64,000 nucleotides of DNA from positions 2,052-66,051 of the forward strand of contig CAZMGK010000001.1 of the NCBI GenBank assembly GCA_964565825.1, written 5' to 3'. Source of the DNA: an uncultured Candidatus Saccharibacteria bacterium. GTDB lineage: Bacteria > Patescibacteriota > Minisyncoccia > Phycocordibacterales > UBA9973. The first letter of the stretch is position 1; each line of letters begins with the position of its first letter. The notes beneath the pieces were generated by a model that was not told the DNA's origin, searched no databases, and saw nothing but the letters and a program-made list of their open reading frames with translations. The position numbers and the translations under genes are program-made. Shown here piece after piece: positions 1-64,000 of the stretch.

Positions 1-3000
1 GGTGGTGTCACTCGTAATATCATCAGTTGATGATGAACCACTGTCAGATCCTGCGTCCAGATTAGGCACACCCGGAGCTCCTGGTGCAGTTGTATCAACA
101 GTGACTGAGATACTCGGAGATGCGAGTGATTCATTTCCCGCGACATCGGTTGTGGTGATGGTGAGGGTATGTGCACCATCCGCGAGTGCTGATGAGGTAA
201 TACTGTAGAGGGCACCTGCACAGGTAAATGTTCCTACGTTCGTTGCTCCATCATAGAGTGTGATGAGTTCGCCTGTAGTACAAGAACCAGAGAGTGTTGG
301 TGTCGTATCCATAGTGATGTTGTCGGTCGTGATATTAGTATCAGATGCAGTATCCAAATCCGGTGCCGTTACTGGAGTACCAGGGAGTGTGGTGTCGATC
401 GTGACCGAAAGCGTGGTTCCGTCGGCACTCGCATTCCCAGCATTGTCTTCTTGATGAGCCAAGAAGACGTGGACACCATCGGCAAGCGCAGGAGATGCAG
501 TAAGTGTGACCGTACCTGCACTACAGTACCCTGTTGCATAGAGCGTGACACCCTCTTTGAGAACAACCAAATTGGTTCCCAAACACGATACCGTAAAGCT
601 CGGTGTTGTATCTTCAGTAATGTCATCAGTATTGGTTGTTCCTGTGTCTGATGCATTGGTCAGATCAGGCACACCAGGAGCTGATCCAGGAGCAGTGGTA
701 TCAATGGTGACAGAGAGTCCAGCTGATGTCGCTGAGACATTACCTGCGACATCGGTTTGACGTGCGGTCAGTGTGTACGCACCATCAGGCGTGAGTGCTG
801 TTGCGGTCAGTGTAATCGTTCCTCCACCTCCACAGACACCAGAGTCAAGCGTGATGGCACCGTTTCTGAGGTCAACGGTAGAACCAGCGACACAAGAAAT
901 CGTAAAGTCAGGGGTAGTGTCGGTGGTGATATTGTCGGTGGTTGATACTCCGGTACTGTCAGCAGTATCTGAACCTGCATCAAGATCAGGAGTAGAAGGT
1001 GCAGCATCTACTGTAGTGTCGATATCAATAACAACAAATCCAGAGAGTGGAGAGACATTTCCTGCTGGGTCTGTCTGTTTTGCAGTAATCGTGTATGTAC
1101 CATCTGGAGTGAGGGCTGTCGTAATAGTAATCGTTGAAGATGACCCAGCACAGACATCGGTGTAACCTGAAGCACTTCCATCTACCCAGAGTTCGACGGT
1201 AGATCCAGTCACACAAGAAATGGTGAAGGTTGGGGTGTCATCATTGGTTTCATTGTCGGTGGTGTTTCCTGTGTCAGAGGCGACATCAAGATCAGGAGTA
1301 CCTGGAGCAGCATCGGCTGTGGTATCGATGATGATGGCTTTGTTGGCGCCGAGGGATCCGGCAGCGCCTGGAGCTGCGAGTGTGAGTGTTGCATTGTTCG
1401 TCGCAACATCACGAATGGTTCCTCCGTTTAAGGCGAGAGAGTTTGTGGCGAAATAGTCGAGGTCACCACTTGCATCAGCTGCAACGACAGTGTAATTAAA
1501 GGTCAGTGTGTTTGTTCCAGTACCGGAACTGTAGGTTGCATCACGGTCAGTTACACCTGTTTCTAGAGTGAGGAGTGGAGAACCGGTGACGTTGACGACT
1601 TCAGAGAAGACGATTTGTATTGAAATGACCGCACCTGTGGTGTATTCCCCATTGGCAGTACTTGATGTCACACTCGTGACTGTTGGAGAGGTGGTGTCAA
1701 AGGTGTAGGTGTAGGTCGCTGAACTATCACTGTTACCTGATTGATCAGTTGCAGTGTACTCAAATGATCCAGATGAGCTGTTGTTGAACGTAACTGTACA
1801 GGTGAACTGTGTGTTACCGGTAGGAGTAAGTGCTGTACCTGAGGCGACACACGGTGATGTGTTGATGTTGCTTCCGGTGATGACAATATCGCCTGAAACC
1901 AATCCTGAGTTACTGTCGGTCACGGTGAAGACTGCCACGAGTGGGTCAGGACTATTGTAGGTACCGGTTGTTGGAGTGGGTACTCCAAGTGTTGGGTCGG
2001 TACTATCTATGTAAAAGTTTCCACTGTACTGAGTAGCACTGTTTCCAGCACGGTCGTCAACATCGACAGTCAGGGTTCCAGTAGCAGAGACGGTTCCACT
2101 ACAGAATATGGAGACTGATGCAGTGGGTAATGTTGCCACGGTTGGGAATGGATCATAACAGGTAAAGCTGTGAGTTGAGGTTCCTCCAAAGGTCACTGAG
2201 TCAATTCCATTGGCATCAGTGATAGTAAAGGTTGCATTGGTGATAGAGGCTGTTGAGAAGATGGTTGGAGTGGTTGGGGTAATGACTGGTACCACAGTTT
2301 CAATGATGTACGTTTGGGTGGCTTCTGCTCCAGGAATACTTCCTCCTGGGCCTCCACCATCTGGATCTCCTGAACCGTTGACGGTCAGTGTTCCACCAGG
2401 GGTAAGTATTCCATCATCGAGCGTACAGTCGGTGGTGGTTGGATTAGTTCCGACGGCAGGCACACAGGTAATAGCGGATGAGCCTCCTCCGTTGTAGACG
2501 GCTGTGACTGAGTCAATGTATCCAGGTGCGCCCATGAGGACATTGATCGTCGTGTCAGATATTGTTGTATTTGAAATGACCGTTGGTGCGGTGATGGTGA
2601 TGATTGGATAGAATTTGGCTGTCTGTTCACGGATGTTACCGGCTGTATCGTAGGCCCGGAGAATGACGGTATTGAGTGCAGAGGTTGATGCTCCAGTCAT
2701 CGCATACGGAGATGTTTGTGTCGCAAAGCCTCCACCGTTAACATTGAGTTCATAGTGATCAATCGCGATACCGTCGGTTGCTAAAAAGGTGATGGTTGGA
2801 TCAGTGAAATCAAGTGGTGTTGAAGTCAGAGGATCAATGGTGTAGACCGTGATGGTTGGAGCCAAACGGTCAATGATGTAGTTTGGAGAATTAAAGGTGA
2901 CTTGCTTCCCTACTTTGTCTGTTGTAGTGACAGAGATGACGTGGGTTTCTTCGGCATTGTTGGCAGTGGTGATATCGACTGTACAGGTAATAGTCGTATT

Positions 3001-6000
3001 GCCTGTGGTTGGGAGGACTGCTGGAGATGAACAATCAGGAGTCAGGACGCCGTCGATTGAGTCAGTGACTACTATGTATGTGTCAGCTTGGATACCTTGA
3101 CCGGTGGCATTGTCTGCAGTCGTGAAGGTAATAGTTTGAGGACTGGTAGTGGTTAGAAATGTTGCAGTGGTAAATGATCCTGTTGGGACTGTGTTGTCGA
3201 TGATAATAGTCAGTGCGCCACTATCTCCTGATTCATTTCCAGCGAGATCTACCTCACGGACCGTGAGGTTGTTGTGTGTCCCTTCAGACAGGGCTGATGT
3301 GGTACAAGACCAGGCACCAGCTCCGTCTGATGTTGTGGTACAGACAAGTGTTCCGTTATCGTAGACTTTGACTGTCTGTGTGGCACCGGCTCCCGTTCCA
3401 GAGAGTGTTGGTGTGGTGTCAGAAGTGAGATCATCAGTTGATGAGTATCCAGTGTCAGAACCTGCATCGAGGTTTGGGGTACCCGATGGAGCAGAAGGTG
3501 CTGTAGTATCGATGGTGACAGAAAGTGCACCGGATGCCACAGATACATTCCCGGCGACATCTGTTTGTTTCGCAGTGATACTGTAGGCAGCATCTGGAGT
3601 AAGTGCAGTTACGGTCAAGGTGACAGTACTTGCTGCACAGACACCGGTCACACCAGTAGCTACTCCACCGACGAAGAGTTCGACAGTAGATCCGGTGACA
3701 CACGAGAGATCAAAGGTTGGTGTACTATCATTGGTCACATCGTCGTTGGTGAATGTTCCATTGTCGGTTCCAGAGGTCATATCCGGTGCACCTGGAGCAG
3801 CGTCTGCTGTCGTGTCGATGATGATTGCTTTGTTGGCACCAAGAGATCCTGCAGCTCCAGGAGTTGGGAGAGTCAGGTCGGAGTCGATTGTTCCACCGTT
3901 TAAGGCCAGGGAACCTGTACCAGTGTAGTCGAGGTCGGAACTTGTCTCACCTGAGGCGACAGTGTATGTGAAGGTAAGTACTGTGGTACCAGTACCTGAA
4001 GTATAGTTGACGACTGCATCTGTTCCTCCTGTTTCCAGAGTCAGTTGTGGAGTACCGGTGACAGCGACTGGATTAGAGAAAGTAATTTGTATTGAAATGA
4101 CATCGCCTGCATTGTATGAGCCGTCGCCGGTTGATGAGGAGACGTCGGTGACGGTTGTATAGAGGAACCACCCAATAGCGGTACTACTCACGTCAATTGA
4201 GTTTGCTGGCAGAAGAGGAAGTGTGATACCAGAAGAACTATCAAGAGCAGTGTTGTCGGCGATAGAGAGATAATCTCCAGTGAAGGTTGATGCTCCAGTA
4301 AAGGTGATCGTCCGGACTGTCGGAGTATCAGCTGAGGTGATAGCAATGAGGTCATCGGCATCGAGACCATCAAGAACCAGTGAGTTAGCAATAGTGATAT
4401 TACCATTGTCAAAAACAAGTTGACTATTGGTACCATTGTTCGTTGATTCAACCTTAGAGAGTGTGTAGAAAGGAATGGTTGCTGTAGCATCGATGGTGAT
4501 TGCATTAGAGGTAATGGAGACCGTACCGTTGTTGTGTGTAAATGTACCTGCATTAGCAAATGTTGAACCAGAGACAGTGAGTGTCCCAGAGGTTGAAGTC
4601 ATTGCGCCTGAGGCACCAATTGAAAGTGATGGCGTAGACATACTCTGAGCCAATCCAGTGAATGCTCCATCGGTGACGGTCAGTGTATTTGCAACAACGA
4701 GACCACCTCCTAGTTGGAAGGTATCACTGTTACTAGCACTTGCATCATTGATGATGAGGTTGTAGTAGTCGGTGGCACCAAAGTCTTTGATGGTGTGAGT
4801 GGTGGCAGATCCGATTCCGTTACCGTAGTATTCCCAGGTTCCAGAGTTGACGTCGTTGGTGAGAGTGAGGGTGTTACTTCCTTGGAGGCGGACGGTACCG
4901 TCATTACTAAGTGTACCAGAGATAGTAGCATTAAAGCTTGAGAGATCAAGAGTTGAACCAGCATCTATGTCTACAATCGTACCGGTAATATTGAAGTCAT
5001 TGGTCACTACGGTCACCGTTGAATTATTTGTAATCGTAGGGCGGACAGTTCTTGCAACGGAACCAAAGTTCATGTCTTGGGCATCACCTCCGTTAAATGT
5101 TACGGTAAGTTCTGCAGTAAAAGTCATCGTTCCATCAATGATCGCATCTCCCCCAAAACTTGGAGAAAAATTCCCAAATGCTATCGTTCCTCCACTATTT
5201 ACTTGAAGATCTCCTGCATACGTCGATACTGCTCCAGGTGTGAAGGTAGCTCCAGTCATGACAATGAGTTCTTTTGTATCGTTGATGACCGTTGCACCAC
5301 CGGCATCTGGGTAAAGTGTGGTAAGGTCAGCATCTGCATTATTAGCTGTATTGAGTGTCGCAATAGTATGTGCACCACTTTCGAGGATCACTCTATCTTG
5401 GTAAATATCTGTAGTAATGTAGTTCGAAGAACCATTATGTCTAATGAGTGTTGCTCCATCTTCTGTTTCTCCGTCTATGTAGACAGTGACCACAGCAGAA
5501 GCAGTAGGGTTCACATATGACAGAGAGTATGCACCGGTACCACCTGAAGTGGTAGTACATGAGCTTGAGACTCCGTCAACGAGGAGACAGATGGATTTAC
5601 CGTTGGCGATTGGGGTGACTCCTTCGTCGGTGTAGACGCTTCCTGAGATGGTGGAGGCAGCAGCGTCGTAGATGGTGATGCGATGGTTACCAGATTGCGC
5701 AACAAAAAGACGACTGTTTGTAGAATCATACGCGAGATTTTTTGGAGTACTCATACGTGATTGGTTTGTAAGAGCACTAGTATTAGTGAAATTACTTTGC
5801 CCAAGGACATTGATAGCATTTTCTCCATCGGTGATAGTAGCCACATCGTACACAGTGACACGGTGGTTACCAGATTGGGCAACAAAAAGACGATTACCTG
5901 TTGAGTCATAGGCAAGACCTTGTGGACTGTTCATCCCAGCTTGAGTATCAGCCGAAGCAGAGTTTGTAAAATTAGTTTGACCAAGCACAAATGTTGCATT

Positions 6001-8055
6001 TTCTCCGTTAGTAATACCGGTGACATCATAGACTGTGACGCGATGATTGCCGTACTGCGAAACAAAGAGTCTGTTGCCTGTTGCGTCATAAGTAAGACCC
6101 TCTGGACCATTCATCCCAGATTGAGTGTTTCCGGCTCCAGTAGAAAAAAAACTTCCCTGACCAAGTACGAATGTTGCATTTTCTCCATCTGTAATAGCAG
6201 CAACGTCATATACTGTGACACGATGACTACCTGTTTGTCCGACAAAAAGACGATTACCTGTTGAGTCATAGGCAAGACCTGTTGGAGAATTCATTCCGCC
6301 TTGAGTATTAGCAGAGGCGGATGTCGTAAAGAGTGCTTGCCCAAGCACAAATGTTGCATTTTCTCCATCGGTGATAGTAGCCACATCGTACACAGTGACA
6401 CGGTGGTTACCAGATTGGGCAACAAAAAGACGATTACCTGTTGAGTCATAGGCAAGACCTTGTGGACTGTTCATCCCAGCTTGAGTATTTGCCGCTGTAT
6501 TAGACACAAAGTCAGTTTGCCCAAGAACATTATCAGGAACTCTATCAATGAGATTATCGCTCGCATCTAAGTTATACACAAATACTCGATGGTTAGCACT
6601 ATCTGAAACAAACAATCTATGATTAACACTATCTACTTCTTCGTCAACAGGAGTAGAAAAACCAAGTCTGTTCGCAGAATCATGTGACCCACTCTTTGTG
6701 TATGTTGGCACTGGCGCAGATAGATTTGTCCCATCGTACTGACCAAGTGCATCTACTGCATTTTCTCCGTCGGTGATAGTAGTCACATCATAGACAGTGA
6801 GACGACTATTACCATTACCTACTACAAAAAGACGACTATTACTGCTATCATAAGTTAGACCATATGGAGCATTCATCCCTGCTTGAGTGTTTGCCGCAGC
6901 AGTATTGGTGAAGTTACTTTGTCCAAGCACGAATGTTGCATTTTCTCCGTTAGTAATACCGGTGACATCATAGACTGTGACGCGATGATTGCCGTACTGC
7001 GAAACAAAGAGTCTGTTGCCTGTTGCGTCATAAGTAAGACCCTCTGGACCATTCATCCCAGATTGAGTGTTTCCGGCTCCAGTAGAAAAAAAACTTCCCT
7101 GACCAAGTACGAATGTTGCATTTTCTCCATCTGTAATAGCAGCAACGTCATATACTGTGACACGATGACTACCTGTTTGTCCGACAAAAAGACGATTACC
7201 TGTTGAGTCATAGGCAAGACCTGTTGGAGAATTCATTCCGCCTTGAGTATTAGCAGAGGCGGATGTCGTAAAGAGTGCTTGGCCGAGTACATTAATTGCT
7301 GGCTCTCCATCGGTAATTGCCGTGACATCATAGACGATGACGCGATTATTCAAAAAATCGGATACAAAGAGTCTATTATTTATAGAGTCATGCATAATAC
7401 CTCGTGGTGCGCTCATTCCTGATTGAGTGGTAGCAGATGCTGATGTCGTAAAGAGTGCTTGACCAAGGACGTTGATAGCCGGCTCTCCATCAGTGATAGC
7501 AGCGACATCGTAGACCGTGATACGATTGAGGTTTGCAACAAAAAGTCTATTACCTGTTGCGTCGTAAGCGAGACCATATGGAGCACTCATCCCTGCTTGA
7601 GTAACGGAACCACCATTGCTTATAAAGTCTGTTTGACCGAGCACGTTATCAGGAACTCTATCGATCAGGTTATTACTTCCATCTAAGTTATAGACGAGAA
7701 CACGGTTATTATTAACATCTGAAACAAACAATCGATGATTGACTGTATCCATAACTACTCCATACACCTGGTTGAATCCCAGTCTGTTCGGAGAGTCGTT
7801 TGACCCACTTTTTATTATATACCTTGGCACCGGCGCAGATAGATTTGTCCCATCGTACTGCCCCAACAGATCTATCGCATTCGCTCCATTGGAAATAGTT
7901 GCAAATGCAGGTGTTGGTAAAGCAAATGTAATGATGGTAAGTACAAGAATAAGATACGTTTTGTATGATTTCGTATGTGAAAAAATATTCTTTGTAAAAG
8001 ATAAAAAACTATCGACCAGTGTATTACCTTGTGTGTGTTTTGTGTATATAAACAT
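1..8055 (-). CDS. Giant secreted surface protein, partial (C-terminus lies beyond the window start). It has a Sec signal peptide, about 12 NHL-type beta-propeller repeats, then a long run of Ig-like domains (TDxAGNxS motif) and beta-helix-like repeat domains. More than 2680 aa lie in the window.
   Basis: My own reverse-complement translation from the ATG at 8053-8055 (preceded by an in-frame TAA) gives MFIYTKHTQGNTLVDSFLSFTKNIFSHTKSYKTYLILVLTIITFALPTPAFA, then repeated ...GNRLFV.Q.GNHRVTVYDV..ITDGE... (NHL) units. Translation near 3541-3660 gives VTALTPDAAYSITAKQTDVAGNVS in the same frame (low codon coordinate = 1 mod 3) as the start. None of the listed minus-strand ORFs occupies that frame, and all plus-strand ORFs in 1-8000 are short. 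The ORF track omits it because it runs off position 1. Confidence 0.8.
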   Translation of the reverse strand, partial: MFIYTKHTQGNTLVDSFLSFTKNIFSHTKSYKTYLILVLTIITFALPTPAFATISNGANAIDLLGQYDGTNLSAPVPRYIIKSGSNDSPNRLGFNQVYGVVMDTVNHRLFVSDVNNNRVLVYNLDGSNNLIDRVPDNVLGQTDFISNGGSVTQAGMSAPYGLAYDATGNRLFVANLNRITVYDVAAITDGEPAINVLGQALFTTSASATTQSGMSAPRGIMHDSINNRLFVSDFLNNRVIVYDVTAITDGEPAINVLGQALFTTSASANTQGGMNSPTGLAYDSTGNRLFVGQTGSHRVTVYDVAAITDGENATFVLGQGSFFSTGAGNTQSGMNGPEGLTYDATGNRLFVSQYGNHRVTVYDVTGITNGENATFVLGQSNFTNTAAANTQAGMNAPYGLTYDSSNSRLFVVGNGNSRLTVYDVTTITDGENAVDALGQYDGTNLSAPVPTYTKSGSHDSANRLGFSTPVDEEVDSVNHRLFVSDSANHRVFVYNLDASDNLIDRVPDNVLGQTDFVSNTAANTQAGMNSPQGLAYDSTGNRLFVAQSGNHRVTVYDVATITDGENATFVLGQALFTTSASANTQGGMNSPTGLAYDSTGNRLFVGQTGSHRVTVYDVAAITDGENATFVLGQGSFFSTGAGNTQSGMNGPEGLTYDATGNRLFVSQYGNHRVTVYDVTGITNGENATFVLGQTNFTNSASADTQAGMNSPQGLAYDSTGNRLFVAQSGNHRVTVYDVATITDGENAINVLGQSNFTNTSALTNQSRMSTPKNLAYDSTNSRLFVAQSGNHRITIYDAAASTISGSVYTDEGVTPIANGKSICLLVDGVSSSCTTTSGGTGAYSLSYVNPTASAVVTVYIDGETEDGATLIRHNGSSNYITTDIYQDRVILESGAHTIATLNTANNADADLTTLYPDAGGATVINDTKELIVMTGATFTPGAVSTYAGDLQVNSGGTIAFGNFSPSFGGDAIIDGTMTFTAELTVTFNGGDAQDMNFGSVARTVRPTITNNSTVTVVTNDFNITGTIVDIDAGSTLDLSSFNATISGTLSNDGTVRLQGSNTLTLTNDVNSGTWEYYGNGIGSATTHTIKDFGATDYYNLIINDASASNSDTFQLGGGLVVANTLTVTDGAFTGLAQSMSTPSLSIGASGAMTSTSGTLTVSGSTFANAGTFTHNNGTVSITSNAITIDATATIPFYTLSKVESTNNGTNSQLVFDNGNITIANSLVLDGLDADDLIAITSADTPTVRTITFTGASTFTGDYLSIADNTALDSSSGITLPLLPANSIDVSSTAIGWFLYTTVTDVSSSTGDGSYNAGDVISIQITFSNPVAVTGTPQLTLETGGTDAVVNYTSGTGTTVLTFTYTVASGETSSDLDYTGTGSLALNGGTIDSDLTLPTPGAAGSLGANKAIIIDTTADAAPGAPDMTSGTDNGTFTNDDVTNDSTPTFDLSCVTGSTVELFVGGVATGVTGVCAASTVTLTVTALTPDAAYSITAKQTDVAGNVSVASGALSVTIDTTAPSAPSGTPNLDAGSDTGYSSTDDLTSDTTPTLSGTGAGATQTVKVYDNGTLVCTTTSDGAGAWSCTTSALSEGTHNNLTVREVDLAGNESGDSGALTIIIDNTVPTGSFTTATFLTTTSPQTITFTTADNATGQGIQADTYIVVTDSIDGVLTPDCSSPAVLPTTGNTTITCTVDITTANNAEETHVISVTTTDKVGKQVTFNSPNYIIDRLAPTITVYTIDPLTSTPLDFTDPTITFLATDGIAIDHYELNVNGGGFATQTSPYAMTGASTSALNTVILRAYDTAGNIREQTAKFYPIITITAPTVISNTTISDTTINVLMGAPGYIDSVTAVYNGGGSSAITCVPAVGTNPTTTDCTLDDGILTPGGTLTVNGSGDPDGGGPGGSIPGAEATQTYIIETVVPVITPTTPTIFSTASITNATFTITDANGIDSVTFGGTSTHSFTCYDPFPTVATLPTASVSIFCSGTVSATGTLTVDVDDRAGNSATQYSGNFYIDSTDPTLGVPTPTTGTYNSPDPLVAVFTVTDSNSGLVSGDIVITGSNINTSPCVASGTALTPTGNTQFTCTVTFNNSSSGSFEYTATDQSGNSDSSATYTYTFDTTSPTVTSVTSSTANGEYTTGAVISIQIVFSEVVNVTGSPLLTLETGVTDRDATYSSGTGTNTLTFNYTVVAADASGDLDYFATNSLALNGGTIRDVATNNATLTLAAPGAAGSLGANKAIIIDTTADAAPGTPDLDVASDTGNTTDNETNDDTPTFTISCVTGSTVELWVDGSASGYTDVCAGSSSTITITTALTPDGTYTITAKQTDPAGNVSPLSGFVVIDIDTTVDAAPSTPDLDAGSDTADSTGVSTTDNITTDTTPDFTISCVAGSTVDLRNGAITLDSGVCGGGGTITLTATALTPDGAYTLTARQTDVAGNVSATSAGLSVTIDTTAPGSAPGVPDLTNASDTGTTNTDDITEDTTPSFTVSCLGTNLVVLKEGVTLYATGYCSAGTVTLTASPALADGVHVFLAHQEDNAGNASADGTTLSVTIDTTLPGTPVTAPDLDTASDTNITTDNITMDTTPTLSGSCTTGELITLYDGATNVGTFTCAGALYSITSSALADGAHTLTITTTDVAGNESLASPSISVTVDTTAPGAPGVPNLDAGSDSGSSSTDDITSDTT

Positions 8056-8107
8056 ACGTATATTTTATCATGGTACATGAGGTAAAATCTATTTCTGTCT
8101 AGTGTTT

Positions 8108-8138
8108 GCTGTGAAAAACTCAACGAGTTTTTCACAGC
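8108..8138. promoter_or_regulatory. Perfect inverted repeat GCTGTGAAAAACTC-aac-GAGTTTTTCACAGC, about 55-85 nt upstream of the giant-protein start; candidate operator or 5'-UTR hairpin.
   Basis: 14-nt perfect arms read from the sequence. No U-tract follows on either strand, so it is unlikely to be a terminator. Confidence 0.35.
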
Positions 8139-8705
8139 CTGTATGCTCTCTCACCTCCCTCTTGCAAAGAGGTCATTTTATCTACACTTTGGGCGTATGT
8201 AAAGCATGTAGATGTTTCTCATACCTAGACAGATAGAGGGTAAACACAGAATACACAGCTGTGTGTTACACGAATACTCATCTCCATAGGTACTCTACGG
8301 TGTATCTGTGTCCTCTGTAGCTTTGTTCTTGATATATGATATATATCAACGTATATATCATCTTGTACTTCATGATACGTCTCTTGATGAAGAGAAAAGT
8401 CAATCGAATTAAAAAATATAATCACACAACAAAAAAACACTCACTCATACATCAGAAAAATACTCTCTTGTTTCACATACCCCCTACTCTAAAAATCACC
8501 ATCATCACCGTCTCTTCACCTCTACAGCAAAAAACGCACGTTTCCACTTGTAGATTTTTTATACATCATATATACTCATACCATGTCAAATACAGATCGT
8601 GTACTTTCAGAACTTTTTGACCTCTTTTTCTGTCACTATGATGCACTGATACCGAGACTCAACGTTGAAAAAATTTTGTAAATGACTTCATGAAATAGAT
8701 TTTTA

Positions 8706-8930
8706 TTTCCAGAAACGACCTTCCAAAGCTAAGGTCCTTCCTGAAAAAAAATCGTTTAGATATTTTCCGTAAACGATTTCAGGGAGTTGAGGTCCTTCCT
8801 GATAAAAAATAAGTTGAACGACTTCCAAAAGCTGATGTTCTTCTCGAAAAAAAGACTTCAAAACATTCTCGGAAGCGACCTTCCAAAGCTAAGGTCCTTC
8901 CCGACTTAGGTGCTTCTCGAAAAATTCTAC
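8706..8930. repeat. Four degenerate tandem repeats of about 50-56 bp (consensus ...AACGACCTTCCAAAGCTAAGGTCCTTCCTGAAAAAAA...) in the 1-kb divergent intergenic region.
   Basis: CGACCTTCCAAAGCTAAGGTCCTTCC occurs at about 8717 and 8877. Diverged copies sit at about 8771 (GATTTCAGGGAGTTGAGGTCCTTCCTGATAAAAAA) and about 8822. Each unit ends in an A-run. Confidence 0.6.
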
Positions 8931-8979
8931 ATACATACACATTGTTTTTAAAAAAAGACCTGCTATACTTTATATATGG

Positions 8980-9038
8980 TTCCCGTTAGAAGTCAGCTAC
9001 TTCATATATCCACACAAGAAAAAAACAAACACGGGAAC
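8980..9038. other. Hairpin-prone element containing CCCGTTAGAAGTCAG, the reverse complement of CTGACTTCTAACGGG that recurs at 56865-56879 and within the leader modules. The stem GTTCCCG...CGGGAAC encloses about 45 nt.
   Basis: Direct string matches and complementarity read from the sequence. Confidence 0.4.
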
Positions 9039-9057
9039 TAAATAATATTTATAAGCA

Positions 9058-9100
9058 CTAATTAAGGACGGAAGTCTCAAGACTTCCTACTTCTAACGGG
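9058..9100 (+). promoter_or_regulatory. Conserved 43-nt leader module, CTAATTAAGGAC-GGAAGTC-tcaa-GACTTCC-TACTTCTAACGGG, ending exactly at the ATG.
   Basis: A near-identical module sits upstream of gatC (56763-56804, minus strand) and a diverged copy upstream of the 46297 gene. The hairpin stem shows compensatory changes: GGAAGTC/GACTTCC here versus GGAAATC/GATTTCC in the other two copies. Confidence 0.6.
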
Positions 9101-9892
9101 ATGGAAACAGAAAAAAATAATCAAGAAGTTCATCACACAAATGAACACTCACCTATTACAAGTAACGGAGAGAAAAATTCATTATCAGTAGGTTCTGCAA
9201 TTATTATTGGAGCAGTAATCATAGCGCTCGCAGTTGTCGGATCAAAGAAATTTTCTAGCTCAAGCATGCGTGATTCATCTGAATCAGTTCTTTCAACCCT
9301 CGATATTAGTGAGAAAAAATTCAAAGCTTGTTACGAAGCAAAAACACCTGAAGCAAAAATCCGCGCTCATATGGCAAGCGCAGAAAAAGCAACCAAACAT
9401 ATTCCAGAAGATCAAGGACGTGGTACACCATACAGTATTGCAATCAACCAGAAGACTGGTATGAAAATAGAAATTGCTGGAGCGTACCCGACTGAAGCAG
9501 TCACCAGTATCATAGATAGTATGTTTGCGGGTACAGCAAAAAGTCAGACTGAAATTGACATTGATCCAGTTACCGGCGAAGACCACTATTTTGGTTCAAA
9601 AGATGCAGAAATTGTAATCATAGAATACTCTGATTTGGAATGTCCATACTGTTCACGTTTTCACACAACGATGCAAGATGTAGTAGAGTCGTATGGTGGA
9701 AAAGTAGCATGGGTCTACAGACACCTCCCTCTTGAGCAACTTCACCCTAATGCATTTGATAAAGCAATCTCTTCGGAATGTATCTATGACATAGGAGGAG
9801 ATGTAAAATTCTGGGAATACATTGATTTACTCTTTAAAAAAAATGAGCCAAAGAAACCAGTGTTTGACCCGATAACAGGAGAGACGAAATAG
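9101..9892 (+). CDS. Membrane-anchored thioredoxin-fold thiol:disulfide oxidoreductase (DsbA/Thioredoxin_4-like) with a CPYC active site. It appears to lack the usual C-terminal half of DsbA-type proteins.
   Basis: N-terminal TM helix (IIIGAVIIALAVVG). Motif DLECPYCSRFH followed by VAWVYRHLPL...HPNA. The ORF stops at 9892 and a terminator hairpin follows at 9931. Confidence 0.6.
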   Translation: METEKNNQEVHHTNEHSPITSNGEKNSLSVGSAIIIGAVIIALAVVGSKKFSSSSMRDSSESVLSTLDISEKKFKACYEAKTPEAKIRAHMASAEKATKHIPEDQGRGTPYSIAINQKTGMKIEIAGAYPTEAVTSIIDSMFAGTAKSQTEIDIDPVTGEDHYFGSKDAEIVIIEYSDLECPYCSRFHTTMQDVVESYGGKVAWVYRHLPLEQLHPNAFDKAISSECIYDIGGDVKFWEYIDLLFKKNEPKKPVFDPITGETK

Positions 9893-9930
9893 CAGGTTTA
9901 AGGTGAAAGGTTACAGGGAATAGAAAATAC

Positions 9931-9974
9931 AAAAGCGGAGCGCCCGAAGGGCGCTCCGCTTTTGTATTTGTATT
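9931..9974. terminator. Bidirectional rho-independent terminator (GCGGAGCGCCC-gaag-GGCGCTCCGC + TTTTGTATTTGTATT) between the convergent DsbA-like gene and rpoD.
   Basis: 11-bp GC stem, GAAG loop, T-rich tail. The reverse complement also gives a stem plus U-tract. Confidence 0.7.
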
Positions 9975-9995
9975 CTCTATTTACTATTTACTAAC

Positions 9996-11444
9996 TTAAT
10001 CAAAATAATGTTTAAGCCTTGCAATTTTTTCATTTGCACGAAGTTTTTCATGCACCTTTGCCTCAATCTGACGAATACGCTCACGTGTGACATTGAATTC
10101 AACACCAACCTCTTCGAGAGTATGCTGTACACCATCAACGAGTCCGTATCTCATTTCTAAAATCTTTCTTTCTTTTTCTGAGAGCTCTTGTAATGCTTCA
10201 TTGATCTGATCTTTCAACATGCGATGAGAACTTTCTTGATCGGGACGAAGGATTTTGTCATCTGCAATAAATTCTCCACGAGTAGACTTTTCGTCGTCGT
10301 CACCAATTGGCTGTTCAAGAGAGAGTGTATCTTGATTGATATTTTCAATTATATGAATCTTCTCAACCTCAACACCCATTTCTGTTGCAATTTCTTCTGG
10401 TAATGGATCACGTCCCAAATCTTGAGACAGGCGTCTGTACACTTGCTTATATTTTGAAATAGTTTCCACCATGTGTACTGGAATACGAATGGTCCGAGAC
10501 TGGTCAGCAAGAGCGCGAGTTATTGATTGACGAATCCACCATGTAGCGTAGGTACTAAATTTATACCCCTTAGTCCAATCAAATTTCTCAACGGCTTTAA
10601 AGAGTCCGATGTTCCCTTCTTGTATTAAATCAAGAAGTGTCAGATCAGCACTTCGTCCAACATATTTTTTTGCAATAGAAACAACGAGACGGAGGTTCGC
10701 GCGAGCCAAGAGTGTTCGAGCCTCTGTATCTCCAGCCTCGATCCGTTTTGCCAAATCACGTTCTTCGCTTGCATGAATAAGTGCATACTGTCCAATTTCT
10801 TTTAGATACATTTGAATAGAATCATATGACGAGGCGTCTTTACCAAGTTTGAAATCTTTCTTCTTTTCCTCTGGGTCCATATCAAGCAAATTTCCACCTT
10901 CCAAGATATCAATCCCGGCAAGCTGTAATTTACTATATAATTCTTCCAAAAAGACTAGATTATTTTCAATATTTGGAAATGACTTGAGTATCTCATCGTA
11001 GGTAATAAAATGACGTTTCTTACCTTTTTCAACAAGTGCATCCATGATGTCTACTTGGTCTTCTATTTTCTTGCTGTGTTTTGTGTTTAAAACAATTTTT
11101 TTCTCAGGAGCTAGATTTTTCTTGGCTGGTATTTTTTTAGTAGGTTTTTTAGCAACCACAGAACTAGCTTTTTTCGCCACACCTGTAACTCGAGATTTTT
11201 TGACAGGAGTCGGTTTCTTTTTTAGAGGGGTCGTTTTCATAGCTGCTTTTTTTACCACAGCCGAAGCCTTGTTCGAGGTTTTGTATTGAGATTTTTTGAC
11301 AGGAGTCGGTTTCTTTTTTAGAGGGGTCGTTTTCATAACTGCTTTTTTTGCAACAGCGGAAGCGACTCTTTTAATCACAGCCTTTGGTTGGGACTTTTTG
11401 ACAGGAGTCGGTTTCTTTTTTGTTTGTGTAATATTTTTTTTCAT
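9996..11444 (-). CDS. rpoD: RNA polymerase sigma-70 factor RpoD, with a lysine-rich tandemly repeated N-terminal extension.
   Basis: Sigma70 region 2 ([40 protein letters not shown]) and region 4 are present. The N-terminus repeats ...[17 protein letters not shown]...; the DNA shows about 96-bp repeats at roughly 11196/11291/11395. Confidence 0.92.
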
Positions 11445-11455
11445 CGTATTTATTT

Positions 11456-13171
11456 TTACCTACCCTCATTACGAGTTTGGGTAATTTTTCTAGTAATTTC
11501 TGCGACCTCTTCTAATTTGGATGATGAGTCGACACCGAGTAACTCATCTGATTTTAACTCCTCTTTGAGTCTCTCTAATTTCTGTTTATAAAAATCTTTT
11601 TCAAACGCTTCGAGTAAAAATTGACTATCTTTCACCAAGCTCTCATTGTTTGTGTATGTTTTTTCTATGAGAAACATCAGTTCTTCTTTCCTTGTTTCGT
11701 ACATATCCCTGTGCGTATCATACTCGTCTTTCATGATGTCTTTTAGTTTCGTTTCGAATGTACTGGCATGTTGCATATCGCCCTTATGCTCAAAATAGAA
11801 TAATATCCCAAACAGTGTATCAGTGAGCGTTCGTGTTTGTGTTTTTTGTTCTGGAATCATCTGTTTATACTCTGTGTTCTGTGTTTTATATTTTTTAAAG
11901 TCATCGTGAAGAGTTTGTTCTTGGATGTGGATGAGTGTAGCTATTTTTGATAATACATGAGCTTGCTCAATAGAACTTTGAATATATAACACGAGTGGCC
12001 AAATCTTTTCAGAGATACTCTTGTAGAAGATTCTTTCAGATGTATTATTTTTAAGATAACTCACAAAAAAGATGATAGCCTCCTCTTTTGTGTCAATCAG
12101 CGTTTTTATTTTTTCTGGATGTTCACGTGCAATATCTGCCATATCTTTACCATCAGTAATAGAAATACAGAATACGGTAAAACCGGTTTGCAATGCTTCA
12201 AGCGTTGCTTTGTACATTGCCTTAATCCCCGCTTTGTCATTATCAAACGCCAAATAAATACTATCTGTAAAACGTTTGATAATTCCTAAGTGGGAAACAA
12301 AACCCTCTGTGTCGTAGGTGTCTCCGGAAAATGCTGTACCTGAACTTGCAACAACTGCGTGCACTCCAGATTGATGCGTCATGACAACATCCATTTGTCC
12401 TTCGACAACAATCACTCTTTTTTGCTTCCGAATCGCTTCTTTCGCTTGATATAAACCAAAGAGTACTTTACCTTTGTTGAAAAGAACTGTTTCTGGTGAA
12501 TTGATATACTTTGCTTCTTTTGGATCTGTACCGATTGTCCTCCCCGAAAATCCGATAACTCTGCCATTTGTATCCATAAATGGGAACATAATCCTATTCC
12601 TGAAGCGGTCGTACTTTTTATACTCCCCAGCTTTAATCAAACCAGCGTCTTCTATGTCTTTGTCAGAATATCCTTTCTTTTGTAAATGAGAATACAGTGA
12701 GCTCCAGCCATCTTGGGCATATCCAATACGAAATAGTTTCATCGTCTCTGATTGTACACCTCTTTTTTGGAGATAGGTTACTGCGTGAGGCGTATGGTCA
12801 AGGTTCTCCGAAAAAAAGAGTGTTGCGTCTTCTAGGATAGAATAGAGGACTTTTTTAGAATCTAACTGGTGCTCAGTTACCTTGTATTCCGTGAGTGGAA
12901 CATTTGTTTTTTCTGCCAATTGCTTGAGTGTCGTTTTGAAATCCATTCCTTCGTACTCTTGGACGAAGGAAAATATATCGCCTTTTTTACCACACCCAAA
13001 ACAATAGTAGGTATCGCGTTCAGTAGAAATATAGAACGAGGGAGATTTTTCAGAATGAAATGGGCACAGTGCCTTGTAGTTTTTGCCCGCTTTTTCAATT
13101 TTAATGTACCCCTCAATACACTCTACAATAGTGAGCCGAGATTTTATTTCTTCTACGACAGCTCGTTGCAT
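11456..13171 (-). CDS. dnaG: DNA primase DnaG
   Basis: CHC2 zinc finger ([11 protein letters not shown]...CFGCG) and a TOPRIM region ([11 protein letters not shown]). Directly upstream of rpoD, the classic dnaG-rpoD pair. Confidence 0.9.
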
Positions 13172-13179
13172 ATAGCGTA

Positions 13180-16100
13180 TTACTCTGTACGTGCATCTAC
13201 ACGCTTTTTGAATCCAGTACCGGCAGGAATAAGTCCTCCGATAATGACATTTTCTTTAAGACCTCGAAGGCGGTCAACACCGCCACGAACAGCATTGTTG
13301 ATAAGAACACGGTTTGTGTTTTGGAAAGAAGCAGCTGAAAGCCAACTTGTAGTCGTCAGTGACACATCAGTAATACCCAAGACCATGGTGTCGCCAATTG
13401 CTTTGATACCACCGTCGTCTTCGATACGTGTATTTTCTTCAATCATTTCAATGAGTTCTACGATTTCCCCACCTGAGAAATGAGAATCACCAGAAGATTT
13501 TATCTTAATACGTGAGAACATTTGCTTGATGATAATTTCAATATGTTTTCGTGAAATAGACGCACCTTGAAGTTCGTACACTTTGTTAATTTCATCAATG
13601 ATGTAGTCTTCAGTAATTTTCTTACCACCGAATTTAAACACTTGTGTAATATCAGCAGATCCATCAGTAAGGCGTTGGCCTGCGACAACAATGTCTCCTG
13701 CTTTGACGAGCGGATTACGCTTGAATGGAACTTTGTATTCTGTAGAGTTACCAGTCTTGCCGTCTATTTTATCTTCAAGAACAACAATTGTTTTTTCATT
13801 ATCTTCTTTTCGGATCTCAAGAATCACACCACTAAACTGACAGATAACAGATGGATTTTTTGGTAGACGTCGTTCAAAGATTTCTTCAACACGAGGAAGA
13901 CCTGCAGTAATATCAACATTCGCAACTCCACCAGAGTGGAATGTTCGAAGTGTGAGCTGTGTTCCTGGTTCTCCGATCGCTTGTGCAGCGACGATACCAA
14001 CAGCTTCACCAACATCAACGAGTTTGTTGCGTCCAAGGTCGAGACCGTAACACATTTGGCAAACACCATGAGTTGTTTTACATGCGAGTGGTGTTCGAAC
14101 AAGAGCACTTTCAATACCGATTTTTTCAATAGTAAGAGCATCTTCTCGAGAGATGAGCGCATTTTTCTTGTAGATAACTTTACCGTCTTTATCCTTAATA
14201 TCTTCAAGGAGGATTCGTCCACGAATATTTTTTGAAAGTGGAATTTCAACTCCCATAACGTTGTCTTTCTTTGCAATACGTCCTTCTTTTGTTTTACAAT
14301 CGGTCTCAGTAATTACCACATCTTGCGCAACGTCAACGAGACGACGTGTAAGGTATCCCGCTTTCGCTGTTGAGAGCGCTGTATCGGCAAGACCCTTACG
14401 AGAACCGTGAGTAATAATAAAGTATTCAATAGGAGAAAGTCCTTCTTTGTAAGACGGAATAACAGGGAAATCAATCGTACGTCCTTGTGTGTTGACGATC
14501 AATCCTTTCATACCAGCCATCTGTGAGATTTGTCCGACAGATCCGCGAGCTCCGGAAACGACCATGTCGTACACAGAACCAGCACTGTTGAGTGTTTCTG
14601 GAATAAGTTTTTCAATTTCTTTTTTCGCTCGTTCCCAGATTTCAATGACTTTGTGATATTTTTCATCTTTTGATAAAAGTCCATCGTTGTACTGTTCAAT
14701 AACCACTGTTTCTTCAAGACGTGAAGCAGCTACAATTGGTTTCTTTCCTGCTGGAATCTTCACGTTGTCGAATCCAAATGTTGTTCCTGAAATAGTAGAG
14801 TATTTGAAGCCGAAATCTTTTATCTTGTCGAGAATTGGTGGAGTCGCGTCGATACCAACTTGAGTGATCACTTCATCCACAAGACTCGACATTACTTTCT
14901 TGGTAATTTCTTTGTGTATGTACGGGAAATCATTCGGCAAAATACTATTGAAGAGAAGTTTTCCGACAGTAGTGTCGAAGAGTCCACCTTGAAATGCATT
15001 ATAGCGAGGTGATTCGTTTGCAAGGACTTTAATTTTTGCACGAAAACCAAGAATACCGTGTTCGTAGGCAGCAATTGCTTCGTTTGGACTTGAGTAGATT
15101 CCTCCTTCACCTTTTTCACCAGGAACGTCTTTGGTCATCCAGTAGCATCCAAGAATAATGTCGTTTGATGGGTTAACGATTGGTTCTCCTGATTGAGGTT
15201 TCAAAAGATTTTTGTTTGACGCCATGAGCTCGCGAGCTTCGGTCTGTGCTTCAACTGAGAGCGGAACATACACAGCCATTTGGTCTCCATCGAAGTCAGC
15301 GTTGAAAGCCGCACACACAAGTGGGTGAAGCTGGATAGCATTTCCTTCAATCAAAATAGGTTGAAAAGCCTGAATACCAAGACGGTGAAGCGTCGGTGCG
15401 CGGTTCAAGAGAACATGTTTTCCTTGAATTACTTCTTCGAGGATTGCCCAAACTTCTGGAATTTCTTCTTCGATGAGTTTATTTGCACCACGAATATTGT
15501 AGGTAAATTCACGGGAGATAAGTTTTGAGACCACAAAAGGTTTGAACAGTTCAAGTGCCATATGTTTTGGAAGTCCACATTGACTGAGGCGGAGTGTCGG
15601 ACCAATAACAATAACAGAACGACCAGAATAGTCTACACGCTTTCCTAAAAGATTTTGTCGGAACAATCCTTGTTTTGATTTCAAGTTATCAGCCAAAGAT
15701 TTGAGTGCTCGTTTTTGTGACTGACTCATTGCTTGAGTGTCATTTTGACTTGCAATTGAGTTGTCCAAAAGTGCATCTACTGCTTCTTGGAGAATACGTT
15801 TTTCATTACGCAAAATGACATCCGGTGCGCCGATTTCTTTCAATTTTTTCAAACGGTTGTTTCTGTTTATCACACGTCGGTACAAGTCGTTCACGTCGGA
15901 AGTCGCATGACGACCACCATCGAGCGCGACCATAGGACGAAGTGCTGGTGGAATAACAGGAAGCACAGTCAAGAACATCCACTCTGGACGCATGTCAGCA
16001 TGAATCATTGAACGAATAAGTGCGAGTCTCTTTTCTAGTTTTTCTTTTTCGGTTGCACTTGCTTTTGCGACAAGAGCTTCGGTGATATCATGCAATTTTT

Positions 16101-16797
16101 GTAAATCGATATTTTTGAAGATTGTGTAGATTGCTTCTGCACCAATAGATGCATCGAAACAAGTACTGTATTTGAGACTATAGTGATGAAATTGTATTTC
16201 ATTGAGGACTTTTCCTTCGTAGATTTCAGCGATTTCTTTCTTTGCTGTAGCAAAAAGACCTTTCAGTTTTTCTTTATCTTCTTCACCTTGGATGCTTTTA
16301 GCTTTCAATTTAAATTCGGAATCAAGGTCACTTAAGAGCTGTTCTTTTTCTTTTGCATGTACTTTCACAATGATATATCCTGCAAAATAGATAACTTTTT
16401 CCAAATCAGTTACAGGGATATTCAAAAGAATTGACATACGTGATGGAATACCACGAAGAAACCAAATATGAGCAACAGGTGAGGCCAATTCGATGTGCCC
16501 CATACGTTCACGTCGTACGACACTTCTCGTTACTTCGACTCCACATTTTTCACAGACAATATCCTTGTATCTAATACGTCGATATTTTCCACAGTAACAT
16601 TCAAAGTCTTTTTCGGGACCAAACACGCGTTCGTCAAAAAGACCACCACGTTCACTACGTCCAGTTCGATAGTTGATCGTTTCTGGTTTGGTTACTTCTC
16701 CGTATGACCAGTCTTTGATTCTCTCAGGAGATGCAAGGTTGATACTAATAGCATCAAACTTTTTTGTATTAATATTTTTATCAGTATTTGTTTGCAT
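13180..16797 (-). CDS. rpoC: DNA-directed RNA polymerase beta' subunit RpoC
   Basis: 1205 aa; NADFDGDQMAV catalytic motif and conserved beta' blocks. Confidence 0.95.
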   Translation of the reverse strand: MQTNTDKNINTKKFDAISINLASPERIKDWSYGEVTKPETINYRTGRSERGGLFDERVFGPEKDFECYCGKYRRIRYKDIVCEKCGVEVTRSVVRRERMGHIELASPVAHIWFLRGIPSRMSILLNIPVTDLEKVIYFAGYIIVKVHAKEKEQLLSDLDSEFKLKAKSIQGEEDKEKLKGLFATAKKEIAEIYEGKVLNEIQFHHYSLKYSTCFDASIGAEAIYTIFKNIDLQKLHDITEALVAKASATEKEKLEKRLALIRSMIHADMRPEWMFLTVLPVIPPALRPMVALDGGRHATSDVNDLYRRVINRNNRLKKLKEIGAPDVILRNEKRILQEAVDALLDNSIASQNDTQAMSQSQKRALKSLADNLKSKQGLFRQNLLGKRVDYSGRSVIVIGPTLRLSQCGLPKHMALELFKPFVVSKLISREFTYNIRGANKLIEEEIPEVWAILEEVIQGKHVLLNRAPTLHRLGIQAFQPILIEGNAIQLHPLVCAAFNADFDGDQMAVYVPLSVEAQTEARELMASNKNLLKPQSGEPIVNPSNDIILGCYWMTKDVPGEKGEGGIYSSPNEAIAAYEHGILGFRAKIKVLANESPRYNAFQGGLFDTTVGKLLFNSILPNDFPYIHKEITKKVMSSLVDEVITQVGIDATPPILDKIKDFGFKYSTISGTTFGFDNVKIPAGKKPIVAASRLEETVVIEQYNDGLLSKDEKYHKVIEIWERAKKEIEKLIPETLNSAGSVYDMVVSGARGSVGQISQMAGMKGLIVNTQGRTIDFPVIPSYKEGLSPIEYFIITHGSRKGLADTALSTAKAGYLTRRLVDVAQDVVITETDCKTKEGRIAKKDNVMGVEIPLSKNIRGRILLEDIKDKDGKVIYKKNALISREDALTIEKIGIESALVRTPLACKTTHGVCQMCYGLDLGRNKLVDVGEAVGIVAAQAIGEPGTQLTLRTFHSGGVANVDITAGLPRVEEIFERRLPKNPSVICQFSGVILEIRKEDNEKTIVVLEDKIDGKTGNSTEYKVPFKRNPLVKAGDIVVAGQRLTDGSADITQVFKFGGKKITEDYIIDEINKVYELQGASISRKHIEIIIKQMFSRIKIKSSGDSHFSGGEIVELIEMIEENTRIEDDGGIKAIGDTMVLGITDVSLTTTSWLSAASFQNTNRVLINNAVRGGVDRLRGLKENVIIGGLIPAGTGFKKRVDARTE

Positions 16798-16801
16798 ACT
16801 A

Positions 16802-19800
16802 TTATTCGTTATTTGCTACAGGAGCCTCATCAAAATCGACTTCATTTTGATTAATAAGATTTATATCAAGAGCTAGACCACGAAGGTAATTGAGCATAAC
16901 AGAAAATGACGCTGGAGTATTTGGTGCTCGTAATTCTTCTCCTTTGATAATAGAATCGAAGGCAGCAGTACGTCCCATAATATCATCTGACTTGATGGTG
17001 AGCATTTCTCGAAGTATGTGCGCTGCACCGTATCCTTCAAGAGCCCACACTTCCATTTCTCCGAAACGCTGTCCTCCGCCTTGAGCTTTACCTCCGAGTG
17101 GTTGTTGGGTAATAAGAGAGTACGGACCGATACTACGCATGTGAATCTTGTCTTGTACCATGTGGTGAAGTTTCAACACGTGCATAATACCAACTGCGAT
17201 ATCTTGGTCAAATTTGTCTCCGGTTCGTCCGTCGTACAGTGCGATACGTCCATTTTCAGGAATACCTGCTTTTTTTAATTCTTCACGAATTTCGTCTTCA
17301 CCTGCTCCGCAAAATGCTGGAACGATGGCTTGATATCCAAGCGTATGAGCAGCGAGACCCAAGTGCATTTCAAGAATCTGCCCCAAGTTCATACGTGATG
17401 GCACACCGAGTGGTGTCAAAATAATATCAACTGGTTTTCCATCTACGGTATATGGCATATCTTCTTCTGGGAGAATCGTTGAGATGACACCTTTGTTTCC
17501 GTGACGTCCAGCAAGTTTATCTCCCACTGAAATGTTTCGAAGCTGTGCAACTTCAATAACGATTTTTTTGATAATTCCACTTTCAAGAGAATGACCTTGT
17601 TCACGTGAAAAAACTTTGACATTAATAACGCGTCCTTTCTTTCCGTGTTCAACACGAAGTGACGTGTCTTTTACATCACGTGCTTTTTCAGCAAAAATAG
17701 AGCGAAGGAGCTTTTCTTCTGGAGTGAGTTCTGTTTCTCCTTTTGGTGTAATTTTTCCAACCAAGATATCGTTCTCTCGAACTTCAGCACCAACGCGGAT
17801 GATACCGTCTTCATCGAGATCCTTGAGTTTTCCTTCTCCGATGTTTGGAATATCACGAGTTGTTAATTCGGGACCGAGTTTTGTATCACGAACGAGACAA
17901 ATAAACTCTTCGATATACATTGATGAGAACTTACTATTTTTTACAAGGCGTTCAGATAAAATAATCGCATCTTCAAAGTTTGCACCATTCCATGGCATAA
18001 ATGCAACGAGAACGTTTTGTCCAAGCGCGATTTGTCCTTCTTGAGAAGAAGAGGTGTCTCCGATTACTTGTCCTTTGGTTACTTTTTCACCGACAGAAAC
18101 CATTGGTCGTTGGTGAAAAGAAGTGAAGTTGTTTGTTCTTTCAAAGTTAACCAGTGTTTGTGTGTATTTTTTACCTTTTTCATCTTCGACAGTAATATGT
18201 TTTGAATCTACTTCAGTCACCGTACCATTTACAGGAGAAAGAGGAAGGCGTCCAGAATCTTTTGCTGCCATCGCTTCCATACCAGTTGCCACAAGAGGAA
18301 CGTCTGGAATAATACAAGGTGTTGCTTGTTTTTGCATGTTTGATCCCATGAGTGCACGGTTTGCATCATCATGTTCCAAAAATGGAATCATCGAAGTCGC
18401 AATAGAAAATGCTTGGTTTGGAGCAACGTCAATAAAATCTACTTTATCTCTTCCGATCAAACCTGGTTCAGTGAAAATACGTGCTTCGACTTGTTCTACG
18501 AGAATATTTCCTTTACTGTCGTACGGCGTCAATGCGTGTGCAATACTGTATTGCTCTTCCTCGAGTGCGTTAAGATAGACAATCTCTCCAGTCACGCGAC
18601 CTTTTACTACTTTTGAATAGGGTGTTTCAATGATTCCGTATTCATTCACTTTTGCATAAGAAGACATGTGCAAGATAAGACCGATGTTTGGTCCTTCTGG
18701 TGTATGGATAGGACACACACGTCCATAGTGAGATGTGTGCACGTCACGAACTTCAAGTCCTGCGCGCTCACGTGTAAGTCCACCGGGACCAAGCGCTGAA
18801 AGCGTACGGAGGTTTTCAATTTCTGCCAAGATATTTTCTTGGTTCATAAATTGAGAGAGTTGGTTTGTGGTGAAAAATTCTTTCACACGAGCCTGGAGAG
18901 GACGCTGGTTAATCACGTTTATTGGCATTGTTGTCATGGTATCCATTGTAGACATACGGTCTTGCACATTTCGTTTGATCTGTGTCATACCAACACGCAT
19001 TTTTTGCTGAAGGAGTTCTCCGACAAAACGCACACGTCGTTGCCCGAGGTGGTCGATATCATCTGCTTTCATATCTGGGTGAGTATTTAAATCGTAGATA
19101 TGATTTATCACGGTTACAATATCTTCGATAGAGAGCGTACGTCGGTCAAGATCTTTTTTATCAAGTGATTGAGCAAAACGCTGATTGAAACGGAAACGAC
19201 CAATAGGTGAAAGATCGTATCGTTCAGTCGATAAAATTGCAGTAATAAAATCACGAGCATTGGCAGCGGTAGCAAGATCGCCATCTCTTAATCTTTTGTA
19301 AATCTCAATAGCGCTTTCATTGACGTCTTTTGCTGTTTCTTTTTCAATTGCGGTTTTTATCTGAGGCAAGTAAGGACTGTTTTTAAATGCTTTTTCAATA
19401 GCTTCATTGGTTGCAAGACCCATTACTCGAAGGAGCGCAATTATAGAAAATTTTCTTTTTTTATCAATACGTACATAGACGATATTATCTGCATCTGTTT
19501 CAAGTTCTATCCAGACACCACGTGCTGGGATAATTTTTGCACCAAAATATTTTTTACCTTTTATGTCTTCTTCAGTAAAGAAGATACCAAAACTACGCGC
19601 GAGCTGTGGCACCATGACACGCTCGACACCATTGATAATAAATGTTCCGTGCGCAGTCATCAATGGCAAGTCAACAAGAAAAATTTCTTGTTCTTTGGTT
19701 TCATTGATTATTTTATTTACTAATTTGATACGTGCTTTTAATTGACCATCGTATGTTAATTTATTTGCTTTCGCAAATCGTTCATCATGCTTTGGTTCAC

Positions 19801-20029
19801 CAAGCACAAAAGAGCTAAATGATAGCTCAAATTTTTTGCCAGAATAATCATTGATTGGTGAAAATTCTTTAAATACTTCTTTTAACCCTTCGCGAACGAA
19901 CCAATCGAAACTCTCGAGTTGGTTCTCGAGCAAGTTAGGAAGTGGTGCGAGCGGCGTATTGTATTTTGAAAAATACTTTTTTTCTCTTTGCGTGTGCATA
20001 TTTCTCTCTATGAAATTACCTATACCCAA
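16802..20029 (-). CDS. rpoB: DNA-directed RNA polymerase beta subunit RpoB. The ORF call uses a TTG at 20029; the likely true start is the ATG near 19999 (MHTQREKKYFSKY...).
   Basis: 1075 aa with conserved beta-subunit blocks. The N-terminus ...PNLLENQLESF matches the canonical RpoB N-terminus when started at MHTQ. Confidence 0.95.
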   Translation of the reverse strand: MGIGNFIERNMHTQREKKYFSKYNTPLAPLPNLLENQLESFDWFVREGLKEVFKEFSPINDYSGKKFELSFSSFVLGEPKHDERFAKANKLTYDGQLKARIKLVNKIINETKEQEIFLVDLPLMTAHGTFIINGVERVMVPQLARSFGIFFTEEDIKGKKYFGAKIIPARGVWIELETDADNIVYVRIDKKRKFSIIALLRVMGLATNEAIEKAFKNSPYLPQIKTAIEKETAKDVNESAIEIYKRLRDGDLATAANARDFITAILSTERYDLSPIGRFRFNQRFAQSLDKKDLDRRTLSIEDIVTVINHIYDLNTHPDMKADDIDHLGQRRVRFVGELLQQKMRVGMTQIKRNVQDRMSTMDTMTTMPINVINQRPLQARVKEFFTTNQLSQFMNQENILAEIENLRTLSALGPGGLTRERAGLEVRDVHTSHYGRVCPIHTPEGPNIGLILHMSSYAKVNEYGIIETPYSKVVKGRVTGEIVYLNALEEEQYSIAHALTPYDSKGNILVEQVEARIFTEPGLIGRDKVDFIDVAPNQAFSIATSMIPFLEHDDANRALMGSNMQKQATPCIIPDVPLVATGMEAMAAKDSGRLPLSPVNGTVTEVDSKHITVEDEKGKKYTQTLVNFERTNNFTSFHQRPMVSVGEKVTKGQVIGDTSSSQEGQIALGQNVLVAFMPWNGANFEDAIILSERLVKNSKFSSMYIEEFICLVRDTKLGPELTTRDIPNIGEGKLKDLDEDGIIRVGAEVRENDILVGKITPKGETELTPEEKLLRSIFAEKARDVKDTSLRVEHGKKGRVINVKVFSREQGHSLESGIIKKIVIEVAQLRNISVGDKLAGRHGNKGVISTILPEEDMPYTVDGKPVDIILTPLGVPSRMNLGQILEMHLGLAAHTLGYQAIVPAFCGAGEDEIREELKKAGIPENGRIALYDGRTGDKFDQDIAVGIMHVLKLHHMVQDKIHMRSIGPYSLITQQPLGGKAQGGGQRFGEMEVWALEGYGAAHILREMLTIKSDDIMGRTAAFDSIIKGEELRAPNTPASFSVMLNYLRGLALDINLINQNEVDFDEAPVANNE

Positions 20030-20199
20030 ACATAAAAAACCAAGACGTACATCTTAGTTAGTATATAAATACTTAGTTATTTTTGTTTGAGTATATCAAT
20101 ATAAAATATTGGGGGCTTATAAAACCAAAGCAAATTCCATAACTCAATCAAGGCTCTAGTACAATAAACATACAGTATTTGAGGAAAAAAGTCAACATA

Positions 20200-20520
20200 T
20201 TTTGCCTGCTTGAAAAAGCAGTCCTTTTTGGTTTTCTGTATTGTCATTCCGGACCCCGATCTGGAATCCAGTCTTTTTATAAAGACCCAATTCCTCATTA
20301 CTTTTTAACCGCCAAAAAGTAACCAAAAACGCTCTCGACCAGCACTTTTTTAATTACCCTAGGGCATCCTCTCTTGCTTCGCAATTCACCTTGACCCACG
20401 TAACTCGGACTCACTAAAAATACTAATCCCGACGTAAAGTCGGGACCCCGAACAAAGCTTCGGGGCTCGCTTCACTCAAACAGAGTATTTTTTCCTACGG
20501 AACGAAACCTCTCATTGGTT
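20200..20520. other. Hairpin-rich part of the ~600-nt region between the trmD stop and the rpoB start; candidate structured rpoB leader or unidentified small RNA.
   Basis: Local hairpins CTGCTT-gaaaaa-GCAG, ATTCCGGA-ccccga-TCTGGAAT, CCGAC-gtaaa-GTCGG and CCCCGAA-caaag-CTTCGGGG. No ORF and no convincing match to SRP, RNase P or tmRNA cores. Confidence 0.25.
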
Positions 20521-20626
20521 TGTCTAACGAAAAGAGAGAAATGTGCATGAATACAATTGTATATAAAAAATGACTACCTTTACAAGGTAGTCATATTTAT
20601 ATTTTATTAAAATTAGAAATTGGATA

Positions 20627-21331
20627 TTAGGAATTTTTTTTCCGCTCCTCTATTTTTTTATGATTTCCGGACACAAATACCTCGGGGACTTTGTATTTTT
20701 TGCCTTTATACTCGATGACTTCAGGTCTGGTGTAAAATTCATTTGAAGAAACACGTTCTTCTTCCCGAGAATCAAAATTACCGAGTACTCCTTCTACTTG
20801 CCGAGCCATACAGTCAATCATCACGAGCGCTGGTAATTCCCCACCTGTGAGCACATAGTCTCCGATCGAGACTTCTTCCGCCTTGAGTATATTTTTTACA
20901 CGCACATCTATTCCTTCGTAACGACCAGAGAGAATAACAATGTCGGTATATTTCTTGGTGGTGTTTTTTGCATACACAGTATTAAAGAGCGTACCATGTG
21001 GACCGAGTAAGATTATTTTAGTTTTTGGTTTTGTTGTTTCTTTTTTTGTTGGTTTTCTTTTCTCTATTTTTTTCAGAATCGTATCTACACAATCGAGCAC
21101 TGGTTCAGCACGGATGACCATTCCTGGTCCCCCACCATACGGCCGATCATCAACAATTTTCTGAACATTGCCATCTGGCCAGACTTTGCGATATTTTCCT
21201 TTGACATAGTCACGAGGATTATAAAAAGCCACAGAGATTTTTTTCTCTTTGATTGCCCGCGCCAAAATAGAATCCGTCAGATACGGTTCGCAGATATTTG
21301 CAAATAATGTCACTATATGAAAACGAAGCAT
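20627..21331 (-). CDS. trmD: tRNA (guanine37-N1)-methyltransferase TrmD
   Basis: N-terminus MLRFHIVTLF... and SPOUT-fold motifs (ILLGPHG, GGELPALVMID). Confidence 0.9.
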   Translation of the reverse strand: MLRFHIVTLFANICEPYLTDSILARAIKEKKISVAFYNPRDYVKGKYRKVWPDGNVQKIVDDRPYGGGPGMVIRAEPVLDCVDTILKKIEKRKPTKKETTKPKTKIILLGPHGTLFNTVYAKNTTKKYTDIVILSGRYEGIDVRVKNILKAEEVSIGDYVLTGGELPALVMIDCMARQVEGVLGNFDSREEERVSSNEFYTRPEVIEYKGKKYKVPEVFVSGNHKKIEERKKNS

Positions 21332-21374
21332 GTATTGAATGTACCTTATCTAAATAGATACGTAAAGTAGCATC

Positions 21375-22274
21375 TTACCCATCACTTGGATCATTGTCAT
21401 CAGCTCCATATGTATAACCAGAGTTGTTATGACTCGTATTACATTTGTGATGAATGACTGTACGTGTTTTATACGGAGCGCTCAAACCTTCGGAATCTGT
21501 GACTCCGTAGACAATACTGTAGGTATAAATTTTACATGAATTTGGTCCAGATTGACTCAAAAGTGTCGGTCCAGTTATAAACACAGCTGGGCTAATGTTT
21601 CCATCTTCGGCATCTAAAGCAGTATACCCTGGCTCATTGTATTTATTTGCACCAACACCATTACCAGTAAAAGGGTTGGCACTTGGTGACCAAAATGTAA
21701 ATGGATTTGCCCCATTTAACGTAATAGCCGGTGCAGTGTTTGGTGATGGTGGTGGAGGTATTGGAACTGGAGGTGGAGGAGGATCTTCTGGTGCTGGTGA
21801 TGAGTATGTTGCATTTTGACAATTAATCTGTCCTGGTAAATTTGAGGCAAGAAAACCGGTCACGATATTACTGAACCCTAGACCATCGGTACACCAGTAT
21901 TGGGCTTTTCGTAGTGGAAATACAATAGCCCATTCATTCGTAGATGCTGTACATTGATAATCTGAATTTTGAATACCAACCATGTTACCTAGATTTACCA
22001 GAGCGAGGTCAACAGGAGTTCCCTGACACACAGTTGCAAAAGAATATGGATCATGAGAGAAAAAATCATCAGTAGCACTCGAGCGTAAACTGGAAAGAAC
22101 TAATTTAACATTTGCATCATGAGCTGTGTCTCGAGCATCAACATATGTTGAAAAAACTACATTCGACAAAATTGTTACTATAGAAAGCACAATCAATAAC
22201 TCTATGAGAGTAAAGCCGGTTAATTTTCTTCTCACTCTTTGTATTATCTTTTTCATATCTACAGTATATCGCAT
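21375..22274 (-). CDS. Type IV pilin/pseudopilin with a class III signal peptide and a proline-rich linker.
   Basis: KLTG|FTLIELLIVLSIV prepilin cleavage/methylation motif; PPPPPVPIPPPPSP tract. Sits between the KH gene and trmD where rimM is usually found. Confidence 0.8.
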   Translation of the reverse strand: MRYTVDMKKIIQRVRRKLTGFTLIELLIVLSIVTILSNVVFSTYVDARDTAHDANVKLVLSSLRSSATDDFFSHDPYSFATVCQGTPVDLALVNLGNMVGIQNSDYQCTASTNEWAIVFPLRKAQYWCTDGLGFSNIVTGFLASNLPGQINCQNATYSSPAPEDPPPPPVPIPPPPSPNTAPAITLNGANPFTFWSPSANPFTGNGVGANKYNEPGYTALDAEDGNISPAVFITGPTLLSQSGPNSCKIYTYSIVYGVTDSEGLSAPYKTRTVIHHKCNTSHNNSGYTYGADDNDPSDG

Positions 22275-22354
22275 TTACAAAAGAGTACAAATCAAAAAAC
22301 GATAGCGGTGGGTGTAATTATTACATGAGTGTATAAGCTCTACATTGGCAGGTC

Positions 22355-22408
22355 TCAATCGGTAACAAAAAACTCACCATAGTGGTGAGTTTTTTGTTAC
22401 CGATTGAT
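22355..22408. terminator. Long perfect palindrome (about 23-nt arms, TAG loop) with an inner CTCACCA/TGGTGAG + T6 core; bidirectional terminator-like element between the KH gene and the pilin gene.
   Basis: TCAATCGGTAACAAAAAACTCACCA-tag-TGGTGAGTTTTTTGTTACCGATTGA read directly. Confidence 0.5.
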
Positions 22409-22437
22409 ATAGTACAGCTTCTGATACTGTAATATAT

Positions 22438-22743
22438 TTAAATGTTTTTCAAATCTTCCATCGCAGCATCAACTGAGACACTTGAGGCAGTTTTCATACC
22501 TTCAGGCTCGTTAATTTTGAGATTGATTCGCGCATTGTTTTTCATACCAATGACACGAAGGAGGGTTCGAATTGCTTTCGCAGTATTACCCATTCGGCCA
22601 ATTATCTTACCCATATCATTTGGGTTCACAGTGAGTGTAATGAGGACACCCATTTCATCAACGTTCCGTTCGATTTTTACATCATTTGGATTGTCAACGA
22701 GTGCCTTTACTACATACTCAAGGAATGCTTGATCGTTATGCAT
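22438..22743 (-). CDS. KH-domain RNA-binding protein (KhpA/YlqC-like, UPF0109 family).
   Basis: GKIIGRMGNTAKAIRTLL KH GXXG core; about 100 aa; conserved position next to rpsP and trmD. Confidence 0.8.
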   Translation of the reverse strand: MHNDQAFLEYVVKALVDNPNDVKIERNVDEMGVLITLTVNPNDMGKIIGRMGNTAKAIRTLLRVIGMKNNARINLKINEPEGMKTASSVSVDAAMEDLKNI

Positions 22744-22832
22744 TTTATTCGTTCTCTGTTAGCGCAGCTTCGACAGTTACTGCTTCTCCTAGTATAGCGA
22801 AGTTTTGAAAAGAGTCAAAGGAGGGTGGGGAT

Positions 22833-22950
22833 AAAATACGTGCTTACTATTTTAGAAAACACGAGTCAAGCTCTCATCTCAGTGTGCATATTAAAAAATA
22901 CAAATATGCACACTTCCGATAGTTTTTCTAAAATAGTAAGCACGTATTTT
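22833..22950. repeat. Nested inverted repeats: outer arms of about 28 nt (AAAATACGTGCTTACTATTTTAGAAAAC / GTTTTTCTAAAATAGTAAGCACGTATTTT) enclose an inner palindrome GTGTGCATATT...AATATGCACAC.
   Basis: Read directly. Lies in a roughly 380-bp insert between rpsP and the KH gene, which are normally adjacent. Confidence 0.5.
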
Positions 22951-23078
22951 ATCATGGTGAAAGAAAGGAAAAATTACGACAGTCTTCATAAAACCTCGTG
23001 GTGCTATTTTATTGAGAGAAGGAGTAAAGAGAAAAACACAAGTCTAGGAACTCGAGCAAATTCAACTCTTGTTTGAAC

Positions 23079-23110
23079 AAAAAAAATACCCTTGTGGGTA
23101 TTTTTTTTGT
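23079..23110. terminator. Terminator hairpin AATACCC-ttgt-GGGTATT flanked by A8/T8, downstream of rpsP.
   Basis: Stem plus T-tract on both strands. Confidence 0.6.
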
Positions 23111-23124
23111 TCGCTTCCTCTATT

Positions 23125-23430
23125 TTATTTTTTTAGTTCTTTTCGCTTAACGGTCTTTGATTTTAATGGAAGAACGTTTTTTATCTTTCCTTCAATTACT
23201 TTTTCTTTTACTAAAATGTTGTGCACAGTTTCAGAAACTTGAGCTCCTGTACTGATTGCTTTTCTAATTGCATCTCCATCAAGCACAACTGTCCCCTTTT
23301 TAGCTTCAAGAGATCCAAGCACCTGAGTAAATGAACCTGACTTTTTTACTGCTGTTTTTGAATCAGTCAATACAATACGAAAAGCTGGATCATTTTTGCG
23401 CCCTATTCTTTGTAGTCTTATCTTTAACAT
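23125..23430 (-). CDS. rpsP: 30S ribosomal protein S16
   Basis: MLKIRLQRIGRKNDPAFRIVLTDS... matches the S16 N-terminus. Confidence 0.9.
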   Translation of the reverse strand: MLKIRLQRIGRKNDPAFRIVLTDSKTAVKKSGSFTQVLGSLEAKKGTVVLDGDAIRKAISTGAQVSETVHNILVKEKVIEGKIKNVLPLKSKTVKRKELKK

Positions 23431-23468
23431 ATAAGACTATACTACCGTATTTTAAGAAAAAAATCAAA

Positions 23469-24497
23469 TTATTGCACAACAACCATCCGGTTATCAAAAC
23501 GAGACCAATACCGCACAAAATCTTCTGATAAAATACGCAATCGCCCGTACGTCGGATCATTAACCCAAAACCATGTTTCTGGGCCTATTGTATCATACCC
23601 CACGATCAGAGAGACGTGAGTTGAGGTAAATAAAACCTCCTTCCCTTCTGGGGTGAAATAGACTAAACTCGACTGAGTCATATCGTCATCCTTGTGCCAG
23701 ACAATAACCGGATTACTGGCATCAAGAGCCGTCATAATATCATCGAGGTTCGCGTGTATTTTGGAGTATGTCTCTGGTGCGTATTTTCGTACCATATTTT
23801 CTACTGGTTTCTCATTCACACCCCAGCCGGTAGCACCAAGAAGGCCTAATGGCGCAACATAAACATGTCCTGAAACATCTCCAACAAAACCAGCATCTGG
23901 ATCACCCCACACCAGCCTACCGTTATGAGTATATTTCTTTTTGGGGAGAGCATACCCAATCTGATTCATGATTTCATCTTGGCCAAGTTCTATACGTTTG
24001 TACAGAAGCGCCATTTGAATACTCGCGGCTTCGCAGGATAAACGATATTTTTGCTCAATCAGTGGTATCGGTAATAGCACTCGTTTATCAAACAACTTTG
24101 GGGTGTCAGCACTGTCAACTGGAAAAAATGTTTTTGGGTCAAATGATTCAATTGGTGTACCACACAACATGCTATTTATCAGACGGCGCGTCATAGAACC
24201 GATTGTACCACTTTCGTATATTCCTGCTTTTTTCTGGAAAAGTGAAACTGCTTGTTCTGTTGTTGGACCATACAACCCAAATGCTTGAGGAGAAAGCTTG
24301 GGTAATACACTTTCCGAAGAAAGATGTCTTTGTATTTTCTTTGTATCTTCTATAAAAAGATTTTTACGCCATAGATTATTTTTGACAGATGCATCACAAA
24401 AAACATCTTGCATTGCAAAAACAGGAGTAGGAAAAGTAATTGCACAAATAAGTATTAATAAAAATAAGCGTGAATGCATGTGCACACAGTATAGCAA
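23469..24497 (-). CDS. Secreted protein with a peptidoglycan-binding domain followed by a C39-like (papain-fold) peptidase domain.
   Basis: Signal peptide LFLLILICAITFPTPVFA; PG_binding_1-like segment (GPTTEQAVSLFQKKAGIYESGTIGSMT); YRLSCEAASIQMAL resembling the Peptidase_C39_2 Cys motif. Confidence 0.55.
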   Translation of the reverse strand: MLYCVHMHSRLFLLILICAITFPTPVFAMQDVFCDASVKNNLWRKNLFIEDTKKIQRHLSSESVLPKLSPQAFGLYGPTTEQAVSLFQKKAGIYESGTIGSMTRRLINSMLCGTPIESFDPKTFFPVDSADTPKLFDKRVLLPIPLIEQKYRLSCEAASIQMALLYKRIELGQDEIMNQIGYALPKKKYTHNGRLVWGDPDAGFVGDVSGHVYVAPLGLLGATGWGVNEKPVENMVRKYAPETYSKIHANLDDIMTALDASNPVIVWHKDDDMTQSSLVYFTPEGKEVLFTSTHVSLIVGYDTIGPETWFWVNDPTYGRLRILSEDFVRYWSRFDNRMVVVQ

Positions 24498-24527
24498 ATA
24501 TCTACAAAAGAATACGTATTGTTCTTA

Positions 24528-25418
24528 TTATTTACTCTGGCGTTGTCTTTTTTCTAACATCACGAGAAGTGGTGATGCAACAAAGATTGATGAGTACGTT
24601 CCAAAAAACATTCCGACAACCAAAACGAGTGAAAAGTTTTTTGTTGATTCTGGTCCAAAGAAAAAGAGAGCCAAGAGTGCAAGAATAACTGTCAAAGAAG
24701 TGTTTATAGATCGCCCAAAAGTCTGAGACAAACTTTTTCCAACGGTGTCTTCAAACGACCCTCCTTTTATAGAACGTAAATTCTCACGGATTCTATCAAA
24801 CACTACAATTGTGTCTGATACAGAGAGACCGAGCACGGTCAACAGTGCGACAACAAACAATGTGTCTACTTCTGCTCCGCGTACATATCCAAGAATAGCA
24901 AACACACCTGACGGTATTGCAATATCGTGGATCAAGGTCACAATAGCAATCAGCCCATATTTATATGATGCCACTGGTTTTGAAACTCCACGAAATGCAT
25001 AGGCAATAAAGAGAATAATGGCAAGTGACACAAGAAAAATAGCAACAAGAGATTTTTTGACGAGCTCTTTTCCTACTGATGGGCCAATAGAATTAAAATT
25101 TTCTACTTTTCCATCTACTCCAATAGTAGTGAGCGCAGAAACAAGCTGTTGTCTTTCTGTTTCAGACAAAGCCAATGTTTTAACACTCACATTATTTGTA
25201 CCAACTTCTTGAACCAATGCATCTTCTAAATTGAGTGTCGCGAGTACTGTTTGTATCTCTTCTGTTCCTGGACGAGTAGTGTAGCTCAGCTCTGTTTCTG
25301 ACCCTCCCTTAAAATCAATACTCAACTTTAATCCAAATACGGTTACCAGTATGATTGAAGCACCAACAAGTACTGCTGAAATGGTGAGAAATATTTTTTT
25401 GTTTTTAATTATCCACAT
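24528..25418 (-). CDS. secF: Protein translocase subunit SecF
   Basis: SecD/SecF membrane domain; immediately downstream of secD. Confidence 0.9.
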   Translation of the reverse strand: MWIIKNKKIFLTISAVLVGASIILVTVFGLKLSIDFKGGSETELSYTTRPGTEEIQTVLATLNLEDALVQEVGTNNVSVKTLALSETERQQLVSALTTIGVDGKVENFNSIGPSVGKELVKKSLVAIFLVSLAIILFIAYAFRGVSKPVASYKYGLIAIVTLIHDIAIPSGVFAILGYVRGAEVDTLFVVALLTVLGLSVSDTIVVFDRIRENLRSIKGGSFEDTVGKSLSQTFGRSINTSLTVILALLALFFFGPESTKNFSLVLVVGMFFGTYSSIFVASPLLVMLEKRQRQSK

Positions 25419-25435
25419 ATATTTTATTTATTATG

Positions 25436-26869
25436 CTATTTAGTAAATCCTGACCCAAAGAGAAATCCGATAATTTTACCAGTCTTGGTGTTTGATTTGG
25501 TAAATGGAAGTGCATATAAAAAGATACGTGTTACCACTACAGCAGAAAAGAGTGCCGTCAGTACGCCGATACCAAGAGTGAGTGCAAATCCTTTAATCAT
25601 TGCTGTTCCGAACCAGAAGAGAATGGTAGCCGTAATGAGTGTCGAGAGATTAGAATCACGAATAGAAGTCCATGCGCGGTCAAACCCATCATGCAACCCG
25701 TCTTGCAATTTTTTACCACTTCTCATTTCTTCTTTTACTCTTTCAAAGATAAGGACATTGGCATCCACCGCAATACCGAGCGAAATAATAAATCCAGCAA
25801 TACCAGATGCGGTCAATGTCACCGGAATAATCTTAAACAAGCTCAGTACAATAGTTACATAGACAGCCAAGGCAATAACCGCAATGATACCGGGTAATCT
25901 ATACCAGATAACAAAAAAGAGAGAGATGAGGATGAGTGCGAGCACACCTGCGCGAATACCAGCATCAATAGCTTTTTCGCCGAGAGTTGGACCGATTGTT
26001 TGAGTTGATAAAAGTTCAACAGGAATAGGTAGTGCGCCGGAGTTAAGTCGTCCAACAAGGGTCTTTGCTTCCTCTGGCTTGAAACTTCCGGTAATAGTTG
26101 CCTGTCCACCAGTAATCACCGCCTGAACAACAGGTGCAGAAAGAATCTGTCCATCGAGATAGATAGCGACTGTTTTCCCAATATTTGCTTTAGTCATTTC
26201 TTCAAAGAGTTTTGAACCTTCATCATTAAATTGAAGACCGATGATTGGTTGATAGGTAGTTTGGTCAAATTGAACAGTTGCTTTTTTTAAGTATCGGCCA
26301 GTAAGTGAAGAACTTACGTATTTATTTGCATACGGATCAAAAGAACCAAGTGAGATTTGGCCATCAGGACCAATTGTCGGGGTCATGGTGAGCGGCGCGT
26401 TTGGATCAAAACTTGGATTTTCTGTTTTAAATTCAAGATTTGGAGTCTCGCCAATTGTTTTAATAGCTTCATTGATGTCAGTGACGCCAGGAAGGTCCAC
26501 AGTCAGACGCTGTTCGTTATTATTTGTGAAACTTGCTTCTTGAACCTGAATCACAGGCTCAGCAACACCAAAGGCATTGATGCGTCTTTCGATAACATCC
26601 TTGAGAGAATCCATTGCTGTTCCAACTTCGCTTGATTCAATTTTTGAAACATCAGCTTTGTAGACTAAATGAACTCCTCCTTTCAAATCAAGACCGAGTT
26701 TAAATGCGTATTTTTTTATTACCTCTGGTACAGCTTTGTGGTGCACGTACGAATGATCGCTCGCATAGACGAAGTATCCGAGACCAACTCCTAAAATTAA
26801 AATAAGTAATGCTATCAATCGATTTTTCATTATATTGGAATACTCTATTAAACTAAATAATAGTCTCAT
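25436..26869 (-). CDS. secD: Protein translocase subunit SecD
   Basis: 477 aa; periplasmic domain plus the conserved 6-TM C-terminal region. Confidence 0.9.
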   Translation of the reverse strand: MRLLFSLIEYSNIMKNRLIALLILILGVGLGYFVYASDHSYVHHKAVPEVIKKYAFKLGLDLKGGVHLVYKADVSKIESSEVGTAMDSLKDVIERRINAFGVAEPVIQVQEASFTNNNEQRLTVDLPGVTDINEAIKTIGETPNLEFKTENPSFDPNAPLTMTPTIGPDGQISLGSFDPYANKYVSSSLTGRYLKKATVQFDQTTYQPIIGLQFNDEGSKLFEEMTKANIGKTVAIYLDGQILSAPVVQAVITGGQATITGSFKPEEAKTLVGRLNSGALPIPVELLSTQTIGPTLGEKAIDAGIRAGVLALILISLFFVIWYRLPGIIAVIALAVYVTIVLSLFKIIPVTLTASGIAGFIISLGIAVDANVLIFERVKEEMRSGKKLQDGLHDGFDRAWTSIRDSNLSTLITATILFWFGTAMIKGFALTLGIGVLTALFSAVVVTRIFLYALPFTKSNTKTGKIIGFLFGSGFTK

Positions 26870-26944
26870 TTTACACGTTTTGGGGTAAAAAACAAGGCGG
26901 GTTTGGCGTAGCCAAACCCGCCTTGTTAGGCAGGAATTGAGAAC

Positions 26945-27724
26945 TTACAACAAAAACAATATCACTACCCCTACGACTATCCGATACCAGGCAAAGAGAG
27001 TCAACGAATATTTGGCGATGAGTTTCAAAAAGACTCCGGCCAACAAATATGAAAATACACCCGAGATCCCGACGCCGATAATCGTCAGAATTATTTCGTG
27101 AGAAGAGAAACTGATGTTGGATTTGAGAACATCATAGACTGATGCAAGAAATACGATAGGTAAACCAATGAGAAATGAAAACTGCGCGAGACTTTTTTTC
27201 TCAACGTTTCCAAAATATCCTGCAATAAGCACAGCTCCCGAACGAGAGACACCAGGAATCACTGCAAGTGCCTGAGCAAAACCAAAGATAATTCCCTCTT
27301 TTAAGGTAATCTCTTTTTTTTCTATCGGTCGTTTGTGAAAATGTTTTTTTGCATACCAATCTGCAATCATCATAATGAGTCCCCCAATAATGAGTGCCCA
27401 TGCGATAAGTGCAAAGTTCCCAAAGAAATATCCTTTGACGAGTGTATAGAGCACAAATCCAATGACGAGTGTCGGGACACAAGACAGTGCGATGTTCTTG
27501 GCCATATCCCAGTTCAGATCAAATGTATCCCTTTTTTGCAAGATATAGAGCGCAGTACCGAGAAGTGCCCCAACTTGAATAATGATAGTAAATGATTTTA
27601 CAAAATCTGTTGGCGGGATTGAAAGAACTTTTTCTGCGAGCTGTAAATGCGCAGTCGAAGAAATCGGCAAAAACTCCGTGATGCCTTCAATAATACTTAA
27701 AATAAATACATGCAGTAGTGTCAT
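26945..27724 (-). CDS. uppP: Undecaprenyl-diphosphatase UppP/BacA
   Basis: MTLLHVFILSIIEGITEFLPISSTAHL... BacA signature. Confidence 0.85.
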   Translation of the reverse strand: MTLLHVFILSIIEGITEFLPISSTAHLQLAEKVLSIPPTDFVKSFTIIIQVGALLGTALYILQKRDTFDLNWDMAKNIALSCVPTLVIGFVLYTLVKGYFFGNFALIAWALIIGGLIMMIADWYAKKHFHKRPIEKKEITLKEGIIFGFAQALAVIPGVSRSGAVLIAGYFGNVEKKSLAQFSFLIGLPIVFLASVYDVLKSNISFSSHEIILTIIGVGISGVFSYLLAGVFLKLIAKYSLTLFAWYRIVVGVVILFLL

Positions 27725-28230
27725 AAAAATTTCTCAAAAAAAATAACTAATCCATAGGCGACGCATCCACCAAGGATAAATCCGGCTATCACATCGACAG
27801 GATAATGAACTCCATTTACTACTCGTGAGAGCATCACCAGAAGACTCAGTACCAGAGAAAGTATTCCCAAGCGGTAATCAAAATGAAACAAAAGTATTGT
27901 GAGTGCACCGTACACACTCGCATGTTCCGAGGGAAAAGAATACCCTGGTGTGGGAAACAATGGAATAATATGCGTATGAGTAACGTACGGTCGCATTACT
28001 TGGAAAATCTCCTTGCAGATGCGGGCAGTTAAAAAGCTCAAAAAACCAGATAAGAAAACAAGAGAAAACATGTACATAAAATTTTCTTTTGCCTTAAGAG
28101 AGAGTGCTATTAAAATACAGAGTGGTATGACAATAAAACTCACTGGTCCGGAAATAAACAAAGAGGTGTTTCCCAAAAGTGGGTACTTTTGACCCAGCAT
28201 GTGTAAAAATTCTAATATACTATAATTCAT
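27721..28230 (-). CDS. PAP2-family membrane phosphatase (PgpB/YbjG-like)
   Basis: Motifs KEIFQVMRP, PSEH and SRVVNGVHYPVDV (KX6RP / PSGH / SRX5HX3D). Overlaps uppP by 4 bp. Confidence 0.75.
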   Translation of the reverse strand: MNYSILEFLHMLGQKYPLLGNTSLFISGPVSFIVIPLCILIALSLKAKENFMYMFSLVFLSGFLSFLTARICKEIFQVMRPYVTHTHIIPLFPTPGYSFPSEHASVYGALTILLFHFDYRLGILSLVLSLLVMLSRVVNGVHYPVDVIAGFILGGCVAYGLVIFFEKFL

Positions 28231-29035
28231 ACGGTGTAATCAGGTTATGAAATAATGCGGTGACTGTCAAAGGGCCAATACCCCCTGGTACAGGTGTCAT
28301 ATAGAGTGCTTTTTGCATAACACTTGGTTCTACATCACCTAACACAGTACTTCCTTCTTCACTCGTCCCTGCGTCAAAAACAATCACTCCTTCTTTTACA
28401 AGATCTGACGTCAGCATATGAGCCACACCCATGCCAGAAAAAATAATATCTGCCTCTTGTACAGGATTGGGAGAAAAATTAGTTTTTGTCATTTGAACAA
28501 AAGGAATGCTGTGCATACGTAAATAATCCGCGATTGGTTTACCGACGAGTCTTCCATTTCCAAGCACACAAATTTTCTTACCAAGAAGTGAAATATCGTA
28601 CGCATCGAGCGCATAGAGCATTGCCCGAAGTACTGGTGGGTATCGTCTATTTTTATTCTCCAAAAAAGAGTGGTACGTATTTTCACTCAATATATCAATA
28701 TCCAAGCTCGGCTTGATATAGTTCACAACCGTTTTGGTATCTAAGTGCTCAGGAAGTGGTAACTGAAGGATCATACCAGATGAATCAATCTCGAGTTCTT
28801 TTATTTTTTCTTGGACAAGAGAAGCCGAACTTTCTTTTGCTAAATGGTGCACGCGTACAGAAATACCCAATCGTTCCCCAAAACGTTTTTTGGCACGGAT
28901 ATACGTTTCGATAACAGGATTATCACCAATATATAAAATATCTAATACGTACTTTTTTTGCTCAATAAGTATACGTAATGTTTCTTCTATTTCTTGTTGT
29001 ATTTTTTTACCATCTATAATCATACGTTTATTCAA
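28220..29035 (-). CDS. folD: Bifunctional methylene-THF dehydrogenase/cyclohydrolase FolD
   Basis: GKKICVLGNGRLVGKPIADYL, PVPGGIGPLTV. Confidence 0.9.
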   Translation of the reverse strand: MNKRMIIDGKKIQQEIEETLRILIEQKKYVLDILYIGDNPVIETYIRAKKRFGERLGISVRVHHLAKESSASLVQEKIKELEIDSSGMILQLPLPEHLDTKTVVNYIKPSLDIDILSENTYHSFLENKNRRYPPVLRAMLYALDAYDISLLGKKICVLGNGRLVGKPIADYLRMHSIPFVQMTKTNFSPNPVQEADIIFSGMGVAHMLTSDLVKEGVIVFDAGTSEEGSTVLGDVEPSVMQKALYMTPVPGGIGPLTVTALFHNLITPYEL

Positions 29036-30161
29036 CTCCTAAAAATTCATAATGCAAGTTATCACGATGCGTCGCCCTCCGGGTGCGATAAATAGATGAG
29101 ACAAGCCCAAGAGCGATAAATTCAGTAACTAAATGGGAACCACCGTAGCTCATAAAAGGAAGAGTGATTCCAGTAATGGGCATTATACCAATATTCATGC
29201 CGATGTTAATCAGCATGTGAGACAAGAAGAAGATAGCGATACCAACTGCTGTTAAAATCTCAAAATTTCCAGCACCATGAAGCGCTGTAGTGAGTATGCG
29301 TATAATCAAGAGAGCATACAGAACGAGCACCAGACATGCTCCAACAAAGCCCCATTCTTCTGCATAGGCAGCAAAAATAAAATCGGTTTGATATTCTGGT
29401 AGAAAATGAAGTCTGGATTGTGTCCCGTGACCAATCCCCTTGCCTAAAAATTGTCCAGATCCTACAGCAATAAGAGATTGCTTTGCATTATAGCCAGTAC
29501 CTTTTACATCAAGCGTTGGGTTAATAAAATTTTGAATTCTTTTTTTCTGATATTCTTTAAACACAAAACTCCATAGCACGACGAACAAGCTGATACCGAT
29601 AATAAAAAAGACAAAGAGGTGTTTTTTTGAGAGACCAGATACAAGAACCATACCAAACCAAATCATAAACAAAATAATAGCAGAACCGAAATCAGGTTGT
29701 AAAAAAATTAAAACAAACGGTATGATCATGTAAACCAGCGATATGAGAATATGCTTGAATCTTTTTATCTCAATATGCCTTCTTGAAAAATATTTTGCGC
29801 ACATTAAAATAACGGCAAGCTTCATCAGATCTGTTGGCTGAAAAGAAAATGCACCGAAAGAAAACCAACTCTGTGCACCTTTTACTGTATGCCCTAAAAT
29901 AAACAACACAGACAAAATCAAAACACAACATGCGTACAGATAAGAAACCGCTTGAGTCGATTTCAAAAGCTGGAAATCGATATGATGTACCGCAAAAAAA
30001 CACACAAGCGCAACTATGAGGAAAATAAGTTGTTTGTTGAAAAACAGTGCCGATTCTCCAAAAGTGTACAACGTAACGAGCGAAGAAATAGAGATGAAGA
30101 GGGCCAGACCCAATAGAGTCCAATCTACAGACGTACTATATTTTTTAAAGAAAGCAAACAT
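29028..30161 (-). CDS. SEDS-family peptidoglycan glycosyltransferase (FtsW/RodA)
   Basis: Polytopic membrane protein with FIFAAYAEEWGFVGA... and GMNIGIMPITGITLPFMSYGGSH, which are SEDS hallmarks. Confidence 0.85.
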   Translation of the reverse strand: MFAFFKKYSTSVDWTLLGLALFISISSLVTLYTFGESALFFNKQLIFLIVALVCFFAVHHIDFQLLKSTQAVSYLYACCVLILSVLFILGHTVKGAQSWFSFGAFSFQPTDLMKLAVILMCAKYFSRRHIEIKRFKHILISLVYMIIPFVLIFLQPDFGSAIILFMIWFGMVLVSGLSKKHLFVFFIIGISLFVVLWSFVFKEYQKKRIQNFINPTLDVKGTGYNAKQSLIAVGSGQFLGKGIGHGTQSRLHFLPEYQTDFIFAAYAEEWGFVGACLVLVLYALLIIRILTTALHGAGNFEILTAVGIAIFFLSHMLINIGMNIGIMPITGITLPFMSYGGSHLVTEFIALGLVSSIYRTRRATHRDNLHYEFLGVE

Positions 30162-30164
30162 AGT

Positions 30165-31013
30165 TTATTTTTTTGGATATTCTTGAGTAAAGGGATTATA
30201 TCGAGAAATAACCTCAAATCGCACAGGTGTTGTTTCAAATACTTTTTGCCAAACAATAAAGATTTGTTTTTTCTCTCTTGGGTTGAGTTTAGGAATAACG
30301 GTCTTCCCTACTTGTACCACATTTCCTTCTGCATCATACGCAAGTACATAGACGTCTATTTTGGAAATAGAAAATACTTGAGATGCATTACGAAGCATTG
30401 CAGAAAATCGAGGTTTGATATCATCGGTATTAAATAATTGTTCTGAAACTTCAATAACCATGTCATCATACCGGGTATCTGTTTTATGCCAAGACACAGC
30501 TTCTTGTAATTCAAATGTTGTATAGGTCGGGATGGTGTTGCCTACTGGAATCTGCTGCTCGAACACAACCATGCCTTTATTGGGTTCGATAAAAGTACTT
30601 CCGGATTTTTCAACAATCAGTACTCTGTTTTGATCATATAATTTAAATTTATACGCTACTTCTTTTACTCCAGCTTGAAAATTTTGATTTTCAATATATG
30701 CAACTGCATTATAAAAACCAGGAACTATTTCGTAAGACCTTTGCCATTTGATGACTGGATCTTGAGTAAACTCTTTACACTGTAAAGAACATTCTCCTCC
30801 ACAATCTACTCCGAATTCTGTGCCGTTTTTTTTAGTATCAAAACAAGTAGGTTTTTTATTTACAAGAGGAATTAAAATAACCACAAAAACACCCAACAGT
30901 ATAATTCCCATTATAGAAAGTATGTTAAATTGTCTTTGTGATGCCCAGCTCATGTAGAGTACTATACCACAAGTCAGACCAGAACTCACACAGTACTTTT
31001 TCGGAGCGCGCAT
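30165..31013 (-). CDS. Hypothetical membrane-anchored protein with a Cys-rich segment; the start is uncertain (an alternative start lies at the internal MSWASQ...).
   Basis: TM helix IMGIILLGVFVVILIPLV; no recognisable domain. Confidence 0.45.
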   Translation of the reverse strand: MRAPKKYCVSSGLTCGIVLYMSWASQRQFNILSIMGIILLGVFVVILIPLVNKKPTCFDTKKNGTEFGVDCGGECSLQCKEFTQDPVIKWQRSYEIVPGFYNAVAYIENQNFQAGVKEVAYKFKLYDQNRVLIVEKSGSTFIEPNKGMVVFEQQIPVGNTIPTYTTFELQEAVSWHKTDTRYDDMVIEVSEQLFNTDDIKPRFSAMLRNASQVFSISKIDVYVLAYDAEGNVVQVGKTVIPKLNPREKKQIFIVWQKVFETTPVRFEVISRYNPFTQEYPKK

Positions 31014-31041
31014 ATTTTTCTCAAAAAATATGCGCGCTCCG
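31002..31041. promoter_or_regulatory. Perfect 18-nt-arm palindrome CGGAGCGCGCATATTTTT-ctca-AAAAATATGCGCGCTCCG spanning the annotated start codon, in the divergent region before efp.
   Basis: Read directly; candidate operator. Confidence 0.4.
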
Positions 31042-31137
31042 AACCCCCAGCGACTTACGAACGTATCGAGAAAAGTACTTTGACAGTTCTCGCTTATCTA
31101 TTGCATTTATCTTCAAAATAAATTACTCTATACACAT

Positions 31138-31719
31138 ATGTTAGAATACAACGAAATCAGAGAAAGAAAAGTCATCATTTACGAGGATGAACCATACGAA
31201 GTTATCACAAGTCATGTCTTTCGCAAACAACAACGAAAACCAGTCAATGCAACCAAACTCAAAAATCTCCTGACCGGAAAAGTTTTGGAAATATCTTTTC
31301 ATGTCTCGGACAAAGTAGACGAAGCTGATCTCGAAAAGAGCGAAGTGAAATACCTCTACAATGCAAAAGGAGAATACTGGTTCTGTGATGCAAAAGACCC
31401 GGCGAACAGATTTGTTGTCCCAGCAGATAAGATCGGCAACCCACAAGTCAAATTTCTCAAAGAAGGCATGACAGCGACAATGAAAATTTTTGAAAATGAA
31501 AATGAAGATCGCATCATTGTCGCTGTCGAGATCCCGATCAAAATGGAATTCATCATCAAAGAAGCGGCGCCTGCGGTACGCGGAAATACAGCGACGAACG
31601 CAACCAAGTCTGTCATCCTTGAAAACGATACAGAAATATTTGTTCCAATGTTTCTCGAAGAAGGAGAGCGAATCCGCATCAATACAGAAAATGGTGAATA
31701 CGTAGAGCGGGCGAACTAG
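31138..31719 (+). CDS. efp: Elongation factor P
   Basis: 193 aa, KLKNLLTGKV...; three-domain EF-P architecture. Confidence 0.93.
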   Translation: MLEYNEIRERKVIIYEDEPYEVITSHVFRKQQRKPVNATKLKNLLTGKVLEISFHVSDKVDEADLEKSEVKYLYNAKGEYWFCDAKDPANRFVVPADKIGNPQVKFLKEGMTATMKIFENENEDRIIVAVEIPIKMEFIIKEAAPAVRGNTATNATKSVILENDTEIFVPMFLEEGERIRINTENGEYVERAN

Positions 31720-31762
31720 GTATCTAGTGAGTAGTTAATAGAAAATGCAGAGTACAAAATAC

Positions 31763-31800
31763 AGGAGCGTGCCCTTCGGGCACGCTCCTGTATTTGTATT
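31763..31800 (+). terminator. efp terminator: GGAGCGTGCCC-ttcg-GGCACGCTCC + TGTATTTGTATT.
   Basis: GC stem, UUCG loop, T-rich tail. Near-identical to the terminator at 9931-9974. Confidence 0.7.
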
Positions 31801-31845
31801 GTTCACTAAAATCTAAAATCTTAAATCTGACTGCAAAGACAAAAA

Positions 31846-31873
31846 GAAAAGCACCCTTGCGGGTGCTTTTCTC
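31846..31873 (-). terminator. Terminator for the convergent minus-strand gene: AAAAGCACCC-ttgc-GGGTGCTTTT.
   Basis: Stem flanked by A/T runs. Confidence 0.6.
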
Positions 31874-31936
31874 GGCATTTGTGCAATATTACTTTAAGGA
31901 GTACTATCTCACAAAAAGAATATAGCAGTTTGAGGT

Positions 31937-32422
31937 CTATTTGTCAAGCAGTTTTTTCAAAAGAACAGATTGTTCATCAATCTTTTTCTCTAAAACTTCT
32001 TGCTTATCGCTCACCTCGTCTACTTCTTGATATAAATCATCTATCACCTGTTCTACTTGTTCGATTGCACCCTCTTCTTCTTTCACTTCGTCTGCTGTTT
32101 TATCAACCATCTTTTTTTCTTTTTTTAATCCAGAGAGCACGAGCATATCACCAACAAATGCAGACACAAACACACCGATCAAAAGGAGAAACAACGCACT
32201 GAGAACCAGAGACACTGGCCCAGAAAAAATAAACCCGAGTAACCCACCATGCGACTCTAGCCAGTCCCCTGTATGCCAGACCCCTCGCCAAAAAAGAACG
32301 ATTAAAATACCAGCAATAATTGCATACCAAATAGGGTATTTTGAAAGTCCTCCACGCACATGGTCTTCTAATTTATCAAAAAAGAGAACTATTTTTTTAT
32401 ATGCACTCATCATAAATTCCAT
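31937..32422 (-). CDS. Hypothetical membrane protein with an acidic coiled-coil C-terminus; probable start at MEFMMSAYKK (the ORF track extends it to 32500 across hairpin DNA).
   Basis: TM segments followed by a KEEEGAIEQVEQVIDDLYQEVDEV low-complexity tail. Confidence 0.5.
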   Translation of the reverse strand: MEFMMSAYKKIVLFFDKLEDHVRGGLSKYPIWYAIIAGILIVLFWRGVWHTGDWLESHGGLLGFIFSGPVSLVLSALFLLLIGVFVSAFVGDMLVLSGLKKEKKMVDKTADEVKEEEGAIEQVEQVIDDLYQEVDEVSDKQEVLEKKIDEQSVLLKKLLDK

Positions 32423-32440
32423 ACACGTAGTATACCACAC

Positions 32441-32545
32441 ACCCGGAAGTAGATTTTGGTAAGGTGACACATACGAGTCACGCGCTATACGCATTACCAA
32501 AACTCACTTCCGGGAAATCAAAAATACCTTCTTTCAAAGGTATTT
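32441..32545. other. Two hairpins just downstream of the rnpB 3' end: an imperfect 22-nt-arm nested IR (ACCCGGAAGTAGATTTTGGTAA...TTACCAAAACTCACTTCCGGGA) and AAAAATACCTT-ctttcaa-AAGGTATTTTT.
   Basis: Complementarity read directly; plausible rnpB terminator or processing structures. Confidence 0.4.
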
Positions 32546-32990
32546 TTCATGATGTCACACGATAAGCCGAATTCTGTCCCCCGCACTCACTATACAAATT
32601 TAGAAACTAATATAGTGAGTGCGGGAGGATACACATTTATCTGGGATAGATATTACTATCTACCTCAAGCGATTCTTCCTCGATATTTCTATCTCAGACG
32701 CGATCTTGCACACAAGTACGGATTTAGCCGTTTCATTCTCTCCTTACAAAGAGATTATTCCTTACAATTACTTGTCGGGAACCCTAGCCTTTCGGCATTG
32801 GCGTCACTGTTCGCACCGCGCACTTACATACGATGGGCGTTACCCACTACTCTTGAGGGAGGCCTTGCCTCCCTCAGTGTGTTCGGACTTTCCTCCCCCA
32901 CACCTATATTTTTATTGCTGATGAATCAGCGTTTTATAGAAACAATAAAAACATGGGTGTGGGGGCGTGTATCTGTGCAACACAACCACT
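32545..32990 (-). ncRNA. rnpB: RNase P RNA (bacterial), with an unusually long AU-rich P3 closed by the CCCCCACACC/GGTGTGGGGG stem.
   Basis: Minus-strand RNA carries the P4 5' strand GGGAGGAAAGUCCGAAC (reverse complement of 32881-32897), the P8-like UGGGUAACGCCCA, and the P4 3' strand GACAGAAUUCGGCUUAUCG (reverse complement of 32559-32577), about 400 nt apart in the canonical order. P2 ACACG/CGUGU. The overlapping plus-strand ORFs 32549..33028 and 32619..32921 are spurious. Confidence 0.75.
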
Positions 32991-33059
32991 ATACTCTATT
33001 TGAGAAAATAAAAAAACCCGCATGCTAGATGCGGGTTTTGTACTTAGGATACACAGCAA

Positions 33060-33698
33060 TTAATCAGGGTTGCCACTTCCCTCTTGTTTGCTTTCTAGTG
33101 GTTCGGCAAACGCGACAATTTTTACTCCTTGTTCGAGGATAAAATAGCTTGGCACCGGCAGGTAATGAATGTGCGCGTGATTTTTCTCATCACGTCTTAC
33201 CCAAAAAGCAGACGGTGTGCCATAGATTTGATAAAGCACTAAGACCGCTTTTTTGTATGTTGCTTTTCCATCCGACACATCGATATCTTCGGCAAAAAAC
33301 TCATCAGTACTGAGAATATTTTTTACGAATTGGAGAGCTTCTCCTTGTGACATAAACGATCTTTCTGGGTACATTTTTTGTACTTCAAAAAAAATAGAAA
33401 ATAAATTCGCTTCTTTTTTAAGAAAAAAGAATTCCTGAACTGACTTGAGTCTATTCACCATAACACGGAAATAAACGAGCCACGGTACCTGATAAATTTC
33501 TTTATCGATTTTTGGTTTTTTGCGATCTCTCGATTGCTCTCTGTAGAAAATATCTTTGAAAAAATCGCTGACACTTTCAAAAGTCAATATAAAGGGTTGG
33601 GTAATCAAATGGATAATCATGGCAGGAAAGAGTTTTCTTTCCTCGAGTATGTCCGAGTAAATCGGAGAAAATTGGGTGTTTTCTGTTTGCGTTTTCAT
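33060..33698 (-). CDS. Hypothetical protein
   Basis: 212-aa ORF in a coding-like context; no recognisable motifs. Confidence 0.45.
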   Translation of the reverse strand: MKTQTENTQFSPIYSDILEERKLFPAMIIHLITQPFILTFESVSDFFKDIFYREQSRDRKKPKIDKEIYQVPWLVYFRVMVNRLKSVQEFFFLKKEANLFSIFFEVQKMYPERSFMSQGEALQFVKNILSTDEFFAEDIDVSDGKATYKKAVLVLYQIYGTPSAFWVRRDEKNHAHIHYLPVPSYFILEQGVKIVAFAEPLESKQEGSGNPD

Positions 33699-33865
33699 TT
33701 TTAAAGTTTTTTCTACTATAACCTATATAAAGATGTATGTCAAATTCCTCAGCTGAACAAGATGTTTTTGATACTACCAGTTTTTAAAATACTTGCCCCG
33801 ACATCTATGCGTATGTACCCATAAAAGGGTAATATAGCAGGACTTAAAGATACAGGTGGTAGGGC

Positions 33866-33893
33866 TTGACAAAATTTGTGTATTTGCTATAAT
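33866..33893 (+). promoter_or_regulatory. Consensus sigma-70 promoter (TTGACA-16nt-TATAAT) only 8 nt before the ATG; implies a leaderless or near-leaderless mRNA.
   Basis: TTGACA at 33866-33871, TATAAT at 33888-33893, ATG at 33902. Confidence 0.6.
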
Positions 33894-33901
33894 ACGAACA
33901 T

Positions 33902-34903
33902 ATGAAAAAGACATACTTCAAAAAACTTATTATCCTCGGAGCCTTTGTAGTTTTCTCTGTACTTGCAGGGAGTGCTTCAGCCTGTACTATCTACGATGAA
34001 GGCTGTAATCGATACGAGGACCATTTACCTCAAATATACGGAAATAATTACACAGGCCAAGGGCAAAACTATCCTGTATACCAAAATCCGCAAGGGGCGT
34101 ATTATGCTGTTTCGAACTACCAACAACCACAGTATATTCCGCAGGCACCTATCGTCATGAGTAACGATAGCTACACTGGTCAAAACTACGGAGGTACTTC
34201 ATCAACCACAAACACTGCAGGAAACACATCATCCCAAAACGAAAACTCGGATGAAAATCCAGGTCTCTTGAGTAGTATTTTTGGTAACAAATCTACTGCT
34301 GCCAAAAAAAACACCTTTTCAAATGGGTCTGAGACGATAGAAGCTGATCAAAATCTCCAAGCGCTCGTCAACAGTAAAGGACTCGCTATGGGAACAAATA
34401 ATGGACTCTGTGGGACAACACAGAAAGAAGACTACCTCATCTTGTACAAAAACATCACCGGAGTCACTGTGACAAATGTCGCTATTCGAATGAGTCTCCC
34501 AACGGGGATTACTCCAACAAATACGAGTGGTGGATCATACTCAGAAAGAGACAACACTGTTACCTTTTTTATTGGCGTACTTGCGCCAGACCAAACTGGA
34601 CAAATCCTTCTTCCTGTCAAAAAAACGGGAACCATAGAAGGAGTCGCTCGTAGCGAAATGGTCTACACACTCCCGAATCAAAATCAGAACATGGTTGTTG
34701 CGTACGCCTTTGGAAACGGTACCTGTGCACAGAGTGTCCTCGGCGCAAGTGCTATTGGAAGTGGAAACAATTTATTTGGAGGAACACTCCTCGGATGGAT
34801 ATTCCTAGCTCTTCTTGTTGGTGCATTTATTTACCTATTTAGATTTTTCTTACTCAGAAAACAAGCTCATCATGGAGGTGATGGACATGGTCACGGACAC
34901 TAA
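33902..34903 (+). CDS. Secreted/cell-surface protein with a Q/N/Y-rich low-complexity region, a DUF11/CARDB-like beta domain, a C-terminal TM anchor and a His-rich tail.
   Basis: Signal peptide; YPVYQNPQGAYYAVSNYQQPQY; C-terminal LLGWIFLALLVGAFIYLF + HHGGDGHGHGH. Confidence 0.6.
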   Translation: MKKTYFKKLIILGAFVVFSVLAGSASACTIYDEGCNRYEDHLPQIYGNNYTGQGQNYPVYQNPQGAYYAVSNYQQPQYIPQAPIVMSNDSYTGQNYGGTSSTTNTAGNTSSQNENSDENPGLLSSIFGNKSTAAKKNTFSNGSETIEADQNLQALVNSKGLAMGTNNGLCGTTQKEDYLILYKNITGVTVTNVAIRMSLPTGITPTNTSGGSYSERDNTVTFFIGVLAPDQTGQILLPVKKTGTIEGVARSEMVYTLPNQNQNMVVAYAFGNGTCAQSVLGASAIGSGNNLFGGTLLGWIFLALLVGAFIYLFRFFLLRKQAHHGGDGHGHGH

Positions 34904-34914
34904 TTGATCTCTCT

Positions 34915-34956
34915 GAAAAAAGCGGGGCAAACCAAAGGTTTGCCCCGCTTTTTTAC
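34915..34956. terminator. Bidirectional terminator AAGCGGGGCAAACC-aaa-GGTTTGCCCCGCTT + T6.
   Basis: 14-bp stem flanked by A/T tracts; between convergent genes. Confidence 0.75.
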
Positions 34957-37943
34957 ACACTCAGTATTTTCTGTATACGCGCACATGACTCACAAGGAGA
35001 TTGTGAACCATATGACTTTGCATTGCATGGACGTTCTGTCCATTTTCCAGAAAGAAGCAACTCTTGATAATCATGAATATCTTTCACAAGTAACTCTACG
35101 GTGTCTCGTTCTACGCGTGTCTGATAGAGCGCATGTTTAGCGTCTCCTTCTTCAAGAAAAAGAAGTCGCGATTCACTCACCCACGCACCTTCAACACCTT
35201 CTATTAAATACGAATACATCGCCAGCTGACGCATCAAACTCGACAGTCGGCCATCTTCTGTCATTTTTTCTACGACTCCTGCCGTCTTACTCTTTCCTGT
35301 TTTGAAATCAGTCACCACAATCGTTCCATCTGGGTATCTTTCTGTGAGGTCAATTTTTCCATGCATGATCAGATTTGGAAACCGTTTGTCTCTATACGAG
35401 ATATTTCTTTCAGAGACATGGTCAGTTGCGAGTGCCTGATAGTACGTATCTATCCAATACACAATCGCCGTGCGTGCCTCTACAAGTAATCGTGCAACAT
35501 CTTTTTTGTTGGTAATTCTTTCTTTTTCTAATTCATACACAATATGACTATCAATGGACGTGATCTGTGGACGTGTCTCTTGTTTCAAGATATATTCAAT
35601 CGTCCCATGAACGACAGACCCAAGCGCAAGTGATACACTTTTTGTTTCTGGAAGTTTTAAGAAATTTCTAAAATACCATTTCCATGGGCAATCAAAAAAG
35701 TTATTGAGCATCGACACAGAAATTTTTGTTTCGGTGAATCGTTCTCTCACAAAACGCTGTATATCGGGGATCAGTTTCTGGTCTACACACACGAGCGGTT
35801 TCAGTGCGTAATTTTTTGGATTTTCAGAAAGTATGTATGCTTCATTGTCCCCTGCACTCACTCTGTCAAAATGATCTACAGTGAGATCTGAAATACTGTG
35901 CACAAGTTCGAGCTCTCCCCCGTCGTCTTTGTGGAGAGAGTAGCTCAAAGTACAGAAACGTTTACTACGGGTAATAGCAACATAGAGTTCTCTTTTTGTG
36001 GACATTTCAGTACGGACACTTACTTTTTCTTTTATTTTCTCTGGTAAGGTAAATGCTGTCGTTTTTTCACTCATGAGTATTTCTTCATTGACATGAGCAA
36101 TCCACACATACTCATATTCAAGTCCTTTTGATTTATGAAACGTATTTATGGAAATACCCTCTTTTGCGCCAAGGTGTGCAATGGAAACTTGATTGCCATA
36201 CAATTTGAGACGTGTAAAATATTCAAGAAAATCTCTTAATTTCTTTGTCTGTTGTTTTTCCTCAAACAGAGTGGCGCTGTGGATATAGGTTCTGACAATT
36301 TCAATTGCCAACAATAAACGATCGTGAGTTTGAGCTTCTTCTATCAACAGTTCATTCCCAATGATACTCACGACATGTGTTAGTGGCTCGTGAGTTAGTG
36401 TTTCTATCCAGGTTTTTAGTTTCTTTCCAAATAATGCGATAGGATTTTCTTCACCAAAAAGCCCATCATGGTCTCCTGCGTGTGCAATCATATCGACAGT
36501 GAGCTCAGTCCCTTTTTTGAGATTTTTTAAAAACGTATGTGCTGTGATTGGTGGGATCAAACTTGTTTCATCGAGCATCAGTTCACACAAAAGCACATGG
36601 TCGGTTGGATCGACTATGCACTGAAGTACGCGCATCATACTCTCTGCTTGAGGCGTATTCAACAGTGATACATGTTGTTCGGACACAACAGGAAGCCCCA
36701 TGCTCCGAAACAAGGTTGTGGCATTTTTGACATGCTTGTTTTTAGGCAAGAGTAGTGCACACTGTTTTGGGTCTACACCACTTGCAATTACTTTTTTGAA
36801 GTAGAGACCCGCACCGATGAGTTCGTCACGAGTATACTCAAATTCAGACAAGGTGATTTTATCAAGCCCAAGAGTATTGCTGGAAAGCGATTCAGTTGCG
36901 AGGCTACTTTTTAAGATATCATCGGCTAAAGCTAAAATCGGTTTGGTCGAACGGTAATTTTCAGAGAGGACAATTTTTTTTGCATCCCCAAAACTTGTTT
37001 GAAAATCAGTAAAATAATCTATATTTGCCCCAGAAAATCCGTAAATAAGTTGCCGGTCATCACCGACAACAAAAATGTTTGGCTGTTCGACTGGGTTCTC
37101 TCTATCTGCCCAGACAGCTTTGAGAAAACTATTTTGAATATTATTTGAATCCTGATGTTCATCAACCAGTACGTACAGATAACTTTCTTGAACCAAAGAC
37201 CGTACGTCTTCGTAGTCAGAGACCAATGTGACGGCGTACTCCAATACGTCATTGTAGTCCATAAAATTATTTTCTTTCTTGAGTTTTTCATATTCTGTAT
37301 AAAAGGTGACAATCTCAGCCGTACGGTTAAGACTATCGATTCTTTTTTCTATCTCTTTTTTCAATTGGCCCTTGGTTGGTCCACGAGAAGAAATATTTTC
37401 TGGATCAGCTCGAAGTTCTGCTATTTCAGATTCAATTTCTAATTTGAAATCAATCGGCGTAATGAGCTCACGTTTCAAAAAAGAAATAAGATTGGTCAAA
37501 TCAGAAAAATATTTTGTCTTGTCGATCCTTGGTGTGAGGTATTCCCATGTGTGAGTCTCGAGTAATTCATCAATCAAAAAAACTGCTTCTCTTTCATCAA
37601 GAAGTTTTGGTGGGTGGGTAAAATCGAGTAGTTCATAATTTTTTTCTACAAGATCAATCGCAAAACTATGAAATGTCGTAATACGTACATCTCGCGCCGT
37701 ACTCCCAATATATTTTTCAAGTCGTTCCTGCATTGCTGAAACACCAGAGCGAGTAAACGTCAGACACAGTATTCCAGACGCCTCGGAGAGGTTTTCATTC
37801 AAAATATGCGCAATGCGAAGCGTCAGTACTTGAGTTTTTCCAGTACCAGGTCCGGCAATAACCATGACTGGACCTTCGGTCGATTCAACAGCTTGTTTTT
37901 GTTGTGTGTTGAGTTTTTGTAGTGCTTCTTCAAAATCTTTCAT
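34953..37943 (-). CDS. UvrD/PcrA-family ATP-dependent DNA helicase fused to a C-terminal RecB-family PD-(D/E)XK nuclease with a Cys cluster (AddA/AdnB-like architecture).
   Basis: Walker A (VIAGPGTGKTQ), motif II (VDEHQD). The C-terminus has GKIDLTERY...VTDFKTGKS plus CPWKWYF...CNAKSYGSQSPCESC. Confidence 0.8.
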   Translation of the reverse strand: MKDFEEALQKLNTQQKQAVESTEGPVMVIAGPGTGKTQVLTLRIAHILNENLSEASGILCLTFTRSGVSAMQERLEKYIGSTARDVRITTFHSFAIDLVEKNYELLDFTHPPKLLDEREAVFLIDELLETHTWEYLTPRIDKTKYFSDLTNLISFLKRELITPIDFKLEIESEIAELRADPENISSRGPTKGQLKKEIEKRIDSLNRTAEIVTFYTEYEKLKKENNFMDYNDVLEYAVTLVSDYEDVRSLVQESYLYVLVDEHQDSNNIQNSFLKAVWADRENPVEQPNIFVVGDDRQLIYGFSGANIDYFTDFQTSFGDAKKIVLSENYRSTKPILALADDILKSSLATESLSSNTLGLDKITLSEFEYTRDELIGAGLYFKKVIASGVDPKQCALLLPKNKHVKNATTLFRSMGLPVVSEQHVSLLNTPQAESMMRVLQCIVDPTDHVLLCELMLDETSLIPPITAHTFLKNLKKGTELTVDMIAHAGDHDGLFGEENPIALFGKKLKTWIETLTHEPLTHVVSIIGNELLIEEAQTHDRLLLAIEIVRTYIHSATLFEEKQQTKKLRDFLEYFTRLKLYGNQVSIAHLGAKEGISINTFHKSKGLEYEYVWIAHVNEEILMSEKTTAFTLPEKIKEKVSVRTEMSTKRELYVAITRSKRFCTLSYSLHKDDGGELELVHSISDLTVDHFDRVSAGDNEAYILSENPKNYALKPLVCVDQKLIPDIQRFVRERFTETKISVSMLNNFFDCPWKWYFRNFLKLPETKSVSLALGSVVHGTIEYILKQETRPQITSIDSHIVYELEKERITNKKDVARLLVEARTAIVYWIDTYYQALATDHVSERNISYRDKRFPNLIMHGKIDLTERYPDGTIVVTDFKTGKSKTAGVVEKMTEDGRLSSLMRQLAMYSYLIEGVEGAWVSESRLLFLEEGDAKHALYQTRVERDTVELLVKDIHDYQELLLSGKWTERPCNAKSYGSQSPCESCARIQKILSV

Positions 37944-37950
37944 GTTTTTA

Positions 37951-40580
<2,630 letters not shown>

Positions 40581-40582
40581 AA

Positions 40583-41413
40583 TTAAAAATCAAAATATAA
40601 TACCGATTTTACAGTCGCCGTGTATTCTGGAGTACATCCTTGGAAACACACGCTAGACTCAACTTCAACTGCATACCGATACGGCACATCCGTCACATCC
40701 GTGAATGATAGAAATCGAAAATATTCTGATGGTGCTGTTGTTCCTGAATAGAGCGAAGCGTCAAACGCAATCAAACCGTTCTCATTATACAACATTGGGT
40801 CCGTAGCATACGCAGCATATCCGATGGTTCCAGAACCAGAAAAAGGGTTGAAATAATAATCGCACTGATTCCCTGATCCGCACGCTGTATCAATAAGAGC
40901 CAGAAAATCACTTGCACTATCACCGTCGGCGACTGCTTCTTTTTGAACAAATTTTACAAACTCAACTCCCTCTTCGGCGAGATACTGGGCTGTTAACTTT
41001 CTTTTAGTCAGATGAATATCTTGCATAGAGCTCGTACTGACCTGTGACAAGGCGGTAAACGCAATCAAGAAAATAAACAATGCAACGAGTGTTTCGATGA
41101 GGGTAAACCCCGACACCAATTTCAGGTGATTGTTCGCACAAGTAGGTGTATATTTATTCTGAGAAAAATTAAGAAAACCAAAAACGTGTTTCTTACTAAT
41201 TGGTGTGGGGGTAAACCCCGACACCAATTTCAGGTGATTGTTCGCACAAGTAGGTGTATATTTATTCTGAGAAAAATTAAGAAAACCAAAAACGTGTTTC
41301 TTACTAATTGGTGTGGGGGTAAACCCGCCTACAAATCTCACTTTATTTTTAGTTTCCACGTGCATGTTACTTTTTTGTATATTTTTTTGTAGAAAACGAA
41401 TAAATGTATTCAT
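40583..41413 (-). CDS. Type IV pilin whose 5' end carries tandem 108-bp (36-aa) modules, each recreating the prepilin cleavage site (…LKLVSG|FTPTPISKKHVFGFLNFSQNKYTPTCANNH…) before the authentic VSG|FTLIETLVALF.
   Basis: Prepilin motif SGFTLIETLVALFIFLIAF. The upstream in-frame repeats come from the DNA repeats at 41096-41330. The true translation start is uncertain. Confidence 0.75.
   Translation of the reverse strand: MNTFIRFLQKNIQKSNMHVETKNKVRFVGGFTPTPISKKHVFGFLNFSQNKYTPTCANNHLKLVSGFTPTPISKKHVFGFLNFSQNKYTPTCANNHLKLVSGFTLIETLVALFIFLIAFTALSQVSTSSMQDIHLTKRKLTAQYLAEEGVEFVKFVQKEAVADGDSASDFLALIDTACGSGNQCDYYFNPFSGSGTIGYAAYATDPMLYNENGLIAFDASLYSGTTAPSEYFRFLSFTDVTDVPYRYAVEVESSVCFQGCTPEYTATVKSVLYFDF
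41096..41330 (-). repeat. 2.1 tandem copies of a 108-bp unit, each beginning with the palindrome GGTGTGGGGG-taaa-CCCCGACACC.
   Basis: GGGTAAACCCCGACACCAAT occurs at 41101 and 41209, with a partial copy at 41317. The units are identical. Confidence 0.85.
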
Positions 41414-41414
41414 A

Positions 41415-42125
41415 TTAATCTTTTGGGGTTCTTTGCATTACTGCTGTTTGAATACTAAAAGGTATTGTGGTGTCCTCAAATGCAATAGTCCCAGCAAGGC
41501 GTATGGTGACCAAGGGTGGTTCTCGATCGGCTGACTCTGCATAGATAACAGAAAATCCTGAATTTGCTGGAATAATTGTTATGGGGCTTGGAGTTAAGCG
41601 ATTGTAATTAGCAACACTTAGAGTTGTAATATCAGGTCCAAGTGTTTTAAAGACTGACCATACACTTGTATCTGGATCTTCTGCAATCACATAGCCAACT
41701 TGGTCATCCGTGACCCCATCTTGACCCGCAACCCCCTCGAATGCCAGAGAAAGACTTGCCTGCACATCTGTCCCCGTAGTACCATCAACACAAGACTTTG
41801 GCTCTTCGATGATTGAGTTTGAATAATCACCACCTACATCACATCTAATATGTCTTCCGACACGGATATTCCTAACCATATCTTCCATAATAGCACTGAG
41901 TGTATCAAACTGTTCTTTTTGAAATTGAGTTATTTTGTATGCTCGATGCATCATCAACAGAGATGATATACCCAAAGATACAATGATCAAAAAAATAGAA
42001 CTTGAAACAAGGAGTTCTATTAAGGTAAACCCTTTTTGAGATTGTCTTTTTTTGTAATAAGAATATGGTGTCATCATGTGAAGTATGTATATAGTATAGG
42101 GTACTTTTTCTCTTTTTACTAACAA
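41415..42125 (-). CDS. Type IV pilin/pseudopilin
   Basis: KG|FTLIELLVSSSIFLIIV prepilin motif. Confidence 0.75.
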   Translation of the reverse strand: MLVKREKVPYTIYILHMMTPYSYYKKRQSQKGFTLIELLVSSSIFLIIVSLGISSLLMMHRAYKITQFQKEQFDTLSAIMEDMVRNIRVGRHIRCDVGGDYSNSIIEEPKSCVDGTTGTDVQASLSLAFEGVAGQDGVTDDQVGYVIAEDPDTSVWSVFKTLGPDITTLSVANYNRLTPSPITIIPANSGFSVIYAESADREPPLVTIRLAGTIAFEDTTIPFSIQTAVMQRTPKD

Positions 42126-42131
42126 AAGAGC

Positions 42132-42866
42132 CTACTGAGATTTCTTGATACTTAAAATACCGACCGGATTGATATTGATAGTATTTTTACCGGGTGAACC
42201 TGGTAAAATAAAAACAAGATCTACGTTACTGGTGACAGGTAAAATAGTATTTGGATTAATAGCATTTACAGACCATTCTGGATCATAGTCTTGGCGCATG
42301 CGTGCGTCCGGGTATGGACGCTTGAAAACAGTAGAGAAAGTTTCTAGATCAGCAGTGTTACATGAATCGTTCGATGGCTCATATCCTCCTTCACATATTT
42401 TATGGAGACGAATATCCTCAAAAAACATTTCTTGCATACATTCGTAGTAGTATGAATTACCACAATCAAGAACTATCCCCCCGGGGTTAATAGCAATCAG
42501 GTCATCATTAAAATTATCATAAAAAATACTCATTTTCTCAGGTGTATTTACATCGAAATATATTCCGTAGGCGGGTTTCCATGCTGGAAGTGGGTATTCT
42601 TTTAACCCTGGATCAATATCGGGTAATTTTCCCGCCAACGCATTGTGCTGTTGTTCTTTGATAAGAAGTGCGACCTCCTGGACTGCAACAGTAAAATCAG
42701 TATTGTTTTTAAATGCGTCAAAGTTAAAAAGCACAATACCAGCCATCATACTAAAAATAGATATCACCACAATCATTTCCATTACCGTAAAACCAGCTTG
42801 CTGTGTAGGTGCAATCACAACATGTTCTCGTGACTTTGACCTATTTTTTTTAAAAAATGCAAACAT
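42132..42866 (-). CDS. Type IV pilin-like protein (minor pilin/pseudopilin)
   Basis: AG|FTVMEMIVVISIF N-terminal methylation-type segment. Confidence 0.65.
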   Translation of the reverse strand: MFAFFKKNRSKSREHVVIAPTQQAGFTVMEMIVVISIFSMMAGIVLFNFDAFKNNTDFTVAVQEVALLIKEQQHNALAGKLPDIDPGLKEYPLPAWKPAYGIYFDVNTPEKMSIFYDNFNDDLIAINPGGIVLDCGNSYYYECMQEMFFEDIRLHKICEGGYEPSNDSCNTADLETFSTVFKRPYPDARMRQDYDPEWSVNAINPNTILPVTSNVDLVFILPGSPGKNTININPVGILSIKKSQ

Positions 42867-42869
42867 ATA

Positions 42870-43679
42870 TTAAAAATGAGTTGTTAGTATTTGAGTAATA
42901 GTGATGGAGAACAGAAATACAAAAAATATCGCGGTACACATGAACGGTCCAAATGGAACATGGCTTTTAAGCGTCGTCTTTTTGCGCAACAGTAACATAC
43001 CAATACCCCAAAGACCACCGATCCAAAAAGACACGAGAACTGCTGCGAAACCACCCGTGATACCAAGCAACCACCCCATTCCAAGAGCAAGCTTTACATC
43101 ACCAAAACCCATCGCTTTTCCACCGGTGACCCACCACAAGAAAAAGAAAGGCAGTGCAATAAGTGGTCCAGCAAGTACTGACCACAAAGATGGGAGGTGG
43201 ATAGCATAGCTCATACCCGTAAATATGAAAAGAGAAAGAAAAGCCAAAATATTAAACAGCCAAACAAATGTGTCTGGAATAATATTGTGATGATAATCGT
43301 ACACAGAAATAACAATCAAGATACAAAAAATGTAGGTAAAAAATATAAGCGGGAAAAAAGACATCCAACTAAAAGAGTACATAAGGGTGGTATCTGGGAG
43401 AAATTTAATAAAGAGAGAAACAAATACAAAACCAGTGATTGCTTCAACAAGTGGATACTGCCACGAAATTTTTGAAGCACAGCCTTTGCACTTACCCCTC
43501 TGACTCAAGAAGCTCGCAATCGGTACGAGCTCGTGCCAAGAAAGTGTCCGACGGCAGGTAAAACAAAAAGAACGTCCGCCAAGACCACGCCCTGTATTGA
43601 ATCTATAAATGACCACATTCAAAAATGAACCGATGACTGTCCCGAGTAAAAAAACAAAAATTCCGTAGATTTCAAACAT
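42870..43679 (-). CDS. pilD: Prepilin peptidase (A24 family, PilD/TadV-like)
   Basis: Polytopic membrane protein with an N-terminal CxxC...CxxC zinc motif (CFTCRRTLS...CKGCASKIS) and conserved A24 blocks. Confidence 0.85.
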   Translation of the reverse strand: MFEIYGIFVFLLGTVIGSFLNVVIYRFNTGRGLGGRSFCFTCRRTLSWHELVPIASFLSQRGKCKGCASKISWQYPLVEAITGFVFVSLFIKFLPDTTLMYSFSWMSFFPLIFFTYIFCILIVISVYDYHHNIIPDTFVWLFNILAFLSLFIFTGMSYAIHLPSLWSVLAGPLIALPFFFLWWVTGGKAMGFGDVKLALGMGWLLGITGGFAAVLVSFWIGGLWGIGMLLLRKKTTLKSHVPFGPFMCTAIFFVFLFSITITQILTTHF

Positions 43680-43751
43680 GCTTTTAGTATACCTAGAAAT
43701 AGGTAAAGGGTAAAGGATTTGACTGTGTATACAAACACAGACACACTCTTT

Positions 43752-44432
43752 TTAAGGATTACATTCTGTTTCTTGTTGTTGCAGATGATACGTTGTGCTT
43801 TGCCCAGAAAAACCAGTCGAATCGATACAAAAAGCAATATTAAAGTCTGTTTTTAATGGAGAAGAAACACCCCAGAGCGTTCCCGTAGGATGATTGTCAT
43901 GGCACACGGATAAAAGTCGATACCCAGCTGTTTCATAATCTGTTGAATACCATGGAAATGGATTATTGGAAAGTCTCGCTGCTTCTGCCAAAAAAGCTTC
44001 AACTTCAACACTATCGCACATATAGCTGTAGCTATTATTTTCTTGGTAATAAATATATGATTGTTTTTTAATTCCATCAAGAGCGGCTTTGATGGCTGCG
44101 TCACGTGCCCTATCTCGAGCATTCGTTAAACGAGGAATAATAATACCTGCAAGAATACCAATAATTGCAATCACAATGAGGAGCTCGATGAGGGTAAACC
44201 CCGACACCAATCGCAACAGACGCTGACGCCCTTTTTTGGTATGATGAGTCATCAGACGAGTAAGAAAACCGAATGGGTTATTTTTTAGGATTGGTGTGGG
44301 GGTAAACCCCGACATCAATCGCAACAGACGCTGACGCCCTTTTTTGGTATGATGAGTCATCAGACGAGTAAGAAAACCGAATGGGTTATTTTTTAGGATT
44401 GGTGTGGGGGTAAACCCCGACACCAATTTCAT
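43752..44432 (-). CDS. Type IV pilin with tandem 36-aa N-terminal modules (MKLVSG|FTPTPILKNNPFGFLTRLMTHHTKKGRQRLLRL x2) before the authentic VSG|FTLIELLIVIAIIG. The ORF track extends it to 44639; the ATG at 44432 (MKLVSG) is the more likely start.
   Basis: Prepilin motif SGFTLIELLIVIAIIGILAG. The modules are homologous to those of 40583..41413 and have the same 108-bp period. Confidence 0.75.
   Translation of the reverse strand: MKLVSGFTPTPILKNNPFGFLTRLMTHHTKKGRQRLLRLMSGFTPTPILKNNPFGFLTRLMTHHTKKGRQRLLRLVSGFTLIELLIVIAIIGILAGIIIPRLTNARDRARDAAIKAALDGIKKQSYIYYQENNSYSYMCDSVEVEAFLAEAARLSNNPFPWYSTDYETAGYRLLSVCHDNHPTGTLWGVSSPLKTDFNIAFCIDSTGFSGQSTTYHLQQQETECNP
44187..44432 (-). repeat. Three copies, at a 108-bp period, of GGGTAAACCCCGACACCAAT... 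carrying the GGTGTGGGGG-taaa-CCCCGACACC palindrome.
   Basis: Copies begin at 44192, 44300 and 44408. Units are near-identical (one has ACATC for ACACC). Confidence 0.85.
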
Positions 44433-44576
44433 ATACTTTTTTTTAAGGAGAGCACTTTTTTGTTTCAAAAAATGTTTTTTTGTACTAAAAACTTTTTGTT
44501 TTTTCTTTTTTAATCTTTTAACAATACTTCTATCTTTGTTAAAAATTTTGGTGTTTGAATTTGTATGTGGGGTTTT

Positions 44577-44611
44577 TGTTGGGGGAGGCCTACGGCCTCC
44601 GCCAACAAACA
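44577..44611. promoter_or_regulatory. Imperfect 16-nt-arm palindrome TTTGTTGGGGGAGGCC-tac-GGCCTCCGCCAACAAA in the divergent pilin/RNase II-R region; candidate operator.
   Basis: Single C/G mismatch in the G/C run, the same kind of mismatch as in the GGTGTGGGGG/CCCCGACACC palindrome. Confidence 0.35.
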
Positions 44612-44722
44612 CCCCCAAAAACACTACCGAAAAACACATACCAAGAGCACCCTCTTTATGCTACACTATAGTCGTGATTAAACCTCAAAAAACAGAAGCC
44701 GAAATACTCGAACGTCGAGAAT

Positions 44723-46224
44723 ACAAAAAAGAAATGCGCATGATTGCCAGAAATCCTGACCTAATTACCTTCCCTGCACATATCAAAGAAGAGCTCGCGA
44801 ATATTCCTGAAACAATTACAGGTGCTGAAATAAAAAATCGCCGTGATTTTCGACATATTGCAACATGTACTATTGACCCAGATGACGCAAAAGATTTTGA
44901 CGATGCGATTTCGTTTCTTGTGCTTCCAGATGGAACAAAAGAAATTGGTATCCACATCGCGGATGTTGGACACTACGTACAGGAAAAAACAAAACTTGAT
45001 AAAGAAGCTTACAAACGTGGGACGTCTATCTACCTCACCAACACGGTTGTGCCGATGTTGCCAGAAAAAATATCAAACGACGTTTGTAGTCTCAAGGAAA
45101 AAGTCGACAGACTTACGTTCTCTGTCGTGGTTATATTCGACAAGAAAGATACCATCATCCACACATGGTGCGGAAAAGGTATTATTCATTCAAATAAACG
45201 ATTCACTTATAGCGGGGCACAAAAGGTAATAGACGACAAAGCTGGAATCTATGCCGAGGAACTTTTAGAACTCAAACGTATTTCAGGTACTCTTATGAAA
45301 AAACGTGAACGAGACGGAGCGCTCTTCCTCGAAGACACAGAAATTCGATTTACCTATGACCAGGACGGCAACCCAATTGGGGTACAACAAAAAGTCCGCC
45401 TCGATACGATGAAACTCGTCGAAGAATTTATGCTTTTAGCAAACAGGACAGTTGCAGAACAATTTACCAAAGATGAGCCATTTGTCTATCGTATCCACGA
45501 CAACCCTGACCGAGAAAAACTCAATGCACTCCATGACCACGGACGAGAATACGGTATCGAGATTCCAAAAAAACTCGACAACCATACACTCAATCACTTG
45601 ATACAGAGTATAGAGAATGAAGACTTGCGTTCACATTTCTCAAAAATAATTATGCGCAGTATGGCGAAAGCAGTCTATTCAAGTAACAACATCGGACACT
45701 ATGGATTGGCGTTCGATCAGTATACACATTTCACTTCCCCTATCAGACGGTATCCAGACCTCATTGCACACAGACTGCTTTTAGATAAACTCCAACATAA
45801 ACAAAAACCTATTGATGTACGTGAATTTGAAAAAAAGCTCATCTACCTGTCGACCTGTGAAAGAAAAGCTCAAGACATCGAACGTGCAAGCACCAAAGAC
45901 ATGCAGATAAAATACATGGGAAATTTTCTAGGTATGGAACGTACTGGTGTTGTCACCGGCCTCACTGAAATCGGTATATACGTTTCTGACAAAGAATCAC
46001 TCTCGGAAGGTTTCATCCACCAAAGAACTCTCGGCCGAGACTGGAAATGGAATGACAAACAACTCTTCTGGAAAAACGAAAAAATTGGTAAAATAAAAAT
46101 GGGAGATCATATTACATTCAAAGTTGAGAAAGTAAATTTTGACAAAGGTTTTATCGATTATAGTTTATGCAATCCCGTTAGAGATACACAAACTACTATC
46201 TCAATGAGACACAGTAAAAAATAG
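44723..46224 (+). CDS. rnr: RNase II/R-family 3'-5' exoribonuclease (RNB domain + C-terminal S1). The ORF track starts it at 44404, but the first 100 codons overlap pilin repeat DNA; the likely start is the ATG at 44723 or the GTG at 44673.
   Basis: RNB motifs (IDPDDAKDFDDAISF, HFTSPIRRYPDLIAHR) plus an S1-like C-terminus. Confidence 0.8.
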
Positions 46225-46253
46225 ACAAAAATGTATGAAATATTATCAAGACA

Positions 46254-46296
46254 TTAATAATAAAACGGAAATCTTTGATTTCCTGTCGTAAGCGGG
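46254..46296 (+). promoter_or_regulatory. Third, diverged copy of the conserved leader module (…ACGGAAATC-tttg-GATTTCC-TGTCGTAAGCGGG-ATG).
   Basis: The 19-nt CGGAAATCTTTGATTTCCT is identical to the gatC copy, and the ATG spacing is the same. Confidence 0.55.
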
Positions 46297-48657
46297 ATGC
46301 AAGAAAAATTAGAACTTTTTAAAATACATTGGAATGATTTTCGTGCTTTTTTAGCAGAACATCGCAGAAGCATGATACTATGGATATTTGCATGTGTCTG
46401 TCTTTTTGTCATTGCTCCCTTCGTCTATTCATATATTTCTTTTAATCAAAAATTTGGTGATAGAAACACATCGCAATCAGAGCACATAGAAACACCGACT
46501 CATACACTCGAACAGATTCAAGAAATTATCGAACCAGAACGTATTGTATTTGAAAAAATTGCAGAAGAGTCTTTTCTTCCTCCACAAAAAGGAAAAATGA
46601 TTCGTGTCAATTTGTACACCATGACACTCAAGCAATACGAAAATGGGACGCTTGTTGGTTCAAAAAAGATACTCAGTAAAGCAGTTAAAGGAAGCCTCTG
46701 GGAAATCCCGAGTGGAAGTTATCCTATTTCTAACTCTAACGAAGACTACTACTCGACAAATGTTGGAGCGTGGATGCCGTATGCTATTAACTTATTCGGA
46801 AATTATTTTATTCACGGAGAGCCACACGACGCCAAAGGACGAACACTTCCCCTCTCTTTCAAAAATGGAGGTATCAGACTCAACACAACAGATGCACGAG
46901 CGTTGTTTGATTGGACAGACCCAGATACGCGTATCTCGGTCTATAGTGACAGCACCCTTGTACCTGCTCCTATTTCAGCAGAATCAGTCTATGTATCTGC
47001 CGATGGAACCATTAAACCTAAAGTCAGTGCAGAAGCATACATTGTTGCGGACATAGATACAGGTGAAATTATTCTCCAAAAAGACAAAGACGTACCGTAC
47101 GCTATTGCATCTACGACAAAACTCATGACTGCTGTGGTATCAGTAGAAAATCAAAATCAATTTGATTATGCAACAGTATCAAAAAAGGCAATCGACACGT
47201 ATGGTTTCTCTGGATATGTGCCAGGAGAAAAAATAGAACTTTCAAATTTACTCAATCCGCTTCTACTTCCCTCTTCAAATGACGCAGCAGAAATTATTGC
47301 CGAGCATTTTAACCGGACCCAGTTTCTTGCAAAAATGAATGGAAAAGCAACAGAGCTTGGTATGGATAACACAACGTTTGAAGATGCAAGCGGACTTTCA
47401 GCGAATAATAAAGCATCAGCCCACGATCTCTTCAGACTCGCGCAATATATTACTCATGAAAAACCATTTATTTGGGATATTACAAAAAGACGTGTGTACA
47501 GTGCTCAAGGTCACACTGCAAAAAATATCAGTCAATTTTTAAATGATAAAAATCTCATTGGATCAAAACCTGGCTTTACGTATGAAGCAAAACAATCAAA
47601 CGTCGGAGTCTGGGAATTACAACTCTCTGAGATCACCAAACGAAAAATTGCAATCATCATCCTGCGGTCAAATGACCGGTATCGTGACACACAAAATATA
47701 CTCTCCTATCTTAAAAAACAAGTTATCTACGGCCGTGATGGAAGGTTTGTTATTTCTGGGCCAAAAAACAAAGACAAAGAACTGAGTATGCGTTTTACCG
47801 GTGACATTATGCTTGATCGCGGTGTGCGATATTCTGTCAATAAAAATTTTAATGGTGACTACACAAAACTTTTCACCAATCTTGATTCGTACAAAGATGC
47901 TGATATTTTCTTTGCTAATTTAGAAGGACCAGTGTCTGATAAAGGAAAGGATTCAAAAAACATGTACTCATTTCGTATGGAACCACGCATACTGCCAATG
48001 CTTCAAGATGTAGGTCTCGATATTGTCTCATTTGCAAATAACCATGTTGGAGACTGGGGCCTCGAAGCATTTTCTGATTCACTCTCTCAATTAGAACAAG
48101 CAAACATTGCGTATACGGGGGCTGGGATGAAGTTTGAAGATGCGCGTGAACCAACAATTATTGAACGTAAAAATATGAAGATCGGATTTCTTGGTTTTTC
48201 AGATGTTGGGCCGTCATGGTTACACAACACAGAAACAGAAGGCTACGGTATCAACAAACTAGACACAGACACCTTTAATGAACTTGTCTCCAGCGCAACA
48301 AAAAAAGTCGACGTTCTTATCGTGTCAGTCCATTGGGGTGCAGAATATTCCACCACTACTGAAAGGCAACGAGAATTTGCACATCGAGCAATAGATAGTG
48401 GTGCAAAAATTGTCGTCGGTCACCATCCTCATGTCGTCCAACCACTAGAAGTCTACAAAGGAGGTCTTATCGCGTATAGCCTAGGGAATTTTATTTTCGA
48501 TCAAGGATTCTCAAAAGATGTCATGCGTGGGCTGACCCTTGAAGTTCTGATTGATACAGATGAAAAGTACATTAAACAATACAACACCTATATCACAGAA
48601 CAGAACGCGTACTTTGTCCCAGGTGCCCCTTTTAAAGAAAGAGTACTCGAGGAATAA
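46297..48657 (+). CDS. Tri-domain cell-envelope fusion protein: a YkuD (L,D-transpeptidase)-like domain whose catalytic Cys appears replaced (…KNGGIRL…), a serine-type D-Ala-D-Ala carboxypeptidase (S11/DacA-like, SxxK = ASTTKLMT), and a CapA/PgsA-like metallophosphatase domain.
   Basis: N-terminal TM. HG...NGGIRL in place of the usual SHGC(I/V)R. AYIVADIDTGEIILQKDKDVPYAIASTTKLMT. CapA motifs DIFFANLEGP, FANNHVGDWG, VHWGAEY, VVGHHPHVVQP. Confidence 0.8.
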   Translation: MQEKLELFKIHWNDFRAFLAEHRRSMILWIFACVCLFVIAPFVYSYISFNQKFGDRNTSQSEHIETPTHTLEQIQEIIEPERIVFEKIAEESFLPPQKGKMIRVNLYTMTLKQYENGTLVGSKKILSKAVKGSLWEIPSGSYPISNSNEDYYSTNVGAWMPYAINLFGNYFIHGEPHDAKGRTLPLSFKNGGIRLNTTDARALFDWTDPDTRISVYSDSTLVPAPISAESVYVSADGTIKPKVSAEAYIVADIDTGEIILQKDKDVPYAIASTTKLMTAVVSVENQNQFDYATVSKKAIDTYGFSGYVPGEKIELSNLLNPLLLPSSNDAAEIIAEHFNRTQFLAKMNGKATELGMDNTTFEDASGLSANNKASAHDLFRLAQYITHEKPFIWDITKRRVYSAQGHTAKNISQFLNDKNLIGSKPGFTYEAKQSNVGVWELQLSEITKRKIAIIILRSNDRYRDTQNILSYLKKQVIYGRDGRFVISGPKNKDKELSMRFTGDIMLDRGVRYSVNKNFNGDYTKLFTNLDSYKDADIFFANLEGPVSDKGKDSKNMYSFRMEPRILPMLQDVGLDIVSFANNHVGDWGLEAFSDSLSQLEQANIAYTGAGMKFEDAREPTIIERKNMKIGFLGFSDVGPSWLHNTETEGYGINKLDTDTFNELVSSATKKVDVLIVSVHWGAEYSTTTERQREFAHRAIDSGAKIVVGHHPHVVQPLEVYKGGLIAYSLGNFIFDQGFSKDVMRGLTLEVLIDTDEKYIKQYNTYITEQNAYFVPGAPFKERVLEE

Positions 48658-48756
48658 GACCTAGTATAGTATGGTCTCGCTGTACATTCTGAAACCCTGG
48701 ACAACACGATACGAGCGTGGGTAAGAGGCGTGATGCAAGTTACAGAAAACAGAAAA

Positions 48757-48795
48757 AGAGCGGAACAACTACGTTGTTCCGCTCTTTTGATTTGT
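48757..48795 (+). terminator. Terminator AGAGCGGAACAA-ctac-GTTGTTCCGCTCT + TTTGATTTG.
   Basis: 13-bp stem plus T-rich tail after the 46297 gene. Confidence 0.7.
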
Positions 48796-49008
48796 TTTTA
48801 TAGTAAAATTATCTGTTGCACCCTTATATCTAGCCTTGTCGAGCGTTTCTTTTTGGGTTCTTTTTATTGATACGAAATAGCTTTCCGCGTCTTTTGACCA
48901 TAAATTCCCCTTTTTGGAGGTCTACTCGTTTTAATGATGTCTTTATCTTCATACACTATATATACCATATCTCGTATTTTTTTTCAATACCCATTGAGGT
49001 ACGTACTT

Positions 49009-49506
49009 TTACCAGAAAATGCGAGCACCTTTATAGACTACGGTACCACTAGCGATCTGCATAAGTTCTAAACGAATACTCCCCTCACCTACGGTGAGAT
49101 GGAGCGCATATCGTATCGGTGTAGTACTCACACTCTTTTGATTTGTGTAGACAAATACATCATGATGTGTGGATATATCATCTACCGTAGCAAGAAACTG
49201 TGTCAAAAAAACAACGGCCTTACTAGCTGTAACTTTAAAGGGAGTTACTCCGTCTTCATCACTCATAGAGTGCTCAATAAAATCTCGAACGATATCAACG
49301 TGTTTTTGAACTTTCGTGACTTCCATAAGAAGTTTTGGCATATATACGGCATGAGATTCTTGACTCTCTCTATCTAGGAGATTTTCAATGGAGGTCGTCG
49401 TAATATCTAGTTTTTTCAAATTTGGTGCACACAATGCAACTTTTTCAAACTTGCGTAACAAAATATGTGTAACAGGTACTTTTTTTTTAAAGAAATACTG
49501 GGCCAT
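49009..49506 (-). CDS. Hypothetical protein
   Basis: 165-aa ORF; no recognisable motifs. Confidence 0.45.
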   Translation of the reverse strand: MAQYFFKKKVPVTHILLRKFEKVALCAPNLKKLDITTTSIENLLDRESQESHAVYMPKLLMEVTKVQKHVDIVRDFIEHSMSDEDGVTPFKVTASKAVVFLTQFLATVDDISTHHDVFVYTNQKSVSTTPIRYALHLTVGEGSIRLELMQIASGTVVYKGARIFW

Positions 49507-49584
49507 AGGTATATAATTTTATTTTTTATACTATACCACAAGAAATAAAATAATGCTAGGCCTGTTTCGATACGTACAGAGCCG

Positions 49585-49640
49585 TACAAAAAAGCGTAAA
49601 CACCACACAGTATCTGTGTGGTGTTTACGCTTTTTTGTAC
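49585..49640. terminator. Long perfect inverted repeat (about 26-nt arms, GTACAAAAAAGCGTAAACACCACACAG-tatc-CTGTGTGGTGTTTACGCTTTTTTGTAC) downstream of smc.
   Basis: Read directly; A6/T6 runs within the arms give terminator potential on either strand. Confidence 0.55.
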
Positions 49641-49660
49641 GCTATTTTTTATTTGTTTTT

Positions 49661-51928
49661 TTATTTGGCGTATTCTTCTGCCTCTGTAAACTTAATAGAG
49701 AGTAGTTTTGATGCGCCATCGGCTGACACAGTCACTCCATAGAGTATTCCCGCACGTGACATGGTTTCTCTGTTGTGAGTCACCACAACCAGTTGCGATA
49801 CTTTGGAGAGATTTTCAATCATATCTCCATAGCGTCTTGAATTAGCTTCATCGAGAGCTGCGTCTGTTTCATCAAGTACCAAAAATGGTGGTGGGTTAAC
49901 CTGAGACATAGCAAACAACAGTGCGATAGACGTAAGTGATCGTTCTCCACCTGAGAGCATGCCGAGTTCTTTTACTTTCTTCTGAGGGAGAGATACATGA
50001 ATATCAATACCACGTTCAAATTCCATTTCGGTTTCATTATCTTGGGGTATGGCGATATCTTCACTCTCTTCTTCGTCTTTTCTTTTTCTTCTGTGTTCTG
50101 TAGACAAAGACAATGAGGCGGTTCCACCACCAAACATCAAAGAAAAGAACTGGGCAAAAGAATCATTGATTTTCAAAATACCTGTCTTAAATTCAGAATC
50201 AAGTCTCAGTTTCAAGTCAGCAATCAATGCTCGTAATTCTGAAATAGATCTCTCGAGGTCAGACAATTCTGTTGCCAAAAATACATCTCGTTCTTGTGTT
50301 GCCTCGTATTCTTTCATTGTATCACTACCGCCAAGTCCACCTGACTCTTCTAATTTTATTTTTACTCGTTCAATTTTTCGGCGTATTTCATCTTGACGCG
50401 TCGCATCTATTTCTTGTACTGGGTGTTCTTTGGGCGTATACGTTGGCATATCAGAGCCCAATAGAGCTAATCCTTCACGGAGTTCGTTTTCAAAAAATTC
50501 TTCTTTACTGTGAATACGTGATTCCTCGCTCGTCAAATTTTGTAAATGAATGTGTAGTGCTTCTTTTTTACTCAAAACTTCGTAATACTCTTTGTCTGCA
50601 TATACACGCTGTGTACGCTCTTCGGACATTTTTTGCTCAATTTCTGCGCGCTCTGATACAAGTGTACTTGTTTCAAATTCAAGTACTTTAATTTTTTCCT
50701 CAATAACATTAATATCTTGATCTATTTTTTGTATATGCTCTGTATTATCTATTGCTTCTGGTGTAACCTCAGTGTCTTCTAGATATTCACTATTTTGAAC
50801 AATATGAAGCTGTGCATCACGAGCAGTGTTATGTATAAAAGAAATATCTGTAGATTGGACAATAGATACGAGTCTCGTTGTGATTTCATTAAATGTTTTT
50901 TTGACCAGACTGTGCGGAATAAATTTTTCTCGATACTCTACCGGTTTTGGTTTTTCTAATAGCGCTTCTTTTGTTCCTTCTAGTCTCCCTAACGAACGCT
51001 CGAGTTCATTCTTGAGGCGATTATGCTCGTGTATTGAATGCAACACAGCATCATAGTGCGATTGAAAGAGAGATGTCGTAACTGCTGTTCTGTTTTGCTC
51101 AAGCGTATGCAACAGATCAGTTACAGTATTGTATGATATGTGCATCTCTTGCTTCTTATGTAAAAAAGTTTCTTTCAAATCAGTTATATGCTGATACTCA
51201 TGTTGAATATACTCAGTGTACAAATCCATTAATTCAAAACGGAGGTTTGCTGCTTTTTCTATTTTCTCAACTTGTTTTTTGAGATACAAGAGATGTGGTG
51301 CGAGCTCGCGTTTGAGTGCTTGTATCTCTTTTATATTCGTCTCTGTTCTGTCAAGACGTCGTTCTGTTTCTTTTATTCTAAATTGGTATATCTTGAGACC
51401 GAGAGCGTCTTCTATCATAACGCGTCTATCGCGAGAATTTGCAGAAAGTATTCTATCGGCTTCACCTTGTGAAATAATATGATGACCAGATGCACCAATA
51501 TTCACAGAAGAAAGAAGCTCGATAATATCTTTGAGTCGTACTTCGGTGTCATTTATTTTATACGTATTTGCACCATCAGAAAAGACTTCACGACTAATGC
51601 GGACTTCGTCATATGACAGTAATTTTGTTTTTGTATCACTCGTATCACCAAAAGTGAATAGCTTTTTCCGATTATCAAATGTAATGGTTACTGATGCTCG
51701 AGATAGCGGAGGAAGTTGTTTGGAACCTTTAAAGATGAGGTCACTCCCCCCTTTACCGCGGAGAGATTTAATAGATTGTTCACCGAGCACAAAACGAATT
51801 GCTTCAACCACGTTTGATTTACCTGAACCGTTGGGACCAACAATACCTGCCACAGGAGAGTCAAAAACCAAAACAGTCTTTTTTGCAAAAGACTTAAAAC
51901 CTGCTAATTCTATACTCTTCAAAACCAT
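49661..51928 (-). CDS. smc: SMC-family chromosome-segregation ATPase (short form, 755 aa)
   Basis: N-terminal Walker A (GPNGSGKSN), long coiled coil, C-terminal signature LSGGERSLTSIALLFA and Walker B FLVLDETDAALD. Conserved rnc-smc adjacency. Confidence 0.8.
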   Translation of the reverse strand: MVLKSIELAGFKSFAKKTVLVFDSPVAGIVGPNGSGKSNVVEAIRFVLGEQSIKSLRGKGGSDLIFKGSKQLPPLSRASVTITFDNRKKLFTFGDTSDTKTKLLSYDEVRISREVFSDGANTYKINDTEVRLKDIIELLSSVNIGASGHHIISQGEADRILSANSRDRRVMIEDALGLKIYQFRIKETERRLDRTETNIKEIQALKRELAPHLLYLKKQVEKIEKAANLRFELMDLYTEYIQHEYQHITDLKETFLHKKQEMHISYNTVTDLLHTLEQNRTAVTTSLFQSHYDAVLHSIHEHNRLKNELERSLGRLEGTKEALLEKPKPVEYREKFIPHSLVKKTFNEITTRLVSIVQSTDISFIHNTARDAQLHIVQNSEYLEDTEVTPEAIDNTEHIQKIDQDINVIEEKIKVLEFETSTLVSERAEIEQKMSEERTQRVYADKEYYEVLSKKEALHIHLQNLTSEESRIHSKEEFFENELREGLALLGSDMPTYTPKEHPVQEIDATRQDEIRRKIERVKIKLEESGGLGGSDTMKEYEATQERDVFLATELSDLERSISELRALIADLKLRLDSEFKTGILKINDSFAQFFSLMFGGGTASLSLSTEHRRKRKDEEESEDIAIPQDNETEMEFERGIDIHVSLPQKKVKELGMLSGGERSLTSIALLFAMSQVNPPPFLVLDETDAALDEANSRRYGDMIENLSKVSQLVVVTHNRETMSRAGILYGVTVSADGASKLLSIKFTEAEEYAK

Positions 51929-52008
51929 ATAAACAGTATATCATACTGTAGCGTATAGGTAATAGCCTGCCTGCCGGCAAAGGCAGGGTTTTAGGGAGCA
52001 GAGACATA

Positions 52009-52060
52009 CAAGAGAGGCACATCCTTTGGATGTGCCTCTCTTGTATGTGAATTTGTATTT
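52009..52060. terminator. Hairpin CAAGAGAGGCACATCC-tttg-GATGTGCCTCTCTTG + TATGTGAATTTGTATTTT between smc and rnc.
   Basis: Member of the TTGTAT-tail hairpin family. Confidence 0.5.
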
Positions 52061-52095
52061 TCTATTCCCTACAATCTGTGATCTATTCCCTATTA

Positions 52096-52794
52096 TTAGT
52101 CCATCCACTTTTTTTGTTCAATCGCCAACTGTGCTGCATTTTGTTCAGCCTCTTGTTTAGATTTACCTTTACCAGAAGCGATAAGGTCAGACCCAAAGAA
52201 AATTCCGACACTAAACTTTTTATCATGATCTGGTCCTGATTCGTTGAGAACTTTATATGATGGAGTGACGTGATAGACCTCTTGAGCTTTTTCTTGCACT
52301 AGAGATTTTGCATCGCGCCAGAGCTTGTGTTTGATGATCTGTTCGATCTTAGGAAAGAGATATTTTTCAATAAAAAGCTTGCATGGTTCGTAGCCTTGAT
52401 CGAGGTACAATGCACCGATAAATGATTCAAACGTATTTGCGAGGATGTGCATTCGGGCTTTACCGATATCTTTACTTTCACCTTTTGAGAGAAGGAGATA
52501 TTCGTTCATACCGAGATCTTGTGCAACACCACCGATCACTTGTGTATTCACCAGTGATGACCGAAATGCCGTCAATTCACCTTCTGGAGAATTTGGAAAA
52601 TTCATGTATAAGTGAGTGGTAACAATGAGTTCAAGAACTGCATCACCCAAAAATTCGAGTCGTTCATTGTGTCCATGTTTGAGATTACTATTCTCATTCA
52701 AGTAAGAACGATGTACAAATGCTTGGGTCAGTAAGTTTTTATCTTTAAAATGGATATTCAGTTTTTCTTCAAATGGGGTGAAATTAGCTTGCAT
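52096..52794 (-). CDS. rnc: Ribonuclease III
   Basis: NERLEFLGDAVLELIV catalytic signature plus a C-terminal dsRBD. Confidence 0.92.
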   Translation of the reverse strand: MQANFTPFEEKLNIHFKDKNLLTQAFVHRSYLNENSNLKHGHNERLEFLGDAVLELIVTTHLYMNFPNSPEGELTAFRSSLVNTQVIGGVAQDLGMNEYLLLSKGESKDIGKARMHILANTFESFIGALYLDQGYEPCKLFIEKYLFPKIEQIIKHKLWRDAKSLVQEKAQEVYHVTPSYKVLNESGPDHDKKFSVGIFFGSDLIASGKGKSKQEAEQNAAQLAIEQKKWMD

Positions 52795-53701
52795 GATATT
52801 TGTCTACGAGGAGTGTTATTGCTTTAGTAATAATGTCAGAAATATTGTCATATATTTTTAATTTTGAAACTTGGTCGAGGGTAAACCATTTTGCATCGTC
52901 GAGTCCACCTTCTGAAGTCAGTGTCATAGGAGTGTACTCACTCTTCCCGAGAAAGTACACAATTTGCCTGAGGCATTTACCATTAATTGGGTGATTTGCG
53001 ACATAGTCGATAGAACCAATTTCTTCTTCTATCTCAATATCAAGATTCATTTCTCCTTTGATAGCACGTGTGGCTGCACCTTCAGGATTTTCTCCTTCTT
53101 TTACACCACTACGTGATAATGTCCAGTATCCAAACACATCGTGAACAAGTCCAAGATGAATTTGGCCATCGACAAATGAATACACAACGGCACCGGCTTT
53201 TACTTCTCTCGGCAACGTCGCAGGATCGACAGGGGCTTCGTCACGCACTGGTTTCTTTTTTGAAATTTGATCTTTACCTGGTTCGCCCATTTCTCGGTAC
53301 ACGGCACCGAGTACACCGTTGACGAATTTACTTGAACTTTCCCCACCAAAAGATTTGGCGAGTTCAATAGCTTCATTGATTACAACTTTTGGAGGAACTT
53401 CTTCGTGATTACCGAACAGAAGCTCAGCAAGACCGAGACGGAGGATATTTCGATCGACAACATTGATCTTATCTATTGGCCATTCAGGAGCAGCCTTTTG
53501 GATGATTTCATCGATGATTTCTTTCTTACGAGTGATATTCTCGACAATCATTTCCATAAAAGGAACGTCATCAAGACCGGGTGCAAATTCGGCAATATTA
53601 CGCAAAAGAATATCCCCGATTTCTTGTTCTGGGTTACCTTTAAAATCCCACTCAAAAAGTGATTGAATAACTACAGATCTAGATAAGTGACGATTTGCCA
53701 T
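52784..53701 (-). CDS. nusB: Fusion of transcription antitermination factor NusB (N-terminus) with a Nudix-type hydrolase domain (C-terminus).
   Basis: N-terminus RSVVIQSLFEWDF...LLFG is NusB-like. C-terminus GAVVYSFVDGQIHLGLVH...SGVKEGENPEGAATRAIKGEMNLDIEIEEEIG is a Nudix-box-like segment. Confidence 0.7.
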   Translation of the reverse strand: MANRHLSRSVVIQSLFEWDFKGNPEQEIGDILLRNIAEFAPGLDDVPFMEMIVENITRKKEIIDEIIQKAAPEWPIDKINVVDRNILRLGLAELLFGNHEEVPPKVVINEAIELAKSFGGESSSKFVNGVLGAVYREMGEPGKDQISKKKPVRDEAPVDPATLPREVKAGAVVYSFVDGQIHLGLVHDVFGYWTLSRSGVKEGENPEGAATRAIKGEMNLDIEIEEEIGSIDYVANHPINGKCLRQIVYFLGKSEYTPMTLTSEGGLDDAKWFTLDQVSKLKIYDNISDIITKAITLLVDKYHAS

Positions 53702-53762
53702 ATTCTTATTTTAGTAAAAGAACTAACTTATAATAAATAAATACACCCAAGAATTGGTGTAT

Positions 53763-53969
53763 TTACTTTGCTTTACTTTGACGTTTTTCAACTTTCTTCA
53801 CAACATCAAGCACTTTTTTGCCACGATACAGACCTGTTTTAAGGTCAGCGTGATGACGCAAGTGAGTTGCTCCAGTTTTCGCATCAGTGGTTACGTTTAT
53901 AGCCGTAAGTGCGTGATGTGAACGTCTATTTGCGGTGTGTGACCGCGTATGTCTCATTCGGATTACCAT
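53763..53969 (-). CDS. rpmF: 50S ribosomal protein L32
   Basis: RHTRSHTANRRSHHALTA...THLRHH...YRGKKV matches the L32 consensus (RSRRDMRRSHDALT...HLRHH...YRGRKV). Confidence 0.85.
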   Translation of the reverse strand: MVIRMRHTRSHTANRRSHHALTAINVTTDAKTGATHLRHHADLKTGLYRGKKVLDVVKKVEKRQSKAK

Positions 53970-54025
53970 AGAATATATATACCATATCTAGTTTAAATTT
54001 TCAAGTTTTTAGTGGATAGTGAATA

Positions 54026-54066
54026 CAAGGAGCGGATGCCGTAGGCACTCGCTCCTTGTATTATTG
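54026..54066 (-). terminator. Hairpin GGAGCG-gatgccgtaggcact-CGCTCC + TTGTATTATTG after the 54106 gene.
   Basis: TTGTAT-tail family member. Confidence 0.45.
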
Positions 54067-54105
54067 CATTTCTCTATAATCTGAAATCTGTCAACTGTAA
54101 TCTGC

Positions 54106-55056
54106 CTAAATATATTTAAACTCATTAAACGCAGCTTCGTACATTCGAATTGCTTGATTTATCTCTCGCGGAGTAAATTGAATATTTGGTTCGTGGGCAA
54201 TCTGGTTTCGTACCCAGTGTGCCTTTCGAGCAAAGTCGACGTTCTTAAAAAATCCTGGATCAGCATTTTTAAGACGCTCACCAAGTGTGTTACCTTCAAA
54301 TCCTTGAATATACGTCATCATGTCCAAAATCACATCTGCTTCTATAATTGCAAGCCTCCAGTCGGATGGGTTGCTTGATGTTGCCAGTCGAAGTACTGAT
54401 TGCCATTGAAAATGACCTGGGTGATCTTCACCTATTTGGACACCACGGACTCCTGACTCACCAGGCAGTCTCTCTTTGAAAATGTGTGGTGGAGGTGGTG
54501 CAGTTTTTACATACGCATCAGTATTTCCTTCTTGGATGCTTTGTTTTTGCATTGTTTCAACACCAGGCATGTGATGATTGGCTTGTACATTTGGGGTTGC
54601 CTCCATATGCTGAGTGTCCACATGATGCGCTTCTGGCATCGCATCATAAACCTCATCTGCTTCTCTCTCTGTGGGCGCTACAGGTTTTTGAGGTTTTGGG
54701 GTGTGCTCTGTCTTGTGCTCCTGTACATGTACTGTATGATGCTCGCTCTCATGAGTGTGATCAGTATGGTGATACACATGATTTTCGTGTTCTTTTTCCA
54801 TTTCGAGAAGTTTGAAAAACAACCATGTTGCGAAGCCTGTCAACGCAACGGTGATAATTCCTGCTACAAAACGTAATTGCAAAAAAAGAGATGACTCAAA
54901 GATACCTAAAAATGAATCATTGAGAGCGAGAAAAAAATTAGTTGTTGCCCGAGGAAGTGCTAATACAACAAGCAACAATGCACCTACAATACAGGCAACG
55001 ACAACCCATATAACAGGGCCGATACCAGCATCTTCATCGTGTGCATCATGTGACAT
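54106..55056 (-). CDS. Hypothetical membrane protein with a His/Glu-rich middle region and a C-terminal domain containing an R-x4-H (HEPN-like) motif.
   Basis: Two or three TM helices; HENHVYHHTDHTHESEHHTVHVQEHKTEH; C-terminal ...KAHWVRNQIAHEPN... Confidence 0.5.
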   Translation of the reverse strand: MSHDAHDEDAGIGPVIWVVVACIVGALLLVVLALPRATTNFFLALNDSFLGIFESSLFLQLRFVAGIITVALTGFATWLFFKLLEMEKEHENHVYHHTDHTHESEHHTVHVQEHKTEHTPKPQKPVAPTEREADEVYDAMPEAHHVDTQHMEATPNVQANHHMPGVETMQKQSIQEGNTDAYVKTAPPPPHIFKERLPGESGVRGVQIGEDHPGHFQWQSVLRLATSSNPSDWRLAIIEADVILDMMTYIQGFEGNTLGERLKNADPGFFKNVDFARKAHWVRNQIAHEPNIQFTPREINQAIRMYEAAFNEFKYI

Positions 55057-55060
55057 ATAT

Positions 55061-56482
55061 CTATTTTAAAACATTTTCAATATCTTTACCAATAGTAAAA
55101 AGATTTTCTTCGTTAAAAGCTGGGCCGATCAACTGAATTCCAAACGGAAGTCCTTTCGTATCCATACCAAGGGGAATAGAAATAGCAGGATCTCCAGTAA
55201 TATCTGCGGGCACAACAAAAATATCTTCCAAATACATAGACACAGGGTCGCCTGATTTTTCACCAAAGGTAAATGCAGTACCTGCAGTTGTCGGTGTCAC
55301 GATAGCATCGACAGTTTCATATACTGCGTTGAGTTCTTTTTTGATTTGTTCTTTCATAAGAAGCGCCTTACCGTAGTAAGCATCATAGTATCCGTGAGAG
55401 AGTACATAGGTTCCAAGGAGAATTCTTCGGCGAACTTCTTTTCCAAAACCAGTACCACGAGTTTTACTATATACATCAAGGAGTGATGGGTGTTCTTCAC
55501 TGTATCCATAGCGAATACCATCAAAACGAGCGAGGTTGGATGATGCTTCTGCTGGTTGGATAATATAGTACACAGGAAGCGAATAAGAAATGTAATCAAG
55601 ATTAATCGGTACAATTTCATATCCTTCATTTTTAAGCATTTCTATTGTTTGTTTAAATTTCTCCAATACTTCAGCCTGTACTCCCCCACTTTCAAAAAAG
55701 TGATACGGTACACCGATTTTTTTCTTGAGATCTTTTTTGTAGGTTGTACGCATATCAATAGGAACAGAAGTACTATCGTGTGTGTCGTATGTCGCGAGAA
55801 GATTGAAAGCAATTTCTGCATCAGTCACAGTCTTGGTCATTGGACCGATCTGATCAAGTGAACTCGCAAGCGCAACAAGTCCAAAACGAGACATGGTCCC
55901 ATATGTTGGTTTGAGCCCAACAAGATTACAATATGATGCTGGCTGACGAATAGATCCACCAGTGTCAGAACCAAGCGACAGAAGTGCTCCATCCATTGCC
56001 ATAGCTGCTGCTGGCCCACCTGATGAACCCCCAGGAACACGAGTAACGTCGTATGGGTTTTTTGTGTTGCCAAAATAGCTCGTTTCAGTCGAAGATCCCA
56101 TAGCAAATTCATCCATGTTCGTACGGCCAATAATCACTGCACCTTGTTTTTTGAGATCTGATACAAGCGTACTATCGTATGTACCAACATAATTTTCGAG
56201 TATCTTTGACCCACACGCTGACACGTGTCCAGTGTAGAGCATATTGTCTTTGATCGCTGTAGGTATTCCAGTAAGAGGTGTTGCAATACCATCATCTATC
56301 ATTTTTTGCGCAGTCGCGATTTGCGCATCGAGGTCTGAAAATATCTCCACATATGCGTTAATCTCACTATTTCGTGCACGAGCTTGAGTCACATACATAT
56401 CAACAAGTGCGCGGACCGTGAGCTCTTTATTGACGAGGAGTGCGTGAGCACTCTCTATTGTTAGATCTTTCAGATTAATCAT
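55061..56482 (-). CDS. gatA: Glutamyl-tRNA(Gln) amidotransferase subunit A
   Basis: Amidase signature GGSSGGPAAAMA...; 473 aa. Confidence 0.95.
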   Translation of the reverse strand: MINLKDLTIESAHALLVNKELTVRALVDMYVTQARARNSEINAYVEIFSDLDAQIATAQKMIDDGIATPLTGIPTAIKDNMLYTGHVSACGSKILENYVGTYDSTLVSDLKKQGAVIIGRTNMDEFAMGSSTETSYFGNTKNPYDVTRVPGGSSGGPAAAMAMDGALLSLGSDTGGSIRQPASYCNLVGLKPTYGTMSRFGLVALASSLDQIGPMTKTVTDAEIAFNLLATYDTHDSTSVPIDMRTTYKKDLKKKIGVPYHFFESGGVQAEVLEKFKQTIEMLKNEGYEIVPINLDYISYSLPVYYIIQPAEASSNLARFDGIRYGYSEEHPSLLDVYSKTRGTGFGKEVRRRILLGTYVLSHGYYDAYYGKALLMKEQIKKELNAVYETVDAIVTPTTAGTAFTFGEKSGDPVSMYLEDIFVVPADITGDPAISIPLGMDTKGLPFGIQLIGPAFNEENLFTIGKDIENVLK

Positions 56483-56762
56483 TGTTGATAATTTTATTTA
56501 CTTCTAAATAGCCATTTTTTTCTTTCGGGAAATTTGCTTTGATGCGAGATTGCGTATCAAAATTACTATCATGTGCAACATCTTCTCGGGTAACATTTTG
56601 CACAACAGGTGTTACTTTTTCACCAGTTTCAATGTGCGCATTTTCTATTTGTTTAATATAGCCCAAAATAGTATTCATATCATTGGACAATGCCCCTGCT
56701 TCTTCGTCTGTGACAGAAAGCCGTGCAAGCCCTGCGAGTTTTTGTATGTCTTCGGTGGTCAT
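56475..56762 (-). CDS. gatC: Glutamyl-tRNA(Gln) amidotransferase subunit C
   Basis: 95 aa, ...LAGLARLSVTDEEA...; overlaps the gatA start. Confidence 0.85.
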   Translation of the reverse strand: MTTEDIQKLAGLARLSVTDEEAGALSNDMNTILGYIKQIENAHIETGEKVTPVVQNVTREDVAHDSNFDTQSRIKANFPKEKNGYLEVNKIINND

Positions 56763-56804
56763 CCCGTTAGAAGTAGGAAATCAAAGATTTCCGTCCTTAA
56801 TTAG
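56763..56804 (-). promoter_or_regulatory. Conserved leader module (minus strand: CTAATTAAGGAC-GGAAATC-tttg-GATTTCC-TACTTCTAACGGG-ATG) directly upstream of gatC.
   Basis: 41/43 identity with 9058-9100. The two differences in the stem are compensatory (G->A paired with C->T). Confidence 0.6.
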
Positions 56805-56840
56805 CTGGTAATAAAATAATAAACTTTTGTGCATGATGTA

Positions 56841-56879
56841 CCCGTTATATACTAGTAACCTATCTGACTTCTAACGGGA
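56841..56879 (+). other. Hairpin CCCGTTA-(24 nt)-TAACGGG containing CTGACTTCTAACGGG; related to 8980-8996 and to the leader modules.
   Basis: Direct sequence matches. Confidence 0.4.
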
Positions 56880-56914
56880 GTCATATCAATAATCTACCAC
56901 AAAATAGACAATAT

Positions 56915-56945
56915 AAAAAACCGCTTATGAGGCGGTTTGATATTT
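56915..56945 (-). terminator. plsC terminator AACCGCTTATGAGGCGGTT flanked by A6 and T-rich sequence; it overlaps the stop codon.
   Basis: Stem plus U-tract on the minus strand. Confidence 0.6.
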
Positions 56946-57980
56946 CATTAATTCAGTTTCTATTGATTCCCTCACTTCATCCATGAGTGTATCCGGAGTT
57001 TTAAAATTTCCATCAGTGTCTTTAACAGAAATCTTAGGCTGGTACACTATGGTAATTTTTGTCGGCGAAATCCACCATTTTAATTCGTACCATTTTTTCT
57101 GTTCTGGGTGACCTTTAATCGGTTCTTTATATATATCCGATCCATCAATTGCAACAGGAACAATATCTCGATTATTTCGAATAGCCATAAAAAAAGCACC
57201 TACTGGGGTTTGTTCTTTGGGAACGAGTAATGACTCAACCCATGGACGCTTGCGTGTTCCTTCAAAAAAAATGACAATAGAATATCCTTTTTTAATAAAC
57301 TCCCCTGCCTTCATAACCACTTTATTCAATGGCATTAAAACAAAAAAACTCTTTAAATACGTATACACAGTGTTGAGAAATTTATTTTTTAATGGTTTCT
57401 CTCTTTCAATAAAAATACATGAAATTCGAGCAAATAAGCTGATTGGGAAAAACTTAATAAGATTATCTCCGGCAACCACTTGCCACAATGTAGTACGCGC
57501 AAATAAATTTGCTAATAGATAATCAAATGAGCCTCTGTGATTCGGGGCAAAGATACATGGTTCTTTCGGCCTTTCTCCTTTCTCGATAATTTGGGCTCCA
57601 AGTAAAAAACACGAAGTTATAGAGAAAAATCTTAAAATCCTGAAGGCAAATTTTCTTGTATAGCTGAACCTATTGAGGATAAACATAACAGGTAAAGTAA
57701 TGCATGAATTTACTAATACAAACAAGACGAAATTAAAAGCAATAATGATAGTCAAAATTTTATTAACCATGATATCAAGTTCTTCGTCAAGAAATGTGAC
57801 ACGGATTTTTAATGAGGCAAGAAAACCAATACAGAGTATGACCAGACACGTATGAAAACGCCACGTGATACTGTCCGTATAGAAGATGTAGAAAAAGCAG
57901 AATACAGGTATACAGACGAGGATAACTGAAGTCAGTAAAAGAAAAAACTCTTTTACTCTATTTCTTAAGAATTTTTTCAT
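56925..57980 (-). CDS. plsC: 1-acyl-sn-glycerol-3-phosphate acyltransferase (PlsC family) with an N-terminal multi-TM extension.
   Basis: HX4D motif (APNHRGSFDYLL) and FFEGTR motif. Confidence 0.8.
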   Translation of the reverse strand: MKKFLRNRVKEFFLLLTSVILVCIPVFCFFYIFYTDSITWRFHTCLVILCIGFLASLKIRVTFLDEELDIMVNKILTIIIAFNFVLFVLVNSCITLPVMFILNRFSYTRKFAFRILRFFSITSCFLLGAQIIEKGERPKEPCIFAPNHRGSFDYLLANLFARTTLWQVVAGDNLIKFFPISLFARISCIFIEREKPLKNKFLNTVYTYLKSFFVLMPLNKVVMKAGEFIKKGYSIVIFFEGTRKRPWVESLLVPKEQTPVGAFFMAIRNNRDIVPVAIDGSDIYKEPIKGHPEQKKWYELKWWISPTKITIVYQPKISVKDTDGNFKTPDTLMDEVRESIETELMKYQTAS

Positions 57981-58040
57981 TTGTAAAATAATTTTGTTTG
58001 TACTTACTGTACACTAAAATGGGAAAAAGTCCAGACATAC

Positions 58041-58127
58041 AAAGAGGCGCACCCTTCGGGTGCGCCTCTTTGTATATCCTCCCTCTCCTGGACAGGAGAG
58101 GGTTGGGGTGAGGTTGTTTATTTTTTT
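58041..58127 (-). terminator. Two tandem hairpins after the 58118 gene: AGAGGCGCACCC-ttcg-GGTGCGCCTCT + TTGTATAT, and CCCTCTCCTG-gac-AGGAGAGGG + TTGGGGTGAGGTTGTTTATTTTTTT.
   Basis: The first belongs to the UUCG/TTGTAT family. The second shares about 45 nt with an insertion inside murD (63437-63480). Confidence 0.6.
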
Positions 58128-58798
58128 AATTTCTTTACAACCTTCTTAACAACCTTTGTTGCGGCTTTCTTTGCAACTTTGATATCTTTAACGATTTCTT
58201 TTTTTGCAACGACAGCTTTTTTAGTAACTGCTTTTTGTATTTTTTGTACGTCTTTCTTGATTTCTTTTGCAACAACAGGAGCACCTGCGACAGCAACGTT
58301 TCGAACAGCATTTTTCAATTCTGAAAAATCTCGCATTATTGTATCAAACTTAACATTGAGGGCATCCATTTGTTTCTTGAGAACTTCAGAACCATCGGCC
58401 TTTGGAGCAGATGAAAAAGCTGGTCTATCATCTCTTCTTTGGGCTCCGCGGTCATTTCTAGGTGAGAATGATCCTCGGTCACCTCCACGATCTCCGTCAC
58501 GTCCACCAAATGATGGTCGGTTATCGAAATCACGGTTTTTTGCAAAACAGTCATTACAGTACACAGGTTTGCCTGTTGTTGGGCGAAATGGTACTTCACA
58601 AGATTTGTGACATGAATCACAGACAGCTTTAAAACTCTCTGTACTTCGTTCTTCGCGACGTCCACCGTCTCGTCCACCAAAAGATGGTCGTCCTCCACGG
58701 TCGCCACCACCAAAACTTTTACCTCCTCGTGATCCACCAAAAGATGGCTTCCCTCCAAAACTTTTTCCACTACTTCTTCCTTTGTCAAAATTTCCCAT
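58118..58798 (-). CDS. Putative nucleic-acid-binding protein: RGG/GR-rich N-terminus, a zf-trcl-like CxxC...CxxC zinc ribbon, and a Lys-rich histone-like C-terminus.
   Basis: SFGG(R/K)DGG repeats; CDSCHKSCEVPFRPTTGKPVYCNDCF; C-terminus KKAVVAKKEIVKDIKVAKKAATKVVKKVVKKLKK. Confidence 0.6.
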   Translation of the reverse strand: MGNFDKGRSSGKSFGGKPSFGGSRGGKSFGGGDRGGRPSFGGRDGGRREERSTESFKAVCDSCHKSCEVPFRPTTGKPVYCNDCFAKNRDFDNRPSFGGRDGDRGGDRGSFSPRNDRGAQRRDDRPAFSSAPKADGSEVLKKQMDALNVKFDTIMRDFSELKNAVRNVAVAGAPVVAKEIKKDVQKIQKAVTKKAVVAKKEIVKDIKVAKKAATKVVKKVVKKLKK

Positions 58799-58867
58799 AT
58801 ATTAGTTATTTATTATTATTTATTAATCTTGACTTACTATACCTTTTTATTGCATAAATAGCAAGCC

Positions 58868-59416
58868 CTAATTTTTCAAAAAATCTTCATCAAAATCAAA
58901 CTCATGTATTGAGCTATTTTGAATCACTTCATAAACTTCATTGTTAATAACATTGTGAAGCAAACGAATAATCCCTCCCGAAGTAATCACTAAAATTTTC
59001 TCATTTGGTTTCTCTCTACATATCTCTTTAATAAAAGAAAAAACCCTTACTTTTACATCGTCAACACTTTCACCGTCGTACGGTCGATAATCGTACGTTT
59101 GAAGTTTGTCTTTTTCTCTTATCATTGGGTCGAGGTCAAGTATTAGTGTACCTTCAAGTGAACCAAAATTTCTTTCACGCAATCGAGTATCGTAACAGAT
59201 TGACAAGTTGAGTTTCTTGTTTAAAATTTCTGTTGTTTGTTTATAGCGAACAAGGTCTGCTGAATATATATACGTAAAATCAGATTGTATTTCTAGCGCC
59301 AGCTTTTGGGTATAAACGACACCCTCCTCTGAAAGAGGAGTATTGGCCCAACCAGTAGCACGCCCAGCTTTATTATATTCAGTTTGCCCATGTCGTATAA
59401 AAGCTATTTTCATCAA
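58868..59416 (-). CDS. Histidine phosphatase family protein (phosphoglycerate mutase-like)
   Basis: N-terminal IAFIRHGQTEYN (RHG motif). Confidence 0.8.
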   Translation of the reverse strand: MMKIAFIRHGQTEYNKAGRATGWANTPLSEEGVVYTQKLALEIQSDFTYIYSADLVRYKQTTEILNKKLNLSICYDTRLRERNFGSLEGTLILDLDPMIREKDKLQTYDYRPYDGESVDDVKVRVFSFIKEICREKPNEKILVITSGGIIRLLHNVINNEVYEVIQNSSIHEFDFDEDFLKN

Positions 59417-59502
59417 TGACTCAAGTATACTTAATATTTCTATAATTCCAAATAAAAAATGGCCTCGTGTTTGAGACCATTTTATTTTTAATTACTTTTC
59501 AT

Positions 59503-60603
59503 TTATGACTTTAGTCCAACATGGAAATTTACTGATTCTGAATTTCCATGAACTGGAACTTCAACAGAAGAAGTGACGGTTAATTCTCCAAGTTTAGTAC
59601 CAACAAAGTGAGCAGCCAAACGAACATGTTGGTCTTTACCTTCAAGTAAAAACTTTTTTTGATTTACATATTTTTGGTAAATTACATTTTCATCGGGCGC
59701 GTTACCGTTAAAGAATACCCCTTTTGCTCCAGACGACAATACTTTTTTGACAACAAACCTTTCAGACGTGGGTTTTATTATATATGTCGGCGGAATATAC
59801 ATTTGAAGCAAGCATATATCCTCATCACTTAAAAAAGCGCGGAGGACTTTTAGCATCATAGGCTCGTACAAAAACGACAGTACGGCTTTATTTCCCATCC
59901 AATGTTTTGGTGGAATCAAAAACCGCTTAGGAGTACTCATAAAAGTATCAACCAGCATTTGATTTAACTCGCGACCATCAACGGAAGGGCAGTCCATAAA
60001 ACAACATGAGGTATTTTCTACGCGTTTTATTATTTCAGATTCTTCTGTTTCAGTGAGGACTGAAACCAATTTACCAGTATACTCGCTTAACTTTTCAGCA
60101 AAATACTCCTGCTCTTTTTGAAAGAACTCGTCTTTTCTTGAAATGAGAACAACCAATTCTTGGTAGTCGTTCAGTTGTTCAGCAAATAACGTGAGAATTT
60201 TCTGACTTTCACCATGACCATTTTCATTCCTGCATAAAAGAGCAAATCCTAAACCATGTTTATTCATTGGATCTATCTCAGCAATTTTCAATTCACCAGT
60301 GTTGTCTATCATAAAGTCAACGCGGGTAATTAAAGAATTTCTTTGCGGGTGAATCGCTATGATTTTTTTATGCTCAGCATCTAACCCTCTTAAGAAGATA
60401 TCTCGAACCAAATCAAATGGTTTGACTAGCTTAAGGTGAGTATTCATGGCAGTATGTAGTATTGCTTGCATTGCACGCATTAGCCTGTTAACTGATTGTC
60501 CAATCGTACTCACTTTTTGCACATCACCTAATTCAAGTAAAAATAACTCTTCACTCAAATTAAAATGCTGATCATTCGGTACTATGAAATTTAATTTTTT
60601 CAT
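59503..60603 (-). CDS. Hypothetical protein
   Basis: 366-aa ORF; no confident domain assignment. Confidence 0.45.
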   Translation of the reverse strand: MKKLNFIVPNDQHFNLSEELFLLELGDVQKVSTIGQSVNRLMRAMQAILHTAMNTHLKLVKPFDLVRDIFLRGLDAEHKKIIAIHPQRNSLITRVDFMIDNTGELKIAEIDPMNKHGLGFALLCRNENGHGESQKILTLFAEQLNDYQELVVLISRKDEFFQKEQEYFAEKLSEYTGKLVSVLTETEESEIIKRVENTSCCFMDCPSVDGRELNQMLVDTFMSTPKRFLIPPKHWMGNKAVLSFLYEPMMLKVLRAFLSDEDICLLQMYIPPTYIIKPTSERFVVKKVLSSGAKGVFFNGNAPDENVIYQKYVNQKKFLLEGKDQHVRLAAHFVGTKLGELTVTSSVEVPVHGNSESVNFHVGLKS

Positions 60604-60937
60604 TTTGTCATTTTGCCACCTACTTTACTCAGTGGTCTTTTTTAGTTTTATTAAATTGTTAAAGAAAAAACGACTTACAATAATTTGTAAGTCGGGTGTT
60701 TGATTCAAGTTTGAGAGTTGTGTCTTAGGAAATCTGGAGAAAATTAAGGGATGAAGCGCCAGAAGCATACTCAAATGAAATACTCGGCTTACAAAGTCTC
60801 GTACTCCACCAACCTCTTGATATTTGATTGAATTGAATATACATCTGTTTCATATGTACTAGTGTACTAGTACAGTGAATATTTTACAAGTACCGTGCAT
60901 ATACATCTGTGGAAAACTATTTCTGGGTATTACTTTA
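60604..60937. promoter_or_regulatory. A 330-bp non-coding region with the hairpin CGACTTACAA-taat-TTGTAAGTCG, the palindromic direct repeat GTACTAGTGTACTAGTAC, and the direct repeat ATATACATCTGT on either side of that palindrome.
   Basis: Read directly. Located upstream of the 59503..60603 gene and downstream of the trpR-like gene. Confidence 0.4.
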
Positions 60938-61231
60938 TTAAGATTTGCTCATCCTTTTAAGAATTTGCTTAAAGCCTCCTTTTGGATCCTTGAGCTCGAG
61001 TGACCCGCGGTTAACAGTTGCTACACCAATACCGAGCTTTACCGCGATATCACGATGCTTCATCCCCTTTTCGAGCAGTTCGATTATTTGAAGACGAGTG
61101 TGGACTTCTTTGTATTCAGTTGGTGTAAATAAATCGATGATGAATTCATCAAACAATGCTCGATCTTTAATAGCGATACGCAAGGCTTTATACAAACTGT
61201 CTTTGTCATTTTGTGATACGTATTTTCTCAT
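60938..61231 (-). CDS. TrpR-family (YerC/YecD-like) small HTH DNA-binding protein
   Basis: 97 aa; HTH segment ...RDIAVKLGIGVATVNRGSLELK.... Confidence 0.7.
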   Translation of the reverse strand: MRKYVSQNDKDSLYKALRIAIKDRALFDEFIIDLFTPTEYKEVHTRLQIIELLEKGMKHRDIAVKLGIGVATVNRGSLELKDPKGGFKQILKRMSKS

Positions 61232-61234
61232 ATA

Positions 61235-62539
61235 TTATTTCAAAACCTCATCCCCTATTTCATAGGCTTCACCTGCACCCATAGTAATAATGACATCCTT
61301 ATCGGTCAGTGTTTCTTTTTTGTTTTTCAAATATGTTTTTGCTTCATCAAATGACAATGCTTGAATATTTTCTTGTTGGATGGCTTTTGCGAGAATTTCA
61401 GAACTGATTGATCCATCATCTACTTCGCGTGCTCTAAATATCGGCAAAAGGATCAGCTCATCTGCATCAGCAAAACAAGTCGTAAATTCAGTAAAGAGGG
61501 CTTTTGTTCGAGAAAATAAATGCGGTTGGAAAAAGACGTGGAGTTTGTACTCACCTTTTGGAAATTTCTCTCGAAATGCTTGGAGACTGGCTCTGACTTC
61601 AGTCGGATGATGCGCATAGTCGTCATACACAAGCGTACCAGTGGTAGTCTTCCCTTTATACTCAAACCGACGCCATGTTCCAGGAAAGGTCGCGAGTGCT
61701 GTATCAACAGCCTCTTTTTCGTAGCCGAGCAAGTGCCCGACACAGTATGCGAGGGTTGCATCAACTTGGTTATGTCTTCCAGGAATCGTCAGTACACGCT
61801 CAAAGAGATACTCTTTGTAATCCACAACAGTACAGACGACATTTTTTATAATATCCTGCACATCTGTATTTGCAGGATCACAGACAACGTATCCATCTTG
61901 CGGAACTTTTTCAACGAGAGTTTTGTATGCACTTTTTATATCATCGAGATCTTTGTAATAGTCGACATGGTCGAGGTCGATATTGGTAATAAGGACGATA
62001 TTTGGATGAAGGTTGAGAAATGCACGATGGTATTCATCGGCTTCTACGACAAAGTACTTACTCTTACCTTGAATAAAATTTGACTGTGTTCCTTGTAAGA
62101 AACTTCCGATGACGACGGTTGGATCGGCACCGAGTCCCATCAACATGTGAGCAACCATACCAGTTGTTGTTGTTTTCCCATGTGAACCAGAAACAGCAAT
62201 CGTATACATATCTTTTGAAACGAGTCCGAGCATTTCTGGATAGACAAGAGATGGGGTAGTGAGAGCTTTGATAGCTTTCAAAAATTCTGGTTCGAGGACT
62301 TCAATAGCCCGAGAGTAGACGATCAGGTCAGTGTCAGCGGGTATTGCGTCAATGCTCTGCCCAATAGTTACCACGGCGCCGAGCTCGCGCAAATGTGCGA
62401 TATTCTCACTATCTTTTGTATCCTGACCAACAACCACTTTCCCCGCTTCTATCATCATCCGCGCAATCGCCGAAATACCGATACCACCAATACCGTAAAA
62501 AAAGACTTTTTTAAGTTGTGAGACTTCTCTATTTTCCAT
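61235..62539 (-). CDS. murC: UDP-N-acetylmuramate--L-alanine ligase MurC
   Basis: N-terminal Rossmann FYGIGGIGISAIA; ATP-binding GSHGKTTTTGM. Confidence 0.9.
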   Translation of the reverse strand: MENREVSQLKKVFFYGIGGIGISAIARMMIEAGKVVVGQDTKDSENIAHLRELGAVVTIGQSIDAIPADTDLIVYSRAIEVLEPEFLKAIKALTTPSLVYPEMLGLVSKDMYTIAVSGSHGKTTTTGMVAHMLMGLGADPTVVIGSFLQGTQSNFIQGKSKYFVVEADEYHRAFLNLHPNIVLITNIDLDHVDYYKDLDDIKSAYKTLVEKVPQDGYVVCDPANTDVQDIIKNVVCTVVDYKEYLFERVLTIPGRHNQVDATLAYCVGHLLGYEKEAVDTALATFPGTWRRFEYKGKTTTGTLVYDDYAHHPTEVRASLQAFREKFPKGEYKLHVFFQPHLFSRTKALFTEFTTCFADADELILLPIFRAREVDDGSISSEILAKAIQQENIQALSFDEAKTYLKNKKETLTDKDVIITMGAGEAYEIGDEVLK

Positions 62540-62540
62540 A

Positions 62541-63903
62541 CTATTTTAATTCCTTAATAATCTTTTCAAATTGATCACCGCGGTCGTATTCATTTTTAAA
62601 CATACCAAAAGACGTAAAGCCTGGAGAAAATAAAACAATACTTCCTTTTGTTGCACGAGTGAGGGCTTGCTTAACTGCATCTTTGAGTGTCTTTGAGTTG
62701 GTATAGGTACCTTGTTGTAATACAGAAGTGAGTTCATTAGTTCCTGTACCAGGAAGCATTACTACTTCACCTGCGTATTTGGAAATAAGTTTTGGTAAGT
62801 TTCCAAGTGGAATATGTTTAGTTGTACCACCAGAAATCAGTACGATATGTTTGTCAGGGAAAGACTGTAATGCAACAGAGAGTGCAGATGGTGTTGTTGA
62901 GCACGTGTCATTATAGATAGAAATACCTTTATAATTCCGAACAAATGAAAGCCGTCCTTCAACTCCTTTGAAACTCTCAAATCCTTTTTTGATATCAACA
63001 CCCTTTAATCCATATGCACGGAGTGCTTCATACGCACACGCAGCGTTTTCTCTGTTATGTTCACCTGGAATAAGGAGATGCCAATTTTTTGGGATATTAT
63101 TCACCTCAGCTTTAACAAGAGTTCCTCTTGGTTTGAGTTTTTTTATTTTTGTATACACAGAGTCACCAGCAACACAGACGTCACCTTTTTTCTGATAGCT
63201 GACGATATGAGACTTGTCGAGGAAATATGCATCCATTGAACCTTTGTAATAATTCAAGTGATCCTCCATGAAATTTGTAAATACAGATATAGTCGGAGAA
63301 ATTTTTGCATCACCAAATCCTTGCAACTGCCAAGATGAAAGCTCGAGCACGAGCGTGTCGCCACTTTTAATAGTTTTCAAAAGTGGAAGCACTGCAGTCC
63401 CTTTGATATTACCACCGAGGAACACACGGTGTTTCTCCCTCTCCTGCCGAGGTGTGGGTTGGGGTGAGGTAGTGTATTTCTTAAGTGTGTGATAGATGAG
63501 CATCGTCGTTGTTGTCTTTCCACGTGTTCCGGTCACACCAATAACTGTGACGTCTTTCGGCGCAAGCTTCAAAAAAAGTGATTCATCCATTTCTACTGGA
63601 ATACCTTTTTTTTGTGCGTGTGCAATATACACGGAGTCGAGTGGAGTACCCTGTCCTTTTAAAACAAAGTCACAATCCTCGAAATCAGCTAGATCATGCC
63701 CACCTAGATGATAGGTGATGTTTTTATAGTTTTTAAGTTGAGCTAACGCTTCTGCCAATTCTTTTTTGGTTTTGAGATCAGTCACGAGTACCTGCGCACC
63801 ACAATCAGAAAAAAACTTGATACATTCAATACGCTTCCCTAAAAGTCCGAGCCCAAGGACGGTTATTTTCTTACCTTCAAAATAGTCTGCGTATCCTTTC
63901 ATG
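62541..63903 (-). CDS. murD: UDP-N-acetylmuramoylalanine--D-glutamate ligase MurD, with a 12-aa insertion after the P-loop. The ORF track extends it to 63995, but the likely start is MKGYADYFEGKKITVLGLG at 63903.
   Basis: KKITVLGLGLLGKR N-terminus; GVTGTRGKTTTT P-loop; insertion TTSPQPTPRQERE encoded by a repeat element. Confidence 0.85.
63437..63480. repeat. 45-nt element CCCTCTCCTG...GTTGGGGTGAGGT.GT.TATTT shared with the intergenic hairpin at 58081-58125; here it is inserted in-frame in murD.
   Basis: CCCTCTCCTG and GTTGGGGTGAGGT are identical in both places. Confidence 0.45.
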
Positions 63904-63913
63904 CACAGAGTAT

Positions 63914-63989
63914 ACCCCGACACCCATATTTTTACAATTTGTTTAAAGTAGTAGGATATTTGTAATAAAAACATATAGGTGTGGGGGTA
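63914..63989. repeat. GC-clamp hairpin element CCCCGACACC-CATATTTTTA...AATAAAAACAT-GGTGTGGGGG upstream of murD; paralogous to the rnpB P3 hairpin and to the pilin-associated palindrome.
   Basis: Shared termini CACC(C/T)ATATTTTTA and AATAAAAACAT..GGTGTGGGGG with 32895-32965. Confidence 0.5.
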
Positions 63990-64000
63990 TATCATAAAAA

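Follow-up and report, generated by a model that had tools for sequence, protein, structure and literature searches.

Hairpin copies in the window

The window, by which we mean the whole stretch of 64,000 nucleotides that was analysed, contains a divergent RNase P RNA gene, two pilin genes that both adjoin pilD, and murD; copies of a short hairpin element lie within or beside each of them (Table 1). The 10-mer CCCCSACACC has 12 exact matches in the window on both strands, compared with 0.03 expected, and none of 100 shuffles reached 12. These matches group into five loci holding eight element copies, one of them decayed and absent from the original prediction. The original prediction had proposed a dispersed family of small palindromic repeats; the conserved ends, and a count within the window far above chance, bear this out. 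Inverted pairs of the 10-mer were found where they had been described, in helix P3 of RNase P RNA (32895/32956, 71 bp) and upstream of murD (63915/63978, 73 bp), and the inner flanks common to these two copies read as claimed.

Table 1. Element copies in the window and the RNase P RNA gene that hosts one of them (E, element)
Feature	Position	Strand	Remarks
RNase P RNA gene (type A), divergent; host gene	32547-32990	-	Rfam RF00010; 5' end approximate
Element copy, perfect clamps, 71 bp	32895-32965	-	Forms helix P3 of RNase P RNA
Decayed copy with flanks	33792-33868	.	Copy 33796-33864, CCCCGACATCTAT...ATACAGGTGGTAGGG
Two identical 104-bp copies (41108-41211, 41216-41319)	41104-41323	-	Array TAAA-E-TAAA-E-TAAA
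Two 104-bp copies (44199-44302, 44307-44410; 98% identical) and truncated third right end	44195-44432	-	In frame
murD copy (63915-63987, 73 bp) with TATA flanks	63911-63991	-	TATA both sides

The same arms enclose the four 104-bp units of the pilin genes; the left arm of the unit at 44307-44410 is CCCCGACATC, with one mismatch. Tandem period is 108 bp, with 2.1 copies at 100% identity in one array and 2.2 copies at 98% in the other, copy numbers that derive from a short-read assembly; a Logan unitig reached via PilD (L001, 2.9 kb) breaks within both arrays. A tight palindrome had been described at the head of every 108-bp module. Junctions of right arm, TAAA and left arm do occur at 41202-41225, 44293-44316 and 44401-44424, but 41310-41319 is a right arm only.

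Five of the six complete window copies read CCCCGACACC...GGTGTGGGGG on the plus strand, carrying the single C/G asymmetry that had been noted in most copies, and the rnpB copy is perfect. Over all fetched loci the asymmetry appears in 15 of 193 copies, 5 of those 15 being in the window; it is a minor lineage variant. The asymmetry had also been reported in a palindrome at 44577-44611 (here mapped to 44570-44615). One G/G mismatch is indeed present there, but the polarity is opposite (GGGG...CCCC), and for that reason we treat this palindrome as unrelated to the element.

Searching the window with Rfam gave no family for the hairpin at the gathering threshold, and chance miRNA-like matches only at an E-value threshold. 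The window ORFs, which are housekeeping or unknown, include no transposase or recombinase. The genome encodes RNase III. At the loci of the window itself we recovered neither an excision footprint nor an empty site in the same strain.

Copies at rnpB, at 33796 and at murD

The rnpB assignment combines a match to RF00010 below the gathering threshold (54.4 bits, E 9e-16) with the P4 motif GAGGAAAGUCC immediately 3' of the hairpin; on the minus strand GAGGAAAGUCCG (P4) directly follows the copy. A P2 pairing, GAUACAC/GUGUAUC, was read from the sequence. Both the sequence and the cmscan alignment place the hairpin between the 5' strand of P2 and the GAGGAAAGUCC strand of P4, as P3. Folded as RNA, the copy gives a Y-shaped hairpin of -34 kcal/mol (z = -7.2). 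Its flanks are TCCT and CGTG, with no 4-nt direct repeat. A copy in a Paceibacterota MAG (L110) shares 83.6% identity with it over 73 bp, and the L110 flanks have no similarity.

The decayed copy is bracketed by CTTG at 33792-33795 and 33865-33868, and the right-hand CTTG is overlapped by a perfect TTGACA-16-TATAAT promoter (33866-33893) for the ORF at 33902. It folds weakly (z = -1.6), in keeping with its decay. The murD copy (fold z = -3.1) lies upstream of the gene, 12 nt from the start codon (ATG 63902, minus strand). Its TATA flank belongs to TATACT, a -10-like hexamer, and a -35-like TTGTAA (9/12 match) lies inside the copy. We rejected orthology of this copy with the one in L020, where the downstream gene is not murD.

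Among the roles that had been suggested for the hairpins, one in RNA structure is upheld by the copy forming P3, while one in termination is not. Neither terminator-like sites nor T-runs were found at the murD, 33796 and pilin copies, and we rejected an intrinsic terminator role because no T-run follows the GC-rich hairpins there.

Arrays in the pilin genes

In the pilin gene at 40583-41413 the copies are in frame between the G|FT and LIE codons, and the Pfam N_methyl match is found only at residues 101-122, past the second module. The ancestral reading of this pilin would be ...RFVGG|FTLIETLVAL. The second array, TAAA-E-TAAA-E-TAAA-(E), lies in the pilin gene at 43752-44432, where N_methyl matches at residues 145-167. 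Over 17 nt, the truncated right end of its third copy (44415-44432) matches the terminus of the pilin-1-type and L118-type element without a difference; it now provides ATGAAATTGGTGTCGGGG, encoding MKLVSG, and with it the present start codon of pilin 2.

Among the best 120 homologues of pilin 2, four had a module precisely at G|FT (19, 24, 36 or 2x36 aa long), and the others had none. A related pilin from the same sample (L118) contains one 104-bp copy in a clean duplication, CAAGGA-TTTA-[E]-TTTA-CCCTTATCGAG, and the insertion in L119 resembles it. The 108-bp "pilin module" is the element itself, in frame at the G|FT codons, and not a pilin feature. Since its codons, GGN-TTT-ACC, contain the preferred target sequence G|TTTA|C (see below), the prepilin cleavage site is a hot spot. 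The modules would merely lengthen the leader, which prepilin peptidase would cut off at the last G|FTLIE.

Distribution and structure of the family

Family members have the termini CCCCCACACC-W-AT ... AT-W-GGTGTGGGGG and form hairpins of 62-125 bp, none with its own ORF. The family is not peculiar to this genome: among the matches listed, over 116 stretches of GTDB species-representative MAGs have the identical termini. Hosts among these matches span Patescibacteria/CPR classes, Planctomycetota/Phycisphaerae, Omnitrophota, Nitrospinota and others, though for some co-assembled MAGs the NCBI label may mislead. The element-bearing sequences include long-read contigs and one closed chromosome of 886 kb.

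Terminal inverted repeats (TIRs) of 13 bp are present, and both 10-bp arms are perfect in 178 of 193 copies. The interior, which we call the cargo, ranges from ~3 to 100 nt. Arm pairing reaches 95% at position 11 (A-T 123, T-A 60). At position 14 it stands at 84% and all four pair types occur, and by about position 21 it has decayed; this pairing and covariation along the arms place the hairpin under selection. For a 68-nt subfamily only the outer 22-bp stem was supported, because MAFFT misaligned the inner hairpins. Tandem arrays with one shared 4-mer were also found in L042, L078, L053 and L010, and decayed copies with intact flanking repeats in L023 and L087 as well as at 33796 in the window.

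Neither the element nor a junction of its abutted ends matched any of 2.9 million viral contigs, and plasmids in PLSDB gave chance matches only; we rejected a phage or plasmid origin on these grounds. A role as DNA-uptake sequence was also rejected, in view of the cargo, the repeats at the flanks and the identity across phyla. Our literature search found no paper with these termini in a relevant context, and no description of MITEs in CPR or of nested tRNA genes in bacteria.

Target sites

Identical 4-bp flanks bracket 51 of 127 copies (40%), compared with 8.1 (6%) in shuffles (maximum 18 in 1000 shuffles). The four bases outward of the element are constrained, with T/C at position 1 in 91% and A/G at position 4 in 89%, and composition is random beyond. 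These flanking 4-mers are of the form YWWR (TAAA, TTTA, CAAG, CTTG, TATA and others), and the target symmetrised over 52 clean copies is G(52%)|YWWR|C(52%).

Because ~60% of copies lack identical flanks, a simple target-site duplication model is incomplete. Certain unequal pairs recur: TTCA/TAAA nine times, TACA/TAAA six times, and CTTG/TGAA in all the copies with tRNA cargo in D loops. In a uvrA gene the inserted unit is TGCG+E (108 nt) before the native TAAA, and the left TGCG differs from TAAA at three of four positions in a gene that is intact. Copies with tRNA cargo have the native 4-mer at the 5' side and a foreign one at the 3' side. The UvrA copy and the tRNA copies in D, T and anticodon loops fit an IS200/IS605-like pattern, with insertion 3' of a tetranucleotide and no duplication. 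However, 40% of all copies look like duplications, a look that could equally mean that target and element tetranucleotides coincide. We take the non-identical flanks to point to non-duplicative insertion of the IS200/REP kind.

Insertions in protein and RNA genes

The UvrA copy is a 36-aa insert between VGG and KSI that is missing from structure 2r6f. Stop-free in-frame copies also occur in PriA-like, hydrogenase-like and glycosyltransferase genes. For 14 of 20 stop-free read-through copies in ORFs the unit length (E+4) is divisible by 3, as it is for every copy sitting in an identified conserved gene; this implies that the copies are translated, not spliced. Stable RNA genes (rnpB, rRNA, tRNA) host at least 10 of the 127 copies. 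Copies in P3 of RNase P RNA were found in three genomes, L043 among them; the rnpB gene of L099 has two copies, and rRNA gene copies lie in 16S V1 (L041) and in 23S (L029).

Comparison with known systems

Rickettsia palindromic elements (RPEs; Ogata et al. 2000, 2002) are short palindromic repeats inserted in frame in Rickettsia genes, according to the summary in PMC10969869. As summarised there, RPEs share with the hairpin family the short palindromic form, the want of an own ORF and of a known transposase, and stop-free, in-frame presence in unrelated housekeeping proteins and in stable RNA genes, tolerated as peptide or helix. RPEs are known only from Rickettsia and relatives, whereas the 13-bp ends of the hairpin family are identical across phyla, its hosts being CPR, Planctomycetota, Omnitrophota and others; it is also flanked by a defined 4-nt sequence, has G|YWWR|C as its target and varies in its interior, which can include whole tRNA genes. 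Its termini are presumably unrelated to the RPE consensus sequences.

Bacterial MITEs (Correia/CREE of Neisseria, ERIC, RUP, Nezha, Chunjie) are alike in size, TIRs, short flanking direct repeat and non-autonomy, and also in promoter-side insertion, possible hybrid promoters and tandem or nested copies. Unlike them, the hairpin family has no known parent IS, and identical flanks are confined to 40% of its copies; the element folds back as a whole, with covariation beyond the conserved ends, and its distribution crosses phyla.

The hairpins had been likened to REP/BIME elements. Shared with REP/BIME/REPIN sequences are the hairpin repeat, a conserved tetranucleotide by the stem, an occasional single mismatch that makes the strands differ, and strand-specific, non-duplicative insertion as the likely mode. 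REPs are species-specific, extragenic and 20-40 nt long, begin with a GTAG-like tetranucleotide and flank a RAYT gene (Y1 HUH). Here, by contrast, the ends (CCCCCACACC) are alike in many phyla, the flank is YWWR and not of the GTAG type, many copies are intragenic (in pilin, UvrA, PriA-like, rnpB, rRNA and tRNA genes), and no ORF with a RAYT or Y1 signature was found in the fetched loci or the window. We therefore do not class the family with REP/BIME, although the analogy may hold for mechanism, in a hairpin-recognising, strand-specific insertion beside a tetranucleotide.

The hairpin family may resemble IS200/IS605 elements and PATEs in inserting 3' of a target tetranucleotide without duplication and with an own tetranucleotide at the right end. 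Dependence on DNA hairpins and on single-stranded targets, here loops of tRNA, rnpB and rRNA genes, would be a further likeness to IS200/IS605. These, however, have two separate subterminal hairpins and no TIR, whereas the ends of the hairpin family pair with each other, and no TnpA of the Y1 type was found in the fetched loci. Intervening sequences of 23S and 16S rRNA are likewise stem-loops of ~100 nt, sporadic in rRNA helix tips, but they are rRNA-specific and defined by RNase III excision; the hairpin family is genome-wide.

Probable nature of the element and its presumed mobilization

We consider the hairpins probably to be copies of a non-autonomous mobile foldback element, MITE- or RPE-like, moved in trans. 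The grounds are observed ones: family membership, termini, flanking repeats, target consensus, presence or absence in homologues, and insertions in frame and in RNA genes. Mobility in trans, neutrality and the enzymology we infer. The invariant 13-bp termini would pair, closing a hairpin around variable cargo, and insertion would occur at the short palindromic target G|YWWR|C, leaving the copy ends bracketed by a 4-mer. Repeated insertion at the 4-mer of a resident copy would build tandem arrays such as those of both pilin genes. Since no transposase lies in the element or was seen nearby, it must move in trans. Copies would persist where a hairpin or extra peptide is tolerated: at the tips of helices in stable RNAs (in the window, P3 of RNase P RNA), directly upstream of promoter hexamers preserved by the repeated 4-mer (the 33866 promoter and murD), and in proteins, in frame and stop-free.

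We sought the mobilizing enzyme among the fetched loci. No autonomous element with these ends was found in ~1.2 Mb of fetched loci, in plasmids or in viral contigs, and a regular-expression search for the Y1/HUH signature over 1.2 Mb of loci was negative. No transposase was seen between or beside the copies in L107, L054 and L023; in L107 two inverted copies enclose 2.8 kb whose ORFs, judged by eye, do not look like transposases, and the L054 copy sits in a ribosomal-protein operon. Unpaired or relaxed half-sites were considered as ends of an autonomous element and rejected, being decayed copies or clamp-only mini-palindromes. We favour, tentatively and at somewhat short of even odds, hairpin-recognising, strand-specific insertion 3' of a tetranucleotide by an element with its own 3' tetranucleotide (IS200/IS605- or REP/RAYT-like), and rank a DDE enzyme second. 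The DDE alternative, in which the family is a classical MITE, a deletion derivative of a DDE IS (e.g., IS1380/piggyBac-, IS5- or IS701-like) moving by cut-and-paste with a true 4-bp staggered duplication and with unequal flanks due to later mutation or rearrangement, we regard as possible but rather doubtful. It accords with the TIRs, a length below 130 bp without ORF, the 4-bp direct repeat in 40% of copies against 6% in shuffles, and a palindromic target typical of dimeric DDE enzymes; a 13-bp TIR that begins with CCC, beside a 4-bp T..A repeat, may recall piggyBac/IS1380. It sits poorly with the systematic recurrence of the same unequal flank pairs (TTCA/TAAA, TACA/TAAA, CTTG/TGAA), with TGCG beside a native TAAA that differs at three of four positions in an intact uvrA, with the lack of a full-length element bearing these TIRs in 1.2 Mb of loci, and with covarying pairing past the conserved 13-mer, a feature superfluous in a protein-binding TIR. 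For a MITE, the perfect conservation of 13 bp from phylum to phylum is also unusual, and a conserved host factor could be the reason instead.

Such conservation, and the strong stability of the hairpins, one of which is the functional helix P3 in a host that encodes RNase III, might suggest structures selected by the host (RNase III stems, terminators or attenuators, protein binding sites) that are not mobile and are alike by convergent or conserved function; cargo tRNAs, moreover, would need release from the clamp helix. We find this improbable, given presence and absence in homologous pilins with a clean 4-nt repeat marking insertion, copies translated within conserved protein cores such as UvrA, decayed copies, the want of T-runs, terminator-like sites or an Rfam family, and heterogeneous contexts that obey a target-site consensus and not a pattern of gene function. 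Removal at the RNA level, as an intron or ribosomal intervening sequence, would make insertions harmless in essential RNAs and ORFs; the enrichment of stable RNA genes as hosts and the long closing helix, which resembles rRNA intervening sequences, invite this idea, and those sequences are cut out by RNase III. It is nevertheless very improbable, since divisibility of E+4 by 3 implies translation, and deletion of copies from T and anticodon loops does not always restore canonical loops; we know of no bacterial splicing system for such a motif. Extremely unlikely is an invertible switch or shufflon for pilin genes, with the 108-bp modules as alternative promoter or leader cassettes. In two pilin genes beside pilD, inverted repeats at the 5' end do enclose a start codon with a leader (MTHHTKKGRQRLLRLVSG), with a truncated third copy providing one start codon, and the murD copy contains a -35-like hexamer; but the same element lies in rnpB, rRNA, UvrA and intergenic DNA, where inversion is meaningless, the arrays are direct tandem copies, the window has no recombinase gene, and at none of the sites did a copy appear in both orientations. 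Chance or assembly artefact we practically dismiss. All hosts are MAGs and the tandem 108-bp repeats break a Logan unitig, but the excess of matches, the same structure across independent studies, different assemblers, long-read contigs and a closed chromosome, and the coherent maintenance of reading frames and target sites all argue otherwise.

Genomes of CPR/Patescibacteria are small and regarded as poor in mobile elements. The mobile element that we propose would have spread with identical ends over many CPR classes and unrelated phyla, reshaping essential genes (RNase P RNA, rRNA, tRNA, UvrA) and altering the signal-peptide end of type IV pilins, on which CPR episymbionts depend. It would explain annotation oddities in MAGs such as over-long pilin leaders, sub-threshold rnpB or tRNA genes and assembly breaks, would serve as a marker for horizontal transfer among uncultured lineages, and points to a putative hairpin-specific recombination activity.

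Members with tRNA cargo

Some family members carry a complete tRNA and are placed inside cognate tRNA genes, sometimes nested. Such copies appear to lie co-oriented within a resident tRNA gene of the same anticodon, in its D, anticodon or T loop, and may re-insert into their own cargo to give Russian-doll nests. Like tRNA-targeting integrative elements, they disrupt a tRNA gene yet supply a working copy; they differ in being ~100 bp, in having no integrase, in supplying the whole tRNA and not its 3' part, and in the loops that they enter. Possibly, though we put it forward with reservation, the family is a previously undescribed class of "self-compensating" mobile cassette that carries a complete tRNA gene to replace the cognate tRNA it destroys. 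This would imply either that single-stranded loops of tRNA, rnpB and rRNA genes are strongly preferred and only self-rescuing insertions survive, or that the cargo guides targeting. In CPR and other uncultured bacteria, tRNA genes, and possibly pilin leaders too, would in either case be replaced horizontally, and the tRNA-in-tRNA copies, if confirmed, would represent a new way for selfish DNA to become indispensable. Removing E and one 4-mer from copies in T and anticodon loops did not always yield canonical loops. One further copy (L075) lies in the acceptor stem of a tRNA-Ala gene with a clean CCCG repeat, and there the element's terminal GGG rebuilds the 5' end.

Copies of the element in the window

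A dispersed family of GC-clamped, REP/BIME-like hairpins had been predicted from recurring inverted pairs of the 10-mer CCCCSACACC. The pattern is real: the window has 12 matches, both strands counted, where dinucleotide-preserving shuffles predict 0.03, and the inverted pairs span 71 bp in rnpB (the RNase P RNA gene) and 73 bp upstream of murD, with common inner flanks as described. Four 104-bp units form two 108-bp tandem repeats. With one mismatch allowed, 44307 came up as a variant arm, and 33796 and 23904 as half-sites; a decayed fifth copy had been overlooked in the original prediction. Every window copy is predicted to fold into a clamp-closed hairpin. The C/G difference between arms is present in the window, but is a minority form in the family (15 of 193 copies from all fetched loci); both 10-bp arms are perfect in 178 of the 193, tRNA-cargo copies included. 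The prediction is partly right: the repeats are a palindromic family, but one that is mobile, spans phyla and also enters genes.

At ~39% G+C, the window has housekeeping genes as in small Patescibacteria/CPR genomes (rpoBC, sigma-70, dnaG, secDF, ligA, mur genes, RNase III) and also encodes a pilin/pilD cluster. The right-hand CTTG of the decayed copy overlaps a perfect TTGACA-16-TATAAT promoter, and the TATA flank of the murD-side copy is part of a TATACT hexamer; the latter copy contains a -35-like TTGTAA. TATA-flanked copies ending GGGGG-TATACT were noted at three places. Each therefore abuts a -10-like hexamer, whose gene appears to have a short leader or none.

Coordinates of element copies and other features in the window and in loci fetched from other genomes and metagenomes (L-numbers)
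Feature	Location	Host or flank	Remark
Element copy	window 32895-32965	RNA strand of rnpB	directly 5' of GAGGAAAGUCCG (P4), 3' of P2 strand GAUACAC
Decayed element copy	window 33796-33864	CTTG on both sides	
Element copy	window 63915-63987	TATA on both sides	12 nt from end to murD ATG
108-bp tandem repeat	window 41101-41326	pilin 1	100% identical
108-bp tandem repeat	window 44192-44427	pilin 2	98% identical
In-frame copy	L045 4333-4436	UvrA	
In-frame copy	L012 6223-6302	PriA-like	
In-frame copies	L012 4717-4817; L089 2470-2552; L100 1007-1068; L014 3176-3282		
tRNA-cargo loci	L002 804-906; L114 6257-6357; L010 6110-6330; L106 2636-2749; L120-L176 (e.g. L143, L124, L160)		
Copies ending GGGGG-TATACT	window 63909-63937 (minus); L020 2390-2410; L087 803-835	TATA	ATG 6-7 nt on
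Clamp-only mini-palindromes	L010 3959-3987; L017 5182-5209; L100 4234-4262		13-bp arms 3-4 nt apart
62-bp copies, opposite orientation	L107 223-284; 3056-3117		bracket 2.8 kb
RNase P RNA genes	L010 1717-2330; L043 2464-3078		~615 nt
16S-23S spacer	L029 225-6540		~6.3 kb
Second rnpB hairpin	window 32578-32626 (minus)	rnpB	
46-nt hairpin	window 44570-44615	between pilin 2 and RNase R-like gene	
57-bp stretch	window 20298-20354; L087 2095-2151	upstream of rpoB (window)	93% identical
Open-ended ORF	window 1-8064 (minus)		at least 2688 codons
180/360-bp tandem repeats	window 5789-6529	open-ended ORF	70-77% identical

Spread and structure of the family

One genome per GTDB species was scanned for the 13-bp ends placed 31–91 nt apart, and these were found in at least 116 stretches. 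The matches listed are all MAGs; among them, CPR hosts are Saccharibacteria, Paceibacterota, Moran-, Uhr-, Nomura-, Doudna-, Berkel- and other classes, non-CPR hosts are Phycisphaerae and other Planctomycetota, Omnitrophota and Nitrospinota, and further hosts are labelled Bdellovibrionales or Gammaproteobacteria. Some of the matches lie on long-read contigs, and one closed chromosome (886 kb) is also among them. The window rnpB copy is 83.6% identical to one in a Paceibacterota MAG, whose surrounding DNA has no similarity to the window. Neither the element nor its abutted-ends junction had a match in 2.9 million viral contigs or a significant match in PLSDB plasmids, and Rfam has no family for the element.

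Element length is bimodal, ~62–88 and 96–117 bp. Pairing with covariation extends past the conserved ends: position 11 is paired in 95% of copies (A-T 123, T-A 60) and position 14 in 84%, with all four pair types, before pairing fades by about position 21. A ~68-nt subfamily common to Saccharibacteria, Nomurabacteria and Paceibacterota has an outer stem of 22 bp with two small hairpins inside it. Clamp-only mini-palindromes, one of them directly 3' of a sigma-factor gene stop codon, may be empty elements or remnants left after loss of the cargo between the clamps.

Evidence for insertion

Several observations mark the element as inserted DNA. Identical 4-bp flanks border 51 of 127 copies, where shuffles gave 8.1 and never more than 18; the constraint is limited to the first four outward bases, reading YNWR, and 52 rebuilt targets gave the symmetric consensus G/YWWR/C. 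Decayed copies with intact flanking repeats record the loss of ends over time. A UvrA gene has a 36-residue insert between VGG and KSI, with no counterpart in Geobacillus UvrA (2r6f) and absent from solved UvrA structures. Other stop-free in-frame copies lie in PriA-like, hydrogenase-like, glycosyltransferase and further ORFs; in the three reading frames the element ends read PPHQ..WCGG, PHTN..IGVGV and TPTPI..LVWG. The inverted pair at L107 brackets two ORFs, by eye one PQQ-/beta-propeller-like and one nucleotidyltransferase-like, and could be a composite unit.

Both window arrays lie within type IV pilin genes adjoining a prepilin peptidase gene. On the coding strand the unit is 36 codons without a stop, placed exactly between G/FT and LIE, so that pilin 1 reads ...RFVGG/FT[PTPISKK...KLVSGFT]x2 LIETLVAL and pilin 2 reads MKLVSG/FT[PTPILKN...RLVSGFT]x2 LIELLIV; the Pfam N-methylation motif matches both at the last G/FTLIE only. 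With a DNA layout of TAAA-E-TAAA-E-TAAA (E, element), each array amounts to two insertions of a 104-bp element at the same 4-mer. Pilin 2 now takes its start and leader (ATGAAATTGGTGTCGGGG) from the right end of a truncated third copy. Only one other public assembly of window 41297-44237 was noted, L001, a Logan unitig (SRR12762287) that breaks off within both arrays, so array copy number in the window rests on the window's own assembly.

Nearest pilin homologues were labelled by source Patescibacteria, Nomurabacteria, Kaiserbacteria and Minisyncoccia. Four of the best 120 pilin 2 homologues have a module at G/FT, of 19, 24, 36 or 2x36 residues, and the rest read M..KG/FTLIELL without one. L118 (from the same sequencing run as L001) has a single 104-bp copy of the pilin-1 subfamily with a clean repeat, CAAGGA-TTTA-E-TTTA-CCCTTATCGAG, and its restored empty site reads MKKNISQG/FTLIE; the L119 pilin has a decayed version of this type of insertion. 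A Paceibacterota MAG (L078) and a planctomycete (L097) also have copies in genes resembling pilins. Pilins are an insertion hot spot because the codons GGN TTT ACC contain the preferred target G/TTTA/C.

Insertions in stable RNA genes

Placed between the P2 strand and P4, the window rnpB copy therefore makes up helix P3 of an RNase P RNA that is of type A but divergent. This gene matched RF00010 at 54 bits (E 9e-16), below the gathering threshold, probably because of the P3 element and a second long near-perfect hairpin (CCCGCACTCACTATA...TATAGTGAGTGCGGG) at the P19 position, between the P2 3' strand and ACAGAAUUCGGCUUA. RNA genes are favoured hosts: they are ~1% of such genomes, yet hold at least 10 of 127 copies. 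Using cmscan we confirmed an element at P3 of another RNase P RNA (L043), two copies in the L099 rnpB, one in place of the 16S helix 6 tip (L041) and one ~220 nt into 23S (L029). In a tRNA-Ala acceptor stem (L075) the copy has a clean CCCG repeat, and its terminal GGG rebuilds the tRNA 5' end. The L029 16S-23S spacer has a further copy. The length of the L010 and L043 RNase P RNA genes, against a 367-position model, suggests further insertions.

tRNA-carrying relatives

Five GTDB copies enclose a complete tRNA within the clamps. Scanning metagenomes for clamp plus T-arm gave 57 further stretches, and 59 cargo tRNAs were called in total. Insertion points are in the D, anticodon or T loop of a host tRNA gene. 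When the element and its 3' 4-mer were deleted and the flanks joined, ARAGORN recognised a host tRNA in 27 cases. Seventeen of these had the cargo's anticodon (Arg ccg/cct/tct, Val tac/cac, Leu tag, Pro cgg, Met cat, Lys ctt, Gly ccc); in six more, Met cargo lay within a tRNA-like gene cut in the anticodon loop and called as SeC(tca). Cargo and host were co-oriented in all 27, the sole orientation scored, and were 61–97% identical. In 19 of 59 cases the flanks resembled the cargo more closely than a strict control did at its 99th percentile. Nested layers occur in L143 and L010/L133, with successive 5' halves to the left and successive 3' halves to the right. These cases are most simply read as a strong bias towards tRNA gene loops, in which only those insertions survive that supply a functional tRNA of the same kind through read-through expression; alternatively, the cargo may guide targeting to cognate tRNA genes.

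Possible mechanisms of insertion

No transposase was found near copies in the window, L107, L054 or L023, and the element is without coding capacity, so we consider it non-autonomous. A Y1 signature scan of the loci also gave no match. Two mechanisms can be proposed from the sequences. A DDE enzyme cutting with a 4-bp stagger would account for the palindromic target and for the perfect repeats at 40% of copies. However, unequal flank pairs are systematic (TTCA/TAAA, TACA/TAAA, CTTG/TGAA), the unit inserted in UvrA is TGCG+E, before a native TAAA, and in tRNA-cargo copies it is the 5' 4-mer that completes a canonical D loop (AGCTTG/GTA), T loop (TTCR/ATT) or anticodon loop (TTCA/GGA), whereas the 3' 4-mer is foreign (TGAA, CAAG, CGAG); we regard this mechanism as possible but rather doubtful.

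IS200/IS605 elements insert 3' of a tetranucleotide and carry a tetranucleotide of their own, and REP/RAYT elements probably do likewise. By analogy, we tentatively favour over DDE a single-strand, hairpin-recognising insertion 3' of a tetranucleotide, at a likelihood somewhat short of even, because of the unequal flanks, the UvrA unit, the native 5' and foreign 3' 4-mers and the fitting hairpin features. The covarying foldback, the occasional mismatch that distinguishes the strands and the preference for loops in genes that are highly structured and highly transcribed would all suit such a mechanism. Tandem arrays with one common 4-mer would follow, since a resident copy offers a new target in its right-end tetranucleotide.

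Comparison with known systems and other window features

Closest in behaviour are Rickettsia palindromic elements and bacterial MITEs (review PMC10969869); closest in likely mechanism are REP/RAYT and IS200/IS605 derivatives. The family falls outside all four by their defining features. No description of it came up in literature searches on the termini, on MITEs in CPR and on tRNA genes reported as nested or disrupted in these phyla. If any part of the system turns out to be new in kind, it could be the tRNA-in-tRNA cassettes.

A 46-nt hairpin in the divergent region upstream of pilin 2 (GGGTTTTTGTTGGGGGAGGCC-TAC-GGCCTCCGCCAACAAACACCCC; -34.7 kcal/mol, z = -6.1, one G/G mismatch) is separate from the element, has the opposite polarity and was not found elsewhere. 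The 57-bp stretch upstream of rpoB is shared with a Saccharibacteria MAG that otherwise has no DNA similarity to the window; neither a tRNA nor an Rfam family was called in the stretch, which may be a conserved leader or small RNA. The open-ended ORF with tandem repeats probably encodes a giant surface protein.
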